Of a stretch of 44,916 bases of DNA, positions 1 to 44,916 are shown one piece after another (within the stretch, counting starts at the first letter, position 1; every line of letters starts with the position of its first letter). The stretch comes from Minisyncoccota bacterium. Its GTDB lineage: Bacteria > Patescibacteriota > Minisyncoccia > UBA6257 > 2-01-FULL-56-20. The stretch spans positions 1 through 44,916 of the forward strand of contig DATAXS010000012.1 in the NCBI GenBank assembly GCA_036266715.1, read 5' to 3'. The position numbers were made by a program, and so were the translations under genes. A model generated the notes under the pieces. That model did no database searches, had not been told where the DNA came from, and was given only the letters and a program-made list of their open reading frames with translations.

Positions 1-2
1 GC

Positions 3-413
3 GGCAGTACCGGCACGGGCACACTGCCTCCCGTCGCAAGCCCCACCCCGCTCGTGACCCCATCCGGGAGTACTTTTGTGATAGGAACGAATCAAGGGCA
101 AGTACCGGTCAATAATTTCTACGAGAACCCGGATTACGTCACGACCGACAACCAAACCGTGGTGCTCACCGAAAACGCCACGTATACTATTGTGTACAAT
201 GTTTCAGACAGCAGCTTTATCATTTCCCTGCTTTCCACGCCGTTGCCCGCCGCCCGGACGGCCGCCGAAAGCGCCTTCCTCCAGCAACTCGGCATTACAG
301 AGAGCGACGCATGCAAGCTGAACGTGGATGAGGGCGTACCAATAAGCGTAAGCGACCAGTATCCCGGCGAAGACCTTGGGTTGAGTTTTTGCCCAGGGGC
401 GGTCGGGCTATGA
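3..413 (+). CDS. 3' end of a larger ORF entering from the left window edge (hypothetical, probably extracytoplasmic)
   Basis: The frame of ORF 54..413 stays open back to base 3 (GSTGTGTLPPVASPTPL...), so the listed GTG need not be the start. No domain recognised. Confidence 0.5.
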   Translation, partial: GSTGTGTLPPVASPTPLVTPSGSTFVIGTNQGQVPVNNFYENPDYVTTDNQTVVLTENATYTIVYNVSDSSFIISLLSTPLPAARTAAESAFLQQLGITESDACKLNVDEGVPISVSDQYPGEDLGLSFCPGAVGL

Positions 414-447
414 GCGATTTAGTATAATGAAATAACAAACAAAAGAA

Positions 448-837
448 ATGCTGAAGGCGCGTATTCAATTGATACAATGGACAATAGCTACGAGTGCGTT
501 TTTTACTCTTGCAGTTAATACCGTTTTTGCCCAACAGATCGGTGGGACAACCGGAAACACAAACCTTGTCCTCCAAGATCCCCTAGGGGGAAGTTGCACG
601 ACGCTGAGCTGCCCACTCACCGCCGTCACCAATTTTCTCTTCACCATTGCCATCCCGCTTTGCGGCATCATGATCCTTATAGGCGGATTTCAAATGATGA
701 CTGCGAGCGGTGATCCGGAAAAATTTTCTAAAGGGAGAAAGACCTTGCTCTATGCGGTTATCGGCTTTGTGGTGGTCCTTCTCGCGGGAAGCGTCGCCGC
801 GCTCATACAAAACATATTCGGGGGGACCTCATCATAA
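448..837 (+). CDS. TrbC/VirB2-like (T4SS-pilin-like) small membrane protein, paralog 1
   Basis: Signal peptide ending VFAQ, two hydrophobic helices separated by the loop ASGDPEKFSKGRKTLLYAVIG. Same architecture as the next three genes. Confidence 0.75.
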   Translation: MLKARIQLIQWTIATSAFFTLAVNTVFAQQIGGTTGNTNLVLQDPLGGSCTTLSCPLTAVTNFLFTIAIPLCGIMILIGGFQMMTASGDPEKFSKGRKTLLYAVIGFVVVLLAGSVAALIQNIFGGTSS

Positions 838-841
838 AAAT

Positions 842-1234
842 ATGAGCCATATTAAAAAATATTTTTACAGATTCGGTTCGGCGATTGGCATGGCATTGAG
901 CATATCGATCTCCGCAATTGCCTACGCCCAATCAAATGGGATCCAAACGGCACCGACAACTATCATCACAAATACCACGAGTGTTGTGAACCTCTTTTGC
1001 GCGGGACTTGATTGGTTGTTTTGGGGGCTCATTGTACTCGGAGTCGCCATGTTCCTTATCGGCGGATATACCTACGCGACCGCAGCGGGGGATTCGGAAA
1101 AGGTGAGCAAGGCAACGAGGACGCTTACGTACGCCGCGATTGCGATCGTGGTGGGACTCGTGGCACGTGGTGTTCCCACGCTTATCGGCAGTTTCTTCGG
1201 CCAGAGCAGTAATTTAAACGTCTGTTCTTCATGA
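842..1234 (+). CDS. TrbC/VirB2-like small membrane protein, paralog 2
   Basis: Start moved to internal ATG 842 (MSHIKKYF..), 4 nt after the paralog 1 stop. Signal peptide ..AYAQ, LFCAGLDWLFW helix, AAGDSEKVSKATRTLTYAAIA loop, C-terminal Cys. Confidence 0.75.
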   Translation: MSHIKKYFYRFGSAIGMALSISISAIAYAQSNGIQTAPTTIITNTTSVVNLFCAGLDWLFWGLIVLGVAMFLIGGYTYATAAGDSEKVSKATRTLTYAAIAIVVGLVARGVPTLIGSFFGQSSNLNVCSS

Positions 1235-1256
1235 GGGATTGTGCTATAATAAAATC

Positions 1257-1697
1257 ATGAAAAAAGTTGCATATCGGTGGGCCGGGATAATTGCCTTCTT
1301 TTCGAACTTCCTTATAGTTTCATTCGCATGGGCCCAAGGGGCGGAGCTTGGGGCGACAAGCGGTGGAAACGGCGCGTTCCCGACTCCCCCGACCGGCGCA
1401 CCGCCCACTCCGATTACGAGCCTCACGGGCGCAGGAGGCGTCACGGGCCTTTTTTGCTCGGCACTTGACTGGATATTTTGGATATTGATTGTCTTGGCCG
1501 TCATAATGTTCCTTATTGGTGGTTATCGCTACGTGACCTCTGGTGGGGAGGCGGAAAAGGTGAGCAAAGCAAACAGGACGCTTCTTTATGCAGCAATCGC
1601 AGTGGTAGTGGGTCTTGTGGCGGCAGGGGTCCCTTCCATCGTAGGCAGTTTCGTGGGTGGCGGCGACAATGTTGGTAGCGCTTGTAGCGGAATTTAG
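1257..1697 (+). CDS. TrbC/VirB2-like small membrane protein, paralog 3
   Basis: Start at ATG 1257 (MKKVAYRW..). TGcTATAAT at 1242-1250 ends 6 nt upstream. Signal peptide ..AWAQ, LFCSALDWIFW, GGEAEKVSKANRTLLYAAIA, C-terminal Cys. Confidence 0.75.
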   Translation: MKKVAYRWAGIIAFFSNFLIVSFAWAQGAELGATSGGNGAFPTPPTGAPPTPITSLTGAGGVTGLFCSALDWIFWILIVLAVIMFLIGGYRYVTSGGEAEKVSKANRTLLYAAIAVVVGLVAAGVPSIVGSFVGGGDNVGSACSGI

Positions 1698-1796
1698 TTA
1701 GATGCAAGGCCGAGGGAGGCAAATTTTGCGATATTTTGGGAAATCGTGGTATAGTTACACGGTAATCCCCGAAAGGTCGAAAATCACGTTATACTC

Positions 1797-2183
1797 ATGA
1801 AGAAATTCAAGCAGGTTATGATGGAATGGGGAGCGCCTATACTTGCACTCGTTGTGCCGGCGTTGGCCTTCGCGCAGATTGAACAGCCGCCCGTTACCGC
1901 TCCAGGCAACATTACGAACATCAACCAGATCACGGGCACCGCAGGCATCATCTGCACCATCATTAACTGGATTTTCTGGCTTCTCATTGTACTCACGATC
2001 ATCTTCGTGCTCGTTGCGGCTTTCCGTTATTTGACGGCCGCGGGCGACCCGGAGAAGGTCAAGAAAGCTGGTCAGACCTTGCTCTACGCGGCAATCGCAG
2101 TCATCGTCGCGCTTATTGCAAAGGGTCTTCCTCTTCTCGTCTCAAGCTTCATCGGCGGCGGGTTGAGCGGCGTCGGGTGTTAG
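1797..2183 (+). CDS. TrbC/VirB2-like small membrane protein, paralog 4
   Basis: Signal peptide ..AFAQ, IICTIINWIFW helix, AAGDPEKVKKAGQTLLYAAIA loop, terminal ..GVGC. Confidence 0.8.
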   Translation: MKKFKQVMMEWGAPILALVVPALAFAQIEQPPVTAPGNITNINQITGTAGIICTIINWIFWLLIVLTIIFVLVAAFRYLTAAGDPEKVKKAGQTLLYAAIAVIVALIAKGLPLLVSSFIGGGLSGVGC

Positions 2184-2209
2184 TTTTTACAGTTCACTAA
2201 AGTTTCTTC

Positions 2210-2231
2210 AAGGGGCCCACAAGGGCCTTTT
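2210..2231 (+). terminator. Hairpin after the pilin-like gene array
   Basis: aaggggccc / acaa / gggcctttt stem-loop (GC core plus A-T and G-U extension), 27 nt after the stop at 2183. Confidence 0.45.
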
Positions 2232-2261
2232 GAATTTGTATAAAAAAAACTTTTGACTGCG

Positions 2262-2302
2262 GAAAAGAAAAACCCGCCAAGCTAGTAAAAGCCTTGGCGG
2301 GT
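2262..2302 (-). terminator. Rho-independent terminator of the minus-strand two-gene operon
   Basis: Perfect 10-bp stem acccgccaag/cttggcgggt (2272-2281 / 2293-2302), followed on the minus strand by tttttctttt. Confidence 0.7.
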
Positions 2303-2318
2303 ACAATGTGCTGAATGT

Positions 2319-3491
2319 TTAGATACAGTAACCTGCTGCGTTTGTGGTGCCGTGCCGGAAAAGAATTCCCGGCTTGCGGCCGTCGGGCAAGGGAGCTGCT
2401 TGGAGTTGGAATGTTACTCCCATATCGGAGAGAACCGGGCGATTTGCTGCGTTGCCCATATCCCACTTGAATGGTCCCCTTACCACGAAGGTACCATTTG
2501 GGAGCTGGAACTTGAACCAGACCATCCACGACGGATTCGCGTCTGTCGTGGGGTAGGGCTGGAAACATCCTCCCTGGGTACGGAACGTATCAGGAAGAAT
2601 GTTGATCTTGCCCCAACACCCAATCGGGATACCCTGCATTACGAAGTACTGTGGAGAGCCGGGGATTTCACTGAGATCGTTCACTTGCCCCAGTGTGTCC
2701 GTGCAGTCCATGTTTGGGTTAAAGGTCGAGACATCCTCGGTTGCCGCCGAAACGGTTTTCATAAATCCAGTTTCTACGGTATCCGCGGCCTTGTCCAGTT
2801 TCTGTTTGGTCGCCGTTCTCCCGCCGAGAATGAATGTGACGGCGAGAATAAACATGATGATCACCACAACCCTCTTCATCGCGGTGTACTGCTTCCTATT
2901 TCCATTTGCCGGATCGATGAAGGTTTTCTCAAGTGGCAGGAAGTAGACAACGAGGCACGCGAAGAACAACGGAATGAGCGTGCGATCGTTGGCCAAGGGG
3001 AGCGCCGCGAGCACGATTCCCATGAACGTGGCAATCGCGGTAATTCTCCAAGACCATTCGATTAAGTCCCGTCCCTTGGGAACCAACATCGCGATGCCGG
3101 TAAATAGCGGTCGCTTGGTATAGAGGTAGGCGATCGCTCCAACAGGCACGAGCGCGGCGAGGGGGATGTAAAACAAGGCCGTATCGCGTGGGAGCATTGC
3201 GAGTCCAAAGAACACCACGGGCCAAAAGAGAATTAATCTCAAGGCCCATCGTATCCTGGATTCGATTCTTTTGACGATTGGATAGCCATTTCCCCAGGCC
3301 CACTTCGTGCCGCCCAATATCCCGCGCCCGGACGATCTGATGGCCGCCCTTATCTCCCAGAGAACACCGAGAAGGTTTTCGAACGTTAACTTCCGGAATT
3401 CCTCATCTGTTGCAAACTTGGTGCCGAGAGCGGTGAGCCCAACGGCGCCAAGAATGCTGCCGAACCATTCCCAAAATTTCTTGACGCTCAT
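2319..3491 (-). CDS. Multi-pass membrane protein with Cys-containing extracytoplasmic C-terminal domain (unknown function)
   Basis: Start set at ATG 3491 (MSVKKFWEWFG..), which overlaps the upstream stop as ATGA. Several hydrophobic helices, then a roughly 150-aa Cys/Trp-containing soluble domain ending ..AAGYCI. Confidence 0.7.
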   Translation of the reverse strand: MSVKKFWEWFGSILGAVGLTALGTKFATDEEFRKLTFENLLGVLWEIRAAIRSSGRGILGGTKWAWGNGYPIVKRIESRIRWALRLILFWPVVFFGLAMLPRDTALFYIPLAALVPVGAIAYLYTKRPLFTGIAMLVPKGRDLIEWSWRITAIATFMGIVLAALPLANDRTLIPLFFACLVVYFLPLEKTFIDPANGNRKQYTAMKRVVVIIMFILAVTFILGGRTATKQKLDKAADTVETGFMKTVSAATEDVSTFNPNMDCTDTLGQVNDLSEIPGSPQYFVMQGIPIGCWGKINILPDTFRTQGGCFQPYPTTDANPSWMVWFKFQLPNGTFVVRGPFKWDMGNAANRPVLSDMGVTFQLQAAPLPDGRKPGILFRHGTTNAAGYCI

Positions 3492-4141
3492 TGCGTTCCT
3501 CCTGAAGGAATGTCGATGATGCGGGGGATCGGCTGGGCTGTGTGAACTCGCCGTTCTTCCTCGCGTTTTCGAAACCACGCGGCACTTTGCCGCAGGGATT
3601 TATTCACGCCATCCGACGCCTGGTGTACGTCATTCTTTGCGGCGACGGAGTAGCGGTGTATCGTTGTCTTGAAGTCCTTCCAAAATTCGCCGAACGTCCG
3701 ACCGTAGCGTTCTCGCCAACGGTCGTAAGTCTGCAAGAACACATCGTGATCCAACCAATAGAGTACCTGGTTGAATTCCTCATCATCCAACCCATCAAGA
3801 AACATCAAGGAGTTTGTACGATCTTTGGTCGTTTCATCTTTGGGTAGTTTGGTGAGGAGTGCCACGAATCTGTTTTCTTTTTTCTCCGCGATGGCTTGTT
3901 TATGTCGCCGAAGAATGTTGAGGGGTTTTTTGCCGTTTGTGGTGAGTTTTTGTATGTCAATCACCAGTTCGGCGCGACCACACTCGGGATCCTCGACATA
4001 GGTTTTAGTTTGAGCGGTTGCATAGTTGCCCCATTTTTTGAAGAGGCCCACTATGATGCCGGATACCACCGCTTCCTGAAATACCCTGTCTAAAACCCTC
4101 ATGATCCAGGGTCTTTTGTCGGGACGAACATCGTCTGCCAT
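3488..4141 (-). CDS. Hypothetical protein (217 aa), first gene of a two-gene operon
   Basis: Long ORF, charged and helical composition, no recognisable domain. ATGA coupling to the downstream membrane protein. Confidence 0.65.
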   Translation of the reverse strand: MADDVRPDKRPWIMRVLDRVFQEAVVSGIIVGLFKKWGNYATAQTKTYVEDPECGRAELVIDIQKLTTNGKKPLNILRRHKQAIAEKKENRFVALLTKLPKDETTKDRTNSLMFLDGLDDEEFNQVLYWLDHDVFLQTYDRWRERYGRTFGEFWKDFKTTIHRYSVAAKNDVHQASDGVNKSLRQSAAWFRKREEERRVHTAQPIPRIIDIPSGGTQ

Positions 4142-4215
4142 TTTGTTCCTCCTTTGCAGCGACTTTCTTTTAAATTCTCAAGAGTGCGTGAAAATACTAC
4201 CATATTATATTGGTA

Positions 4216-4244
4216 TTGTCAAATCAAGCCAGAGGGACTATGAT
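4216..4244 (+). promoter_or_regulatory. Sigma-70-type promoter of tRNA-Leu
   Basis: TTGTCA (4216-4221), 17 nt spacer, TATGAT (4239-4244), 16 nt before the tRNA 5' end. The complementary TTGACA can serve the divergent minus-strand operon. Confidence 0.55.
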
Positions 4245-4260
4245 GAGCAGGCATTTATAC

Positions 4261-4346
4261 GCTGAGGTGGCGAAATGGCAGACGCGCAGGGCTTAGGACC
4301 CTGTGGGACTAAATATCCCGTGAGAGTTCAAATCTCTCCCTCAGCA
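4261..4346 (+). tRNA. tRNA-Leu (anticodon TAG), long variable arm, no encoded CCA
   Basis: Acceptor GCTGAGG/CCTCAGC, anticodon arm CAGGG-CTTAGGA-CCCTG, variable arm GGGA..TCCC, T arm GAGAG-TTCAAAT-CTCTC. Confidence 0.9.
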
Positions 4347-4384
4347 CAATCGAGCGCCGGCCTGCGCGGCGTTGTGGCACGGAA

Positions 4385-5299
4385 TTATTTACCCCTCCTC
4401 TTCCCGTGGAACGCCCCGTGCACTTCCCGGAGTTCCTTGTTCGTGAGATGCGTGTAGATCTGCGTGGTCGCGATGTTCGCGTGGCCGAGGAGTTCCTGCA
4501 CGGAGCGAAGGTCGGCGCCGTTCATAAGGAGGTCGGTGGCAAAGCTGTGGCGCAGTTGGTGCGCATGGATCCTTTTACTGATGCCGGCCTGCTTGGCGCG
4601 TTCGGCGACGAGCCGCTGCACGGCGCGCGGGGTGACGGGGCCGATGACCTTCCCGCGCCGGTCCAGGCTCACAAACAGTTTTTCTTCCGCGTCGGTGCGT
4701 TTGCCCAAATAATTTTGTATCGCGCGCCGCGCGGAATCGGCAATAAAGACCACGCGCAGCTTGTCGCCTTTCCCGCGCACGGTGACCTCGCCGCGCTTGA
4801 GGTCCAAGTAGCGGCTCAGCGCACACAGTTCCGCAAGCCGCAGGCCGGTTGAAAAGAATGTTTCCAAGATCGCCTTGTCGCGGAGCGAGCGGAGGTCGGT
4901 GCCTTTGGGCGCGGCAAGAAGCCGCTCAAGGTCGCCATATTCCAGAACCTCTATCTGCCGCGAAGGCGTTTTGGGCAGCTCGATTTTTTCCGCCGCAAGC
5001 GCCTTGATATCGCGCTTCGCGAGATATTTCAAAAAATTGCGGATGGCGATCACATAGTAACTTTGCGTGATGCGCTTTAGGCCTTCGCGGCGTGCAAGCG
5101 CCAGGCGGAACTCGCGCACGAGCCCGTCCGTGATCTCGCGCGGCATTTTTATCTGAGCAAACTTTAAAAATTCCCGGAGGTAGTGCTCGTAATTTTCCCG
5201 CGTCTTCGGCGAGCGATTTTTCTCTATTTCGAGGTAGTCTAAATATTCGCGGAAGAGTTTTTCTATTTCTGTTTCAGCCATGATCTCATTATAGTCCAT
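4385..5299 (-). CDS. xerC: Tyrosine recombinase, XerC/XerD type
   Basis: C-terminal HQLRHSFATDLL...LLGHANIATTQIYTHL catalytic motifs, N-terminal core-binding-type helix region. Alternative start at ATG 5281 (MAETEIE..), preceded by TATAAT plus 6 nt. Confidence 0.85.
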   Translation of the reverse strand: MDYNEIMAETEIEKLFREYLDYLEIEKNRSPKTRENYEHYLREFLKFAQIKMPREITDGLVREFRLALARREGLKRITQSYYVIAIRNFLKYLAKRDIKALAAEKIELPKTPSRQIEVLEYGDLERLLAAPKGTDLRSLRDKAILETFFSTGLRLAELCALSRYLDLKRGEVTVRGKGDKLRVVFIADSARRAIQNYLGKRTDAEEKLFVSLDRRGKVIGPVTPRAVQRLVAERAKQAGISKRIHAHQLRHSFATDLLMNGADLRSVQELLGHANIATTQIYTHLTNKELREVHGAFHGKRRGK

Positions 5300-5322
5300 C
5301 TGTCGTACAATATTGCGTGCGC

Positions 5323-5351
5323 TTGCAATTTTTATTAATAGATGATATTAT
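5323..5351 (+). promoter_or_regulatory. Promoter of rpsO
   Basis: TTGCAA (5323-5328), 17 nt spacer, TATTAT (5346-5351), then 7 nt to ATG 5359. Confidence 0.6.
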
Positions 5352-5358
5352 GAGTCCA

Positions 5359-5625
5359 ATGCTTACCAAACGCGTTAAATCCCGGATAATCGGGGAAAAT
5401 AAAAAACACGACAAGGACACGGGTTCTGCGGACGTGCAGATCGCTGTCATTTCCCGCCAGATCGACGAGCTCGCCACGCATCTCAAAAAGAATCCGAAGG
5501 ACAATCACTCCCGCCGCGGGCTTTTGAAGATGGTCTCCAAGCGCCGCAAACTTTCCGCGTACTTAAAGAAGAACGAGCCGGCTGCGTACGACAAGCTCGC
5601 AAAGAAACTTGACCTGAAGCGATAA
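5359..5625 (+). CDS. rpsO: 30S ribosomal protein S15
   Basis: ..DTGSADVQIAVISRQIDELATHLKKNPKDNHSRRGLLKMVSKRRKLSAYL.. is a typical S15. The 88-aa product from ATG 5359 fits S15 length (alternative in-frame ATG 5350). Confidence 0.9.
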   Translation: MLTKRVKSRIIGENKKHDKDTGSADVQIAVISRQIDELATHLKKNPKDNHSRRGLLKMVSKRRKLSAYLKKNEPAAYDKLAKKLDLKR

Positions 5626-6257
5626 TGAAAACCGTTCCCAAGTATGCCGCTAACCAGCGGGTGGGTATTTTTATTGATGTACAAAACCTGTACCACTCGG
5701 CAAAGAACCTCTATCACGGACGCGTAAATTACGCGGAGCTTATGAAGCACCTCGTGGGCGACCGCCAGCTTGTGCGTGCGCTTGCGTATGTCGTAAAGAG
5801 CGAAGGCATTGAGCCCCAGCGTTCTTCGCGTGACCGTGACCGGGACCGGGAAACGGGCCGCAACCGGCAACCCCGCGTAAGCCTGCCGGACGATGCAGAC
5901 GACACGGGGAGTGGCGGATTGTCTTCCGAAGCAGCATTTTTTGAGGCGCTTGAGAAAGCCGGCCTTGAGCTCCGCATGAAGGACCTCCAGATATTCGCAG
6001 GCGGCATGAAGAAAGCGGACTGGGACGTCGGCATGGCCGTTGACGCCATCAGGATGTCGTCCTTCTTGGACGTCATTGTGCTCGTGACGGGGGATGGCGA
6101 CTTCCTCCCGCTCGTGGATTATTTAAAGTGGGGTGCAGGACGGCTCGTGGAAGTGGCCGCGTTCCGCAGGAGCGCTTCGTCCAAGATCCAGGAAGCCGTG
6201 GATCGTTTCATCAATATTGAAGAGATACCGCGGGCGATCATGAAGTCGCGGGTTTAA
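5625..6257 (+). CDS. NYN/LabA-like domain protein with an internal low-complexity insertion
   Basis: RVGIFIDVQNLYHSAK.., ..DWDVGMAVDAI.., ..VLVTGDGDFLPLV.. motifs. TAATG overlap with the rpsO stop. Confidence 0.8.
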   Translation: MKTVPKYAANQRVGIFIDVQNLYHSAKNLYHGRVNYAELMKHLVGDRQLVRALAYVVKSEGIEPQRSSRDRDRDRETGRNRQPRVSLPDDADDTGSGGLSSEAAFFEALEKAGLELRMKDLQIFAGGMKKADWDVGMAVDAIRMSSFLDVIVLVTGDGDFLPLVDYLKWGAGRLVEVAAFRRSASSKIQEAVDRFINIEEIPRAIMKSRV

Positions 6258-6285
6258 GGGTTTAAGTATCACACCAAAAAAGCAC

Positions 6286-8391
6286 ATGAAAGACAAAAAA
6301 GAATTTTCAATTGACGTTGCCGGGAAAACGCTCACCATAGAAGTTTCCTCGCTCGCCGAACAGGCGAACGCGGCAGTGCTCGCCAAGTACGGCGAGACGG
6401 TCGTGCTTGCGACCGCCGTCATGTCGCACAAAGAGGTCCCGATGGACTACATGCCGCTCAAGGTTGATTACGAAGAAAAATTTTACGCGGCGGGAAAGAT
6501 CATCGGCAGCCGGTTCATCCGCCGGGAAGGCCGGGCATCGGAAGAAGCCATTCTTGCAGGACGGCTCGTGGACCGCACCATCCGGCCGCTTTTTGATAGC
6601 CGCACCCGCCACGAAATTCAGGTGGTGGTGACGGTGTTGCAAATAGACGAAGAGAACGATCCGGAATTCGTCGGCTTGCTCGGCGTTTCTACCGCGCTTC
6701 TTATCTCCGACATCCCGTGGAACGGACCGGTTGCCGGCGTGCGCGTGGTGCAGGTGGGGAACGAGTTCAAAATGAATCCCGACAATTTTTACGTGACGGC
6801 GAACCCGCCCGTTTTTGACGCGTTCGTTTCCGGTTCAAAGGACCGCATCAACATGCTTGAGCTCGGCGGCTTGGACGCGCAGGAAAAGGACATTGCGCAG
6901 GGCTTCACTTTGGCGCAGAAGGAAATAAACCGACTCGTGGAGTTCCAGGAAAAGATCCGCGCCGCAATCGGCAAACCAAAGGCAGAAGTGAAGATCGCGG
7001 AACCGGGCGAGGAAGTGAAGGCGGCCGTGAACGCGTACCTTGCGGACAAGCTGGAAGGCGCGGTCTTCCGCCCGAGTAAGATGGAGCAGAAAAGTGCCGT
7101 GGGAGAGCTTAAAACCGCACTTTTTGCGCATCTCAAGGAGACGTTTGCGGAAAAGGAGCCGAATTATCATAAGGCGGCCGATTTCCTCTTTGAAGAAGCG
7201 GTGAACGACATTGTGCACGAAAAGGCGCTCAAGGCGGAAAAGCGTCCCGACGGGCGCAAGCTCGACGAACTGCGCGCGCTTTCGGGCGAAGTAAAAATGT
7301 TCTCACGCACGCACGGCTCGGCGATCTTTGTCCGCGGCAACACGCAGGCACTCGCGGTGACGACGCTCGCGGCGCCGGGCGCCGAGCAGATGATAGAGAC
7401 CATGGAGACAACGACAAAGCGCCGCTTTATGCTCCACTACAACTTTCCGCCATTCTCCGTGGGCGAAGTGGGCATGTTCCGCGGACCGGGACGGCGCGAG
7501 ATCGGGCACGGCAACTTGGCGCGCAAATCGCTTGAGCGGCTTATCCCGTCAAAAGAAGAATTTCCGTACACCATCCGCGTGGTTTCCGAGATCATGTCCT
7601 CCAACGGATCATCCTCCATGGCGACCGTCTGTGCATCCGCGCTGTCCTTGATGGACGCAGGCGTGCCCTTGAAGAAGCCGGCGGCCGGCATTGCAATGGG
7701 TCTCATGATGAAAGATGTGAAGAATTATAAAGTGTTGACCGACATCCAGGGTCCCGAAGACCACCATGGCGACATGGACTGCAAAGTGGCGGGAACCACG
7801 GATGGCGTGACCGGCATGCAGATGGATATTAAGGTGGACGGGCTCACGGTGGAGATTTTGGAAAAGACGCTCGCGCAGGCACGCAAGGCGCGTTTGGAAA
7901 TTTTGGATGCTATGAAGAAAGTGTTGCCCGCGGCGCGCGAAACGCTTTCTCCCTTTGTGCCCACCATCCGCATTTTGAAGATCCCGACGGAAAAGATCGG
8001 CGCGGTCATCGGACCCGGCGGCAAGATCATCAATGGCCTTATTGAAAAATACGCGCTCGCGGGAATTGACATCGATGAAGATGGCGGCGTCTTTGTGTCC
8101 GGCATGGACCTCGCGAAAGTGGAAGCGGCGGTGGGTGAGATCCGCGGCATCACGCGTGAGTTCAAGGTGGGCGAGATCGTTGAGGGGAATATCATCAAGG
8201 TCATAGAAGTGGGTGCCATCGTGGACCTCGGCGGCGGCAAAGACGGCATGGTCCACGTTTCCGAACTCAAGCAGGGATTTGTGAAGAAAGTGGAAGATGT
8301 GGTGAAAGTAGGGGATTTCGTGCGGGCAAAGATCATCCGCGTGGGCGACGACGGCCGCATCGGCCTTTCGATGAAACAACTGCAGGCGTAA
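6286..8391 (+). CDS. pnp: Polyribonucleotide nucleotidyltransferase (PNPase)
   Basis: Two RNase PH-like domains (..FMLHYNFPPFSVGE.., ..GSSSMATVCASALSLMDAGVP..), then KH and S1 domains. 701 aa. Confidence 0.95.
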   Translation: MKDKKEFSIDVAGKTLTIEVSSLAEQANAAVLAKYGETVVLATAVMSHKEVPMDYMPLKVDYEEKFYAAGKIIGSRFIRREGRASEEAILAGRLVDRTIRPLFDSRTRHEIQVVVTVLQIDEENDPEFVGLLGVSTALLISDIPWNGPVAGVRVVQVGNEFKMNPDNFYVTANPPVFDAFVSGSKDRINMLELGGLDAQEKDIAQGFTLAQKEINRLVEFQEKIRAAIGKPKAEVKIAEPGEEVKAAVNAYLADKLEGAVFRPSKMEQKSAVGELKTALFAHLKETFAEKEPNYHKAADFLFEEAVNDIVHEKALKAEKRPDGRKLDELRALSGEVKMFSRTHGSAIFVRGNTQALAVTTLAAPGAEQMIETMETTTKRRFMLHYNFPPFSVGEVGMFRGPGRREIGHGNLARKSLERLIPSKEEFPYTIRVVSEIMSSNGSSSMATVCASALSLMDAGVPLKKPAAGIAMGLMMKDVKNYKVLTDIQGPEDHHGDMDCKVAGTTDGVTGMQMDIKVDGLTVEILEKTLAQARKARLEILDAMKKVLPAARETLSPFVPTIRILKIPTEKIGAVIGPGGKIINGLIEKYALAGIDIDEDGGVFVSGMDLAKVEAAVGEIRGITREFKVGEIVEGNIIKVIEVGAIVDLGGGKDGMVHVSELKQGFVKKVEDVVKVGDFVRAKIIRVGDDGRIGLSMKQLQA

Positions 8392-8401
8392 GGAAACAAA
8401 C

Positions 8402-8468
8402 GGGCTGTGCAGTATTTTAAGGAAGAGTACGGAGCCACACTGCCTCAAAATACTGCACAGCCCTTTTT
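8402..8468 (+). terminator. pnp terminator hairpin, member of a conserved-loop hairpin family
   Basis: 17-bp stem gggctgtgcagtatttt / aaaatactgcacagccc (8402-8418 / 8447-8463), 28-nt loop, then ttttt. Confidence 0.75.
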
Positions 8469-8506
8469 GGGTTCTTATGCATCGTTCGTGTTAAAATAAA
8501 AGGACG

Positions 8507-9628
8507 ATGGATCCGTTTTTGAACAAAAGTTTTATACAGGGATCTCCTTTTACGCCATCCACCACTTCTTCGGCACCTCCTCCGCCGTCCGAGGTCAAAG
8601 TGCGTACGATGCGCTCAGACCTTGCCTCCATGGCAAAAAGCGGCGGTGGCCTGCCAAGATTTGAGAACGTAAAAGTAGAAGGAATTTCGCGGGAAACAAA
8701 AGCGCCCGTAAGTGTGCCTGGTGCGGCGGTCGGTCCGGTTCGCATGCAAGTTCCCGCGCCGCAGGCTCCCGTGCAAAATACCGCTTCGGTTGCGGAGGCG
8801 AGGGGACAACGTAGCGCAGTCACCGTGCTCATCGTGATTGCGGCGCTCGCGGTCCTGGGAGGAATCGGGTATTTCGCTTATCGCACATTTTTTGCGGGAG
8901 TCGCAGAAAACGCCGGTACGGGATCCGTCGCATCGCAGTCGGCAGGGAACACGGGGACCGCTTCCGGAGTTTCCGGCGCCGTCACAACTGCGACTCCCGC
9001 GCCCACCCCGGTTCCCTCGGTTACGCCATTCACGCACGTTTCGCTCTTCACCGCAAAGCCGGCGGACCAGGTGCTCATTCTTGCACTTTCCTCTTCCGGC
9101 GCCGGCGCGACCACCGCAGCCGACCTGGAAACCTTCGATCAGCGGTTGAGCTCGCTCCTCGCGACCGCAAAAAAGGCATCAACCATGATAGAGGTTGATG
9201 TAAAGGACGCGAATGGCAACGATATGAGCATCGGCAATATCCTCACCCAGGAAAATGCCGCAGTGCTTGCTCCGTCGTTCCTTGCGGCCAACTTCAGTCC
9301 CGATGCCACGTTCTTTGTGTACCGCGATGCGAATGGCTTCTGGCCCGGATACGTGCTTGCCCTCCAAGCGGGCGAAAGCCCGGCTGCCCTCCAGGGTGGC
9401 GTGGCACAGATGGAATCATCTTCCAATATCGCCAACCTTTTCTTGAACAATCCCGGCGCGCAGTCGCCCGACGGATTTACGGACAGCACGGTTGGCAGCG
9501 CGAACGTGCGCATCCTCCCGTTCCTGGACGCCACCCCGCCCGCGTACTTTATTTATGGCTGGTCCGGCAATGACCTCATTATTTCCACCTCGCAGGGCGG
9601 CTTTGAAGCGGCGCTAAACGGTCTTTGA
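8507..9628 (+). CDS. Hypothetical single-pass membrane protein (Pro/Ser/Thr-rich linkers)
   Basis: 373-aa ORF. Cytoplasmic N-terminus, TM helix [21 protein letters not shown], extracytoplasmic C-terminal domain. No domain recognised. Confidence 0.7.
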
Positions 9629-10666
9629 TGCCTCTTTCTTTGTTTCTTCTGTGATCTTTTTCTTGATTTCCTCAACAAGTTTTTTGTCTTCCTTGAGCTT
9701 CAAGCGTGCGTTATCAAATCCCACACCAAGTTTTTCCCCCTCGAACGAGAAGCTCGCGCCGGATTTCTTGACCACCCCGCGATTCACGGCTGAGTTCAGC
9801 ACGTCCGCTTCGTAAGAAATTCCTTCGCCGAACATGATGTCGAATTCCGCAAGCCGGAAGGGCGCCGCGACTTTGTTCTTGACCACTTTGGCTTTTACGC
9901 GGTTGCCGACCACTTCTTCTCCTTTTTTGACCTGCGCGATGCGGCGGATATCTATGCGGACCGATGCGGCGAACTTGAGCGCCATGCCGCCGGGCGTGGT
10001 TTCCGGATTGCCGAACATCACGCCGATCTTCATGCGCAACTGGTTGATGAAGATGATCATTGTCTGCGTTTGATTCGCGATAGCGGTCAGCTTCCGCAGG
10101 GCTTGCGCCATCATCCGCGCCTGGCGCCCCACGTGCTGCGCTCCCATTTCGCCCTCAAGCTCCGCGCGCGGGGTGAGCGCCGCGACCGAGTCCACGACGA
10201 CGACCGAGATCATTTTTGAGCGGACCAAACTTTCCAAAATATTCAAAGCCTCCTCGCCGTTGTCCGGCTGGGATATGAGAAGATCGTTCACATGCACACC
10301 GAGCCGCGCGGCGTATTCCGGATCCATGGCGTGCTCCGCGTCTATGAACGCGCAGCGTCCGCCCTGCCGCTGGGCCTGGGCGACCACATTCAACGCGAGC
10401 GTGGTTTTGCCGCTGGACTCAGGTCCGTATATCTCTATGATTCTCCCGCGGGGAAGGCCGCCCACGCCGAGCGCGAGGTCAAGGGAGTACGAACCAGTGG
10501 GCACGACGGCAACATCCACTTTGCCGACCTCGCCGAGCTTCATGATCGCCCCTTCGCCGAACTTTTCCTGGAGCGCAGCAAGGAGATTGTCCAGATCTTT
10601 TGTTTTCTCTTCTTTTTTTACTTCTGCCTTCGTTTCTTTCACGGCTGCTTTTTTAGTTGGTGTCAT
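9614..10666 (-). CDS. recA: Recombinase RecA
   Basis: [12 protein letters not shown] Walker A, ..[10 protein letters not shown].., ..VVVDSVAAL.., full-length RecA similarity. Confidence 0.95.
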
Positions 10667-10725
10667 ACGCCCATTATACCAAAGGGGACGTTAAATCTCT
10701 ATTAAATTTTTCTTGACAACGTTAT

Positions 10726-11472
10726 TTAAAAAGAGATTCCTGCGGTGGGTGAGGGGGTGGGCGAAGGTGTCGCGGGCACCGTGGAAGACGGAGTTGACGT
10801 CGCAGTAGATGAGACAACAGGCCCTTGGTAAATGATCTGTTCCATGACGTCCGTTTCGCCTCCCAAAAGTTTTTTTGCGCTCAGTTCAAATGTGTTAAGG
10901 CCGTCCTGGAGCAACACGGTCTTTTGCCAGGAGCCGTCGGTGGCGATCGGTATTTCCTCGCTGTCAGAGGCATTCCCATTGGAAAGATAGAGCACGTCAG
11001 CGTCCGCAACGGCGCCGCCGAGGGTGATGGTGTTCGCTCCGGTGGTATAGGGACTCGCGGGAGGATATACCACGCTGAGCGTGGGTTTGCCGATGATGTG
11101 GGGGATGGTCACCACGAGGTATATCACAATGATCACCGCAATTGCGCCCCAAAGCCAGAGCAACTTGGGAACCTTCTTTTTGATAAACCGATTTTGCGGG
11201 AGGGCGTCAGATGGCCCGGCATTTTTGATGGCGCTTGCCTGCTTGATCCGCCCCCACCATTCTTCGCCGTTGAACTCAAGTATTTTCCCGAGCCGGATGA
11301 CATACCCGCGGAAGTATGGCGTAGACGGCATTTCATCAAAATTGCCATGCAGCATATTTTCCAGATGCGTGGGCGCAATGCCGGTCGCCTCCGAAAGGCG
11401 CTTGAGCGTGAGCCCCTTGTCGCGCATCCGCGAGGCGAGAAATTCTTCAAATGTCAGTTCTTCGGGGGGCAT
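10726..11472 (-). CDS. RodZ-like helix-turn-helix membrane protein
   Basis: N-terminal Xre-type HTH (LTLKRLSEATGIAPTHLENMLHG), one TM helix, extracytoplasmic beta-rich domain, S/T/P tail. Confidence 0.7.
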   Translation of the reverse strand: MPPEELTFEEFLASRMRDKGLTLKRLSEATGIAPTHLENMLHGNFDEMPSTPYFRGYVIRLGKILEFNGEEWWGRIKQASAIKNAGPSDALPQNRFIKKKVPKLLWLWGAIAVIIVIYLVVTIPHIIGKPTLSVVYPPASPYTTGANTITLGGAVADADVLYLSNGNASDSEEIPIATDGSWQKTVLLQDGLNTFELSAKKLLGGETDVMEQIIYQGPVVSSTATSTPSSTVPATPSPTPSPTAGISF

Positions 11473-11499
11473 GAGGGTTGTGCGGGGAGGTTAGCCGTA

Positions 11500-13668
11500 T
11501 TATAGGATACGCGACTCTATTCTTTCAATGTTTACGTCGCGGGGCTTGGCGCCGTCGCCGGGGCCAATGAATCCGCCCGCTTCCATGAGGTCCAGCAAGC
11601 GCGCCGCGCGGGCGTATCCCACCTTCAGGCGCCTCTGCAAAAGAGATGCCGATGCTTTCTGTGCTTCCTTTACGATCGCAAGGGCTTCGTCAAAAAGCTC
11701 GTCGGAGTCGTCGTCGCTTTCGCCGAACGAGTCAAGATTTTGCGGTATAGAAACCCCGCCCGCGCTGTTTCCGTTCGCGCCTGCGGCATCGAACGCCACT
11801 TCTTCCATCTCTACTTTATTATTATCGCGGATAAAGTTCGCCACGTTCTTTATTTCTTCTTCGGTGATATAGGCACCCTGAATGCGCTTGGGCTTGGAAA
11901 GTTCTGCGGAAAGGAAAAGAAGATCGCCGTGGCCAAGGAGTTTTTCCGCGCCTGCGGTGTCTAAAATTGTCCGCGAATCAATTTGCGAGGCCACCTGGAG
12001 CGCGATGCGCGCGGTGACATTTGCCTTAATGAGGCCCGTAATCACTTCAACCGAAGGCCGCTGGGTGGCGAGGAGCAAGTGGATGCCCGTCGCCCGCGCC
12101 ATTTGCGCAAGGCGCACAATGGAACCCTCTACATCGCGGCCATACGAGGTCATGAGGTCTGCCATTTCGTCTATCACGAGGAGAATATAGGGAAGTAATT
12201 CGTCCGGGCCCTTGTGGGCGGCGTTATAGCTCTTAATGTCACGACTCCCGGCTTTTTGGAGCAGCTCATAGCGCCGTTCCATTTCGGAGATAGCCCATTT
12301 GAATACGCCGACCGCTTTTTTGTTTTCCGTGATGACGGGACTCACAAGGTGCGGGATGCCTTCGTATATGGAAAGTTCCACGCGTTTGGGGTCAATGAGC
12401 ACGAGCTTGAGGGTCTGCGGCGAGTTCTTATATAAGAGGGAAATGAGGAGCGAGTGCACGAGGATGGATTTGCCGGAACCCGTGGCGCCCGCCACAAGCA
12501 TGTGCGGCATCTTTTCTATATTTGTGAACACCGGCTCGCCGGAAACATCGCGGCCGAGCACAAAGCCAAGGGGACCGGACGCGTTAAAGTCCGGATAGTT
12601 CATCAAGCTGCCCAGGCGCACGAGCGCGGCGGCTTTGTTCGGCACCTCAATGCCCACGAGCGACTTGCCGGGAATCGGCGCCTCTATGCGGATGGGATGT
12701 GCGGCGAGCGAGAGCGCAAGGTCGGAGTTCAAAGCCGTGATGCGGGAGAGCTTCACGCCCTCGGCGGGCTTCAGAGTATACCGCGTGACGGCGGGACCCA
12801 CATTAATTTCTCCCATCTCCACCGCAATGCCAAAACTTTCCAAGGTACGCTTGATGATGTTCGCGTTTGCAAGGAGATCGCCCGTAGTGGGCTTCCCAAT
12901 TTCCGCCTTAAGAAGCGAAAGCGGCGGCGGCACGTAGTTTGTGAACACCGGCATTTTTATTTTCTTCATCTTGCCGGCATCCGGCGCGGGTTTTGCGGAA
13001 GCGACGGAGACCGCTTTTATTTCGCCTGCGTCTTCGTCGTCCTCTTCTTTGTCGCCGAGCTCTTTGTCCTGCTTGGCGGCTTTGCCCTCGGCGCCCGTCA
13101 CGACGAGCGGTTCTTTGTCGTCCTCATCTTCTTGCGAGGTCTTTTTTTCTGGCCACGTCAACTTCAAGGGGACATTCGCCGTGATAAGGATGGAAATTAT
13201 CAACACGAACCCGTCAATAATGCCCGCCGCAATCCGTCCGAACGGATAACTCAAGGAGCCAAGCGCGAACCCGAGCCAGCCGCCGCTCCCGGGCGAGAAC
13301 ACGTGGATGAGGCCAAGAAATGAAAGAATGAGGAGCCCGCCGCCAAGGAGCGTCGTCATGAGGATCTTCGTCTCGCGCGAGAGAAAGAATACGAGCGATG
13401 CAAAAAGGAGCGTTACGGGCAGAATAAAGTATCCCCAGCCAAAAAGCGCGTAGAGACCCTGGTATATGGTCGCTCCCGCAGGGCCTGCTTCCTCAAACCT
13501 TGCAAGCACAAGAAGCACGGCAACACATACAAACACTATGCCCCAGATGCTCTTTTTGGTCTCCGGATGGAGGCGGAGGCCTTCTCCGTCTGTCTTCCCG
13601 TTCCCGCCGTTTCTGCCGCCGTTTTTTTTGCGGTCGGCATTCGCCCCGTTTCCATTCCGTTTCGCCAT
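11500..13668 (-). CDS. ftsK: DNA translocase FtsK/SpoIIIE
   Basis: N-terminal TM helices, acidic linker, motor domain with VAGATGSGKS Walker A, C-terminal winged-helix gamma domain (..LLQRRLKVGYARAARLLDLME..). Confidence 0.93.
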   Translation of the reverse strand: MAKRNGNGANADRKKNGGRNGGNGKTDGEGLRLHPETKKSIWGIVFVCVAVLLVLARFEEAGPAGATIYQGLYALFGWGYFILPVTLLFASLVFFLSRETKILMTTLLGGGLLILSFLGLIHVFSPGSGGWLGFALGSLSYPFGRIAAGIIDGFVLIISILITANVPLKLTWPEKKTSQEDEDDKEPLVVTGAEGKAAKQDKELGDKEEDDEDAGEIKAVSVASAKPAPDAGKMKKIKMPVFTNYVPPPLSLLKAEIGKPTTGDLLANANIIKRTLESFGIAVEMGEINVGPAVTRYTLKPAEGVKLSRITALNSDLALSLAAHPIRIEAPIPGKSLVGIEVPNKAAALVRLGSLMNYPDFNASGPLGFVLGRDVSGEPVFTNIEKMPHMLVAGATGSGKSILVHSLLISLLYKNSPQTLKLVLIDPKRVELSIYEGIPHLVSPVITENKKAVGVFKWAISEMERRYELLQKAGSRDIKSYNAAHKGPDELLPYILLVIDEMADLMTSYGRDVEGSIVRLAQMARATGIHLLLATQRPSVEVITGLIKANVTARIALQVASQIDSRTILDTAGAEKLLGHGDLLFLSAELSKPKRIQGAYITEEEIKNVANFIRDNNKVEMEEVAFDAAGANGNSAGGVSIPQNLDSFGESDDDSDELFDEALAIVKEAQKASASLLQRRLKVGYARAARLLDLMEAGGFIGPGDGAKPRDVNIERIESRIL

Positions 13669-13821
13669 AATGCTCTCATTTTAACACCAGTTCCCGACTT
13701 TTGATAAGATTGAAGGGTACGGGAGATCCTCGCCGTCCGTCATGTCGGTTACGCCGCCGGTCAGGCAGAAACCTTTTTAAGGGTTCTGCGTTACCCCTTC
13801 AACAATATCCCATTTATTTGT

Positions 13822-14610
13822 ATGAAATCATTTCGCGCAAAAGAACTCATTGTGTTCGACATGGACGGCACGCTCACGCCGAGCAAATCCATTGCGGACA
13901 AAGAAATGGTGGCCCTTTTGCTCCAGCTTCTCGAAAAAAAGCGCGTGGCGGTGATAGGCGGCGGTAAATATTCGCTCTTTAAAGAGCAGCTCGTAAACCG
14001 TTTTCCCCGACGCGACGCCCGGCTCGCAAACCTGTTCCTTTTCCCCACGACCGCGAACGCATTCTATCGCTATAAGAATGGAACATGGAAAAACGTGTAT
14101 ACACTCGACCTTTCCAAAGAAGAAAAAGCCGGAATACGGGCGGCCTTTCGGGAAACATTGAAAGAGATCAACTACGTACCGCCGAAAAAGGTGTACGGAG
14201 TAACTCTGGAAGACCGCGGCACGCAGATGAGCTTTTCTCCGCTCGGGCAGGAGATCGTGACGGTGCTCGGGACAAAAGGAATCGCGCTCAAGGAGCAGTG
14301 GAAAAAGAAGAACGACCCTTTGCGGTTCAAGATCGCGAAGCTCGTGGGAAAGCGCCTGCCGAAGCTTGAGGTGCACGTGGGCGGCATCACGACCATAGAT
14401 ATCACGCGGAAAGGGATCGATAAGGCGTACGGACTCCGGCAGATAAAAAAATATCTCCACGTGCCCATCGCAAAAATGTTCTTTATGGGTGACGCGCTCT
14501 ACCCCGGCGGCAACGATTATGCGGTAAAAAAGACCGGCGTGGATTGCGCAAAAGTGGACGGCCCACAAGACACAAAAAAGATCATTAAAAAAATCTTAAA
14601 GGACGCTTGA
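13822..14610 (+). CDS. HAD-IIB family hydrolase (phosphomannomutase-like fold)
   Basis: FDMDGTLTPS motif I and GDALYPGGNDY motif IV, cap domain between them. Confidence 0.75.
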   Translation: MKSFRAKELIVFDMDGTLTPSKSIADKEMVALLLQLLEKKRVAVIGGGKYSLFKEQLVNRFPRRDARLANLFLFPTTANAFYRYKNGTWKNVYTLDLSKEEKAGIRAAFRETLKEINYVPPKKVYGVTLEDRGTQMSFSPLGQEIVTVLGTKGIALKEQWKKKNDPLRFKIAKLVGKRLPKLEVHVGGITTIDITRKGIDKAYGLRQIKKYLHVPIAKMFFMGDALYPGGNDYAVKKTGVDCAKVDGPQDTKKIIKKILKDA

Positions 14611-14620
14611 CAACGCGCCG

Positions 14621-14649
14621 TTGACAATCCCCGTTTGAGGCAGTATGAT
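14621..14649 (+). promoter_or_regulatory. Consensus-like sigma-70 promoter of the YkuK-like gene
   Basis: TTGACA (14621-14626), 17 nt spacer, TATGAT (14644-14649), 8 nt before ATG 14658. Confidence 0.65.
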
Positions 14650-14657
14650 GCGCATAC

Positions 14658-15137
14658 ATGCCAGATTTCTTGAACAGTTCGCTCGGTATCCGTATGACCG
14701 TCCCCGAGGTCGTGCAGAATATTATTGATTTTATGCGCGCGGAGCCGATGCGCCACTACAAGGTGACGATCGGGACCGATTCGGAGCTTCTTGCCGGGAA
14801 AAAGGCGGACTTTGTGACGGCGATCGTGGTGCATCGCGTGGGCAACGGCGGCCGCTATTTTTGGAGGCGTTTTGAACTGGGAAAATTCCACAATCTCCGC
14901 GACCGCATTATCCGCGAGGTGCTCATCTCGCTTGAAGTGGCGGAAAAGGTACTTGCCGAGCTCAAGAAATCACCGCTCCCCGAATTTGAATTTGAGATCC
15001 ATGCCGACCTCGGCATGAACGGGCCGACCAAGGCCATCATTCCCGAAGTCGTCGCCATGATCCGCGCGAGCAATTTTGAAGTAAAGACAAAGCCGGAAAG
15101 TTACGCGGCATCGAACGTCGCGGACCGTCACGTGTAA
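14658..15137 (+). CDS. YkuK/DUF458-like RNase H-fold protein
   Basis: KVTIGTDSE..ADFVTAIVVHRVGNGGRYF.. resembles the YkuK family core. Confidence 0.65.
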   Translation: MPDFLNSSLGIRMTVPEVVQNIIDFMRAEPMRHYKVTIGTDSELLAGKKADFVTAIVVHRVGNGGRYFWRRFELGKFHNLRDRIIREVLISLEVAEKVLAELKKSPLPEFEFEIHADLGMNGPTKAIIPEVVAMIRASNFEVKTKPESYAASNVADRHV

Positions 15138-15138
15138 G

Positions 15139-15212
15139 GATTTTTCTCTGCAGGTGATTTTGGGACAGAGTACGGAACTACGCTGCCCAAAAATTACCTG
15201 CAGAGAAAAATC
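15139..15212. repeat. Long hairpin homologous to the pnp terminator hairpin
   Basis: About 23-bp stem gatttttctctgcaggtgatttt / aaaaattacctgcagagaaaaatc. The loop gggacAGAGTACGGAaCtACgCTGCCc matches the 8419-8446 loop. Confidence 0.7.
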
Positions 15213-15220
15213 ATTCAAAC

Positions 15221-15802
15221 ATGGATACTCTCGTTTTCGACATTGAAACCCAGAACTTTTTTACGGACCCCGGCGTCGGCTGGGATAATTTTGCCGCGCT
15301 CAAAATTTCCGTCGTAGGCGTCTACTCCTATCTTTACGACAAGTATTTTGTGTTTGAGGAAAATGAGATGAACAAGCTCGCGGAACTTTTCCGCGAAGCG
15401 CGGCGGATCGTGGGGTTCAGCATGAACCGCTACGACGTGCCGGTGCTCAATAATTATTTCCAGAAACTCCGGAGCGGCGCGCCGAACCTTTGGGAAAAGG
15501 AGCGCGTGGACCTTTTGGAAGAGATAGAGATGGCGGCAAAGACGCGGGTGAGCCTGAGCCGGCTCGCGGAGGCGAACCTCGGCGTAAAAAAAGATCGCCA
15601 TGGGTCAGAGGCGATCGTGCTTTACCGCGAAGGGAAGATGGAAGAGCTTAAGGAATATTGTTTGAACGACGTGAAACTTACCAAAGAACTGTATGATCTC
15701 TACGGCAAGCAGAACTACTTTTTGATGCCGGACAAAAAGACGGGGGAGATCGTAAAGGTGATGCTTGCCAAACCACTTGCCACTGGCCCTGCGCTTTTCT
15801 AG
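15221..15802 (+). CDS. DnaQ-like DEDD 3'-5' exonuclease domain protein
   Basis: Exo motifs LVFDIETQN (I), GFSMNRYDVPVL (II), YCLNDVKLTKELY (III). Confidence 0.75.
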   Translation: MDTLVFDIETQNFFTDPGVGWDNFAALKISVVGVYSYLYDKYFVFEENEMNKLAELFREARRIVGFSMNRYDVPVLNNYFQKLRSGAPNLWEKERVDLLEEIEMAAKTRVSLSRLAEANLGVKKDRHGSEAIVLYREGKMEELKEYCLNDVKLTKELYDLYGKQNYFLMPDKKTGEIVKVMLAKPLATGPALF

Positions 15803-16009
15803 GTTGAGACCCGAGAATTGCGTGCTGGAAGAGGGGGCCGGAGTGCGTTGAGTCGCCCTTTTCAACGCACTCCGGGCGCTCATGCGCAGGAAGGCCCGGG
15901 TTTCCCTTGCCGCCTCACCAGTCCCCGTGGGATGGTGGAAGGCCGCGTCGCAGAGCGCTCTTGCTCGTCGCGTGGAGCAAGTATGAGCATTATGCATTGG
16001 CACCCCGCT

Positions 16010-16038
16010 TTGTCAACTTTATTGAAGGATGTTAAAAC
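16010..16038 (+). promoter_or_regulatory. Promoter of the cysteine desulfurase gene
   Basis: TTGTCA (16010-16015), 17 nt spacer, TAAAAC (16033-16038), 8 nt before ATG 16047. The upstream in-frame ATG 16029 lies inside the spacer. Confidence 0.5.
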
Positions 16039-16046
16039 AAAAAAGG

Positions 16047-17222
16047 ATGAATACCGATAAGCGCATTTATTTGGATTATGCCGCAGCCACGCCCGTGGAC
16101 ACGGCGGTGTTGCGCGCCATGGAGCCGTACTTCGGCGGGAAGTTTGGGAATCCCGGCTCGCTCCACGCGTTTGGCCAGGAGGCGATCGCGGCGGTGGACC
16201 ATGCGCGCGAAGCGCTTGCCCGTGCGCTCGGCGCGGAATTCCGGCAGATCATTTTTACGGCATCCGCGACCGAAGCGAACAATCTTGCGCTTCGGGGGGT
16301 TACCGCGCAATTTAAGAAAGCACGGCCCGCGTCCACGCCGCACCTCGTTGTCTCCGCGATCGAACACGAATCCGTCCTCGAGACCGCGCGCGCCCTTGAA
16401 GCGGCAGGCGATGCCAAGGTGACCTACGTCCCCGTGGGCGCGGAAGGGAAAATAGATTTAAAAAATATTAAAGAAAGCTTGACACCGGAAACAGCGCTCG
16501 TTTCCGTTATGTACGCGAACAACGAGGTGGGCACCATGGAACCCGTGCGCGAGATCGCGGCGCTCGTAAAACTCGTAAAAAATGTGTATCCGCTTTTACA
16601 CACCGACGCCGCGCAGGCATTCCAGTTTTTTGATTGCAAGGCGAGTGAGCTCGGCGTGGACCTTATGACCATTTCTTCGCACAAGATTTACGGGCCGAAA
16701 GGTGCAGGTGCTCTTTACGTGGGGGATCTGAAGTTCCTCGCGCCGTCGGTAACGGGGGGAGGCCAGGAATTTGGGCTTCGTTCCGGCACGGAAAACGTGC
16801 CTGCCATCGTGGGATTTGCCAAGGCGGCGGAGCTTGTTGCCGTGCCGCCCGGGAAAACGCGCGAAGAAAAAAACCGGAGGATCCAAGGTCTCCGCGAAGA
16901 GCTTTGGGCACAGATAAAATCGTTTTGTCCGGAAGCGGTGCTGAATGGCCCCGCGGACAGCGCGGAAAAACTCCCCAACATCCTGAACGTCTATTTCCCT
17001 GCGCGCGCGGCTCAGGACCTTTTGACCAAATTTGACCTGAACGGACTTGCCGCATCATCCGGCTCGGCATGCCGGTCACGTGCGCTTGAATCATCGTACG
17101 TAATCGAGTCACTCGGATACTCAAAGGAGCGGGCAAAGTCCAGCATCCGCTTTAGCTTGGGGCGGCCTACCACCAGGGAAGAGGTGTTGCGGGCGGCGGA
17201 GGTCATCAAAAAGGCACTTTAG
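16047..17222 (+). CDS. Cysteine desulfurase, NifS/IscS class (PLP-dependent)
   Basis: ..IYLDYAATPV.., ..SSHKIYGPKGAGALYV.. (PLP lysine), ..SSGSACRS.. active-site Cys loop. Alternative start at 16029. Confidence 0.9.
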   Translation: MNTDKRIYLDYAAATPVDTAVLRAMEPYFGGKFGNPGSLHAFGQEAIAAVDHAREALARALGAEFRQIIFTASATEANNLALRGVTAQFKKARPASTPHLVVSAIEHESVLETARALEAAGDAKVTYVPVGAEGKIDLKNIKESLTPETALVSVMYANNEVGTMEPVREIAALVKLVKNVYPLLHTDAAQAFQFFDCKASELGVDLMTISSHKIYGPKGAGALYVGDLKFLAPSVTGGGQEFGLRSGTENVPAIVGFAKAAELVAVPPGKTREEKNRRIQGLREELWAQIKSFCPEAVLNGPADSAEKLPNILNVYFPARAAQDLLTKFDLNGLAASSGSACRSRALESSYVIESLGYSKERAKSSIRFSLGRPTTREEVLRAAEVIKKAL

Positions 17223-17351
17223 GCCCGCCGGGGCGGGGCACGGCAGGCCGCCGGGCACACGCCACGCCTTGGCGAAACTTTTTTGCGGGTACTTCGTATC
17301 AGTTACAAAGGGTCTATGGCCAAGCCGTATGCCACTGCGGGTTGTGGTGAA

Positions 17352-17379
17352 TTGCACGGCTTGCATATAGTCATATAAT
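17352..17379 (+). promoter_or_regulatory. Promoter of htrA
   Basis: TTGCAC (17352-17357), 16 nt spacer, TATAAT (17374-17379), 7 nt before ATG 17387. Confidence 0.6.
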
Positions 17380-17386
17380 AAGAATT

Positions 17387-18718
17387 ATGGAAGAAGAAAA
17401 TAAAAGAGAACCGAAAACGGCGAGGAGAAGGGGCAAGCGGAAAATATTCGGGATTGTGGTACTCGCGCTCATTGCGGGCTTGTGCATCGGCGTGGCACTC
17501 AACGCGCCACAGGCGCAGGCGAACGGGATTACGGATTTCTTTAGCCAACTTTTTTCGTTCCCCGCACTGCCATTTGGTATTTTGGGGTCTGGCAACGCGG
17601 CTCCCGCGGCCAACCAATCCTCCAGCGTTTCGCTGTATCAACCCGTTGCCGATTATGAGAACGCCGTGGTCACCGCAACCAAGAACGCGTCGCCCGCAGT
17701 CGTTTCCATCATCATTTCCGAAAATGTACCGGTGGTTGAACAGTGCCCCTACAACCCATTTGAAGATCTTCCTCCCGAATTCCAGCAGTTTTTGGGTAAC
17801 GGCAGTTCGTCCGATATGACCCAGCCATGCGACACCGGGCAGACCCAGCTCCAGCAGGTGGGCGGCGGTTCCGGTTTCATCATTTCTTCCGATGGACTCA
17901 TTCTCACCAACAAGCATGTGGTTTCCGACGCGAGCGCTTCGTACACCGTGATCACAAACGATGGTACGCAATATAACGCGACCGTGCTCGCGCGCGATCC
18001 GGACCAAGACCTCGCGGTCGTGAAGATTGACGCGAGTAACCTCCCCACGGTCACGCTCGGCGACTCGGACGGGCTCCAGCTCGGCCAGACTGCCATTGCG
18101 ATAGGAAACGCACTCGGCCAGTTCTCCAACACGGTTTCCGTGGGCGTGGTTTCCGGCCTCGAGAGGACTGTAACCGCGCAGGCGCCCGACACCGGCGCGG
18201 AGGAAACGATAGAAAACGTCATCCAAACCGACGCCGCGATCAACCCCGGCAATTCCGGGGGACCGCTCCTCAACCTGGAAGGCCAGGTGATCGGCATTAA
18301 TACCGCGATCGCCTCGGACGCAGAGAACATTGGTTTTGCCATTCCCATTAACCAGGCCAAGCATGACATCAGCTCCGTTGAATCAACCGGCCAGATCGAG
18401 ACGGCATATCTCGGCGTGCGCTACATCCCCGTGACCTCGGACATTGCGCAGCAGCAAGGCCTGCCCGTTGATTACGGCGCGCTCGTGCGCGGCGATTCCA
18501 CCGGTCCCGGCGTGGAACCCAACTCTCCGGCGGCAAAAGCCGGCGTGCAGGCGGAGGACATCATCACGGCAGTGAACGGTACCAGCTTAGAGAACAACGA
18601 CCTTGCGGCAGTGGTGTCACAATATAATCCCGGAACCGCGGTTACGCTCACCATCAACCGCGCGGGCAAGACCATCACGCTCCAAGTCACGCTCGGCACG
18701 CGTCCGGCAGGGTCGTAG
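17387..18718 (+). CDS. htrA: HtrA/DegP-family serine protease with PDZ domain
   Basis: N-terminal TM anchor, trypsin-like domain (..LTNKHVV.., ..DLAVVKI.., ..GNSGGPLLN..), C-terminal PDZ. Confidence 0.92.
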   Translation: MEEENKREPKTARRRGKRKIFGIVVLALIAGLCIGVALNAPQAQANGITDFFSQLFSFPALPFGILGSGNAAPAANQSSSVSLYQPVADYENAVVTATKNASPAVVSIIISENVPVVEQCPYNPFEDLPPEFQQFLGNGSSSDMTQPCDTGQTQLQQVGGGSGFIISSDGLILTNKHVVSDASASYTVITNDGTQYNATVLARDPDQDLAVVKIDASNLPTVTLGDSDGLQLGQTAIAIGNALGQFSNTVSVGVVSGLERTVTAQAPDTGAEETIENVIQTDAAINPGNSGGPLLNLEGQVIGINTAIASDAENIGFAIPINQAKHDISSVESTGQIETAYLGVRYIPVTSDIAQQQGLPVDYGALVRGDSTGPGVEPNSPAAKAGVQAEDIITAVNGTSLENNDLAAVVSQYNPGTAVTLTINRAGKTITLQVTLGTRPAGS

Positions 18719-18995
18719 AAACGCGGCCGCACCCGTGTGGACCCAGCGGTGTTCGCACCCGCTTCTCCGTTTTGGCAAAAACAGAGTCCTATTCCATGAA
18801 CGATGGGCCCATCACACGGGCTTTCGTACCATAGCAAAGCGGCCATTAAAACTATTTAAAAATTTTTAGAATGGAGAAATATAAACGGAGATTTTTTGCC
18901 CAAGGGAATTGGACGCTGCTTTCATTTAGACAATACCCTTGTATGAGAAGAAGCCAAACATCTTTTAATCAAATTTTAATGAACCTAAAGTTAAG

Positions 18996-19143
18996 CTGAT
19001 TTCTGGTGCTTGTCTTTAAAGGGGCATTCTTCGCCGAACATGCATGGTCTCTGCATTCTTATGCAGAGATGTTCGGCGAAGCATGAGTGGCGTTCCCGCA
19101 GGAGGAACGCCACGTCCCCGTAAAGACAAGCACCAGAAATCAG
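18996..19143. other. 148-nt perfectly self-complementary three-way-junction element (ncRNA, MITE-like palindrome or cruciform)
   Basis: Outer 23-bp stem 18996-19018 / 19121-19143, extended by GGGG/CCCC. Arm 1: 13 bp (19029-19041 / 19069-19081) plus 8 bp (19049-19056 / 19061-19068). Arm 2: 10 bp (19087-19096 / 19104-19113). Confidence 0.6.
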
Positions 19144-19226
19144 GCATATTAGCAGTCTCGCCCGGAGATTGACAATGGGAACTTTTTGCCATAGCATTTC
19201 GTTATAATCAATAGAAAGACCACACC

Positions 19227-21911
19227 ATGCCAAACTTCCATCGTTTTACCATAAAAGCACAAGAAGCACTCCAGAACGCGCAGGACATTGCCGCAAAAAA
19301 GAATCACGGCGAACTGCGCGGCCTTCATCTTTTGGCGGCGCTCCTTACGGACGAGCAATCGCTTGTCGTACCGGTTTTGGAACGGTCCGGCGTGAACTTG
19401 GAGAAGCTTGATGAACAGATCGAGCAGGAATTGGACCGCATTCCGCCCATCCTTGCTTCCGGCGCGGTGGGCCAACTCTATCTTTCCCAAGAGCTCATGA
19501 AGATCTTGGACCAGGCGGCAAAGGTGGCGGCCCAGCAAAAGGATGAATTTGTTTCGTGCGAACATTTATTGCTCGCGTTGCTTGATGTGCAGGGCGGCGC
19601 CCGCTCGCTCCTGGAAAAGTTCGGCATGCGGCGCGAGAGCGCGTTCAGGATATTGGCGCAGCTCCGCGGTTCCTCGCGCGTGACGGACGAAACGCCCGAG
19701 AGCAAATTCCAGGTTTTGGAAAAATACGCGATCAATTTGAGCGAGAAGGCCAAAGCGGGCCAGCTTGATCCCGTGATCGGCCGCCAGGATGAATTGCGCC
19801 GCTTGATGCAGGTGCTTTCGCGCCGGACCAAGAACAATCCGTGTTTGATAGGCGAACCGGGCGTGGGGAAGACCGCCATCGTGGAAGGCCTTGCCCAGCG
19901 CATTGCCTCCGGCGACGTGCCGGAACCGCTCAAAGGGCGGCAGGTGTTGATGCTGGACCTCGGCTCGCTCATTGCGGGCACCAAGTTCCGCGGTGAATTT
20001 GAAGACCGCTTGAAGGCGTTCATGAAAGAAGTAAAGAACGCCGCGGGACAGATAATCCTTTTTATAGACGAGATACACACCATTGTGGGCGCGGGCGCTG
20101 CGGAAGGCGCAATAGACGCGTCCAACCTGCTTAAACCGGCCCTCGCGCGCGGCGAACTGCACGCCATAGGCGCCACGACCATCCGGGAATATCAGAAATA
20201 TATAGAGAAAGATGCCGCGCTGGAACGGCGCTTCCAGCCGATCATGGTTGAGGAACCGTCCATTGAAGATTCCATTTCCATTTTGCGCGGCCTCAAGGAA
20301 AAATATGAGATCCACCACGGCATGCGCATCAGCGACGAGGCAATCATTGAAGCCGTAAACCTTTCTGCACGCTACATTACCGACCGCTTTTTACCCGATA
20401 AAGCAGTGGACTTGATTGACGAAGCGGCTGCTGCGCGACGCTTGGAATCCGAGAGTTTGCCCAAAGAAATAGACACGGTACGCCGACAGCTCACGGGTCT
20501 TGAGATAGAAAAACAAGCGCTCATGAAGGAGGGTGCCGTGAAGACGAGTGCGCGCATGAAAGAGCTTGATGAGGCGATCGCAAAACTGAAAGAACAAAAC
20601 GACGAACTTTCCAGTAAGTGGCACTCGGAAAAAATAAAATTTGAAACACTGCACCAGCTCCGCCAGAAGGTGGAAAATTTGAAGCACGAAGCGGAGGTTG
20701 CGGAGCGCGAGGGCAATTTGGAGCGCGTGGCGCAGATCATGTACGGCGAATTGCCGCAGTCGGAAAAGGATTTCCAGATATTTGAAAAGAAGAATTTTGG
20801 CGGAGGCGCGGCGGGGGCAAAAGGAAAACGGACGCGCGCGACCGCGCGGGAAGGCGCTACGCATGATGCGGGAGGCGACCGTTTTCTCAAGGAAGCGGTA
20901 GACAAAGAAGACGTGGCGGCTGTGGTTTCCGTCTGGACCGGCATTCCTTTGAAGCGGATGTTGGAAACAGACTCAGAAAAACTCGTAAAAATTGAAGACG
21001 TGTTGCGCGGCCGCGTGGTCGGCCAGGAGCAGGCAATAGAAGCCGTTGCATCCGCCCTGCGCCGCTCGCGCGCGGGCTTGTCCGACGAAAACCGCCCCAT
21101 CGGCTCCTTTATGTTCCTCGGCCCCACCGGCGTCGGCAAAACCGAGCTCGCCCGCGCGCTCGCGGAATTCATGTTCAACGACGATAAAGCGCTTGTGCGC
21201 GTGGATATGTCCGAGTACATGGAGCGTCACGCGGTCTCCCGGCTTATCGGCTCACCCCCGGGCTACGTGGGCCACGAGGAAGGCGGCCAACTCACGGAGA
21301 CCATCCGTCACCGGCCGTACAGCCTTATCCTTTTTGATGAAATTGAGAAGGCGCACCCGGAGGTGTTCAATTTGCTTCTCCAAGTGCTGGACAATGGGCG
21401 GCTCACGGACAGCAAGGGGAAAACCGTGAACTTCAAGAATTCCATCATTATTATGACCTCCAACGTGGGCAGCCAGTACCTCAGGGCCATGTCCCGCATC
21501 GGGTTTAGCGCCCCGAGCGCCGAGGCATCGCCGGAAGAGGGGGATTACAGGGACAAGGTGACGGAAGCGCTCAAGCAGAGCTTCCGGCCCGAGTTTTTGA
21601 ACCGCATAGACGAGGTAGTCATTTTTAACCCGCTCCGCAGGCGTGACATTGAGAAGATTGTGGAGATTCAGATCAAGCTTATTGAAAAGCGCCTCAGCGA
21701 CCGGAACATCAAGCTGGAGATAGAGCCGGCGGCGCGGGAATACATCGCAAAAGAGGGGTTCAGCGCGGAATTCGGCGCACGTCCCTTGAAACGGCTCATG
21801 CAGAAAGTTATTCTTGATAAGCTGGCGGACAAAATAATCCGCGGCGAATTCAAGGATGGCGGAAAAGTTAAGGTCAATTTCAAAGCAGATTCACTGGTCT
21901 TTAGTTCTTAG
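19227..21911 (+). CDS. clpB: ATP-dependent chaperone ClpB
   Basis: Clp N domain, two AAA+ modules ([30 protein letters not shown]), coiled-coil M domain. 894 aa. Confidence 0.95.
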
Positions 21912-22566
21912 AGCGGCGGTTTTTGCCGTTGCCTGGTTTTTGCTGCCGTTCTGGCTGTTTTTCCTTATTGCGCTCTATCTCTACTTCGTTCCGCTCTTCC
22001 AGGCCGGCAAGCTTGCCGTGCCTTTTTTTGTCTTGCTCATCACTACCTACGTGCAGGCGCCTGACCCCCTCTTTATCATTGTCTTTGGCGCCGTGTTCTA
22101 TTTCCTTCTCCTTATAAAAGACCTGCTCCTCATTGACCGCCGCTCGGCGCACGAACTGCTCGTGCTCGTCCTTTCCTTCCTGCTCCTGCGGGATTTCTAC
22201 ATGGCGTTTCCACAAGGTATCAGCGGCGCGGCACTCTGGTACGCACTGTTTACGGCGATACTCGTGGCGCTCCTCGCGAGGAATCTGGTAAGAGGGGGTA
22301 CGGGTCAAGGCACCGACCTCGGCGGAGAACGCATGGCGCTTTGGCTTATTTTTTCCCTTGTCTGGCAGGCAACGATCGTGGGGCTCTTTTTGCCACTCGA
22401 CTTTGTGTATCAAATGCTCGCCGTTTTTCTCGTCGTCATCCTCGTGATAGACCTTATCCCGGATTATCTTTTTGGGACATTTGAAAGGACCAAGGCACTT
22501 ACCACGATAACCGTGGTTCTGATCCTTTTTGCCGTGATTTTGGGTTCGGCACAATGGGGGCTTTAG
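21856..22566 (+). CDS. Polytopic membrane protein (unknown function)
   Basis: Six or more hydrophobic helices. The only plausible start, ATG 21856, overlaps the clpB 3' end by 56 nt. Confidence 0.6.
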   Translation: MAEKLRSISKQIHWSLVLRAAVFAVAWFLLPFWLFFLIALYLYFVPLFQAGKLAVPFFVLLITTYVQAPDPLFIIVFGAVFYFLLLIKDLLLIDRRSAHELLVLVLSFLLLRDFYMAFPQGISGAALWYALFTAILVALLARNLVRGGTGQGTDLGGERMALWLIFSLVWQATIVGLFLPLDFVYQMLAVFLVVILVIDLIPDYLFGTFERTKALTTITVVLILFAVILGSAQWGL

Positions 22567-22605
22567 TGGGGGGGGCGAAAAATTTGCGGGTAAAGACGAG
22601 GGTCC

Positions 22606-22634
22606 TTGCCTTTGCCGGATTGCCGGATTATACT
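22606..22634 (+). promoter_or_regulatory. Promoter of the DeoR-like gene, spacer built from two TTGCCGGA octamers
   Basis: TTGCCT (22606-22611), 17 nt spacer = TTGCCGGA TTGCCGGA T, TATACT (22629-22634), 7 nt before ATG 22642. Confidence 0.6.
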
Positions 22635-22641
22635 CTGGCCT

Positions 22642-23424
22642 ATGCGGCAAAACGGCAATGGCAATCGGCAAGACAACCGGCAATCCGGCAAAACGGATCC
22701 GGCAATAATAAAGGCATATGAAATATGCTATGCCCTTTTCCGGATTGGGGCGAAGCTCCAGAACGCGGCCTTTGCCGAATCATTGGAGCGGCAAGCGCTT
22801 CGCTTGCTGAATGAGGCCATAGACGCCAACGGGGCAAAGATGCAGGATGCGGCAACGGCAATCGGCTATCTCGTGGGGTTCGGAGAGGGTATTGGATTCA
22901 TCCATCCAGGGAATGCGGAAACCATAAAAACCGAGCTCGGTGCTTTGAGCGAGCTTACGGTTTTGCCGGTTAGGACGGGATCCTCCGAAGAGGTGTCATT
23001 GGAGGATATTTTTTCTAAAAAACAGGAGCCGCTTTTTGGCGGTGGCGGCGCGGGCAAATCGGCAAGTGTCCCGGCAAACGGCAAAAGCCAATCCGGCAAT
23101 GCGGCAAAGAATAATAATGCGGCAAGCGGCAATTCGGCAATCCGGCAACCGGCAATGCGGCAAAACGAACCACCGGCTGATTTGCCGGAATTGAAATTTG
23201 ATAACGGCAACGGTGAATCCGGCAATGATAATCCGGCAATGCGGCAAACGGCAATTTTGGAGAAAATCAGGCAATCCGGCAATTGCCGATTAAAAGAGAT
23301 AGTTGAGCTTTTGCCGGATGCAAGCGAAAGGACCATCCGCTACGATCTGCAATCCCTCGTGGAGCAAAACTTGGTGGAGAGGGTGGGGAGTGGTGGCCCG
23401 ATGGTGTTCTACCGCCCCCGGTAG
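22642..23424 (+). CDS. DeoR-type HTH regulator with helical N-domain and low-complexity (N/G/Q/R/A) segments
   Basis: C-terminal RQTAILEKIRQSGNCRLKEIVELLPDASERTIRYDLQSLVEQNLVERVG resembles a DeoR/winged-helix HTH. Start moved to ATG 22642 behind the promoter. Confidence 0.7.
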   Translation: MRQNGNGNRQDNRQSGKTDPAIIKAYEICYALFRIGAKLQNAAFAESLERQALRLLNEAIDANGAKMQDAATAIGYLVGFGEGIGFIHPGNAETIKTELGALSELTVLPVRTGSSEEVSLEDIFSKKQEPLFGGGGAGKSASVPANGKSQSGNAAKNNNAASGNSAIRQPAMRQNEPPADLPELKFDNGNGESGNDNPAMRQTAILEKIRQSGNCRLKEIVELLPDASERTIRYDLQSLVEQNLVERVGSGGPMVFYRPR

Positions 23425-23783
23425 GGAAGGTTGCGCAAATAGGCATAAAAAGGTAACCTTTCCTACGTATTTGCGTTATAATACAAGCAAAGGTTAGAGG
23501 TCGGTGTGAGGCTGACCCCAATACCTTATTCACTAGTAAACCCGGCAATTTTGCCAGGTTTGGTTATTGGAAACAGCCTCGCCCAAAAGCGAGTTTTTTC
23601 TTTTTTATCCCCTCACATCCCCCTGATAACGATCCCGTTTTCTCCCTTCTTCCCGCTGTCGTCACCTCACAGCGATCGCGGATAAGGATGGAGAGGGCGG
23701 TTCCTAAAACAGTTTAAAAACTAAAAGGTCGACGGCCAAACGGTCGATATCTTCTAAAAATTGTCGAAAAATTAAATTAATAA

Positions 23784-26700
23784 ATGAATAGTAAAAAGTT
23801 AGTTTCGGTAGCTTTGACGGCGACCACCCTCGTGTGGGCGCTCGGCATCGCTGCCCTCCCCCTCGCGAACGCACAGTCAACGTCTGACCTTCAGGCTCAG
23901 ATCGCGGCTTTGCTCGCGCAGATCCAGCAACTGCAGTCGCAGCTTAACGCTTCGACGGGTAGCACGACCACTTCTTCAATGACGTACGATTTCACCACTG
24001 ACCTCACCATTGGTTCAACCGGCGCCGAAGTGACGCAGCTCCAACAGTTCTTGATCAGCGGAGGATACCTCACCGCGGTCTCGGCGCCGACCGGCTACTT
24101 CGGTACTCTTACCCAAGCGGCTGTGTCTGCGTTCCAGGCAGCGAACGGTATTACCCCGACTGCTGGATACTTTGGTCCTAAGACCAGGGCATTCATCAAC
24201 GCAATGAGCACGACGAGCACGGGCACTGGCACGACGACCGGCACAACCGGTACGACCGTTCCGGCGACTGGTCTCTCGGTCTCTGTTGCTTCCACAAACC
24301 CGGCGGCGGGTTCGCTCGTGACGTCGGCTTCCGGCAACACGGCAGCAGCTCGCATTCCGATTCTTGCGATAAGCCTTACGGCATCCAACTCGGGTGCAGT
24401 AACGGTCTCGCAGATAAACGTCCACAAGAATGGCGTTCTCTCAGATGCTTCAATCAACGGTGCGTACTTGATCCAAAACGGTCAGGTGCTCTACCAATAC
24501 AATTCGCTTAGCAGCGGCGTAATCTCTTTCTCCGGCATGAACCTTTCGGTTCCGGCTGGGCAAACGGTAACGCTCCAAGTTGCTATCGACCCTGCTCCGG
24601 GCCTTTCGCCTGGGAACACGGTGAGCTTCTCCGTGAACTCCGCTTCGGACATCACGGCGTTTGATGTGAACAACAATTCACTCACGCCGTCCGGTTCGTT
24701 CCCCTTGAACGGCAACACGTTCACGGCGACGACGGTCAGCAACCCGCCCGTTGCGGGCTTGACGATCCAATCTTCTTCCATCGCGACGCAGGTTACTGCG
24801 GGAACGCAGAACAACATCGTGTGGGCAGGAACCTTCAATGGTCAGAACAGTTTGACCTGGCTTGAAGGCCTCAACTTCACGGTCATCGGTTCTGCCAGCA
24901 ATGGCGACATCCGGAACGTGAAGCTCTTTGTAAACGGCACGCAGGTCGGACCGACCTTGGCGACCGTTTCGCAGAACGGCACGGCTTACTTCAACCTCGC
25001 TTCTGCTCCGGCATCGCTTAGCACCGGCAACAACAACGTGCAGGTGTACGCGGACGTCATGGGTTCACCGAACAAGAACTTCCAGTTCGAAATCTTGAAC
25101 TCCTACGACGTGAACGCGGTTGACTCGCAGTACAACGTACCGATTGCGGTAACGTTGGGCAGCGGCCTGAACAACCAGACCGCCTATGAGGTGATGATTC
25201 AGCAGGGTCAGATTACGGTATCGCAGGATTCCGGTACGCCCACGGGCAACATTGCCGTTGGCCAGTCTGGTGTCACGATAGCGAAGTTTGACGTCTATGC
25301 AGCTGGTGAGCCCGTCAAGGTCAAATTCCTTGGCTTCCAGTTGTCCCTCACTGGTGTTGCAACGAGTTCTGGTGCAACCAGCATAGGTTCCTTCGTGAAG
25401 AACATCGCATTGGTTGACGATGCGGGTGGCCAGGTGGGTAGTACCATCAACACGCCTCCGTCGAGCAACTCGTGTGATAACACGACGGGTCTATCAGGTT
25501 ACTCGACAACCAGCGCTGGCCAGAGCACTATCACGGCGAGCACTGTGAATTATGTTGATTGTTTCGGAACCTCTGGTTCACCGATCAACTACATCATTCC
25601 GGCGAACACGACCCGCGTCCTTTCGCTCAAGGCTGACATCCAGTCACTTCCGGCTGGTGCGACCTTCGGCTCGGTGGTGGGTAGTCTCTTGACTGAATCT
25701 GGCAACTTGCAGGGCATGATCTCAAACGCCCAGAGCAACAGCTCTGGCGCGCAGGGGAGCTCGCTTTCCTTGCAGTCCAGCTTGCTTGGCGTGACCGCCA
25801 ATTCGGCCTACGGTAGCCAAACCGTTACGCCGAACACTTCGGGCGCTCACATTGGTTCGTACGCCTTCACGGCTTCGTCCGCGAGTGGCGTAACGATCAA
25901 CACATTAAGCTTGAAGGTGTATCCGAACACCGTGAGCAACGCGGAAACGTCGGACATCCAGAACCTCAAGGTTATGGTAAACGGCGCGCAGTTCGGCAAC
26001 ACGTATGGCGTGGTACCCGACAATGGTACGTATTCCTTCTCTGGCACGGCCTTCACGGTCCCTGCCGGCGGTACGACCTATGTTGACGTGTACGGCGACA
26101 TTCTCTCGAGTGCGACGAGTTCAGCGTCCATTCCGACCTCACCTGCTGGTGCGACGCAGATAACTGGTTGCTCCGGTACGAGCATTGTTTCTTACGGCTC
26201 GGTATCGTGCACCGCGACGCCTGTCGGTCAGCAGTTGACGATTGCGACGCAAGGCAACACGCAGGTATCGATTGGTCTTGACTCTTCCGCTCCGGCGTCG
26301 AGCCAACTCGTAATGGGTTCCACTGGTAACACGTTGGCGGCATACCGCTTGTCGGAAACCTCCAACATCGAGCCGGTGAAAGTGACCGATCTCACGATCA
26401 GTCAGGTAACCTCTGCGACGACTTCGGCATACCAGAATGTGACGCTCTACAACGGCTCCACGGTGGTCGGTACATCCGGCTCCGCGTCCAGCACGGGTAC
26501 GGGCTTCACGTACACATTCCACTTCGCGACTCCGGTCATCATCCCGCAAGCGAATTCGCTTACGCTTAGCTTGAAGGGTGACATAGCGTCGTACAACTCC
26601 ATCGGTAGTACTGGAGTAGACGACACGACTTCCACCTTCAACTTGGCGACCTCGTCCATTACGGCGTTGGGCGCAAGTTCCAACTTCCCGGTGACGAATG

Positions 26701-27278
26701 TCTCCGGTGGCGCGACAGGTAACACCATGACGGTGCTCCGCACGACGCTCACCCCGAGTGCGACGGCCCTTGGCAACACCACGGGTCGTACGAAATCGGC
26801 GGTGGACAGTCTTGCAAACATCACCTTCACGGCAAACAGCGCAGGCTCTGCGATGTTGAAGAATTTGACTCTCAACTTCACGGGCAGCGCGGTTTCATCC
26901 TCCGCATTCGCGGCAGATGTAAACCTCCTCGACCAGAACAACCTGGATGTTGTCGCGAATGATAACGCGACGGTCACATCGACTTCGTGTTCTTCTACGG
27001 GTGCCTGTACGCTTATATGGACCTTCAACACGACCTCGACTCCGTTCGTGGTCTCCGGTGGTTCGTCCTATGTGTTCACGCTCCGCTTGAACGACACGGC
27101 GAATGGCGTTGGGGTAGCGACGGGCAACGCTTCGGTCAGCTTGGGTGTAACAATCCAGAACACGACGAGCACGCAGTACTATGACGCCGGCCAAGCAAGC
27201 GGCGCGAGTACGGTTAGCTTGCCGACGACGCTTGTTCCGCTCAACGTGAACTCGATCACGTTCGCTCAGAACTCCTAG
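23784..27278 (+). CDS. Giant secreted surface protein (1164 aa) with N-terminal coiled coil and peptidoglycan-binding domain
   Basis: Signal peptide ..PLANAQ, DLQAQIAALLAQIQQLQSQL coiled coil, PG_binding_1-like LTIGSTGAEVTQLQQFLISGGYL..GYFGPKTRAFI, then about 1000 aa of T/S/G/N/V-rich beta-type sequence. Confidence 0.85.
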   Translation: MNSKKLVSVALTATTLVWALGIAALPLANAQSTSDLQAQIAALLAQIQQLQSQLNASTGSTTTSSMTYDFTTDLTIGSTGAEVTQLQQFLISGGYLTAVSAPTGYFGTLTQAAVSAFQAANGITPTAGYFGPKTRAFINAMSTTSTGTGTTTGTTGTTVPATGLSVSVASTNPAAGSLVTSASGNTAAARIPILAISLTASNSGAVTVSQINVHKNGVLSDASINGAYLIQNGQVLYQYNSLSSGVISFSGMNLSVPAGQTVTLQVAIDPAPGLSPGNTVSFSVNSASDITAFDVNNNSLTPSGSFPLNGNTFTATTVSNPPVAGLTIQSSSIATQVTAGTQNNIVWAGTFNGQNSLTWLEGLNFTVIGSASNGDIRNVKLFVNGTQVGPTLATVSQNGTAYFNLASAPASLSTGNNNVQVYADVMGSPNKNFQFEILNSYDVNAVDSQYNVPIAVTLGSGLNNQTAYEVMIQQGQITVSQDSGTPTGNIAVGQSGVTIAKFDVYAAGEPVKVKFLGFQLSLTGVATSSGATSIGSFVKNIALVDDAGGQVGSTINTPPSSNSCDNTTGLSGYSTTSAGQSTITASTVNYVDCFGTSGSPINYIIPANTTRVLSLKADIQSLPAGATFGSVVGSLLTESGNLQGMISNAQSNSSGAQGSSLSLQSSLLGVTANSAYGSQTVTPNTSGAHIGSYAFTASSASGVTINTLSLKVYPNTVSNAETSDIQNLKVMVNGAQFGNTYGVVPDNGTYSFSGTAFTVPAGGTTYVDVYGDILSSATSSASIPTSPAGATQITGCSGTSIVSYGSVSCTATPVGQQLTIATQGNTQVSIGLDSSAPASSQLVMGSTGNTLAAYRLSETSNIEPVKVTDLTISQVTSATTSAYQNVTLYNGSTVVGTSGSASSTGTGFTYTFHFATPVIIPQANSLTLSLKGDIASYNSIGSTGVDDTTSTFNLATSSITALGASSNFPVTNVSGGATGNTMTVLRTTLTPSATALGNTTGRTKSAVDSLANITFTANSAGSAMLKNLTLNFTGSAVSSSAFAADVNLLDQNNLDVVANDNATVTSTSCSSTGACTLIWTFNTTSTPFVVSGGSSYVFTLRLNDTANGVGVATGNASVSLGVTIQNTTSTQYYDAGQASGASTVSLPTTLVPLNVNSITFAQNS

Positions 27279-27318
27279 TTCGACGCACTTTCTCTCCGCT
27301 TGTGACGGAGAAGAAATC

Positions 27319-27346
27319 AAAAGGCCCCCTTTATTGGGGGCCTTTT
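27319..27346 (+). terminator. Rho-independent terminator of the surface protein gene
   Basis: aaaaggccccc / tttatt / gggggcctttt perfect stem with a T-tail. Confidence 0.85.
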
Positions 27347-27420
27347 GCGTGGGAGGGAATTTGCGGCGGGGAACCGATTCCTTTTAACAATCTTTTAATG
27401 CAGGCGTGGTATGAAGGGGT

Positions 27421-27960
27421 ATGCCCGAAAGATCAGCAAGCTCATCGCCCGCGATCCCGCTCGAGATAATTGAGCAGCGAATTTACCTTATCCGCGGCCG
27501 GAAGGTCATATTGGATAGCGATCTGGCGGAACTCTATGGCGTTGAAACAAAAAATTTCAATAAAGCAGTGAAACGGAATCTCGGCCGTTTTCCTCAAGAT
27601 TTTATGTTTAAACTTACGCAAGGAGAGGCGGATAACTTGAGGTTCCAAATTGGAACCTCAAGTTGGGGCGGTAGACGATATCTGCCATACGTTTTCACGG
27701 AGCAAGGCGTGGCGATGCTCTCCAGCGTCCTTAAAAGCGAGCAAGCTATCAGGGTAAATATCGCTATTATGCGCGTCTTTGCCCGCCTGCGGGAACTTCT
27801 TGCGAGCCATGCCGAACTTCTGCGGCGGCTGGACGATCTTGAACGGGAGCAGAAGGAACAGGGCGGACAGATAGAGCTTATCTTCGGGGCGATTCGAAAA
27901 CTGATAGAGCAGCCGATGGAGGAGCTGCCGGATCGGGAGGAAAAGAAGTTCGGCTTTTGA
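27421..27960 (+). CDS. ORF6N (KilA-N-related) domain protein
   Basis: IYLIRGRKVILDSDLAELYGVETKNFNKAVKRNLGRFPQDFMFKLT..RYLPYVFTEQGVAMLSSVLKS matches the ORF6N family pattern. C-terminal coiled coil. Confidence 0.8.
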   Translation: MPERSASSSPAIPLEIIEQRIYLIRGRKVILDSDLAELYGVETKNFNKAVKRNLGRFPQDFMFKLTQGEADNLRFQIGTSSWGGRRYLPYVFTEQGVAMLSSVLKSEQAIRVNIAIMRVFARLRELLASHAELLRRLDDLEREQKEQGGQIELIFGAIRKLIEQPMEELPDREEKKFGF

Positions 27961-28108
27961 CATCGCAAATTGCGATACCAAACGGGGTGATCAGAATTAG
28001 CCTCAACGTGAGGCCAGTTGACCCCCTTGTCGCCAAATACCCCTTATTTTGCTATACTTATGGGGAACTCAAATCACCAAAGGTCGGGAAATCAAAGGAT
28101 AATGCTCA

Positions 28109-28384
28109 ATGAACAAAAAGGGATTGGTTGAGGCGGTCATGAAGGCCGCGGAGATCGAGACGAAATCGGCGGCGGAAAAGGCCACGGAAGCGGTCTTTGA
28201 GACCATCGTGAAGACCCTTGGGCGTGGCGAAGAGGTCGCCATCGCGGGCTTTGGGACCTTCCGGGTCTACAAGCGCGCGGCGCGCGAAGGCCGGAACCCC
28301 AAGACGGGCGAAAAGATACAGATCAAGGCGTCCGTAAAGCCGAAGTTCCGCGCGGGAAAGCTCCTCAAGGAGGCAGTCAAATAA
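28109..28384 (+). CDS. hup: DNA-binding protein HU
   Basis: MNKKGLVEAV...GFGTFRVYKRAAREGRNPKTGEKIQIKASVKPKFRAGK is a typical HU/IHF fold sequence. Confidence 0.93.
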   Translation: MNKKGLVEAVMKAAEIETKSAAEKATEAVFETIVKTLGRGEEVAIAGFGTFRVYKRAAREGRNPKTGEKIQIKASVKPKFRAGKLLKEAVK

Positions 28385-28389
28385 AGTCG

Positions 28390-28465
28390 GCACATATAAC
28401 AAAGGGGGGTTTTGAAAAGAGTACTAAGAAGGGCTCTTTTCAAAACCCCCCTTTGTTATATGTGC
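28390..28465. terminator. 76-nt perfect hairpin (32-bp stem) between convergent genes; conserved-core family
   Basis: gcacatataacaaaggggggttttgaaaagag / tactaagaaggg / exact reverse complement. Confidence 0.8.
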
Positions 28466-28483
28466 ATCCTTTCTTAGCCACCC

Positions 28484-29275
28484 TTATTGTCCGGAGGCCG
28501 AGGATGCGGCGGGGAGAAGCTGCTGCACGATGGTGCTTATGTTCGAAAATTTCTGGTAGGCGTCCGAGAGCGATTGGAGCGAAGAGGTGATGAGCGAGAG
28601 GGTCGCTTCGGATGGTTCGGACTGCATGAGCGCGTTTTCCGCGGAGTTGTTTTCTTGGACTGCGGTCGTGATGAGCGACTGCGCGCTCGTGAGATCCTGC
28701 GCGAGGTCAGGGTTCGGCGCGGCTTGTTCCATAAATGAGACCAGGTTTTGTACCTCGCCGAGGCGGTTTTGCGCGGTCGTAAAAAGGTTTTGATTCTCGG
28801 ACCACAGGACGAAGTTGGCGACCTGGTCTGCAAGGGGATCGTACGTGCCGGCCCGCCACGCAAGGATCTCGTTCGCTACCCCTTCCGTGCCCGCAATGCC
28901 GGCATTGTTCACCTTTGCGAACTCAAGGCCGTAGTAGTTCATGGCGTCATCCAATTTGCCGGAGAGCTGGGATTGGAGCGCGGCGGTGGCCGCGTTCGTT
29001 TGGACGCCTGCGAGGTCCGTCTGGAGCGCCTGGACGTTCTCTTCCGCGCACGTGATGATGCGGGTGAGGAGCGCCTTCCGGGCCGCAAGTTCGGCGGTGA
29101 GGCTCTGTGCCTGCGCGGCGGCTATTGCCGCGAGATCATCCTGCGTGATGGTGCACGTGGGGGTCGCGGCCTGTGCCACAGTCTGGGCTTGGGCAAGCGG
29201 GGCAGCCAAAACGCCCACAGCGAGGAAAAACGCGGCGAACAGCGCACCTATGAAAGCGGTTTTGGAATAGTTCAC
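28484..29275 (-). CDS. Secreted alpha-helical protein (unknown function), last gene of the sigma operon
   Basis: Signal peptide ..LAAPLAQAQ, A/Q/L/T-rich helical repeats, 263 aa. Confidence 0.65.
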   Translation of the reverse strand: MNYSKTAFIGALFAAFFLAVGVLAAPLAQAQTVAQAATPTCTITQDDLAAIAAAQAQSLTAELAARKALLTRIITCAEENVQALQTDLAGVQTNAATAALQSQLSGKLDDAMNYYGLEFAKVNNAGIAGTEGVANEILAWRAGTYDPLADQVANFVLWSENQNLFTTAQNRLGEVQNLVSFMEQAAPNPDLAQDLTSAQSLITTAVQENNSAENALMQSEPSEATLSLITSSLQSLSDAYQKFSNISTIVQQLLPAASSASGQ

Positions 29276-29321
29276 GGGTTTGGTTATCGGATACTAGCTT
29301 ACAATAAAAACGGCCGAATGC

Positions 29322-29846
29322 CTATTGGCCAAGCGCCTGGAGGGCCTGGTCAAGAGTAACCGTCGTAGTTGCGGAACTCGTGGCGCTTGAGCTTGCTCCC
29401 GCGCCCGGGACGCCGTTTATGGCCGTGGAAGACGCAAAGAGCGATGCGGTTGCGGGAGTCGTTGCGCCTGCCGTGGAAGAGCTTACGGACACGCTCGTGA
29501 TCGGCGCCGTGGACTCGGCCGCGGGTTCGCTGTAGTTCAATTGGGCGAGCTCTATCTGCATATCAATAGCTTCTGCTTCCGCGTGCAAGCTTGAGGGGTC
29601 AATTGCGGAATACTTCATAGGCGCAAGTTCGGAGCCGGGGAGCCCGCCGAGCACGATGAATATGAAAAATACGGTGAGCGCCACGGCCACGCCGGTCTCT
29701 ACGATAGTGAGGATGGTCCGACGCACGGTCCAGGGCTTCCGCGTGGCACCGGGCTCCACAGCCAAAATCGCCCGCTTGGAAGTGGCTGAATAGGACGCGT
29801 CAGGTTCAATATTCTTAAATTGTTTGAGGATTTCCTGGATGTTCAT
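29322..29846 (-). CDS. Single-pass membrane protein, putative anti-sigma factor
   Basis: Directly downstream of the sigma gene (5-nt gap). Short cytoplasmic N-terminus, one TM helix, S/T/A-rich exterior. The role is inferred from position only. Confidence 0.5.
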   Translation of the reverse strand: MNIQEILKQFKNIEPDASYSATSKRAILAVEPGATRKPWTVRRTILTIVETGVAVALTVFFIFIVLGGLPGSELAPMKYSAIDPSSLHAEAEAIDMQIELAQLNYSEPAAESTAPITSVSVSSSTAGATTPATASLFASSTAINGVPGAGASSSATSSATTTVTLDQALQALGQ

Positions 29847-29851
29847 AGCTT

Positions 29852-30397
29852 TTATTCTTCGCTTTCGCCCATGATCCGCTGAAGTTCTTTTATTGCGCGG
29901 TGCTGCATGAGTTTTACTGCACCCTCGCTCTTGTGGAGCATCTGCGCAATTTCTTTCAATGAGAGTTCTTCTATAAAGCGGAAGACGATGATGTCCTGAT
30001 AATCCGACTTGAGCTCGCCGATCGCTTTCCTTACTTTCTCTACGTCCAGCTTGAGCGAAAGGTCGAACGTCGCGCTCGCGGGAAGGACAAAATACTCGGG
30101 ATCCATCTTTTCCAAGCTGGTTTCGTTCTTCTTCGCGCGATAGTGGTCAACGACCTGGTTCCGCGCGATCTGGTAGAGCCAACTGGAGAACGGATGTCCC
30201 TGATATTTGTATCCCTTGATGTTCTGCCATGCGGCGAGGAACACCTGGTGGGTAATATCCTCGGCATCCTCACGGCGCGCAACTTTCACAAGGACGAACC
30301 GATAGATCATCGGTTGGTAATGCTCAAATAGCGTGCCAAATGCCGAGGATTTACCCCCGACGGCCTGCTTTATAATGGCTTGTTCACCGTCTAACAT
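29852..30397 (-). CDS. ECF-type sigma-70 family RNA polymerase sigma factor
   Basis: Region 2 (..DITHQVFLAAWQNI..WLYQIARNQVVDHYR..) and region 4 HTH (LSLKEIAQMLHKSEGAVKLMQHRAIKEL). Confidence 0.88.
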   Translation of the reverse strand: MLDGEQAIIKQAVGGKSSAFGTLFEHYQPMIYRFVLVKVARREDAEDITHQVFLAAWQNIKGYKYQGHPFSSWLYQIARNQVVDHYRAKKNETSLEKMDPEYFVLPASATFDLSLKLDVEKVRKAIGELKSDYQDIIVFRFIEELSLKEIAQMLHKSEGAVKLMQHRAIKELQRIMGESEE

Positions 30398-30482
30398 AGG
30401 GAACGTTATAACTGGTTACTGGTTACTGCAACGCCTGCGTATTTCATGTTTCGGGGCTTTTACGCCTATTTTTCCAAACAAA

Positions 30483-30502
30483 ATGCCCTCTTTTTAGGGC
30501 AT
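30483..30502 (-). terminator. Hairpin terminator downstream of the 30543 gene
   Basis: atgccct / cttttt / agggcat, followed on the minus strand by tttgttt. Confidence 0.5.
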
Positions 30503-30542
30503 GGTGATTATTCGTTGATTATACTCTTTTACGGCCCCGAGG

Positions 30543-30983
30543 TCAAAGAAGTTGCCGCAATTCCTCCCACGAATTGACGCGCGTTACTGCGTCGTAAGCC
30601 GCTTTATATTTTTCCGCCTCTTCCGCGCGCGGGCCGCCCTCGCGGAGCGCGTAGCGATTGGGGACGGTCGTGAGGGTGTTGAGCACCTGCAGGCGGTCGT
30701 CCACAAAATGCGTGACGGCAAGGTCGGCGCAAATGGCCGCCTTGTCTTCATAGCGCATACAGAAATGCAGGTTGCTCCGCGGGATACCGGTGGAGTTCCA
30801 AAAATCGAGCGCCTTGAGGCGCGCGAGGAAGATTGCGCGTGTTATGGGGTGAGCTTTGGATACAATATGAATTTCTTTGAAGCGGCCGGAAGCCGCGATC
30901 TCCCGCAAATTTGCGAGCGACCCCGGCACACTGCCGCCCCAGGTATAAAAGATTACATCGCCGCAATCAACACCGAGTACCAT
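30543..30983 (-). CDS. Hypothetical protein (possibly HAD-like fold)
   Basis: Start moved to ATG 30983 (MVLGVDCGDVIF..), because the longer ORF to 31112 would collide with the divergent gene at 31091. Function not recognised. Confidence 0.55.
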   Translation of the reverse strand: MVLGVDCGDVIFYTWGGSVPGSLANLREIAASGRFKEIHIVSKAHPITRAIFLARLKALDFWNSTGIPRSNLHFCMRYEDKAAICADLAVTHFVDDRLQVLNTLTTVPNRYALREGGPRAEEAEKYKAAYDAVTRVNSWEELRQLL

Positions 30984-31090
30984 CCGCGTATGGTAACAAA
31001 ATGATATCGTTGACGCAAACTGCTGAACATGGTAATAGTTAGTTGTTCTTTGTAATAACACAGATTTTTTTAAAGGCGAGGAGAGCAGAG

Positions 31091-31426
31091 ATGGCCATAC
31101 AGCAGATGACACTCAGAAGGTTCCTTGTAAAAAAGCTTGGCGAGGCCGTGGAAGACACTCGCGATCGCACCCAACAAACAAAATCGAGCGTGCCCGACAC
31201 GATCGAGAATGTTGTCCTCAAGTTGAGGCGGGGGATCACGGAACGCACGCTCCGTCCGCTTCTCAAGGAGTATTTCGGAGTTTCCGATTCCCAGATGATC
31301 GTGCGGCCCGGCTTCGTATTTGTAAGAGGGGTGCCGGGAGAGGCGCCGAGCTACGCGGCGGTCATCCAGTACAGCGGGATATTTGCAGGGGGCTCCATCA
31401 GCATCAATCTCACCAAGCATTCTTGA
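31091..31426 (+). CDS. Hypothetical protein (111 aa)
   Basis: ATG 31091 preceded by gaggagag (SD-like). No domain recognised. Confidence 0.5.
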   Translation: MAIQQMTLRRFLVKKLGEAVEDTRDRTQQTKSSVPDTIENVVLKLRRGITERTLRPLLKEYFGVSDSQMIVRPGFVFVRGVPGEAPSYAAVIQYSGIFAGGSISINLTKHS

Positions 31427-31518
31427 ATGATGCGCACGCAACGTGCGCACGGCCCGCCGACAAAATTTTGGCGGGCTTTTTCATAGCGGTGGGCAAAAGT
31501 TCCCCGTCGATATGCGAG

Positions 31519-31592
31519 GCACAGAAAGGAAAATCCCCTTCGTGGCCATTAAAAAGAGCCCATGGCTGCGAAGGGGATTTTCCTTTCTGTGC
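31519..31592. terminator. Long hairpin (24-bp stem) abutting the 3' end of tRNA-Gly
   Basis: gcacagaaaggaaaatccccttcg (31519-31542) pairs perfectly with 31569-31592. The loop contains AAAAGAGCCC. Confidence 0.7.
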
Positions 31593-31594
31593 TG

Positions 31595-31666
31595 AGCGGG
31601 TAACGGGAGTCGAACCCGTATCTGTACCTTGGCAAGGTACCATAATAGCCGCTATACGATACCCGC
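31595..31666 (-). tRNA. tRNA-Gly (anticodon GCC)
   Basis: Reverse complement reads GCGGGTA..TAGCGGCTATTA..GTACC-TTGCCAA-GGTAC..CGGGTTCGACTCCCG..TACCCGC-T. No encoded CCA. Confidence 0.9.
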
Positions 31667-31707
31667 TTTACGAACTCATTGTATATTGTTTTTGAAAATT
31701 ATCAATA

Positions 31708-31736
31708 TTGAAAATTTGGCCCGCGTCTAGTATGCT
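31708..31736 (+). promoter_or_regulatory. Promoter of tRNA-Arg
   Basis: TTGAAA (31708-31713), 17 nt spacer, TATGCT (31731-31736), 10 nt before the tRNA 5' end. A TTGATA-16-TACAAT promoter on the other strand serves tRNA-Gly. Confidence 0.55.
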
Positions 31737-31746
31737 CAAGACCTAA

Positions 31747-31821
31747 GCCCTCGTCGTTCAATGGATAGGACGCAAGATTGCGGATCTTGTAATCGAGGTT
31801 CGATTCCTCGCGGGGGCACCA
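31747..31821 (+). tRNA. tRNA-Arg with anticodon GCG, encoded CCA
   Basis: Acceptor GCCCTCG/CGGGGGC, D arm GTTC-AATGGATA-GGAC (A20 present), anticodon arm CAAGA-TTGCGGA-TCTTG, T arm CGAGG-TTCGATT-CCTCG, ACCA end. Confidence 0.8.
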
Positions 31822-31823
31822 CG

Positions 31824-31889
31824 AGCAACGCAGGGCGGATTTGAAAAGAGCCCTTCTTAGTACTCTTTTCAAATCCGCCCTGCGTTGCT
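31824..31889. terminator. 66-nt perfect hairpin (27-bp stem) after tRNA-Arg and after the convergent 31896 gene; conserved-core family
   Basis: agcaacgcagggcggatttgaaaagag / cccttcttagta / exact reverse complement. The core equals the 28390-28465 core, inverted. Confidence 0.8.
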
Positions 31890-31895
31890 TCTTTA

Positions 31896-32363
31896 TTAGA
31901 ACCGGAGCAACTTTTCAATAGAATCGAGGAGCGTGGGTTCGTAGGGGACTTCCTTCAATATTGTTTTTGTGTTGGCGCGGAAGGCGGCGAGGTGTTCGGC
32001 AGGAAAAAGGATTTTGAGCGGCGTTTTGAAGCGCGCGCGGAACACGAAGACCATTTCGGCGAAACCGTCCGCGGGCGTGTCCACGCTCATAGTTTCAAAG
32101 TTCCTAAACGAATATGAGCGGATATCATCGATAGTGATACTCGTTTCGTTCGCCGTGAAAGAGATCATGCGCGGCGTGCGGTTGCCCCAGACAATAAAGA
32201 GGACCTCCGCGAGCACGATGAAAAGCCCAAAAAGAAAATTTTTTTCCCACACGGAGAATGCGACGATAATTGCGGCGATAATAATAGAGAGCCAGTACCA
32301 CGAGACACCCTTCTCGCGGTATTCAAATTCCGGCGCTTCCCATTTTATTTCAAATGATGCCAT
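31896..32363 (-). CDS. Small two-TM membrane protein with soluble C-terminal domain (unknown function)
   Basis: 155-aa ORF with two adjacent hydrophobic helices after ..EKGVSWYW. Confidence 0.6.
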   Translation of the reverse strand: MASFEIKWEAPEFEYREKGVSWYWLSIIIAAIIVAFSVWEKNFLFGLFIVLAEVLFIVWGNRTPRMISFTANETSITIDDIRSYSFRNFETMSVDTPADGFAEMVFVFRARFKTPLKILFPAEHLAAFRANTKTILKEVPYEPTLLDSIEKLLRF

Positions 32364-32399
32364 GGGATTATCTTACCACCGCGTAACGAGCGCTACCAA

Positions 32400-33131
32400 C
32401 TAGGCCCGCAGGGCCGCAAGCGCGACCACGGTCCCCACCCCCGCGCGTTTGAGCGCGGTCGCCGCCTCAAGGAACGTGGTTCCAGTCGTGGTCACATCGT
32501 CTATAAGAATGATGTTTGTTCCCGCGAGCGGCCGCCGGACGAAAAAACATTCGCGCAGGTTCTCCTGGCGTTCATGAGCGCTTTTTGTTTCTGTCTGTGG
32601 CTTGGTGTGGCGGATACGTATGAGTGTTGAGCCGTCGCACGGCAGGCCAAGATACGCCGCGACGGGTCTCGCAAGAAGTTCTGCCTGGTTGAACCCCCGC
32701 GTCCGGAGCCGCCGGCGCGAAAGGGGGATGGGAATCACCACGAAATCGTGAAAACCGTCAAAAAGCGAGCCAACAGACGCGAGATATTCCTTTATTATAG
32801 AGGCGAGCGGTTCCGCGGCCCTGCGCGCGGCACGGAACTTGAGTGCGTGGACGAGTGCCCGGAGCGGGCGGTTGTCGTATTGTGCCGCGGCGCCAAGAAC
32901 GTAGGGAAAATCGGGATGGCACAATGCCTTTCCGCCAAAAAGTCGCTCGCCGCAGGCACCGCAGAAAAGGGTGCGGGCGATCGTGACCTGCCCGCGGCAG
33001 GTTTCACAGAGCACCGTCCCGTTCCCGGCGCCAAAACCCGCGCCCGCGCCGCAAGCCGCGCTTTTCCCGCATCCCAAGCACCTGCGCGGGAATAAAATAG
33101 ACGCGAGCACGTCCGTAAGATGGAGCTTCAT
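32400..33131 (-). CDS. comF: ComF-family protein (phosphoribosyltransferase domain, N-terminal Zn-finger)
   Basis: CxxC..CxxC N-terminus (RRCLGCGK.. / LCETCRG.. / FCGACGE), C-terminal PRTase loop ILIDDVTTTGTTF. Confidence 0.85.
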   Translation of the reverse strand: MKLHLTDVLASILFPRRCLGCGKSAACGAGAGFGAGNGTVLCETCRGQVTIARTLFCGACGERLFGGKALCHPDFPYVLGAAAQYDNRPLRALVHALKFRAARRAAEPLASIIKEYLASVGSLFDGFHDFVVIPIPLSRRRLRTRGFNQAELLARPVAAYLGLPCDGSTLIRIRHTKPQTETKSAHERQENLRECFFVRRPLAGTNIILIDDVTTTGTTFLEAATALKRAGVGTVVALAALRA

Positions 33132-33171
33132 GGTATGATGATAAACAAATAGGCATTAAAACGTTCTAAAA

Positions 33172-34254
33172 ATGGCAGGCCTTTTTAATATTTTTTCATC
33201 CCATCCCTCTTCTTACCTTGGCGTGGACATTGGCACCACTTCTATAAAGGTGGTGGAGGTACGGAAGGGGGGCAAGCGGCCGCAGGTCACGAATTACGGC
33301 CTCCTGGAATCAAGCGGTTATCTTTCGCGCGCCAACCAGGCGCTCCAGACAAGCAGTTTAAAGATCTTCGAGGCGGACATCGTGGGACTTTTAAAAACAG
33401 TCGTTCGCGAAATGGGAACGGGCACCAAGAGCACGATCGCGTCGCTCCCGCCCTTCGCCGTGTTCACGACCGTTATTGATTTTCCGCAAATGGACGCCAA
33501 AGAAGTGGAGAAGGCGATGCTCTACCAGGCAAAACAATATGTGCCGCTGCCGCTTTCGGAAGTGGCGTTGGATTGGATGAAGGTCGCGGAATACCAGGAC
33601 GAGCAGGGATTCGTCCACCAAAAAATGCTTTTGATATCGGTGCCTACGGAGCAGATCCAAAAATATCAGCGGATGTTCAAAGCGGCGGGGCTCGTGCTTC
33701 AGGCGCTCGAGATGGAAAGCATCAGTCTCGCGAGGATGTTTTCGGGTGACGGAACGCCCACGATCGTTGTGGACATAGGCAGCCGTTCCACGAATATTAT
33801 CTTCATGGAAAAGGGGCAGCTGCTCTGGAACGCGCAGAGCGATTTCGCGTCGGCCTCGCTCACGCAGGCGCTTGCCACGAGTTTGAGCGTGAACCCGCTC
33901 CGCGCGGAGGAATTAAAGAAGGAACGCGGCATTTTGGGTACTGGCCCGAACTATGAACTGTCCACAATAATGATGCCGTTCCTGGATGCTATAATTAATG
34001 AAGTAAAGAAGGCGCAGTTCACCTTCGCTCAGCAGTTCGCCCAGGCGGCCAAGGCGGAACGAGTTGTCCTTTCGGGCGGTGGCGCGAACCTCCTGGGCAT
34101 TGAGAAATATTTTGAGCGAGAGTTCGGGATGCCCGTCGTGAAAGCTGCGCCCTTCGTCCAGTTTGAGTATGCGGCCGAGCTCGCACCGCTCGTCGCGGAG
34201 CTGAATCCAGTGATGACGGTGGCGCTGGGACTCGGGATCAAATCATTCCTATAA
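33172..34254 (+). CDS. pilM: Type IV pilus assembly protein PilM (actin-like ATPase fold)
   Basis: YLGVDIGTTSIKVVEV phosphate-1 motif, ..VVDIGSRSTNI.., ..VVLSGGGANL.. Confidence 0.88.
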   Translation: MAGLFNIFSSHPSSYLGVDIGTTSIKVVEVRKGGKRPQVTNYGLLESSGYLSRANQALQTSSLKIFEADIVGLLKTVVREMGTGTKSTIASLPPFAVFTTVIDFPQMDAKEVEKAMLYQAKQYVPLPLSEVALDWMKVAEYQDEQGFVHQKMLLISVPTEQIQKYQRMFKAAGLVLQALEMESISLARMFSGDGTPTIVVDIGSRSTNIIFMEKGQLLWNAQSDFASASLTQALATSLSVNPLRAEELKKERGILGTGPNYELSTIMMPFLDAIINEVKKAQFTFAQQFAQAAKAERVVLSGGGANLLGIEKYFEREFGMPVVKAAPFVQFEYAAELAPLVAELNPVMTVALGLGIKSFL

Positions 34255-34276
34255 AAAGTTATAAATTTTCAATAAA

Positions 34277-34873
34277 ATGCCGCTTCCCCAACAAGTCATA
34301 GACCGCCTGACCCATGAATCACCGAGAACGCCGGGATGGTCCGTGGGAATACTTCTTTTTTCCCTGGGGCTGCTTGTGATCGCGCTCGCGGTCTACTTCG
34401 GCATCACGCTTTTTTACGAGCCGTACGTGAACGGGCAGATATCTTCGGTGAATGCCGAGATCACGGCTGCCGCCTCGTCCATCTCTCCTTCGGACCAGAC
34501 CAACCTTGCGGCATTTTATTCCGAGGTCGCGAACGTGCAATCGGCGCTTGCAAACCACGTGTACTTTTCCCATCTTCTCACATGGCTCGGGCAAAATACC
34601 GAAGCGAATGTGTATTACACCCATTTCACGTTTTCTTCCGGGAACCAGATCGGGCTTTCGGGGGTCGCCGCGAGCGAAGCGGACGTGAACCAGCAGATGG
34701 CGATCTTTGAAGCATCGCCGGAAGTGTCCCAGGCAACAATATCCACCGTGTCCCTTCTTCAGGCGAACAACACGTGGCAGTTCAGCGTCACGCTTACCAT
34801 GAACGCGCCGCTCGTGTTCGGTGCCACCGTCCCGTCGTCCACGGCGGCATCCGCCTCGACCACCACCCCATAA
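34277..34873 (+). CDS. pilN: PilN-like pilus assembly protein
   Basis: Single N-terminal TM helix followed by a ferredoxin-like periplasmic-type domain. Position directly after pilM. Confidence 0.65.
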   Translation: MPLPQQVIDRLTHESPRTPGWSVGILLFSLGLLVIALAVYFGITLFYEPYVNGQISSVNAEITAAASSISPSDQTNLAAFYSEVANVQSALANHVYFSHLLTWLGQNTEANVYYTHFTFSSGNQIGLSGVAASEADVNQQMAIFEASPEVSQATISTVSLLQANNTWQFSVTLTMNAPLVFGATVPSSTAASASTTTP

Positions 34874-34877
34874 CACC

Positions 34878-35489
34878 ATGCAACAGAGCTCCAAACGATT
34901 GTTCAGCATCATCATTTCCCTCGCGTTTGCGGTGTTCGCGCTTTTGGCACTCTTTGAATTTATAGAGCCGGCGTACGGGGACCTCATGACGGCGAAAGGG
35001 CAGCTTGTGAGCGATAAGGCATATTTGGCCACGGAACAGCAGACCGTGAGCCAGGCGCAATCGTTATTGAGCACCGTGCAGAGCCAAAGTGGTACGGAAA
35101 GTGCCTTGGAACTTGCAATGCCCTCGGGGCCGGACGTTTCGGGCGCGCTTGCCCAGGTGTACGGCATTGCGGCGAATGACGGCATCGCGATACAAAACAT
35201 GAGCGTTTCGCCCCCGACCGTTCAGCTGCAGGCCGCCATGGGCGCTTCCGGCGCGACCACGCTCGCCGCCATTGTAAAGCCCATGGGGGATGTTTCGTTC
35301 CAGGTGACCGCTACGGGAAGCTACGAAAATTTTGCGACGTTCCTCGCGGACCTTGAGTCCAATGTCCGTATTTTTGACATGACATCGTTCTCACTCCAGC
35401 AGGGAGCGACGGCAGGCACAAAGGGTGGGAGCGGGACGGATCTTTTTACCTACAGCTTTACGGTCGAAACCTATTACCAGCTGCAATAA
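34878..35489 (+). CDS. pilO: PilO-like pilus assembly protein
   Basis: Start at ATG 34878 (MQQSSKRLFSII..), 4 nt after the pilN stop. TM helix, coiled coil, C-terminal alpha/beta domain (..TGSYENFATFLADLESNVRIFD..). Confidence 0.65.
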   Translation: MQQSSKRLFSIIISLAFAVFALLALFEFIEPAYGDLMTAKGQLVSDKAYLATEQQTVSQAQSLLSTVQSQSGTESALELAMPSGPDVSGALAQVYGIAANDGIAIQNMSVSPPTVQLQAAMGASGATTLAAIVKPMGDVSFQVTATGSYENFATFLADLESNVRIFDMTSFSLQQGATAGTKGGSGTDLFTYSFTVETYYQLQ

Positions 35490-35491
35490 CC

Positions 35492-35797
35492 ATGGCCATC
35501 ATTATTGAAGAAGAGAAAAACAATACGAGAGGCCTCGCCCAGGCCGCGGGGTGGCTTGTCATGCTGATCGTGCTCGGGGCGGCGGCATACTATCTTTTCT
35601 TTGCGCCCGCGGGGACCTCCACCGTCACGCCCCCTGCGAGCTTTTCGGAAATAGCGTCACTCACGCAACTCTCGGTCAGTCCGCAGGCGGTGCTCCAAAG
35701 CCCGCAGTTCACGTCGCTCAAATCACCTTCGTTCCCGCTTCCCGCACCGTCCGGTCCCGCGGCCGTTGGCCGCCCGAACCCGTTCATCGCGCCATAA
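35492..35797 (+). CDS. Small single-pass protein in the pilMNO operon (PilP position, unknown family)
   Basis: 101-aa ORF starting 2 nt after the pilO stop. One TM helix and a Pro/Ser-rich tail. Confidence 0.55.
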   Translation: MAIIIEEEKNNTRGLAQAAGWLVMLIVLGAAAYYLFFAPAGTSTVTPPASFSEIASLTQLSVSPQAVLQSPQFTSLKSPSFPLPAPSGPAAVGRPNPFIAP

Positions 35798-35825
35798 GGG
35801 CCTTTTCGTATGTTAGAATTGAATA

Positions 35826-37553
35826 ATGACCTCCGAAGAACTCCTTCAACAAATGCAAAAAGGCGGGCTTGTGGATGCCACGCTTGCAAACCGGCTCAGA
35901 CGCGACTCCATCATAAGCGGCGAACCCATAGAAGCCGTGATCGCCAAGAGCCGGGCGGTGGATGACGTAAAGATCGCGGAGCTCAAGAGTTCACTACTCA
36001 AGGTACCGTACAAAAAAGTATCGCCGAACGACATTGACGCAAAGCTCCTGGAGGCCATTCCCGAAGAAACGGCACGGACGTACCAGGCGATCCCCGTTTC
36101 GCTCCAAGACAATTTGCTTGTGGTCGGCATGCTCCATCCGGATGACTCCAAGGCGCAAGAGGTTTTGAAGTTCATTGCGCGGCAGGGCCACATGAATCTT
36201 GGCGTCTATCTCATTTCGTACGGCGACTGGGAAGCGGTGCTCAAAAAATATTCGCCGTACCGCACGGAGATCGCAAACGCGGTCCAATCGCTCAATTTTA
36301 AAACAGGCGGTTCGGAAGGCGCCCAGCGAATGATAAGTCTGGAGGATTCGGGCGGCAGCGAGGAAGGGCCGGTCATTAAAATTGTGGCGGACACGCTCCG
36401 CGAGGCGGTTACGTCCAAGGCGTCGGACGTGCACATTGAGCCCCAGCAGAATTCGCTGCGCATCCGGTTCCGCGTGGACGGCGATCTCCACCAGGTGGCG
36501 TCGCTCCCGATCCAGCTCGCCCAGCCGGTCGTCTCGCGCGTGAAGGTCGTCTCAAGCCTGAAGATCGACGAGACGCGCATGCCGCAGGATGGGCGGTTCC
36601 GTTCGCACATTTTGGACCGCGACATCGACTTCCGCGTGGCGACCTTCCCCACGCCGCTCGGGGAGAAGGTGGCCATCCGCGTACTTGACCCCGAAGCGGG
36701 GCTGAAGAGCTTTGATAATTTGCCTCTGCGCTACGGGAACTTGGAACTCGTGAAGGCGGGGCTTGAGAAACCATTCGGCATGGTGCTCATTACCGGGCCG
36801 ACCGGTTCCGGAAAAACCACGACGCTGTATGCCTTCCTGCAAAGTTTGAACCACGAGGATGTGAACATTGTTTCGCTTGAAGATCCGGTGGAATATTTTG
36901 TTTCCGGCATCAACCAGTCGCAGGTGCGGCCGGAGATCGGCTACGACTTTGCGTCGGGCTTGCGGCAGATATTGCGGCAGGACCCGGACGTCATTATGGT
37001 CGGCGAAATTCGGGACAACGAGACAGCGGGACTTGCCGTGCAAGCGGCCCTGACCGGGCACGTGGTATTGAGCACGCTCCACACAAACAACTCTGCGGGT
37101 GTTATCCCGCGGCTCGTGGACATGAAGGTTGAACCATTCCTTTTGCCGGTCTCTCTTAACTTGATGATGGCCCAACGGCTCGTGGGCCAGCTCTGCCCGG
37201 ATTGTAAATTTGCCGAAGAAGCTTCTGCCGACCTGCAGAAAGTGATCCAACACACGCTTGAAGGGCTGAAGCAGGAGATCGCGGGGAAATACAACGAGCC
37301 ATACAAAATTTTCCATACAAAGGGGTGCACGACGTGCAAGGGGAAGGGCATTCTTGGCCGCATGGCGCTCTACGAAGTGCTCCGCATGACGCCGGCGCTC
37401 GGCGAGATCGTGGCTGAGGGCGCGAATTTGCAGAGGATCATCAAAGAAGCAAAGGCGCAGGGGATGGTCACGTTGCGGCAGGATGGCGTGATGAAGGCGC
37501 TGGATGGGTTTGTGTCTATAGAGGAAGTGGTCAGAGAAACGGAGGAGCTATAG
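35826..37553 (+). CDS. pilB: Type IV pilus assembly ATPase PilB (GspE family)
   Basis: N-terminal GspE_N-type domain, LITGPTGSGKTTTLYA Walker A, Asp/His boxes, tetracysteine motif CPDC..CTTCKG. Confidence 0.92.
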   Translation: MTSEELLQQMQKGGLVDATLANRLRRDSIISGEPIEAVIAKSRAVDDVKIAELKSSLLKVPYKKVSPNDIDAKLLEAIPEETARTYQAIPVSLQDNLLVVGMLHPDDSKAQEVLKFIARQGHMNLGVYLISYGDWEAVLKKYSPYRTEIANAVQSLNFKTGGSEGAQRMISLEDSGGSEEGPVIKIVADTLREAVTSKASDVHIEPQQNSLRIRFRVDGDLHQVASLPIQLAQPVVSRVKVVSSLKIDETRMPQDGRFRSHILDRDIDFRVATFPTPLGEKVAIRVLDPEAGLKSFDNLPLRYGNLELVKAGLEKPFGMVLITGPTGSGKTTTLYAFLQSLNHEDVNIVSLEDPVEYFVSGINQSQVRPEIGYDFASGLRQILRQDPDVIMVGEIRDNETAGLAVQAALTGHVVLSTLHTNNSAGVIPRLVDMKVEPFLLPVSLNLMMAQRLVGQLCPDCKFAEEASADLQKVIQHTLEGLKQEIAGKYNEPYKIFHTKGCTTCKGKGILGRMALYEVLRMTPALGEIVAEGANLQRIIKEAKAQGMVTLRQDGVMKALDGFVSIEEVVRETEEL

Positions 37554-37666
37554 CATGTAATATTATTGAACCCGCTGCGGACTCGGAAGCACCTGTTCGA
37601 AAAAAATGCCGCCCCCTCGCCTTCGGCATTCGAGTGCAGTTTTATTAAAAATTTATTAAACGTCCC

Positions 37667-37694
37667 TTGACGTTTAATCTTTTGGTCTTATACT
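37667..37694 (+). promoter_or_regulatory. Orphan sigma-70-type promoter in the pilB-pilT spacer
   Basis: TTGACG (37667-37672), 16 nt spacer, TATACT (37689-37694). Confidence 0.5.
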
Positions 37695-37700
37695 GACAAC

Positions 37701-37785
37701 GGGTAACGGTAGCTCGTATAAATTACGAGCTCATAACTACTTCTCAGTAAGAATGGCTGCTTCAGCGGCCGTTTTTATTTCTTTT
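37701..37785 (+). ncRNA. Candidate small RNA (about 85 nt) bounded by a promoter and an intrinsic terminator
   Basis: Hairpin agctcgta/tacgagct (37711-37731), single-stranded ACTACTTCTCA (37736-37746), terminator ggctgc-ttca-gcggcc (37755-37770) plus gtttttatttctttt. Confidence 0.35.
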
Positions 37786-37949
37786 AGATAGTTTTAATGG
37801 ATCTTTTGCTACTTTGAAGTTGCCCAAGTGACCATGGGCCCATAGTTTAACGAGTAAAACCGCTACCCTTGAGAAGTAGTGAATCGGGTGCAAGGCCCGA
37901 TGGGTCCACTAGGGCCGCGCGCGGGATATAAATATGCTAAAATAAACCC

Positions 37950-39023
37950 ATGGATGACTATAAAGGGAAGCTCGCGGAACTCCTGACCGCGTGCGCGAAG
38001 CAGAATGCGTCGGATCTCCACATTGCCGTGGGGCGCAGGCCCACGCTCCGCATAGACGGCCTCCTCGTGCCGCTCCAAAAGGAGCCCATCACGACGCCGG
38101 AGATCGCGGAAGGCATCATTGGAGAAATGATAACGTCCGAGCAGAAGCAGAAGCTTTTAGCCCAGCGCCAGATAGACTTTGCCTACAGCTTTGAGGATAA
38201 GGCGCGCTTCCGCGTGAACGCGTATTTCCAGCGGGGATACCTTGCGGCTGCGCTCCGGCTCGTGCCAAACCGCATCAAGACAATAGAAGAGCTCAATTTG
38301 CCACCGCTTCTCCACGATTTCGGAAAACTTTCGCAGGGATTTGTGCTTGTGGTGGGCCCGGCAGGGCACGGCAAATCTTCCACGCTCGCCGCGATCCTGG
38401 ACGAGGTGAACCACACACGCTCGGACCATATTATTACCGTTGAAGACCCGGTGGAATATCTGTTTACGCAGGACAAGTGCATCGTCTCCCAGCGCGAAGT
38501 GGGTTCGGACACCATGAGCTTTCACGCCGCGCTCCGCACGATCCTCCGGCAGGACCCGGACGTCGTCATGATCGGCGAGATGCGCGATTCGGTCTCCATC
38601 GGCACCGCCATGACGGCGGCAGAAACCGGCCACTTGGTGCTTTCAACGCTCCACACGAACTCTGCCTCTCAAACCATAGACCGTATCATTGACTCGTTCC
38701 CGGCCGAACAGCAGGGCCAGGTGACGTCCCAGCTCGCGGCGACGCTTGTTGCCATCGTTTCGGAGCGGCTCCTGCCGCGGCTCTCGGGCGGACGCGTGCC
38801 TGCGATGGAGATTATGATCGTGAACCCCGCCATCCGCAACCTCATCCGCGAACGGAAAACGTACCAGATAGATCTTGTGATAGAAACGAGCCTGCAGGAA
38901 GGGATGGTGACGCTCAATCGCTCGCTCGTGAACCTCGTGAAGAACAAGGAGATATCGCTCGAGAACGCGGAGCTCTATTCGTTGAACCCTGCGGAATTGA
39001 GGATTCTTCTTGAGAGGTCATAA
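37950..39023 (+). CDS. pilT: Twitching-motility / retraction ATPase PilT
   Basis: ..ASDLHIAVGRRPTLRIDG.., VVGPAGHGKSSTLAA Walker A, ..HLVLSTLHTNSA.., 357 aa typical of PilT. Confidence 0.92.
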   Translation: MDDYKGKLAELLTACAKQNASDLHIAVGRRPTLRIDGLLVPLQKEPITTPEIAEGIIGEMITSEQKQKLLAQRQIDFAYSFEDKARFRVNAYFQRGYLAAALRLVPNRIKTIEELNLPPLLHDFGKLSQGFVLVVGPAGHGKSSTLAAILDEVNHTRSDHIITVEDPVEYLFTQDKCIVSQREVGSDTMSFHAALRTILRQDPDVVMIGEMRDSVSIGTAMTAAETGHLVLSTLHTNSASQTIDRIIDSFPAEQQGQVTSQLAATLVAIVSERLLPRLSGGRVPAMEIMIVNPAIRNLIRERKTYQIDLVIETSLQEGMVTLNRSLVNLVKNKEISLENAELYSLNPAELRILLERS

Positions 39024-39033
39024 TTTTTAGGAA

Positions 39034-40254
39034 ATGAAGTTCAAGTATCAGGCAAAAACAAAAGCGGGCGAACTCCAGGCCGGCTTTGTGGACGCCGGCA
39101 GCCGCGATGGCGCGCTGAACATTCTCGCGGGGCATGATCTCTTCGTGCTTTCCGTGGAATCGGCGGAGCAAAAAGGGAGTTTGGATCGCATCAATTCGTT
39201 CCTCAACCGCCCGCGGCGGAAGGACATTATCATCTTTGCACGCCAGCTCGCGACGCTCCTTGAGGCGCGCCTGCCGCTCAACAACGCGCTGAAGATCCTT
39301 GCCGAGCAGACCACGAATACGCGGCTTAAAGAGGCAATTTTGGAGATCGCGCAAGACGTGGATTCGGGCCTCTCATTTTCCCAGGCGATGGAGCGGCAGT
39401 CGGAAGTGTTCCCGGATTACTACATAGAGATGGTGCGTGCGGCGGAGGTCACAGGAAATTTGAACGAAGTGGCGACGTTCCTTGCAGACTACACGGAAAA
39501 AGAGGGCGACCTTGCGGGCAAAGCATCCTCGGCGCTTATATACCCCGGCATCGTGCTCGGCCTCTTTGTGGTCGTGGCGTTCATTCTTCTCACTTTTGTG
39601 TTTCCCTCCATCGGGTCGGTCTTTTCCGAAAATAACGTGGCGCTCCCGTGGTACACGCAGGTGCTTCTCACCGTCGGGAACTTCCTTTCCAAGTGGTGGA
39701 TCGCGGTCATCATCGGCGTGGGCGCGCTTGGTTTCGTGTTGGTTGACTATTTTGAAACGGACGAAGGCAAGGCGCTTGCGGACGAGGCAAAAATTCGTCT
39801 TCCCGTCGTAAAAAAAGTATATCTGCCCGTCATTATGGCGCGATTCGGGAACGCGGCATCGCTCCTTGTGCACGGCGGCATTCCCATCGCACAAGGGTTG
39901 GAAATTATCAGCCACATGGTAGGGAATGTGCTTTATAAAGATGTGGTCCACGAGATCGGCGACGACGTGCGGCAGGGGAAACTTCTTTCGGAGAGCATTA
40001 GCGCGCACCCGGACTTTTTCCCGGCGCTCGTTTCGCAGATGGTTGCGGTGGGCGAGACGACCGGAAAGACGGAAGAGATGTTCAAGCGGCTTGCGGGCAT
40101 CTATACGCGGGACGCGGACCAGATATCCGGCAACCTCGTGGACCTCATCCAACCGATCCTCATGATCGGGATGGGCATCATGGTGGGCCTGCTTTTTGCC
40201 TCTATTCTGATACCGATTTATAGCCTCACGGCGAACATAGGGAACAGCGGGTAA
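39034..40254 (+). CDS. pilC: Type IV pilus platform protein PilC (GspF family)
   Basis: Two GspF-type repeats with three TM segments, 406 aa. Confidence 0.9.
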   Translation: MKFKYQAKTKAGELQAGFVDAGSRDGALNILAGHDLFVLSVESAEQKGSLDRINSFLNRPRRKDIIIFARQLATLLEARLPLNNALKILAEQTTNTRLKEAILEIAQDVDSGLSFSQAMERQSEVFPDYYIEMVRAAEVTGNLNEVATFLADYTEKEGDLAGKASSALIYPGIVLGLFVVVAFILLTFVFPSIGSVFSENNVALPWYTQVLLTVGNFLSKWWIAVIIGVGALGFVLVDYFETDEGKALADEAKIRLPVVKKVYLPVIMARFGNAASLLVHGGIPIAQGLEIISHMVGNVLYKDVVHEIGDDVRQGKLLSESISAHPDFFPALVSQMVAVGETTGKTEEMFKRLAGIYTRDADQISGNLVDLIQPILMIGMGIMVGLLFASILIPIYSLTANIGNSG

Positions 40255-40321
40255 GCCCTTTTCCATGAGCTTTCTGCCTCATACGAGGGACGAATTCGGC
40301 AGAAAGCTCATGGAAAAGGGC
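40255..40321 (+). terminator. 67-nt hairpin (24-bp perfect stem) starting one base after the pilC stop
   Basis: gcccttttccatgagctttctgcc (40255-40278) pairs with 40298-40321. 19-nt loop tcatacgagggacgaattc. Confidence 0.7.
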
Positions 40322-40471
40322 CTTCACATGCGAGAGACGAATGTCCCGAAAAGGCAAGGAGAAAGCTCATCGGAAGGTTTTCCACAGTTCAAAGGGGCTC
40401 AGAAATCCCATATGATATACTAAATAGCGTAATCTTCTTGAAAGGTCGAACAGTTTTTTCATAGGAAAATC

Positions 40472-40978
40472 ATGACAAAAAACGCAAGACAGGGCTTTAC
40501 CCTTATCGAAATCTTGATTGTGGTGGCGATCATCGCCATCTTGGCGTCCGTCGTGCTCGTCGGCTTGGGTCCCACCCAGCAGGCAGGCCGCGACTCTCGC
40601 CGTTTGTCCGACCTTCGGGAAGTGCAGAATGGTCTTGAGCTCTACTACAATAAGTGCGGTTACTATCCAGGCGGAGCCGTTGCAGCTTCGTGTGCTGGCG
40701 TTGCGCACACCGCAGATGCCACTTGGGCTGCTATGACCACTGCTCTTGAGGGAAGCGCGATTGGTGTACCCACTGTTCCAAACGATCCGACCTCGGGGAA
40801 GACTTATTTCTACGGAACGGATGCAGGCGGTGACAGCTACGTTATTGCTGCCACTCTTGAACAGCTCACAAATTCCGTTTTCAATTCGTACACCGTTGTT
40901 AACTTAACGACTCCCGTGGCATACACTGCTACCGGACTTACGAGCTGCGCAGCCCCCAATTACTGCATCACGCTCTAA
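40472..40978 (+). CDS. Major type IV pilin (class III signal peptide)
   Basis: MTKNARQG|FTLIEILIVVAIIAILASVVLVGL prepilin motif with Glu+5, GspG-like RDSRRLSDLREVQNGLELYY, C-terminal Cys pair. SD-like AGGAAA upstream. Confidence 0.9.
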   Translation: MTKNARQGFTLIEILIVVAIIAILASVVLVGLGPTQQAGRDSRRLSDLREVQNGLELYYNKCGYYPGGAVAASCAGVAHTADATWAAMTTALEGSAIGVPTVPNDPTSGKTYFYGTDAGGDSYVIAATLEQLTNSVFNSYTVVNLTTPVAYTATGLTSCAAPNYCITL

Positions 40979-41002
40979 AAATTTGATTTGCAGTGATTCT
41001 TC

Positions 41003-41027
41003 AAAAACCCCGCTCGGCGGGGTTTTT
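41003..41027 (+). terminator. Rho-independent terminator after the major pilin gene
   Basis: aaaaaccccgc / tcg / gcggggttttt. Confidence 0.8.
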
Positions 41028-41037
41028 GGTTATACTG

Positions 41038-41901
41038 ATGCATATGGACCCCTTTGTGTTCGTCGTACTCTTTGTGTTCGGCCTTGCGATCGGGAGTTTT
41101 GTGAACGTGCTTGCGCTCCGGTACGACGGCGAGCATTTTTTGTTTGACCCAAGGGTGATCGGCGGCAGGTCGCACTGTCCGCATTGCAAGCACACGCTCC
41201 GGTGGTACGAGCTCGTGCCCGTCATAAGCTTTGTGGTCCAGCGCGCACGGTGCCGCAACTGCGGCGCGCGCATTGGCTCACAGTATCCGCTCGTGGAACT
41301 GCTCTCCGGGTTCATCTTTGCGCTCGTGCCGTTCTCTCTCCAGGGCGCGCCCGTGGTGCTCCCCACGCTTTGGGTCATTGCATTTGAGATATTGCTTCTC
41401 ATTGCCTACGTGGACATCCGCCTGCGCATCGTGCCCGACGAGCTGAACATTTTTCTTGGCATTGCGGGCATCTTTATTGCGGTCTTTACGGTCGGCTACT
41501 TTGGCATGGCAAACGTCTCGCTCTTTGGCGCGTATGCAGGCATCTTTGGACTGCAAAATAATTTTTGGATAGCGCATTTGGCGGGCGCACTCGCGGGTGC
41601 CGCATTCTTTTGGCTTTTGGCATTCGTGTCGCCATTCGTCTTTAAGCAAGAGGGAATGGGAATGGGCGACGTAAAGCTCGCGCTCCCGCTCGGATTCCTC
41701 TTTGGCTGGCCGGATATCCTGCTCCTTTACGGCGCGGCGTTTGTAATAGGCGCGCTTGCGGGCATCGCAATGATCATCGCGCGGAAGAAGGCGATGAAGC
41801 AGACCTTGCCCTTCGCGCCATTCCTTGTTGCGGGTGCCGCCATCGCCTTCTTCCTCGGAACCCCCCTCGTTGGATGGTATTTTCGTATAATAGGACTATG
41901 A
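41038..41901 (+). CDS. pilD: Prepilin peptidase PilD (A24 family, with N-terminal Zn-binding methyltransferase-type region)
   Basis: CPHCKHTL..CRNCGARI motif and polytopic A24 peptidase core with GMGDVKL. The listed GTG 40993 start would run through the pilin terminator, so ATG 41038 was chosen. Confidence 0.88.
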   Translation: MHMDPFVFVVLFVFGLAIGSFVNVLALRYDGEHFLFDPRVIGGRSHCPHCKHTLRWYELVPVISFVVQRARCRNCGARIGSQYPLVELLSGFIFALVPFSLQGAPVVLPTLWVIAFEILLLIAYVDIRLRIVPDELNIFLGIAGIFIAVFTVGYFGMANVSLFGAYAGIFGLQNNFWIAHLAGALAGAAFFWLLAFVSPFVFKQEGMGMGDVKLALPLGFLFGWPDILLLYGAAFVIGALAGIAMIIARKKAMKQTLPFAPFLVAGAAIAFFLGTPLVGWYFRIIGL

Positions 41902-42503
41902 CACGCCCGAGCCGCCGCGCGGCGGGATTCACCCTCATTGAGATCATCGTCGTGATCGCGATCTCCGCCATCCTCGCCACGATCGCGATAGCGTACAATA
42001 CCGGCGTCCGCGACGAAGTGGCGCTCTCCGTGGAAACCGCAAAGATATCGCAGACCATCCTCAATGCAAAGAGTTTGGCGCTTGCGGCATACACGGGCAC
42101 GGGCGGCGCCTCCGCGGTGGTCTGCGGCTACGGGGCATTCTTTGACGACGCCTCAAACACCTATTCCATCTTTAAATATGTGCCGGCGGCCGGAGTGTGT
42201 CCGTCGCTTGCAAGCACGACCGCGGACGGGGTGAATAGTGCAACAGAAATGCAGCAGTACACGCCGGCCACATGGCAGATCCCCCTTTCGGACGGCGTGA
42301 AGCTCGTTTCCGGCGGGAGCGGGGACGATCTCTCCATGGTGCTTTTCTACCCACCGCAGCCAGTCACCTTCATCAACACGAGCGCAGCGAATCCGCATGT
42401 GTTCGGTGCGACCGAGGGAACGGTGCATCTTGCAACCACGGATGGCGCGAACACGAGCACCGTGACGGTCACGCTCGGCGGCCAGGTGAATTACCAACAA
42501 TGA
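41898..42503 (+). CDS. Minor pilin / pseudopilin 1
   Basis: MTRPSRRAAG|FTLIEIIVVIAISAIL prepilin motif. ATGA overlap with the pilD stop. Confidence 0.8.
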   Translation: MTRPSRRAAGFTLIEIIVVIAISAILATIAIAYNTGVRDEVALSVETAKISQTILNAKSLALAAYTGTGGASAVVCGYGAFFDDASNTYSIFKYVPAAGVCPSLASTTADGVNSATEMQQYTPATWQIPLSDGVKLVSGGSGDDLSMVLFYPPQPVTFINTSAANPHVFGATEGTVHLATTDGANTSTVTVTLGGQVNYQQ

Positions 42504-43102
42504 TGATAATGCGAATAAAGCCGACGCGCGGCAGAAAAAAAGCGAGCGGCCAATCTATTATCGAAGCTATGATCGCGATGGGGATACTGACCATTGGTTT
42601 CCTCGGCATCGCGGCGCTTCTCGTGCGCTCGTTCCAGATCTCACGCACGACCTCCGACGACGTGACCGCCACATACCTTGCCTCGGAGGGGATAGAGGTA
42701 ATGAAGAACATTTTGGACCACGACGTGTACGCAATACCTCCCGCCGGAGCTTCGCTCGGGTGGGGGACGTGCACGGATACGAGCGGTACGACGCATTGCA
42801 CGGAAAGCGGCGCGTACAAAGCGGATTATGAGTCCGCAGTGCCGCAGGAGATCGGAGGGCCGGGTGCCGTATGTTTTTCCGGAGCTGCTCCGAGTGCCGA
42901 TTTCATCCTCAATTTTGATGCCGCGAGCGGGGCGTACGGCTATGCCGCAGGCGGGACGCCCTCAAAATTTGCCCGGTGCATTCAGTTTACGCACAATGGC
43001 GAGGAAATAACCGTGAACTCCATCGTGGACTGGACCACGAACGGCATAGCCGAATCGCTCAACCTTGAGGACCACTTCTATAACTGGAATCCGGGAAGCT
43101 AA
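42500..43102 (+). CDS. Minor pilin / pseudopilin 2
   Basis: ..RGRKKASG|QSIIEAMIAMGILTIGFLG (Glu+5). ATGA overlap with the preceding stop. Confidence 0.7.
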   Translation: MMIMRIKPTRGRKKASGQSIIEAMIAMGILTIGFLGIAALLVRSFQISRTTSDDVTATYLASEGIEVMKNILDHDVYAIPPAGASLGWGTCTDTSGTTHCTESGAYKADYESAVPQEIGGPGAVCFSGAAPSADFILNFDAASGAYGYAAGGTPSKFARCIQFTHNGEEITVNSIVDWTTNGIAESLNLEDHFYNWNPGS

Positions 43103-43105
43103 CCA

Positions 43106-43774
43106 ATGAAAAAAATGAATGTAAAAAAATTACAAGGGTTCACACTTCTCGAGCTTCTTATCGCAATCGGGCTTTTTTCCATTCTGACGGCGGTCGCGGC
43201 GGGCGGCTACGTGAACGCGCTCCGCACGGACCGCGAGGTTTCCGCGCTCATCTCCGCGCAGTCCAATGCCGGGCTTGCCATGGAGCAGATCGCGCGCGAG
43301 GCGCGGACGGGATATCTTTTTTGCCACGGCGTCACGAGCACTGTGCCCTCGGCAAATTGCAATTCGCCGGTGCCGCCCGCGACGCCTGCCGTATTGTGCA
43401 CGGAATCCACGGGTCCCAACATAGATCCGCTCACGCCGGACGTCACATGGACCTGTCCCTCGCTCGATTTCTACAACGCGCAACTGGAAGAGGTGAACTA
43501 CTCGCTTGCGGGCGGCACCGGCACGCTCATGCGGAAGGCGAGTGCAGAGGACGGCGGTGTGGCCGAGGCGATCACCGCGGACGACGTGGACATCAAGTCG
43601 CTGAAGTTTGTTTTGCAGGGCGAGCTTGAAGGCGACCATTGGAACCCGCGCATCACGATCATCATGCAAGTTGTGGCGAGTTCCACCGATCCCACGCTCG
43701 CGAACGACGTCTTGAACCTTCAAACCACGGTGAGCTCGCGGGAGATAGACTGCAGCGCGGCGGCGGGGTGTTGA
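43106..43774 (+). CDS. Minor pilin / pseudopilin 3
   Basis: MKKMNVKKLQG|FTLLELLIAIGLFSIL prepilin motif. Confidence 0.8.
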   Translation: MKKMNVKKLQGFTLLELLIAIGLFSILTAVAAGGYVNALRTDREVSALISAQSNAGLAMEQIAREARTGYLFCHGVTSTVPSANCNSPVPPATPAVLCTESTGPNIDPLTPDVTWTCPSLDFYNAQLEEVNYSLAGGTGTLMRKASAEDGGVAEAITADDVDIKSLKFVLQGELEGDHWNPRITIIMQVVASSTDPTLANDVLNLQTTVSSREIDCSAAAGC

Positions 43775-43862
43775 TGGGGCCACGGGGCGGGCAAAAGCGG
43801 TACGGCAACTTATACACACCCTCCCGCGCGGTGTCAATCGTTGATTTTGTTATCATTAGACC

Positions 43863-44363
43863 ATGAAGAAGAAAGTGAGCACCAAGCACGGTACCCTCAT
43901 CTTGACCGCGGTTGCCGTGTTCGCGGCGGTAGTGATCATCCTCGTGGCAGTGCTCGGCGCGACGACCGCAGGCGCGCCCACCTTGGCTCCGTCCGGAGAA
44001 TACGGAGGATCCATGGCCGATGTCGCCACCAATACACCCGTATATGCCGATTCCGGAGACCTCGCCCAGGGCTTTCCCCAGCAATTTGTTCTTGACCTTA
44101 CGGCGAACATAGTCGAGAGTTACACGTTTTCATACCCTTCCGGTTCGGAGGAATACGCCACCACGTTCGATTCTTCAAAATCGGTTCAGACGCTGTTCTC
44201 TCTTTACCAAACATACTTTGCCGACAACGGCTGGAGCGTCACCACGGCCGCGCCGAGCGGCATGGAGGGACTTTATGCGCAAAAAGGAAGCCAGGAAGTG
44301 AGCGTGGCGGTAAGCGGGGAGACATCTTCCACGCAGGTTGTCATAGGATACATTGCGCAATAG
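43863..44363 (+). CDS. Membrane-anchored hypothetical protein, paralog A
   Basis: N-terminal TM anchor, then a domain sharing GFPQ.(F/L)VLD, (T/S)(F/V)SY, TLF..Y..YF..NGW, EGLYA and SQV.IGY blocks with the next ORF. Confidence 0.65.
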   Translation: MKKKVSTKHGTLILTAVAVFAAVVIILVAVLGATTAGAPTLAPSGEYGGSMADVATNTPVYADSGDLAQGFPQQFVLDLTANIVESYTFSYPSGSEEYATTFDSSKSVQTLFSLYQTYFADNGWSVTTAAPSGMEGLYAQKGSQEVSVAVSGETSSTQVVIGYIAQ

Positions 44364-44389
44364 CGATTTGATATAATAAAAACAACCCC

Positions 44390-44869
44390 ATGACTGCAAA
44401 GATGGATAACAAGGTTGCACTTTCGATCCTCGCGGCGATCGTGCTGCTTGCAATCATATTCCTTATTTATACTTTTGGAGGCGGGCACACGCCCGCGTCG
44501 TCCGTGGCGGGCCAGTACGTCCAGCCCGCGCCGTCATACGCCCCGCAGGGCCAGCTGGTTACCGGTTTTCCGCAATCGCTTGTATTGGACAAGGACCCGA
44601 GCTTTTCACAAAGCTATTCCGTGAGCTACTCCGCATCGCTTGACCAATACACCGCAATTTGGAACTCCAGCTCGTCGCCCACGACGCTTTTTAATGCCTA
44701 CAAAAATTACTTTACGGAGAATGGGTGGACGATCACCAATCAGCAGACGTCCGCTGCGGTTGAGGGCCTTTATGCCAACAATGGTTCGGCAGTAGCCAAT
44801 GCCGTTTTTGCGGCGGAAGGTGGTGGGTCGCAGGTAACGATCGGATACGCGTCGGAAGCCGGCCAATAA
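44390..44869 (+). CDS. Membrane-anchored hypothetical protein, paralog B
   Basis: Same architecture and conserved blocks as 43863..44363. Confidence 0.65.
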   Translation: MTAKMDNKVALSILAAIVLLAIIFLIYTFGGGHTPASSVAGQYVQPAPSYAPQGQLVTGFPQSLVLDKDPSFSQSYSVSYSASLDQYTAIWNSSSSPTTLFNAYKNYFTENGWTITNQQTSAAVEGLYANNGSAVANAVFAAEGGGSQVTIGYASEAGQ

Positions 44870-44916
44870 TTATTCATGAAAAATTTATAAAGAAAGTATG
44901 AACAAAAGATTTTATA

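What the first reader, a model, noticed from the sequence alone, without database searches (positions are those of the whole stretch)
22606..23320. Swarm of CGGCAA/TTGCCG hexamers with non-codon (7-8 nt) spacing in and upstream of a DeoR-like regulator gene
Reading by eye, I count about 26 CGGCAA and about 7 TTGCCG hexamers in roughly 720 bp; a random hexamer is expected about 0.2 times per strand at this length. The densest run has six copies starting at 23120, 23127, 23135, 23143, 23150 and 23158, giving periods of 7, 8, 8, 7 and 8 nt. Further clusters lie at 22646-22706 and 23060-23107. Because the period is not a multiple of 3, the motif passes through all three frames. The resulting peptide is low-complexity but not repetitive (..AASGNSAIRQPAMRQ..), so the repeat is better defined in the DNA or RNA than in the peptide, which points to nucleic-acid-level selection. 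In the opposite orientation, two TTGCCGGA octamers (22612-22627) make up essentially the whole 17-nt spacer of this gene's own promoter. A perfect 14-bp palindrome, CGGCAAGCTTGCCG, sits at 22005-22018 in the upstream membrane-protein gene. Possible roles:
- an operator array for the encoded HTH protein, giving autoregulation or spreading;
- an RNA-binding platform;
- a slippage-prone contingency tract, since gain or loss of a 7- or 8-nt unit would frameshift the regulator that sits just upstream of the giant surface-protein gene.
I know of no described system with this arrangement.
Basis: seen in the sequence. Interest (0 to 1): 0.78.

Follow-up and report, generated by a model that had tools for sequence, protein, structure and literature searches.

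The report
Regulator gene packed with its operator
A small DNA-binding regulator conserved across one group of ultra-small (CPR) bacteria has a short DNA word (CGGCAA/TTGCCG) written dozens of times through its own promoter and coding sequence and preserved there by selection on the DNA itself, most likely as binding sites for its own protein.

Summary
There are 26 CGGCAA and 7 TTGCCG in 22606-23320, or 46/kb against 1.6/kb in the rest of the window. The copies fall in all three frames with 7-8 nt periods.

It is not a quirk of this genome. All 80 orthologous loci from different Paceibacteria species show 4-32 copies/kb in this gene, against 0-3.7/kb in most flanks. The enrichment starts about 100 bp upstream of the start codon and stops at the stop codon.

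Selection acts on the nucleic acid. Resampling synonymous codons predicts 4.3 CGGCAA in the window gene (26 seen) and 88 across 73 genes (593 seen). At the conserved peptides RQ, RQSGNC and LP the codons are almost fixed so as to spell CGGCAAT(C)CGGCAATTGCCG and TTGCCG. Control codons in the same domain vary freely.

Two TTGCCGGA copies fill the -35/-10 spacer of a conserved, apparently leaderless promoter. The same word forms non-coding clusters of mixed orientation upstream of a DksA/TraR-type gene in eight species.

Best reading: an operator array for the encoded protein (four-helix bundle, disordered linker, C-terminal winged helix), giving autorepression and a small regulon. Binding is inferred, not shown. 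An RNA platform is not excluded. A contingency tract is not supported. The arrangement appears undescribed.

The parts
22606..22634 (+). Sigma-70-type promoter of the regulator gene. It reads -35 TTGCCT (22606-22611), then a 17-nt spacer made of two TTGCCGGA octamers (22612-22619 and 22620-22627) plus T, then -10 TATACT (22629-22634). The ATG lies 7 nt after the -10, so the mRNA is probably leaderless.
   Evidence: Promoter scan. The same layout, TTGacn/TTGcaa-TTGCCG(G/C)A-TTGCCGGA-TTATAAT/TATACT, about 8 nt, then ATG, recurs in many orthologs. 39 of 68 orthologs have at least 1 TTGCCG in the 70 nt upstream, and 23 of 68 have at least 2. The leaderless start is an inference from spacing.
22642..23424 (+). 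Regulator gene, 260 aa. The protein has a disordered N-tail (aa 1-19), a four-helix bundle (aa 20-106), a disordered linker (about aa 109-194) and a C-terminal winged helix of HTH_DeoR type (aa 198-259).
   Evidence: ORF; Pfam PF08220 at aa 201-248. There are 193 homologs, named 'DeoR family transcriptional regulator [Minisyncoccia]' where a name exists. AlphaFold2 model: the bundle and the winged helix have pLDDT above 90 and the linker is below 50.
22645..22705 (+). Array of six CGGCAA copies at +4 to +64 of the transcript, in the codons of the disordered N-terminal tail (MRQNGNGNRQDNRQSGKTDPA).
   Evidence: The N-tail has the highest motif density across 68 orthologs, 27/kb. A copy inside the codons for xSGK is present in 31 of 54 orthologs.
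22772..22968 (.). Scattered copies inside the four-helix-bundle codons: 22772 (-), 22789 (+, in LERQAL), 22850 (+), 22856 (+) and 22963 (-).
   Evidence: Bundle codons carry 9.7 copies/kb across orthologs, against about 1.5-2/kb in flanks. Recurrent positions are listed.
23060..23254 (+). Linker array. There are 17 CGGCAA copies (23060-23163 and 23205-23254) with mostly 7-8 nt spacing, plus one TTGCCGGA on the opposite strand (23182-23189). They encode the disordered linker; the last two (23242, 23249) already lie in the MRQTAI codons of the conserved core.
   Evidence: the linker is disordered in the model. The window has the largest linker array of all orthologs, and 17 of 68 orthologs have none in the linker. 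Unit number differs between the closest relatives.
23242..23318 (+). Conserved core at the start of the winged helix.
- CGGCAA at 23242 (MRQ) and 23249 (TAI).
- A degenerate AGGCAA at 23270 (IRQ).
- CGGCAA at 23277 (SGN), abutting TTGCCG at 23283 (NCR). Together they form the 12-bp palindrome CGGCAATTGCCG at 23277-23288.
- TTGCCGGAT at 23311-23319 (LPD).
- TCCGGCAA at 23275-23282 is the reverse complement of the promoter octamer.
   Evidence: Motif frequency at these positions in 68 orthologs: 51, 36, 51, 44, 49 and 36. Synonymous codons in 31 orthologs are near-fixed: CGG 28/31, CAA 31/31, TCC 29/31, GGC 31/31, AAT 31/31, TGC 30/31, TTG 27/27, CCG 28/29. Background usage of these codons is 0.19-0.77. 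Control codons R230, R233, L236, Q237, T231, Y234, D235 and E229 are mixed.

Best explanation
**What it is**
The hexamer is the core of a 7-8 bp DNA word, (A)T(C)CGGCAA(T), whose reverse complement is TTGCCGGA. It serves as a protein-binding site, and the most likely binder is the product of the gene that carries it. That product is a Paceibacteria-specific regulator built from an N-terminal four-helix bundle (probably the oligomerisation module), a long disordered linker and a C-terminal winged helix of DeoR type.

**Proposed mechanism**
1. Two sites fill the -35/-10 spacer of the gene's own promoter, and six more lie at +4 to +64 of a probably leaderless transcript. Bound protein would therefore occlude RNA polymerase or block early elongation, giving negative autoregulation.
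2. Further sites are fixed in the codons at the start of the winged helix, and a variable number sit in the codons of the disordered tail and linker, where the peptide is free to change. These give an oligomer with flexibly tethered DNA-binding domains a multivalent, high-avidity platform on its own gene. The platform could act by looping to the promoter, as a roadblock, or as a built-in titration sink.
3. The same word in non-coding clusters upstream of a DksA/TraR-type zinc-finger gene makes that gene a second target.

**Status of each step**
- Shown: the enrichment, its sharp limits, its conservation in 80 species, synonymous-site constraint, the promoter overlap, and the second non-coding locus.
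- Inferred: who binds, the sign of regulation, the oligomeric state, and the role of the intragenic copies.
For: **Enrichment and limits**
- The enrichment is exact and extreme.
- All 80 ortholog loci share it: 4-32/kb in the gene against 0-3.7/kb in the flanks for all but one locus (L025, 13.3 against 7.2/kb with a short 1.8-kb flank).
- It is bounded by -100 upstream and the stop codon.
- An unbiased hexamer ranking returns only shifts of CCGGCAAT.

**Selection on the nucleic acid**
- Codon resampling gives 26 against 4.3 in the window gene. Over 73 genes it gives 593 against 88 for CGGCAA and 243 against 45 for TTGCCG.
- Synonymous codons are fixed at RQ/RQSGNC/LP, but not at control codons of the same domain.

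**DNA rather than RNA**
- The spacer octamers are conserved in orthologous promoters.
- Tandem 16-mers with up to 2 mismatches number 133 in the genes and 9 in 545 kb of flanks.
- Non-coding clusters of mixed orientation lie upstream of a DksA/TraR gene (PF01258) in 8 species. Five of these genomes are shown to carry the regulator as well.
- Distant dksA-like genes in other lineages have none.

**The likely binder**
- The gene encodes a winged helix.
- The residues SER, T, RYD and L of its recognition helix (SERTIRYDL) are invariant, as the motif is.
- Arrays sit where the model is disordered.
- The bundle resembles the four-helix-bundle proteins Xcc0516 (2gsc), BT_0352 (2rld) and Avd (4dwl), with target-normalised TM about 0.7.
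- Orthologs with the exact in-gene core have promoter copies in 19 of 22 cases, against 20 of 46 without it (not corrected for phylogeny).

**Precedent for arrays in this HTH class**
GlpR binds four adjacent operators, O1-O4, at glpFK (PMC4117983).
Against: - There is no binding or expression data of any kind. The binder could be another protein.
- Spacing of 7-8 bp is tighter than a typical winged-helix footprint, so adjacent copies cannot all be occupied on one face of the DNA.
- The coding-strand bias suits an RNA element. It is 26:7 in the window and 137:23 in linkers. It can also be explained by coding constraint: TTGCCG forces L-P, C-R or hydrophobic-Ala, which suit a polar linker poorly.
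- 17 of 68 orthologs have no linker copies. The window's linker swarm may therefore be a lineage-specific expansion by slippage rather than individually selected sites.
- No arrays were seen at the neighbouring clpB, membrane-protein or surface-protein genes. The regulon is small or mostly unseen.
- The window contains no dksA-like gene to test.
- The structural match of the bundle is weak (E = 0.013-0.07), and the oligomeric state is untested.
Confidence: 0.55

Rival explanations
1. RNA-level element. The CGGCAA copies act in the mRNA as a single-stranded platform for a multimeric RNA-binding protein, possibly the gene's own product, or as pairing partners for the UUGCCGGA segments. They would control translation or mRNA stability.
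For: - There is a strong coding-strand bias: 26 against 7 in the window and 137 against 23 in linkers.
- The linker array as RNA is less structured than shuffles, z = +1.9, as expected for a single-stranded platform.
- The 7-8 nt period is easier to reconcile with RNA-binding multimers than with duplex-DNA binding.
- The start of the HTH region can form a hairpin, UCCGGCAA...UUGCCGGA, z = -3.3.
- There is a weak Pfam match to the RNase R winged helix (HTH_12, E = 0.001).
Against: - The two best-conserved upstream copies lie between -35 and -10, upstream of the inferred start of a leaderless mRNA, and in the opposite orientation.
- The clusters upstream of the DksA-type gene mix both orientations.
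- Palindromes such as CGGCAATTGCCG (56 cases) are typical of duplex sites.
- Both arms of the candidate hairpin are nearly invariant in the orthologs examined, so there is little compensatory change that could support a helix.
- There is no Rfam match at E <= 1.
Confidence: 0.15
2. Mutational by-product. The swarm is cryptic simple sequence produced by replication slippage or duplication in a disordered linker under weak constraint, seeded from a few functional core sites. Most copies, especially those in the linker, would have no function of their own.
For: - The copies concentrate where the peptide is disordered.
- The closest relatives differ by whole-unit insertions and deletions in the N-tail and linker.
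- 17 of 68 orthologs have no linker copies, and the window is the extreme case.
- Same-strand orientation is what tandem duplication produces.
- Perfect (TTGCCGGA)n microsatellites exist in unrelated metagenomic organisms.
Against: - It cannot explain the near-fixed synonymous codons at RQ/RQSGNC/LP across species whose other synonymous sites are mixed.
- It cannot explain the conserved promoter copies.
- It cannot explain the 9.7/kb density inside the structured bundle codons.
- It cannot explain retention of the same word in all 80 species despite unalignable linkers.
- It cannot explain the non-coding clusters at a second locus.
- As a partial account of the window's extra linker copies it remains plausible.
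Confidence: 0.12
3. Centromere-like or nucleoid-organising site. The array is a unique chromosomal landmark, analogous to a parS or parC cluster carried in or next to the gene of its binding protein, and the protein assembles on it into a higher-order complex. Transcriptional autoregulation would be secondary.
For: - There is a dense array of short repeats at essentially one or two loci.
- The site lies inside the binder's own gene.
- The winged helix gives weak structural matches that include centromere-binding proteins (AspA 5k5q, pNOB8 4rs8), among many generic winged-helix hits.
- A spiral arrangement is implied by the 8-bp period.
Against: - No partition ATPase or other segregation gene is linked. 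The conserved neighbours are clpB, a membrane protein and a surface protein.
- A second array sits at a promoter region of a regulatory gene (dksA type), which fits a regulon better.
- The structural matches are generic.
Confidence: 0.08
4. Contingency (phase-variation) tract. Gain or loss of a 7- or 8-nt unit frameshifts the regulator and switches it off reversibly.
For:
- One ortholog (L064) is frameshifted inside the linker array, and one (L016) carries an in-frame stop.
- Unit number differs between species.
Against: - The units are imperfect and interleaved. TRF reports 66-90% matches with up to 20% indels, and the longest perfect tract is two units.
- 78 of 80 species have intact ORFs.
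- The L064 genome is a long-read-style assembly, in which single-base indel errors are common. The L016 lesion is a substitution, not a unit change.
- The motif is equally conserved where a frameshift is irrelevant, in the promoter and in intergenic clusters.
Confidence: 0.03

Closest known systems
DeoR/GlpR-family repressors with multiple operators (E. coli GlpR at glpFK O1-O4; from memory also internal operators in glpD and the three looped DeoR operators)
   Same: - The winged helix is of HTH_DeoR type.
- Several adjacent operators cover a promoter (PMC4117983).
- Remote operators inside a structural gene that act with promoter operators are, from memory (Yang and Larson 1996; not held in the library), known for glpD.
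   Different: - The HTH is C-terminal, not N-terminal.
- There is no DeoRC sugar-phosphate sensor domain; a four-helix bundle and a roughly 85-aa disordered linker take its place.
- The site is 7-8 bp at 7-8 bp spacing, not about 20-bp operators.
- There are tens of copies, inside the regulator's own coding sequence, in all three frames, and fixed at synonymous sites.
CtsR, the class III stress-gene repressor of Firmicutes (comparison from memory, not tested here)
   Same: - It combines a winged helix with a four-helix bundle.
- It binds a directly repeated heptanucleotide.
- It is autoregulated.
- It is genetically linked to clp chaperone genes. Here the regulator sits two genes downstream of clpB in a conserved cluster.
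   Different: - The domain order is reversed.
- There is no sequence or Foldseek match to CtsR in the top hits.
- The CtsR operator is two heptads at a 10-nt period in promoters only.
- No motif is found at the clpB promoter here.
Binding-site arrays carried in or beside the binder's own gene (parS within spo0J/parB; parC repeats flanking the parMR promoter; iterons beside rep genes). Comparison from general knowledge.
   Same: - Short repeats are clustered at the gene of the protein presumed to bind them.
- The promoter overlap gives autoregulation.
- Direct and inverted copies occur together.
   Different: - There is no partition or replication gene nearby.
- The repeats are 7-8 bp rather than 11-43 bp.
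- The copies are embedded throughout the coding sequence under dual coding constraint.
- A second array lies at a DksA-type gene.
Simple-sequence contingency loci (for example tetra- to heptanucleotide tracts in Haemophilus, Neisseria and Campylobacter genes)
   Same: A non-triplet unit lies inside an ORF, and unit number varies between lineages.
   Different: - The units are imperfect and interspersed.
- ORFs are intact in 78 of 80 species.
- The same word is conserved in promoters and in non-coding DNA.

Membership tests
DeoR/GlpR family of transcriptional repressors | HTH_DeoR winged-helix DNA-binding domain (PF08220) | tested here: met
   PF08220 matches with E = 2.6e-10 and 40.3 bits (cut-off 21) at aa 201-248. 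Note that the domain is C-terminal here, whereas the family has it at the N-terminus.
DeoR/GlpR family of transcriptional repressors | C-terminal DeoRC effector (sugar-phosphate) binding domain, with the HTH at the N-terminus | tested here: not met
   Pfam reports only HTH families at E <= 0.1. NCBIfam DeoR/GlpR equivalogs score 12-30 bits against cut-offs of 250-350, and only over the HTH. The model shows a four-helix bundle and a disordered linker instead.
Autoregulated transcription factor with operator in its own promoter | Candidate binding word overlaps the core promoter and is conserved there in orthologs | tested here: met
   Two TTGCCGGA copies fill the 17-nt spacer. The arrangement recurs in orthologous promoters. 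The -100..0 bin carries 15.3 copies/kb against about 1.5-3 further upstream.
Autoregulated transcription factor with operator in its own promoter | The encoded protein binds the word and changes transcription of its own gene | not testable with these tools
   This needs EMSA or DAP-seq and a reporter assay. Only indirect support exists: the recognition helix and the word are both nearly invariant, and in-gene core and promoter copies co-occur.
Simple-sequence contingency (phase-variable) locus | Uninterrupted tract of identical head-to-tail units long enough for frequent slippage | tested here: not met
   TRF arrays show 66-90% matches with 0-20% indels. The only perfect tract is two units, at 22612-22629.
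Simple-sequence contingency (phase-variable) locus | Within-population unit-number variation that switches the reading frame | not testable with these tools
   The protein's 90% cluster has a single member on a single contig. Between species the differences are in frame. 78 of 80 ORFs are intact.
Avd / 23S-rRNA-IVP ('S23p') four-helix-bundle proteins | Four-helix-bundle fold of that family | tested here: inconclusive
   Foldseek matches 2gsc (E = 0.013, target TM 0.72, rmsd 1.5 over 97 columns), 4dwl Avd (target TM 0.71) and 2rld (target TM 0.69). There is no sequence-level match in Pfam or to PDB sequences. The oligomeric state cannot be tested.
Described structured RNA families (Rfam 15) | Covariance-model match | tested here: not met
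   There is no match at E <= 1 in 22400-23900, and only four tRNAs in the whole window.

The most novel reading that the evidence does not exclude
The coding sequence of a lineage-wide regulator doubles as a multivalent binding platform for its own product. An oligomeric protein, made of a four-helix bundle and flexibly tethered winged helices, would read an array of 7-8 bp words. These words are written through its promoter, its disordered-region codons and even its most conserved peptide codons. Parts of the protein sequence (ESGK, RQSGNC, LPD) would then be dictated by the DNA site rather than by protein function. The gene would act as its own operator, roadblock or titration sink, and would set the threshold for a minimal regulon that includes a DksA-type factor.
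Probability: 0.35. Interest if true: 0.8.

Novelty: new variant of a known kind. Interest (0 to 1): 0.68.

Why it matters
Almost nothing is known about transcriptional control in CPR/Patescibacteria, which cannot be grown alone. This locus offers a concrete, testable regulator-and-operator pair. It is conserved across a whole class, and it comes with a defined word, a defined promoter and a likely second target, a DksA/TraR-type factor.

It is also an unusually clear natural case of dual coding. Synonymous sites, and probably some amino acids, of a transcription factor are held in place by a DNA signal inside its own gene. If the intragenic array is occupied by the protein, it would be a built-in multivalent operator or decoy. 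That design has so far been discussed mainly for synthetic or eukaryotic repeat arrays.

There is a practical consequence too. The word and the gene's conserved neighbourhood (clpB, membrane protein, regulator, RNA-like leader, giant surface protein) form a recognisable marker of Paceibacteria genomes.

Tried and rejected
- **Peptide or codon-usage explanation: rejected.** Resampling synonymous codons under local usage gives 4.3 copies (maximum 11) against 26 observed.
- **Genome-wide abundance of the word: rejected.** The rest of the window has 1.6/kb, and the flanks of 80 loci have 0-3.7/kb in all but one locus.
- **Known RNA families: none found**.
- **Replication origin: unsupported.** Cumulative GC skew shows no inflection across the window.
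- **Regulation of clpB or the surface-protein gene through this word: unsupported.** There is no enrichment at the clpB promoter or downstream of the regulator's stop. The single copy at 23543 lies in a variable insert of another element.
- **The 22005 palindrome as part of the system: rejected.** It is not conserved.
- **Metagenome scan for (TTGCCGGA)x2.75: little gained.**
  - It returned mostly perfect octamer microsatellites in unrelated organisms.
  - Only 3 hits were regulator genes and 1 was a dksA-type locus.
- **Sequence search of solved structures with the family profile: nothing significant**.
- **Literature searches: nothing relevant.**
  - The searches covered the word, and Parcubacteria or Patescibacteria regulators.
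  - The one 'DeoR' hit was an author name, Deorowicz.
- **No dksA-like gene lies in the window**, so the second target cannot be checked in this genome.
Full report
**1. The observation**

Between 22606 and 23320 there are 26 CGGCAA on the + strand and 7 TTGCCG. The dense run starts at 23120, 23127, 23135, 23143, 23150 and 23158, with periods 7, 8, 8, 7, 8. The other clusters lie at 22645-22705 and 23060-23107. The + copies fall in all three frames (7/11/8) of the ORF that starts at ATG 22642.

The enrichment is far beyond chance:
- Density is 46/kb, against 1.6/kb in the rest of the window. The next-best 715-bp window holds 5 copies.
- No dinucleotide shuffle of the window reaches the observed total.
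- The octamer TTGCCGGA and its tandem dimer are even more concentrated at this locus.

A promoter-like site lies at 22606-22634: TTGCCT, a 17-nt spacer, then TATACT. Its spacer consists of two TTGCCGGA copies plus one T.

**2. The gene**

The ORF 22642-23424 encodes 260 aa. Pfam finds only a C-terminal HTH_DeoR winged helix at aa 201-248. There is no DeoR sensor domain.

An AlphaFold2 model built on 26 homologs gives three parts:
- a confident four-helix bundle (aa 20-106);
- a disordered stretch (about aa 109-194);
- a confident winged helix (aa 198-259).

The bundle weakly resembles the four-helix-bundle proteins Xcc0516 (2gsc), BT_0352 (2rld) and Avd (4dwl). The winged helix resembles many MarR/ArsR/BlaI-type domains.

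The family has 193 detectable members. Lengths among the 120 listed run from 200 to 304 aa, and the members that carry a name are called Minisyncoccia DeoR-family regulators. The length differences lie in the linker.

**3. The swarm is a property of the gene family**

I fetched 80 orthologous loci from different species-level genomes of Paceibacteria/Parcubacteria.
- In every one the hexamer pair is enriched in this gene, at 4.2-31.8/kb. The ±4 kb flanks have 0-3.7/kb in all but one locus (L025, 7.2/kb in a short 1.8-kb flank). The window is the extreme case at 38.8/kb.
- The enrichment begins in the 100 bp upstream of the start codon (15.3/kb). It falls to background immediately after the stop codon and beyond -300.
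- An unbiased ranking of all hexamers, gene against flanks, returns only shifted versions of one word: GGCAAT, CGGCAA, GCAATT, CCGGAT, CGGATT, CAATTG and CCGGCA. This holds in close and distant members and in low-GC genomes.
- The extended word is AAT(C)CGGCAA(T).
- Adjacent same-strand copies are mostly 8 nt (123 cases) or 7 nt (53) apart. The commonest opposed arrangement is the abutting palindrome CGGCAATTGCCG, with 56 cases.

**4. DNA/RNA or peptide?**

Two tests both point to the nucleic acid.

*Codon resampling.* I kept each protein sequence and redrew synonymous codons from the usage of the flanking genes.

| Set | Motif | Expected | Observed |
|---|---|---|---|
| Window gene | CGGCAA | 4.3 (max 11 in 300) | 26 |
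| 73 orthologs | CGGCAA | 88 | 593 |
| 73 orthologs | TTGCCG | 45 | 243 |

*Codon choice at conserved peptides.* These are the conserved peptides at the start of the winged helix, in the 31 orthologs that share the full pattern.

| Position | Codon used | Count | Background usage |
|---|---|---|---|
| R201 | CGG | 27/31 | 0.23 |
| Q202 | CAA | 28/31 | 0.19 |
| R210 | CGG | 28/31 | 0.23 |
| Q211 | CAA | 31/31 | 0.19 |
| S212 | TCC | 29/31 | 0.23 |
| G213 | GGC | 31/31 | 0.49 |
| N214 | AAT | 31/31 | 0.34 |
| C215 | TGC | 30/31 | 0.77 |
| L224 | TTG | 27/27 | 0.23 |
| P225 | CCG | 28/29 | 0.56 |

Control residues of the same domain (R230, R233, L236, Q237, T231, Y234, D235, E229) use mixed codons. 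The DNA ...CGGCAAT(C)CGGCAATTGCCG...TTGCCGGAT is therefore conserved beyond what the protein needs.

A map of copy positions on a 68-sequence alignment shows recurrent copies at these places: xSGK (N-tail), NAAIA (end of the bundle), MRQ, SAI, IRQ, SGN, NC(R) and LP(D).

The tandem TCCGGCAATCCGGCAA that encodes (I)RQSGN is the exact reverse complement of the promoter spacer TTGCCGGATTGCCGGA.

**5. Promoter**

Many orthologs share one layout:
- -35 (TTGACN or TTGCAA);
- TTGCCG(G/C)A, then TTGCCGGA;
- TTATAAT, TTATACT or TTATGCT;
- about 8 nt;
- ATG.

A further copy lies in the codons of E(S/T)GK. The two closest relatives (67% and 61% protein identity) keep the spacer base for base.

The ATG lies 7 nt after the -10, so the transcript is probably leaderless. 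This is an inference from spacing.

39 of 68 orthologs have at least one TTGCCG in the 70 nt upstream, and 23 have two or more. Orthologs with the exact in-gene core have promoter copies in 19 of 22 cases, against 20 of 46 without it (not corrected for phylogeny). The most distant members lack upstream copies.

**6. A second, non-coding locus**

A scan of 185,579 species genomes for TTGCCGSATTGCCGGATTAT gave 35 hits.
- About 19 were this gene's own promoter.
- Three more hits lay in further members of the family (L208, L219, L221).
- Several lay elsewhere in genomes that also carry the regulator.
- Four of those (L213, L188, L223, L230) lie in the intergenic region upstream of a small DksA/TraR-type zinc-finger gene (PF01258).

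I then fetched dksA-like loci directly.
- The five closest orthologs (54-68% identity) have 2-6 copies in the 350 bp upstream (5.6-16.7/kb).
- About 75 more distant dksA-like genes, from other CPR lineages and other phyla, have almost none.

In all, eight species carry such clusters. Both orientations occur, and the clusters include triple and quadruple tandem octamers and palindromes.

The word is therefore a cis element in non-coding DNA as well, independent of any peptide. The window itself contains no dksA-like gene.

**7. Where the copies sit**

Density across 68 orthologs:

| Region | Copies per kb |
|---|---|
| N-tail | 27.3 |
| Bundle codons | 9.7 |
| Linker | 15.1 |
| Winged-helix codons | 22.8 |

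The linker copies are the variable part. 17 of 68 orthologs have none, the window has the most (13 + 1), and close relatives differ by whole-unit insertions and deletions. The conserved part is the promoter, the first codons and the start of the winged helix.

**8. Mechanism**

The best-supported reading is a protein-binding DNA word. The obvious candidate binder is the gene's own winged-helix product.
- Sites in the -35/-10 spacer and at +4 to +64 predict negative autoregulation.
- A bundle that oligomerises, joined to DNA-binding domains by linkers of about 85 aa, would be well suited to clusters of irregularly spaced and oriented short sites.
- The intragenic copies could serve looping, roadblock or titration.
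- Arrays of operators are known for the HTH_DeoR class: GlpR has O1-O4 at glpFK (PMC4117983). From memory, glpD also has operators inside the structural gene.

What is shown is the statistics, the conservation, the synonymous constraint, the promoter overlap and the second locus. What is inferred is the identity of the binder, the sign of regulation, the oligomeric state and the role of the intragenic copies.

**9. Rivals**

*RNA platform.* This remains possible.
- For it: the strand bias, the tight period, and a linker-array RNA less structured than shuffles, z = +1.9. The start of the winged-helix region can also form a hairpin, z = -3.3.
- Against it: the spacer copies lie upstream of the inferred start and in the opposite orientation, the intergenic clusters mix orientations, palindromes are common, and the hairpin arms are nearly invariant rather than covarying.
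- The strand bias can be explained by coding. TTGCCG forces L-P, C-R or hydrophobic-Ala, which suit a polar disordered linker poorly.

*Pure slippage.* This cannot explain fixed synonymous sites, conserved promoter copies or the second locus. It may account for the window's extra linker copies.

*Centromere-like role.* No linked partition genes are present.

*Contingency tract.* This is not supported.
- The units are imperfect.
- 78 of 80 ORFs are intact.
- The two exceptions are an in-frame TAG (L016) and a frameshift in a long-read-style assembly (L064).

**10. Context**

The cluster clpB, 236-aa membrane protein, regulator, giant PG_binding_1 surface protein is conserved in 53-73 of the 80 species. 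The word is not enriched at the clpB promoter or in the surface-protein leader. The 14-bp palindrome at 22005 is not conserved.

**11. Novelty**

Autoregulated repressors with operator arrays are a known kind. What I could not find described is the combination seen here:
- tens of 7-8 bp sites written through the regulator's own coding sequence, in all three frames;
- those sites fixed at synonymous positions of its most conserved peptide;
- that peptide's coding sequence mirroring the promoter spacer;
- a protein of new architecture, conserved across a CPR class.

I rate it a new variant of a known kind, with interest 0.68. The confidence of 0.55 applies to the operator and autoregulation reading as a whole. 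That the word is a selected nucleic-acid signal I hold at above 0.9.

Noticed in passing
window 23477-23600 and 23620-23783; orthologs e.g. L001 4739-4822, L017 4753-4848: A conserved, unannotated RNA-like element lies between the regulator and the surface-protein gene.
- After a TATAAT comes a hairpin, GGTTCrG-TGTGAGG-CTGAACC, whose arms covary between species.
- A variable insert follows, then CAGCCTCGC-loop-GCGAG and a T-run (terminator at 23578-23600).
- GAGGCTG in the first hairpin is complementary to CAGCCTC, which overlaps the terminator arm. This suggests a terminator/antiterminator switch.
- A second conserved block precedes the surface-protein ATG.
- There is no Rfam match at E <= 1.
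   Followed up: partly
window 19227-27278: The gene order clpB, 236-aa membrane protein (no Pfam family), regulator, 1164-aa PG_binding_1 surface protein is conserved in 53-73 of 80 Paceibacteria species.
   Followed up: partly
L016 3952-4700 and L064 3958-4700: Two orthologs are disrupted. L016 has an in-frame TAG at codon 125, with the rest of the gene intact in the same frame. L064 has a frameshift inside the linker array. Either could be a real inactivation or split, or an assembly error.
   Followed up: partly
L213 ~4720-4800, L223, L230 ~330-370, L232, L234, L236 (intergenic region upstream of the DksA-type gene): A second, different palindromic word of the type TGTTTGTCGACAAACA / TTGACAAACAnnnnTGTTTGTCA recurs in the same intergenic region, next to the CGGCAA clusters. 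In L213 and L223 that region lies between a YraN-like gene and the DksA-type gene. It may be the operator of another regulator.
   Followed up: no
L331 11073-11142, L352 4-67, L334 7-100, and others: Perfect (TTGCCGGA)n microsatellites of 8-12 units occur in intergenic DNA of unrelated organisms from other metagenomes. Some sit beside other 8-nt-period repeats such as (ATTGCAGG)n (L339).
   Followed up: partly
L233 ~1830-1930: A run of N interrupts the CGGCAA cluster upstream of the DksA-type gene in this assembly. It may be masking or an assembly gap at the repeat.
   Followed up: no
window 21923-21928; L017 at -725 from the regulator start: A small excess of TTGCCG (4.3/kb in the -800 bin over 65 loci) falls in the N-terminal codons (VFAVAW) of the upstream membrane-protein gene. 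Its significance is unclear.
   Followed up: partly
L201 930-1000; L200 7640-7760; L215 400-470: Further non-coding clusters of the word occur in CPR genomes. They lie upstream of an aminotransferase-like gene (Liptonbacteria, L201), about 200 bp upstream of an 850-aa surface-protein gene (L200), and beside a LAGLIDADG-like ORF (L215). These may be additional regulon members.
   Followed up: no

Follow-up and report, generated by a model that had tools for sequence, protein, structure and literature searches.

Two hairpins with a common apex

To understand why two long, perfect hairpins at different gene ends carry the same 34-nt apex in opposite orientation, we analysed the whole 44,916-nt stretch of Minisyncoccota contig DATAXS010000012.1 (the window) together with related sequences. 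The initial annotation had described these hairpins (H1 and H2) and a third (H3). Its sequence claims for all three, covering stems, loops, the shared apex and its opposite orientation, were recomputed and all of them hold. The features concerned are as follows.

28109 to 28384, + strand: HU-type DNA-binding protein gene (Pfam PF00216, E 4.5e-30), stop codon 5 nt before H1
28390 to 28465, + strand: H1, canonical family-1 hairpin, 32-bp perfect stem, loop TACTAAGAAGGG on the + strand
28411 to 28444, + strand: apical module of H1, 34 nt, with an 11-bp A/T-rich inner stem TTTGAAAAGAG, a 12-nt loop (28422-28433) and the mirror arm
28484 to 29275, - strand: convergent ORF of 263 aa without a Pfam match, stop 18 nt after the end of H1
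31519 to 31592, no strand assigned: H3, 31-nt arms 94% complementary with 2 mismatches, 12-nt loop TAAAAAGAGCCC, probable degenerate relative
31594 to 31666, - strand: tRNA-Gly(gcc), its 3' end adjoined by H3, 1 nt away
31747 to 31821, + strand: tRNA-Arg(gcg) with encoded CCA, H2 beginning 2 nt past the CCA
31824 to 31889, - strand: H2, canonical family-1 hairpin, 27-bp perfect stem, loop TACTAAGAAGGG on the - strand
31840 to 31873, - strand: apical module of H2, 34 nt, loop at 31851-31862
31896 to 32363, - strand: ORF155, conserved hypothetical, convergent with tRNA-Arg, stop 6 nt from H2

Once one element is inverted, H1 and H2 are identical over the 34 nt of the apex; on the + strand the H2 loop reads CCCTTCTTAGTA, the exact reverse complement of the H1 loop. 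The first base pair outside the apex is T-A in H1 versus A-T in H2. The window has exactly two occurrences of the 28-nt centre, with zero expected from 100 shuffles; the 12-mer loop gives 2 matches against 1.67 expected with up to two mismatches and is not significant alone. Predicted RNA folds reach -53 to -61 kcal/mol with z of -10 to -15 on either strand (H1, -58.6 kcal/mol, z -12.4), and covariance model R1 scores H1 at 86.5 bits and H2 at 79.7 bits. The family loop is sense relative to the HU gene in H1; in H2 it is sense to ORF155 and antisense to tRNA-Arg. ORF155 has 271 homologues, the named ones being from Minisyncoccia/Paceibacterota MAGs.

A lineage-restricted hairpin family

The core and its loop are present in related genomes, which favours the initial annotation; confinement to this window would have counted against it. 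Loop TACTAAGAAGGG caps about 22 distinct hairpins, which are spread over about 19 loci; perfect stems of 26-33 bp are present in 18 of these hairpins. They reside in two MAGs of ultra-small Minisyncoccia bacteria and in metagenome contigs, mostly from peat bogs, and are referred to as family 1. Matches to a 20-mer were obtained at 10 loci, all in 2 MAGs, from a collection of 185,579 species genomes, and on 16 metagenome contigs; the element was not found elsewhere among the collections searched, and the viral, phage and plasmid collections held no copies. The exact 34-mer also occurs in a different species, SPRUCE 393, in which the sigma gene shares 77% nucleotide identity and ORF155 65% protein identity with the window.

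Family-1 elements are extragenic palindromes of about 66-78 nt with a low copy number, about 9 in 0.77 Mb (about ten per genome). Each copy carries an apical module consisting of a 9-11-bp A/T-rich stem and the 12-nt loop TACT[A/C][A/G]GAAGGG; the copies were collected with a search pattern that included the loop, so its invariance is partly ascertainment. Outer stems follow a common layout that combines a G/C clamp with a 5' arm rich in purines and a 3' arm rich in T and C (C-rich at positions 13-15, T-rich at 16-24 and 72% pyrimidine overall). The description of outer stems as unrelated is thus correct for H1 and H2, but across the family they show graded similarity as well as this layout. 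Stems are also not always perfect, because four copies with the canonical loop, and H3, contain mismatches. Outer-stem sequence is common to subsets of copies at different loci (L001 and L002; L003, L006, L008 and L010), and L001 and L002 are near-identical paralogues over the whole element at unrelated loci. The initial annotation had offered two readings, a REP/MITE-like family or a conserved recognition loop on locus-specific stems. The dispersed palindromes agree with the former, but the MITE hallmarks of target-site duplications and IS terminal inverted repeats were not seen; the conserved loop on variable stems agrees with the latter, except that some loci share stem sequence. Both survive, probably as two sides of one thing, a dispersed palindrome family that carries a recognition loop on variable stems.

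Hairpins at the ends of genes and stable RNAs

About half of the loci adjoin stable-RNA genes, namely seven tRNA 3' ends and the 23S-5S spacer, on both sides. At 7 different tRNA genes a copy begins between -4 and +4 nt relative to the 3' end, and the 23S-5S spacer filled by two copies measures 191 nt versus 72-99 nt in relatives. Most of the remaining loci lie 0-17 nt past stop codons of housekeeping genes; copies occur on the 3' sides of HU, KhpA, L31, HtrA, response-regulator and NTP-transferase genes. Placement at gene or tRNA 3' ends, as first proposed, is accurate for H1, H2 and H3 but not family-wide, since two copies lie in divergent promoter regions (L002 and L009:3920) and two in the 23S-5S spacer. 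In relatives, the core and loop always top a long hairpin at the end of a gene, tRNA or rRNA, and the elements are therefore more than independent generic terminators, as had been suspected.

Of the 13 relatives compared at the KhpA 3' end, 11 have an ordinary GC-stem/U-tract terminator, and the element is found there only in SPRUCE 393 and its close relative on contig L024. Family-1 stems are followed by no uninterrupted U-tract, and their 12-nt loop is larger than classical terminator loops. The copies in the rRNA spacer cannot be efficient terminators. Other Patescibacteria have perfect A-tract/GC/T-tract palindromes directly 3' of tRNA-Gly.

Mirrored stem changes and a conserved loop

Between copies and between orthologous sites, stems differ only by changes that are mirrored on both arms. 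Across 19 inner-helix pairs in 17 sequences, pairing is 100% Watson-Crick, with zero one-sided changes and no G-U; double changes affect 15 of the 19 pairs, a number reached in no shuffle. H2 and its orthologue in L229 share loop and orientation; their stems disagree at 6 of the 27 positions, and every one of these changes is mirrored. The L005 and L024 copies at the KhpA 3' end lie between flanks with 100% identity, yet their stems carry mirrored changes at about 12 positions and a mirrored 2-nt indel. Mirrored indels also separate L003 from L010 at tRNA-Arg(ccg).

Where copies are kept at orthologous sites across species, the stems diverge and the loop is unchanged. By our own count over copies found without loop selection, about 5% of loop positions, 22% of inner-stem positions and 50% of outer-stem positions are changed, and loop variants hit positions 5-6 only. 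The loop is thus more conserved than the stems and the neighbouring intergenic DNA, which argues that it is under sequence-specific selection, presumably being read by a putative lineage-specific protein or partner RNA. Among independent loci, the loop is sense to the transcript at about 10 and antisense at 4. An RNA-level reader is not secure, because this bias is weak (not significant) and two tRNA-adjacent loci have antisense loops.

A second family occurs in L230 and L237. Its loops are identical at 17 of 19 nt and lie in opposite orientation on unrelated perfect stems. These hairpins are without U-rich arms and are located 3-5 nt upstream of co-directional tRNA-Arg.

Comparison with known hairpin systems

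The iron-responsive element, phage boxB and the histone mRNA 3' stem-loop each combine a sequence-specific loop with a stem that need only pair, and are attached to many unrelated transcripts; family 1 likewise places a specific apical loop on a pairing stem at many transcripts. Those systems differ in having short stems that tolerate G-U pairs and bulges, a fixed orientation and a known binding protein. The REP/REPIN elements of Proteobacteria, which are associated with RAYT transposases, share several traits with family 1: they are short, extragenic and palindromic, are dispersed on the 3' side of genes or where two genes converge, use both orientations, sometimes form inverted doublets, and fall into species-specific sequence families. 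REPs, which come in hundreds of copies, conserve their stem sequence together with a 5' GTAG, whereas family 1 has free, perfectly paired stems with only the apex conserved, about ten copies per genome, half of its loci at tRNA or rRNA genes and no RAYT among the neighbour genes examined. REPs are reported to act on mRNA 3' ends (10.64898/2026.03.23.713779).

Bidirectional intrinsic (Rho-independent) terminators resemble family 1 in lying directly after genes and tRNAs, in their palindromic A-tract/GC/T-tract layout and in occupying the KhpA site in most relatives. Family 1 differs in its 26-33-bp stem, conserved 12-nt loop, interrupted and paired T-rich run, and members inside an rRNA operon and in promoter regions. 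In chloroplasts and plant mitochondria, the inverted repeats at mRNA 3' ends are also stable stem-loops, with imperfect stems and no sequence family defined by a shared loop. They are reported to be processing or stabilizing signals, not terminators (Stern and Gruissem 1987; Dombrowski et al. 1997; both in the reference list of PMC2800124), and this role is proposed here as a model for the rRNA-spacer copies and the family-2 hairpins. The repetitive hairpin-forming elements of mitochondrial genomes (RHE, or double-hairpin elements) are dispersed, lineage-specific hairpins that invade intergenic regions by tRNA genes, as in family 1, but their stems are conserved and their loops variable (PMC2800124), a pattern that family 1 reverses.

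A model for family 1 and its alternatives

The explanation we favour, at about even odds of being right, is that family 1 comprises REP-like, lineage-restricted dispersed palindromes that act as transcript-end or processing hairpins, with a selected loop read by a putative factor and arms probably kept perfect by arm-to-arm copying. Their most likely activity is the shaping of transcript ends. Once transcribed, a copy would form a hairpin with a folding energy of -45 to -60 kcal/mol and so define or protect the RNA end. Copies with a C clamp followed by a T-rich run in the 3' arm, which include most gene-end copies, could act as two-way intrinsic terminators. Those without these features, as in the rRNA spacer, may halt exonucleases or offer a double-strand (RNase III-type) processing site near RNase P/Z cuts, and the family-2 hairpins upstream of tRNA-Arg may have the same role. 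Arm-to-arm templated copying, probably template switching (quasipalindrome correction), best accounts for the perfect arms, the mirrored indels and the lack of G-U pairs; slow compensatory mutation fits less well. Template switching is documented to create and maintain hairpins (PMC8794818). New copies may arise by a putative copying step; with palindromic flanks, this step could insert the module either way round.

Dispersed, lineage-restricted copies in both orientations could instead be purely selfish palindromes of the REP/REPIN or MITE type, their apex being a transposase-like recognition site (for example, for an HUH/Y1 RAYT-type protein on folded single-stranded DNA). RNA effects would then be incidental, and copies would pile up at gene ends because those sites tolerate insertion. 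This is possible but rather doubtful. Relatives do differ in whether they have the element at KhpA, tRNA-Gly, HU, ORF155 and within the rRNA spacer, the inverted pair gained in that spacer is like a REP doublet, L001 and L002 are near-identical at unrelated loci, and the weak orientation bias fits DNA-level recognition. However, we saw no target-site duplications, no transposase among the neighbour genes examined and zero copies in viral, phage and plasmid collections, and the copy number is low. Known mobile hairpin families conserve stems, not loops (PMC2800124). Furthermore, loop and inner stem are kept at orthologous sites where adjacent intergenic DNA has diverged, which indicates long-term retention rather than recent spread. 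It is unlikely that the elements are DNA-level sites at which a double-strand- or cruciform-binding protein (nucleoid, replication or recombination) reads the asymmetric 12-bp centre while the inverted repeats promote cruciform extrusion. Such sites would accommodate nearly free orientation, copies spread around the chromosome and strictly Watson-Crick arms without G-T, which a need for folding of both DNA strands would predict; but tight placement at RNA-gene and ORF ends and terminator replacement point to transcripts, the half-sites covary instead of being conserved as in dimeric protein sites, the 12-24-bp spacers match no known recombinase core, and strain-level orthologues show no flips.

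We consider it similarly improbable that these are ordinary two-way intrinsic terminators with an apex conserved by folding or descent and no trans-acting factor. The C clamp, T-rich 3' arm and gene-end positions are as expected of terminators, relatives have perfect palindromic terminators at the same places, and the L230 tRNA-Arg terminator resembles a family-1 outer stem without the module. Yet an identical 12-nt loop across species on randomized stems is not expected of terminators; some copies lie in divergent promoter regions or the rRNA spacer; these genomes also contain classical terminators, such as that at 31451-31477 of the window, followed by T5; and family 2 has no U-rich arms and precedes its tRNA. 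Perfect duplexes of 26-33 bp would be ideal RNase III substrates, and the loops are complementary in both adjacent pairs (L004/L012 in the rRNA spacer and L230 A/B), as would suit small-RNA precursors diced by RNase III or kissing-loop partners that pair sense with antisense loops. This is very improbable, given that stems are homologous between copies and not target-like, and that only two adjacent pairs are known, both of which would be opposite by chance with a probability of 0.25.

H3 and other long hairpins

Three further long hairpins lie in the window.

8400 to 8466, + strand: HA, 3' of the PNPase gene, 17-bp perfect outer stem, imperfect apex with AGAGTAC, then T5
15137 to 15213, + strand: HB, 3' of an RNaseH-like gene, apical motif AGAGTACGGAnCnACnCTGCC common to HA and HB
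40255 to 40321, + strand: HC, 24-bp perfect hairpin with a 19-nt loop, beginning directly past the PilC/T2SSF stop codon

The outer 24 bp of H3 are perfect; both of its mismatches are transitions, which yield G-U pairs on the + strand but not on the - strand. With a weak score of 32 bits (E 3e-7) from the covariance model, versus about 21 bits for other long hairpins of the window (including HA), H3 is probably a degenerate family-1 relative. H3 is missing after tRNA-Gly in the closest relative, L229; in MFD01476 (L009) a canonical element follows tRNA-Gly. HA and HB are possible distant relatives of family 1. The HC loop has marginal similarity to the family-2 loops of relatives (p of about 0.02, uncorrected).

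Long perfect hairpins at gene and tRNA 3′ ends

The initial annotation had reported two perfect hairpins carrying an identical 34-nt core in opposite orientation, and direct reading together with an inverted-repeat scan of the window confirmed this. The two hairpins (H1 and H2), a probable degenerate relative (H3) and the adjoining tRNA genes are as follows.

Hairpins and tRNA genes of the window
28390-28465: H1, 32-bp perfect stem, loop TACTAAGAAGGG (direct reading and inverted-repeat scan)
31519-31592: H3, 31-nt arms that are 94% complementary, outer 24 bp perfect, 12-nt loop with AAAAGAGCCC (same scan)
31594-31666, minus strand: tRNA-Gly(gcc) (ARAGORN and Rfam), 3′ end 1 nt from H3
31747-31821, plus strand: tRNA-Arg(gcg) (ARAGORN and Rfam), 3′ end 2 nt from H2
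31824-31889: H2, 27-bp perfect stem, loop the reverse complement of the H1 loop (same scan)

H1 and inverted H2 agreed at all 34 nt of the core, and the base pair just outside it was swapped (T-A versus A-T), as had been described. The 28-nt centre occurred exactly twice in the window and in none of 100 shuffles; the occurrence of the 12-nt loop alone was not unusual. For all three hairpins, on both strands, the predicted folding energy was between -53 and -61 kcal/mol (z-scores between -10 and -15). The reported placement at gene and tRNA 3′ ends also held: H1 begins 5 nt past the stop codon of a gene for HU (Pfam PF00216), and H2 and H3 lie 2 nt and 1 nt past their tRNAs. On the far sides, a convergent ORF faces H1 at 18 nt, and the stop codon of ORF155, a hypothetical gene (31896..32363, minus strand), faces H2 at 6 nt. 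A covariance model (R1) of the family to which H1 and H2 belong (family 1) gave these two 80-87 bits, as against 32 bits for H3; three other long hairpins of the window scored about 21 bits, which is near the score of any long hairpin.

Distribution of the core and loop

Seeking the core in other genomes, as had been proposed, revealed that it is present in related MAGs and in metagenome contigs. Among 185,579 species genomes, the 34-mer had two exact matches, both in the Minisyncoccia MAG SPRUCE 393, a genome different from that of the window (sigma gene, 77% DNA identity; ORF155, 65% protein identity). A 20-mer query, consisting of the loop and 4 bp per side, identified 10 loci confined to the SPRUCE 393 and MFD01476 MAGs, plus 16 metagenome contigs, nearly all of which come from the SPRUCE peat-bog study, judging by their type of identifier. 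The DNA run that holds the window contains at least two more copies of the core with other flanks, and contigs of that run break at H1 and H2. We rejected an assembly artefact because NCBI, JGI and Logan assemblies, which are independent of one another, show the elements again at orthologous sites.

Scanning 1.15 Mb from 80 related Paceibacteria loci with R1 found no member except in SPRUCE393, and perfect stems of at least 20 bp were rare, with 4 in 0.83 Mb of other, mostly Patescibacteria, loci. At Rfam gathering thresholds, tRNA and rRNA alone passed in the window and 19 loci; a permissive Rfam scan of H1 returned only sub-threshold, generic look-alikes of miRNA precursors. The 20-mer was absent from IMG/VR, where a degenerate 18-mer had 4 matches without hairpin context, and BLAST of H1 against phage and plasmid collections gave no match. 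A phage or plasmid origin was rejected, as these viral, phage and plasmid collections were without family hairpins. We found no description of such elements for Patescibacteria in the literature. Among RNA-sequencing runs, none covered these genomes; the single run listed matched 6% of the sequence words and gave unrelated fragments only.

Sequence constraint in family 1

About 19 independent loci together contributed about 22 distinct hairpins that carry the family loop. In 18 of these hairpins the stem is 26-33 bp long and perfectly Watson-Crick paired; 4 copies have 1-4 internal mismatches and stems that are longer still. We aligned the 17 distinct perfect copies known at that stage. The apex was invariant or near-invariant, and the 11-bp A/T-rich inner stem varied mainly by exchanges between A-T and G-C. 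Beyond it lie one unconstrained pair and a G/C clamp (pairs 13-15), followed by an outer stem with a purine-rich 5′ arm and a 3′ arm that is 72% pyrimidine and T-rich at positions 16-24. Over 19 pairs in 17 sequences, the inner helix was 100% Watson-Crick, with double changes in 15 of the 19 pairs, which shuffles and slid controls came nowhere near. The inner helix has no one-sided change and therefore no G-U pair.

Part of the invariance of the loop reflects ascertainment, because the search pattern included the loop. Copies found without selection on the loop had two variants, TACTCGGAAGGG and TACTCAGAAGGG, and by our own count had changes at about 5% of loop positions, about 22% of inner-stem positions and about half of outer-stem positions. 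By inspection, the loop resembles a Shine-Dalgarno sequence, the AGUA/GAA motif of the sarcin-ricin loop and an anticodon loop (CUAAGAA), none of which fits the loops of the second family described below. We also considered TTGAAA in the core as a promoter element and rejected it, since no -10 box lies at the right spacing. In one SPRUCE393 locus (L002, 4320-4360), the 3′ arm of a copy provides a -35-like TTGCTG, and the TATACT box of the sigma-gene promoter follows 17 nt downstream; such a -35-like box from an outer arm was seen in this locus only.

Genomic positions of the copies

Fifteen of the approximately 19 loci lie -4 to +17 nt from the 3′ end of a tRNA, a 23S rRNA or an ORF. The exceptions are L002, L009:3920, L004:6118-6181 (upstream of 5S) and L012:560.

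Locations of family-1 loci
tRNA 3′ ends, start at -4 to +4 nt: 7 loci, at Gly(ccc), Gly(gcc), Arg(ccg), Arg(cct), Arg(gcg), Ile(gat) and Ser(gct)
23S-5S spacer of the SPRUCE393-type rRNA operon: 2 loci
0-17 nt past stop codons: 8 loci, at HU, KhpA, L31/response regulator, HtrA, NTP-transferase and unnamed ORFs
Between divergently transcribed genes: 2 loci

Stable-RNA genes adjoin about half of the loci; by our estimate they make up about 6% of the gene count in such genomes. Relative to the adjoining transcript, the loop was in sense orientation at about 10 independent loci and antisense at 4, a bias that is not significant.

The 23S-5S spacer of the SPRUCE393 lineage (L012 14019-14210, equal to L004 6101-6293) consists almost wholly of two family-1 hairpins with complementary loops, in the order 23S end, 14 nt, hairpin, 22 nt, loop-inverted hairpin, 15 nt, 5S. 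This spacer is 191 nt long, in contrast to 72-99 nt without long hairpins in the two relatives in which it could be delimited; the pair was therefore gained. These two hairpins cannot terminate transcription efficiently. At L004 6293-8000, the match to 23S rRNA is interrupted, with an ORF of 147 amino acids inside (6696-7139, minus strand), a possible insertion or intron in the rRNA, of the kind reported for candidate-phyla-radiation bacteria.

Orthologous sites

The element between ORF155 and tRNA-Arg(gcg) recurs, in the same place and orientation, in L229, the closest relative found (87% protein identity). The L229 copy differs from H2 at 6 of 27 stem positions, all mirrored in the opposite arm, and by eye the intergenic DNA between tRNA-Arg and tRNA-Gly has diverged far more than the element. 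At the KhpA 3′ end of SPRUCE393 and a close contig, the flanking genes are 100% identical and the elements differ at about 12 stem positions and by a 2-nt indel, again all mirrored; 11 of 13 more distant relatives have an ordinary terminator with a GC stem and a U-tract at this site. The tRNA-Gly(gcc) 3′ end carries a canonical copy in MFD01476, the degenerate H3 in the window and nothing in SPRUCE393 and L229. Elsewhere in Patescibacteria, a perfect inverted repeat of at least 10 bp lies within 12 nt downstream of tRNA-Gly(gcc) in 34 of 119 cases, mostly of the A-tract/GC/T-tract type, and the HU 3′ end of another contig (L237) has an ordinary GC hairpin. At orthologous sites, the apex has stayed conserved between species and the stems and the intergenic DNA nearby have diverged, from which we conclude that the apex is under purifying selection. 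Switch-like inversion was rejected: loop orientation was unchanged in all 24 pairs with matching flanks (mostly near-identical strains), and the loop is therefore no fast switch.

In the window and L229, the tRNA-Arg(gcg) gene runs opposite to ORF155, whereas in L230, L232 and L234-L238 the two are co-directional; this difference is a local inversion beside the hairpin. In L233, a large serine recombinase gene (1385-2728; Resolvase, Recombinase and Zn-ribbon domains) lies beside tRNA-Arg(gcg), which suggests an integrated element.

A second loop family

Three relatives have other perfect hairpins at the ORF155 3′ end, with stems of 22-24 bp and loops of 18-24 nt.

Hairpins at the ORF155 3′ end of relatives
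L230: 2992-3058 and about 3086-3149
L232: 2990-3051
L237: 10485-10552

The loops of the two L230 hairpins (L230A and, inverted, L230B) and of the L237 hairpin show clear homology, with 17 of 19 nt shared by L230A and L230B, and their stems are unrelated. L230A lies 27 nt upstream of L230B, with the loops inverted. A tRNA-Arg gene in the same direction begins 3-5 nt past L230B and past the L237 hairpin, both of which are without T-rich arms; by this gene order, the predicted transcription of tRNA-Arg must pass through them. In view of this family 2, the combination of a conserved loop, freely varying perfect stems, either orientation and a neighbouring RNA-processing site is general in the clade.

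Comparison with known element classes

Family 1 resembles intrinsic terminators in that its loci are mostly directly downstream of a transcription unit. However, intrinsic terminators have a G/C-rich stem and a loop of 3-8 nt, whereas family 1 has a 12-nt loop and an A/T-rich apical 11 bp. Intrinsic terminators also have a U-tract directly 3′ of the stem; in family 1, no T-run follows the full stem, but a T-rich run does come after the C clamp, paired with the 5′ arm, and this run is absent from the rRNA-spacer copies. The family data rule out independent generic terminators, in agreement with the earlier view that the hairpins are more than these. Like REP and REPIN elements, family-1 copies are extragenic and dispersed, occur in either orientation and form inverted doublets. 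REPs, in contrast, have conserved stems, a 5′ GTAG-type tetranucleotide and many copies, whereas family-1 stems vary almost everywhere and only the apex is conserved; the 0.77-Mb SPRUCE393 assembly has about 9 copies. No RAYT (Y1/HUH) gene was found among the neighbours examined by Pfam. MITEs are defined by IS-matching terminal inverted repeats and target-site duplications, which family 1 does not display: the flanks of 13 copies contained no direct repeats. Of the REP/MITE-like proposal in the initial annotation, the REP-like dispersal, orientation and doublets thus stand, and the MITE hallmarks fall away, with neither direct repeats nor a plasmid, phage or viral match. Integron attC sites have R and L boxes at the stem base, a variable centre, extrahelical bases and a cassette array beside an integrase; family 1 differs from them in its apical conservation, perfect stems and single copies after housekeeping and RNA genes. 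In the processing or exonuclease-stop role that we propose for them below, the rRNA-spacer copies and those family-2 hairpins that precede tRNA-Arg would be comparable to the 3′ inverted repeats of organelles (works cited in PMC2800124).

Function, maintenance and origin

We argue that the gene-end copies would act as transcript-end hairpins, because of their placement, their exchange with canonical terminators and their C clamp and T-rich arm; they are probably two-way terminators. The rRNA-spacer copies and the family-2 hairpins before tRNA-Arg suggest a wider putative role: beside RNase P/Z sites, such hairpins would serve in processing or as exonuclease stops. PNPase is encoded in the window. 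With regard to maintenance, we infer that arm-to-arm templated copying would fit better than stepwise compensation, because there are no G-U pairs, indels are mirrored and stems have turned over completely without mismatches. Template switching is documented to create and maintain hairpins (PMC8794818).

From these sequence patterns, we give an even chance to the reading that family 1 consists of REP-like palindromes which work at RNA ends and whose apical loop is under selection. The main rival, a purely selfish DNA element, is rather unlikely in our judgement: near-free orientation, gains at new sites and the paralogues L001 and L002 leave room for REP-like mobility, but known mobile hairpin families conserve their stems and not their loops (PMC2800124), the reverse of what we observed. 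More speculative, and in our estimation improbable, is a previously undescribed 'punctuation' system in a clade of Minisyncoccia, with perfect hairpins, at least two conserved loops, a dedicated lineage-specific reader and palindrome-templated copying. Under such a scheme, hairpins would lie beside the sites at which tRNAs, 23S/5S rRNA and housekeeping mRNAs are processed, their apical loops would be recognised by that reader, and palindrome-templated DNA copying would propagate the elements, keep their arms perfect and install the apex either way round.

Candidate-phyla-radiation bacteria have tiny genomes and, to our knowledge, their RNA metabolism is almost unstudied. Our data suggest that one lineage has swapped ordinary terminators for a standard hairpin module, also inserted in the rRNA operon. 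The loop is constant across species, in contrast to a total turnover of 26-33-bp stems in which base pairing is kept. If the loop has a reader, this would be a new system of RNA-end (or DNA) recognition; if the perfect arms arise from template switching, these loci would be a clean natural example of the upkeep of functional hairpins by that process. The elements also break short-read assemblies of these organisms and may be of use as lineage markers.

Other hairpins and neighbouring genes

Directly past the stop codon of the PilC/T2SSF gene lies a hairpin (40255-40321) with a 24-bp perfect stem and a 19-nt loop, which has marginal similarity to family-2 loops (p about 0.02, uncorrected). Two further long hairpins, HA (8400-8466) and HB (15137-15213), follow PNPase and RNaseH-like genes. 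They have an apical motif of about 20 nt in common (AGAGTACGGAnCnACnCTGCC) and unrelated 17-bp perfect outer stems, and AGAGTAC of this motif also opens the family-1 loop; HA and HB could be a sister sub-family or a decayed one. Their motif was confined to the window among the loci of the focal lineage that were searched. In a Saccharibacteria MAG (L084, 1573-1653 and 2559-2620), no more than 1 kb separates two perfect hairpins of 26-32 bp with unrelated loops, one of which starts 7 nt past tRNA-Gly; long perfect hairpins thus emerge sporadically in other lineages.

Between its promoter and its start codon, an ECF-type sigma factor gene has a small conserved hairpin (30483-30502). This hairpin is also present at L002 4369-4395, L237 about 13690-13720 and L238 3252-3286, with AGCAAAATGCCCT...AGGGCATTTTGCT in relatives, and could be a leader, an attenuator or a small RNA. 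Copies of TTTGCCGGATTGCCGG in inverted orientation, separated by 50 nt, are present at 22606-22705, where long ORFs on both strands overlap them (21901-22683, minus strand; 22606-23424, plus strand). An ORF6N-domain protein gene (27421-27960) lies beside the HU gene, and 32400-40254 holds a type IV pilus/competence-like cluster (ComF-like DZR_2/Pribosyltran, PilM and T2SSF).
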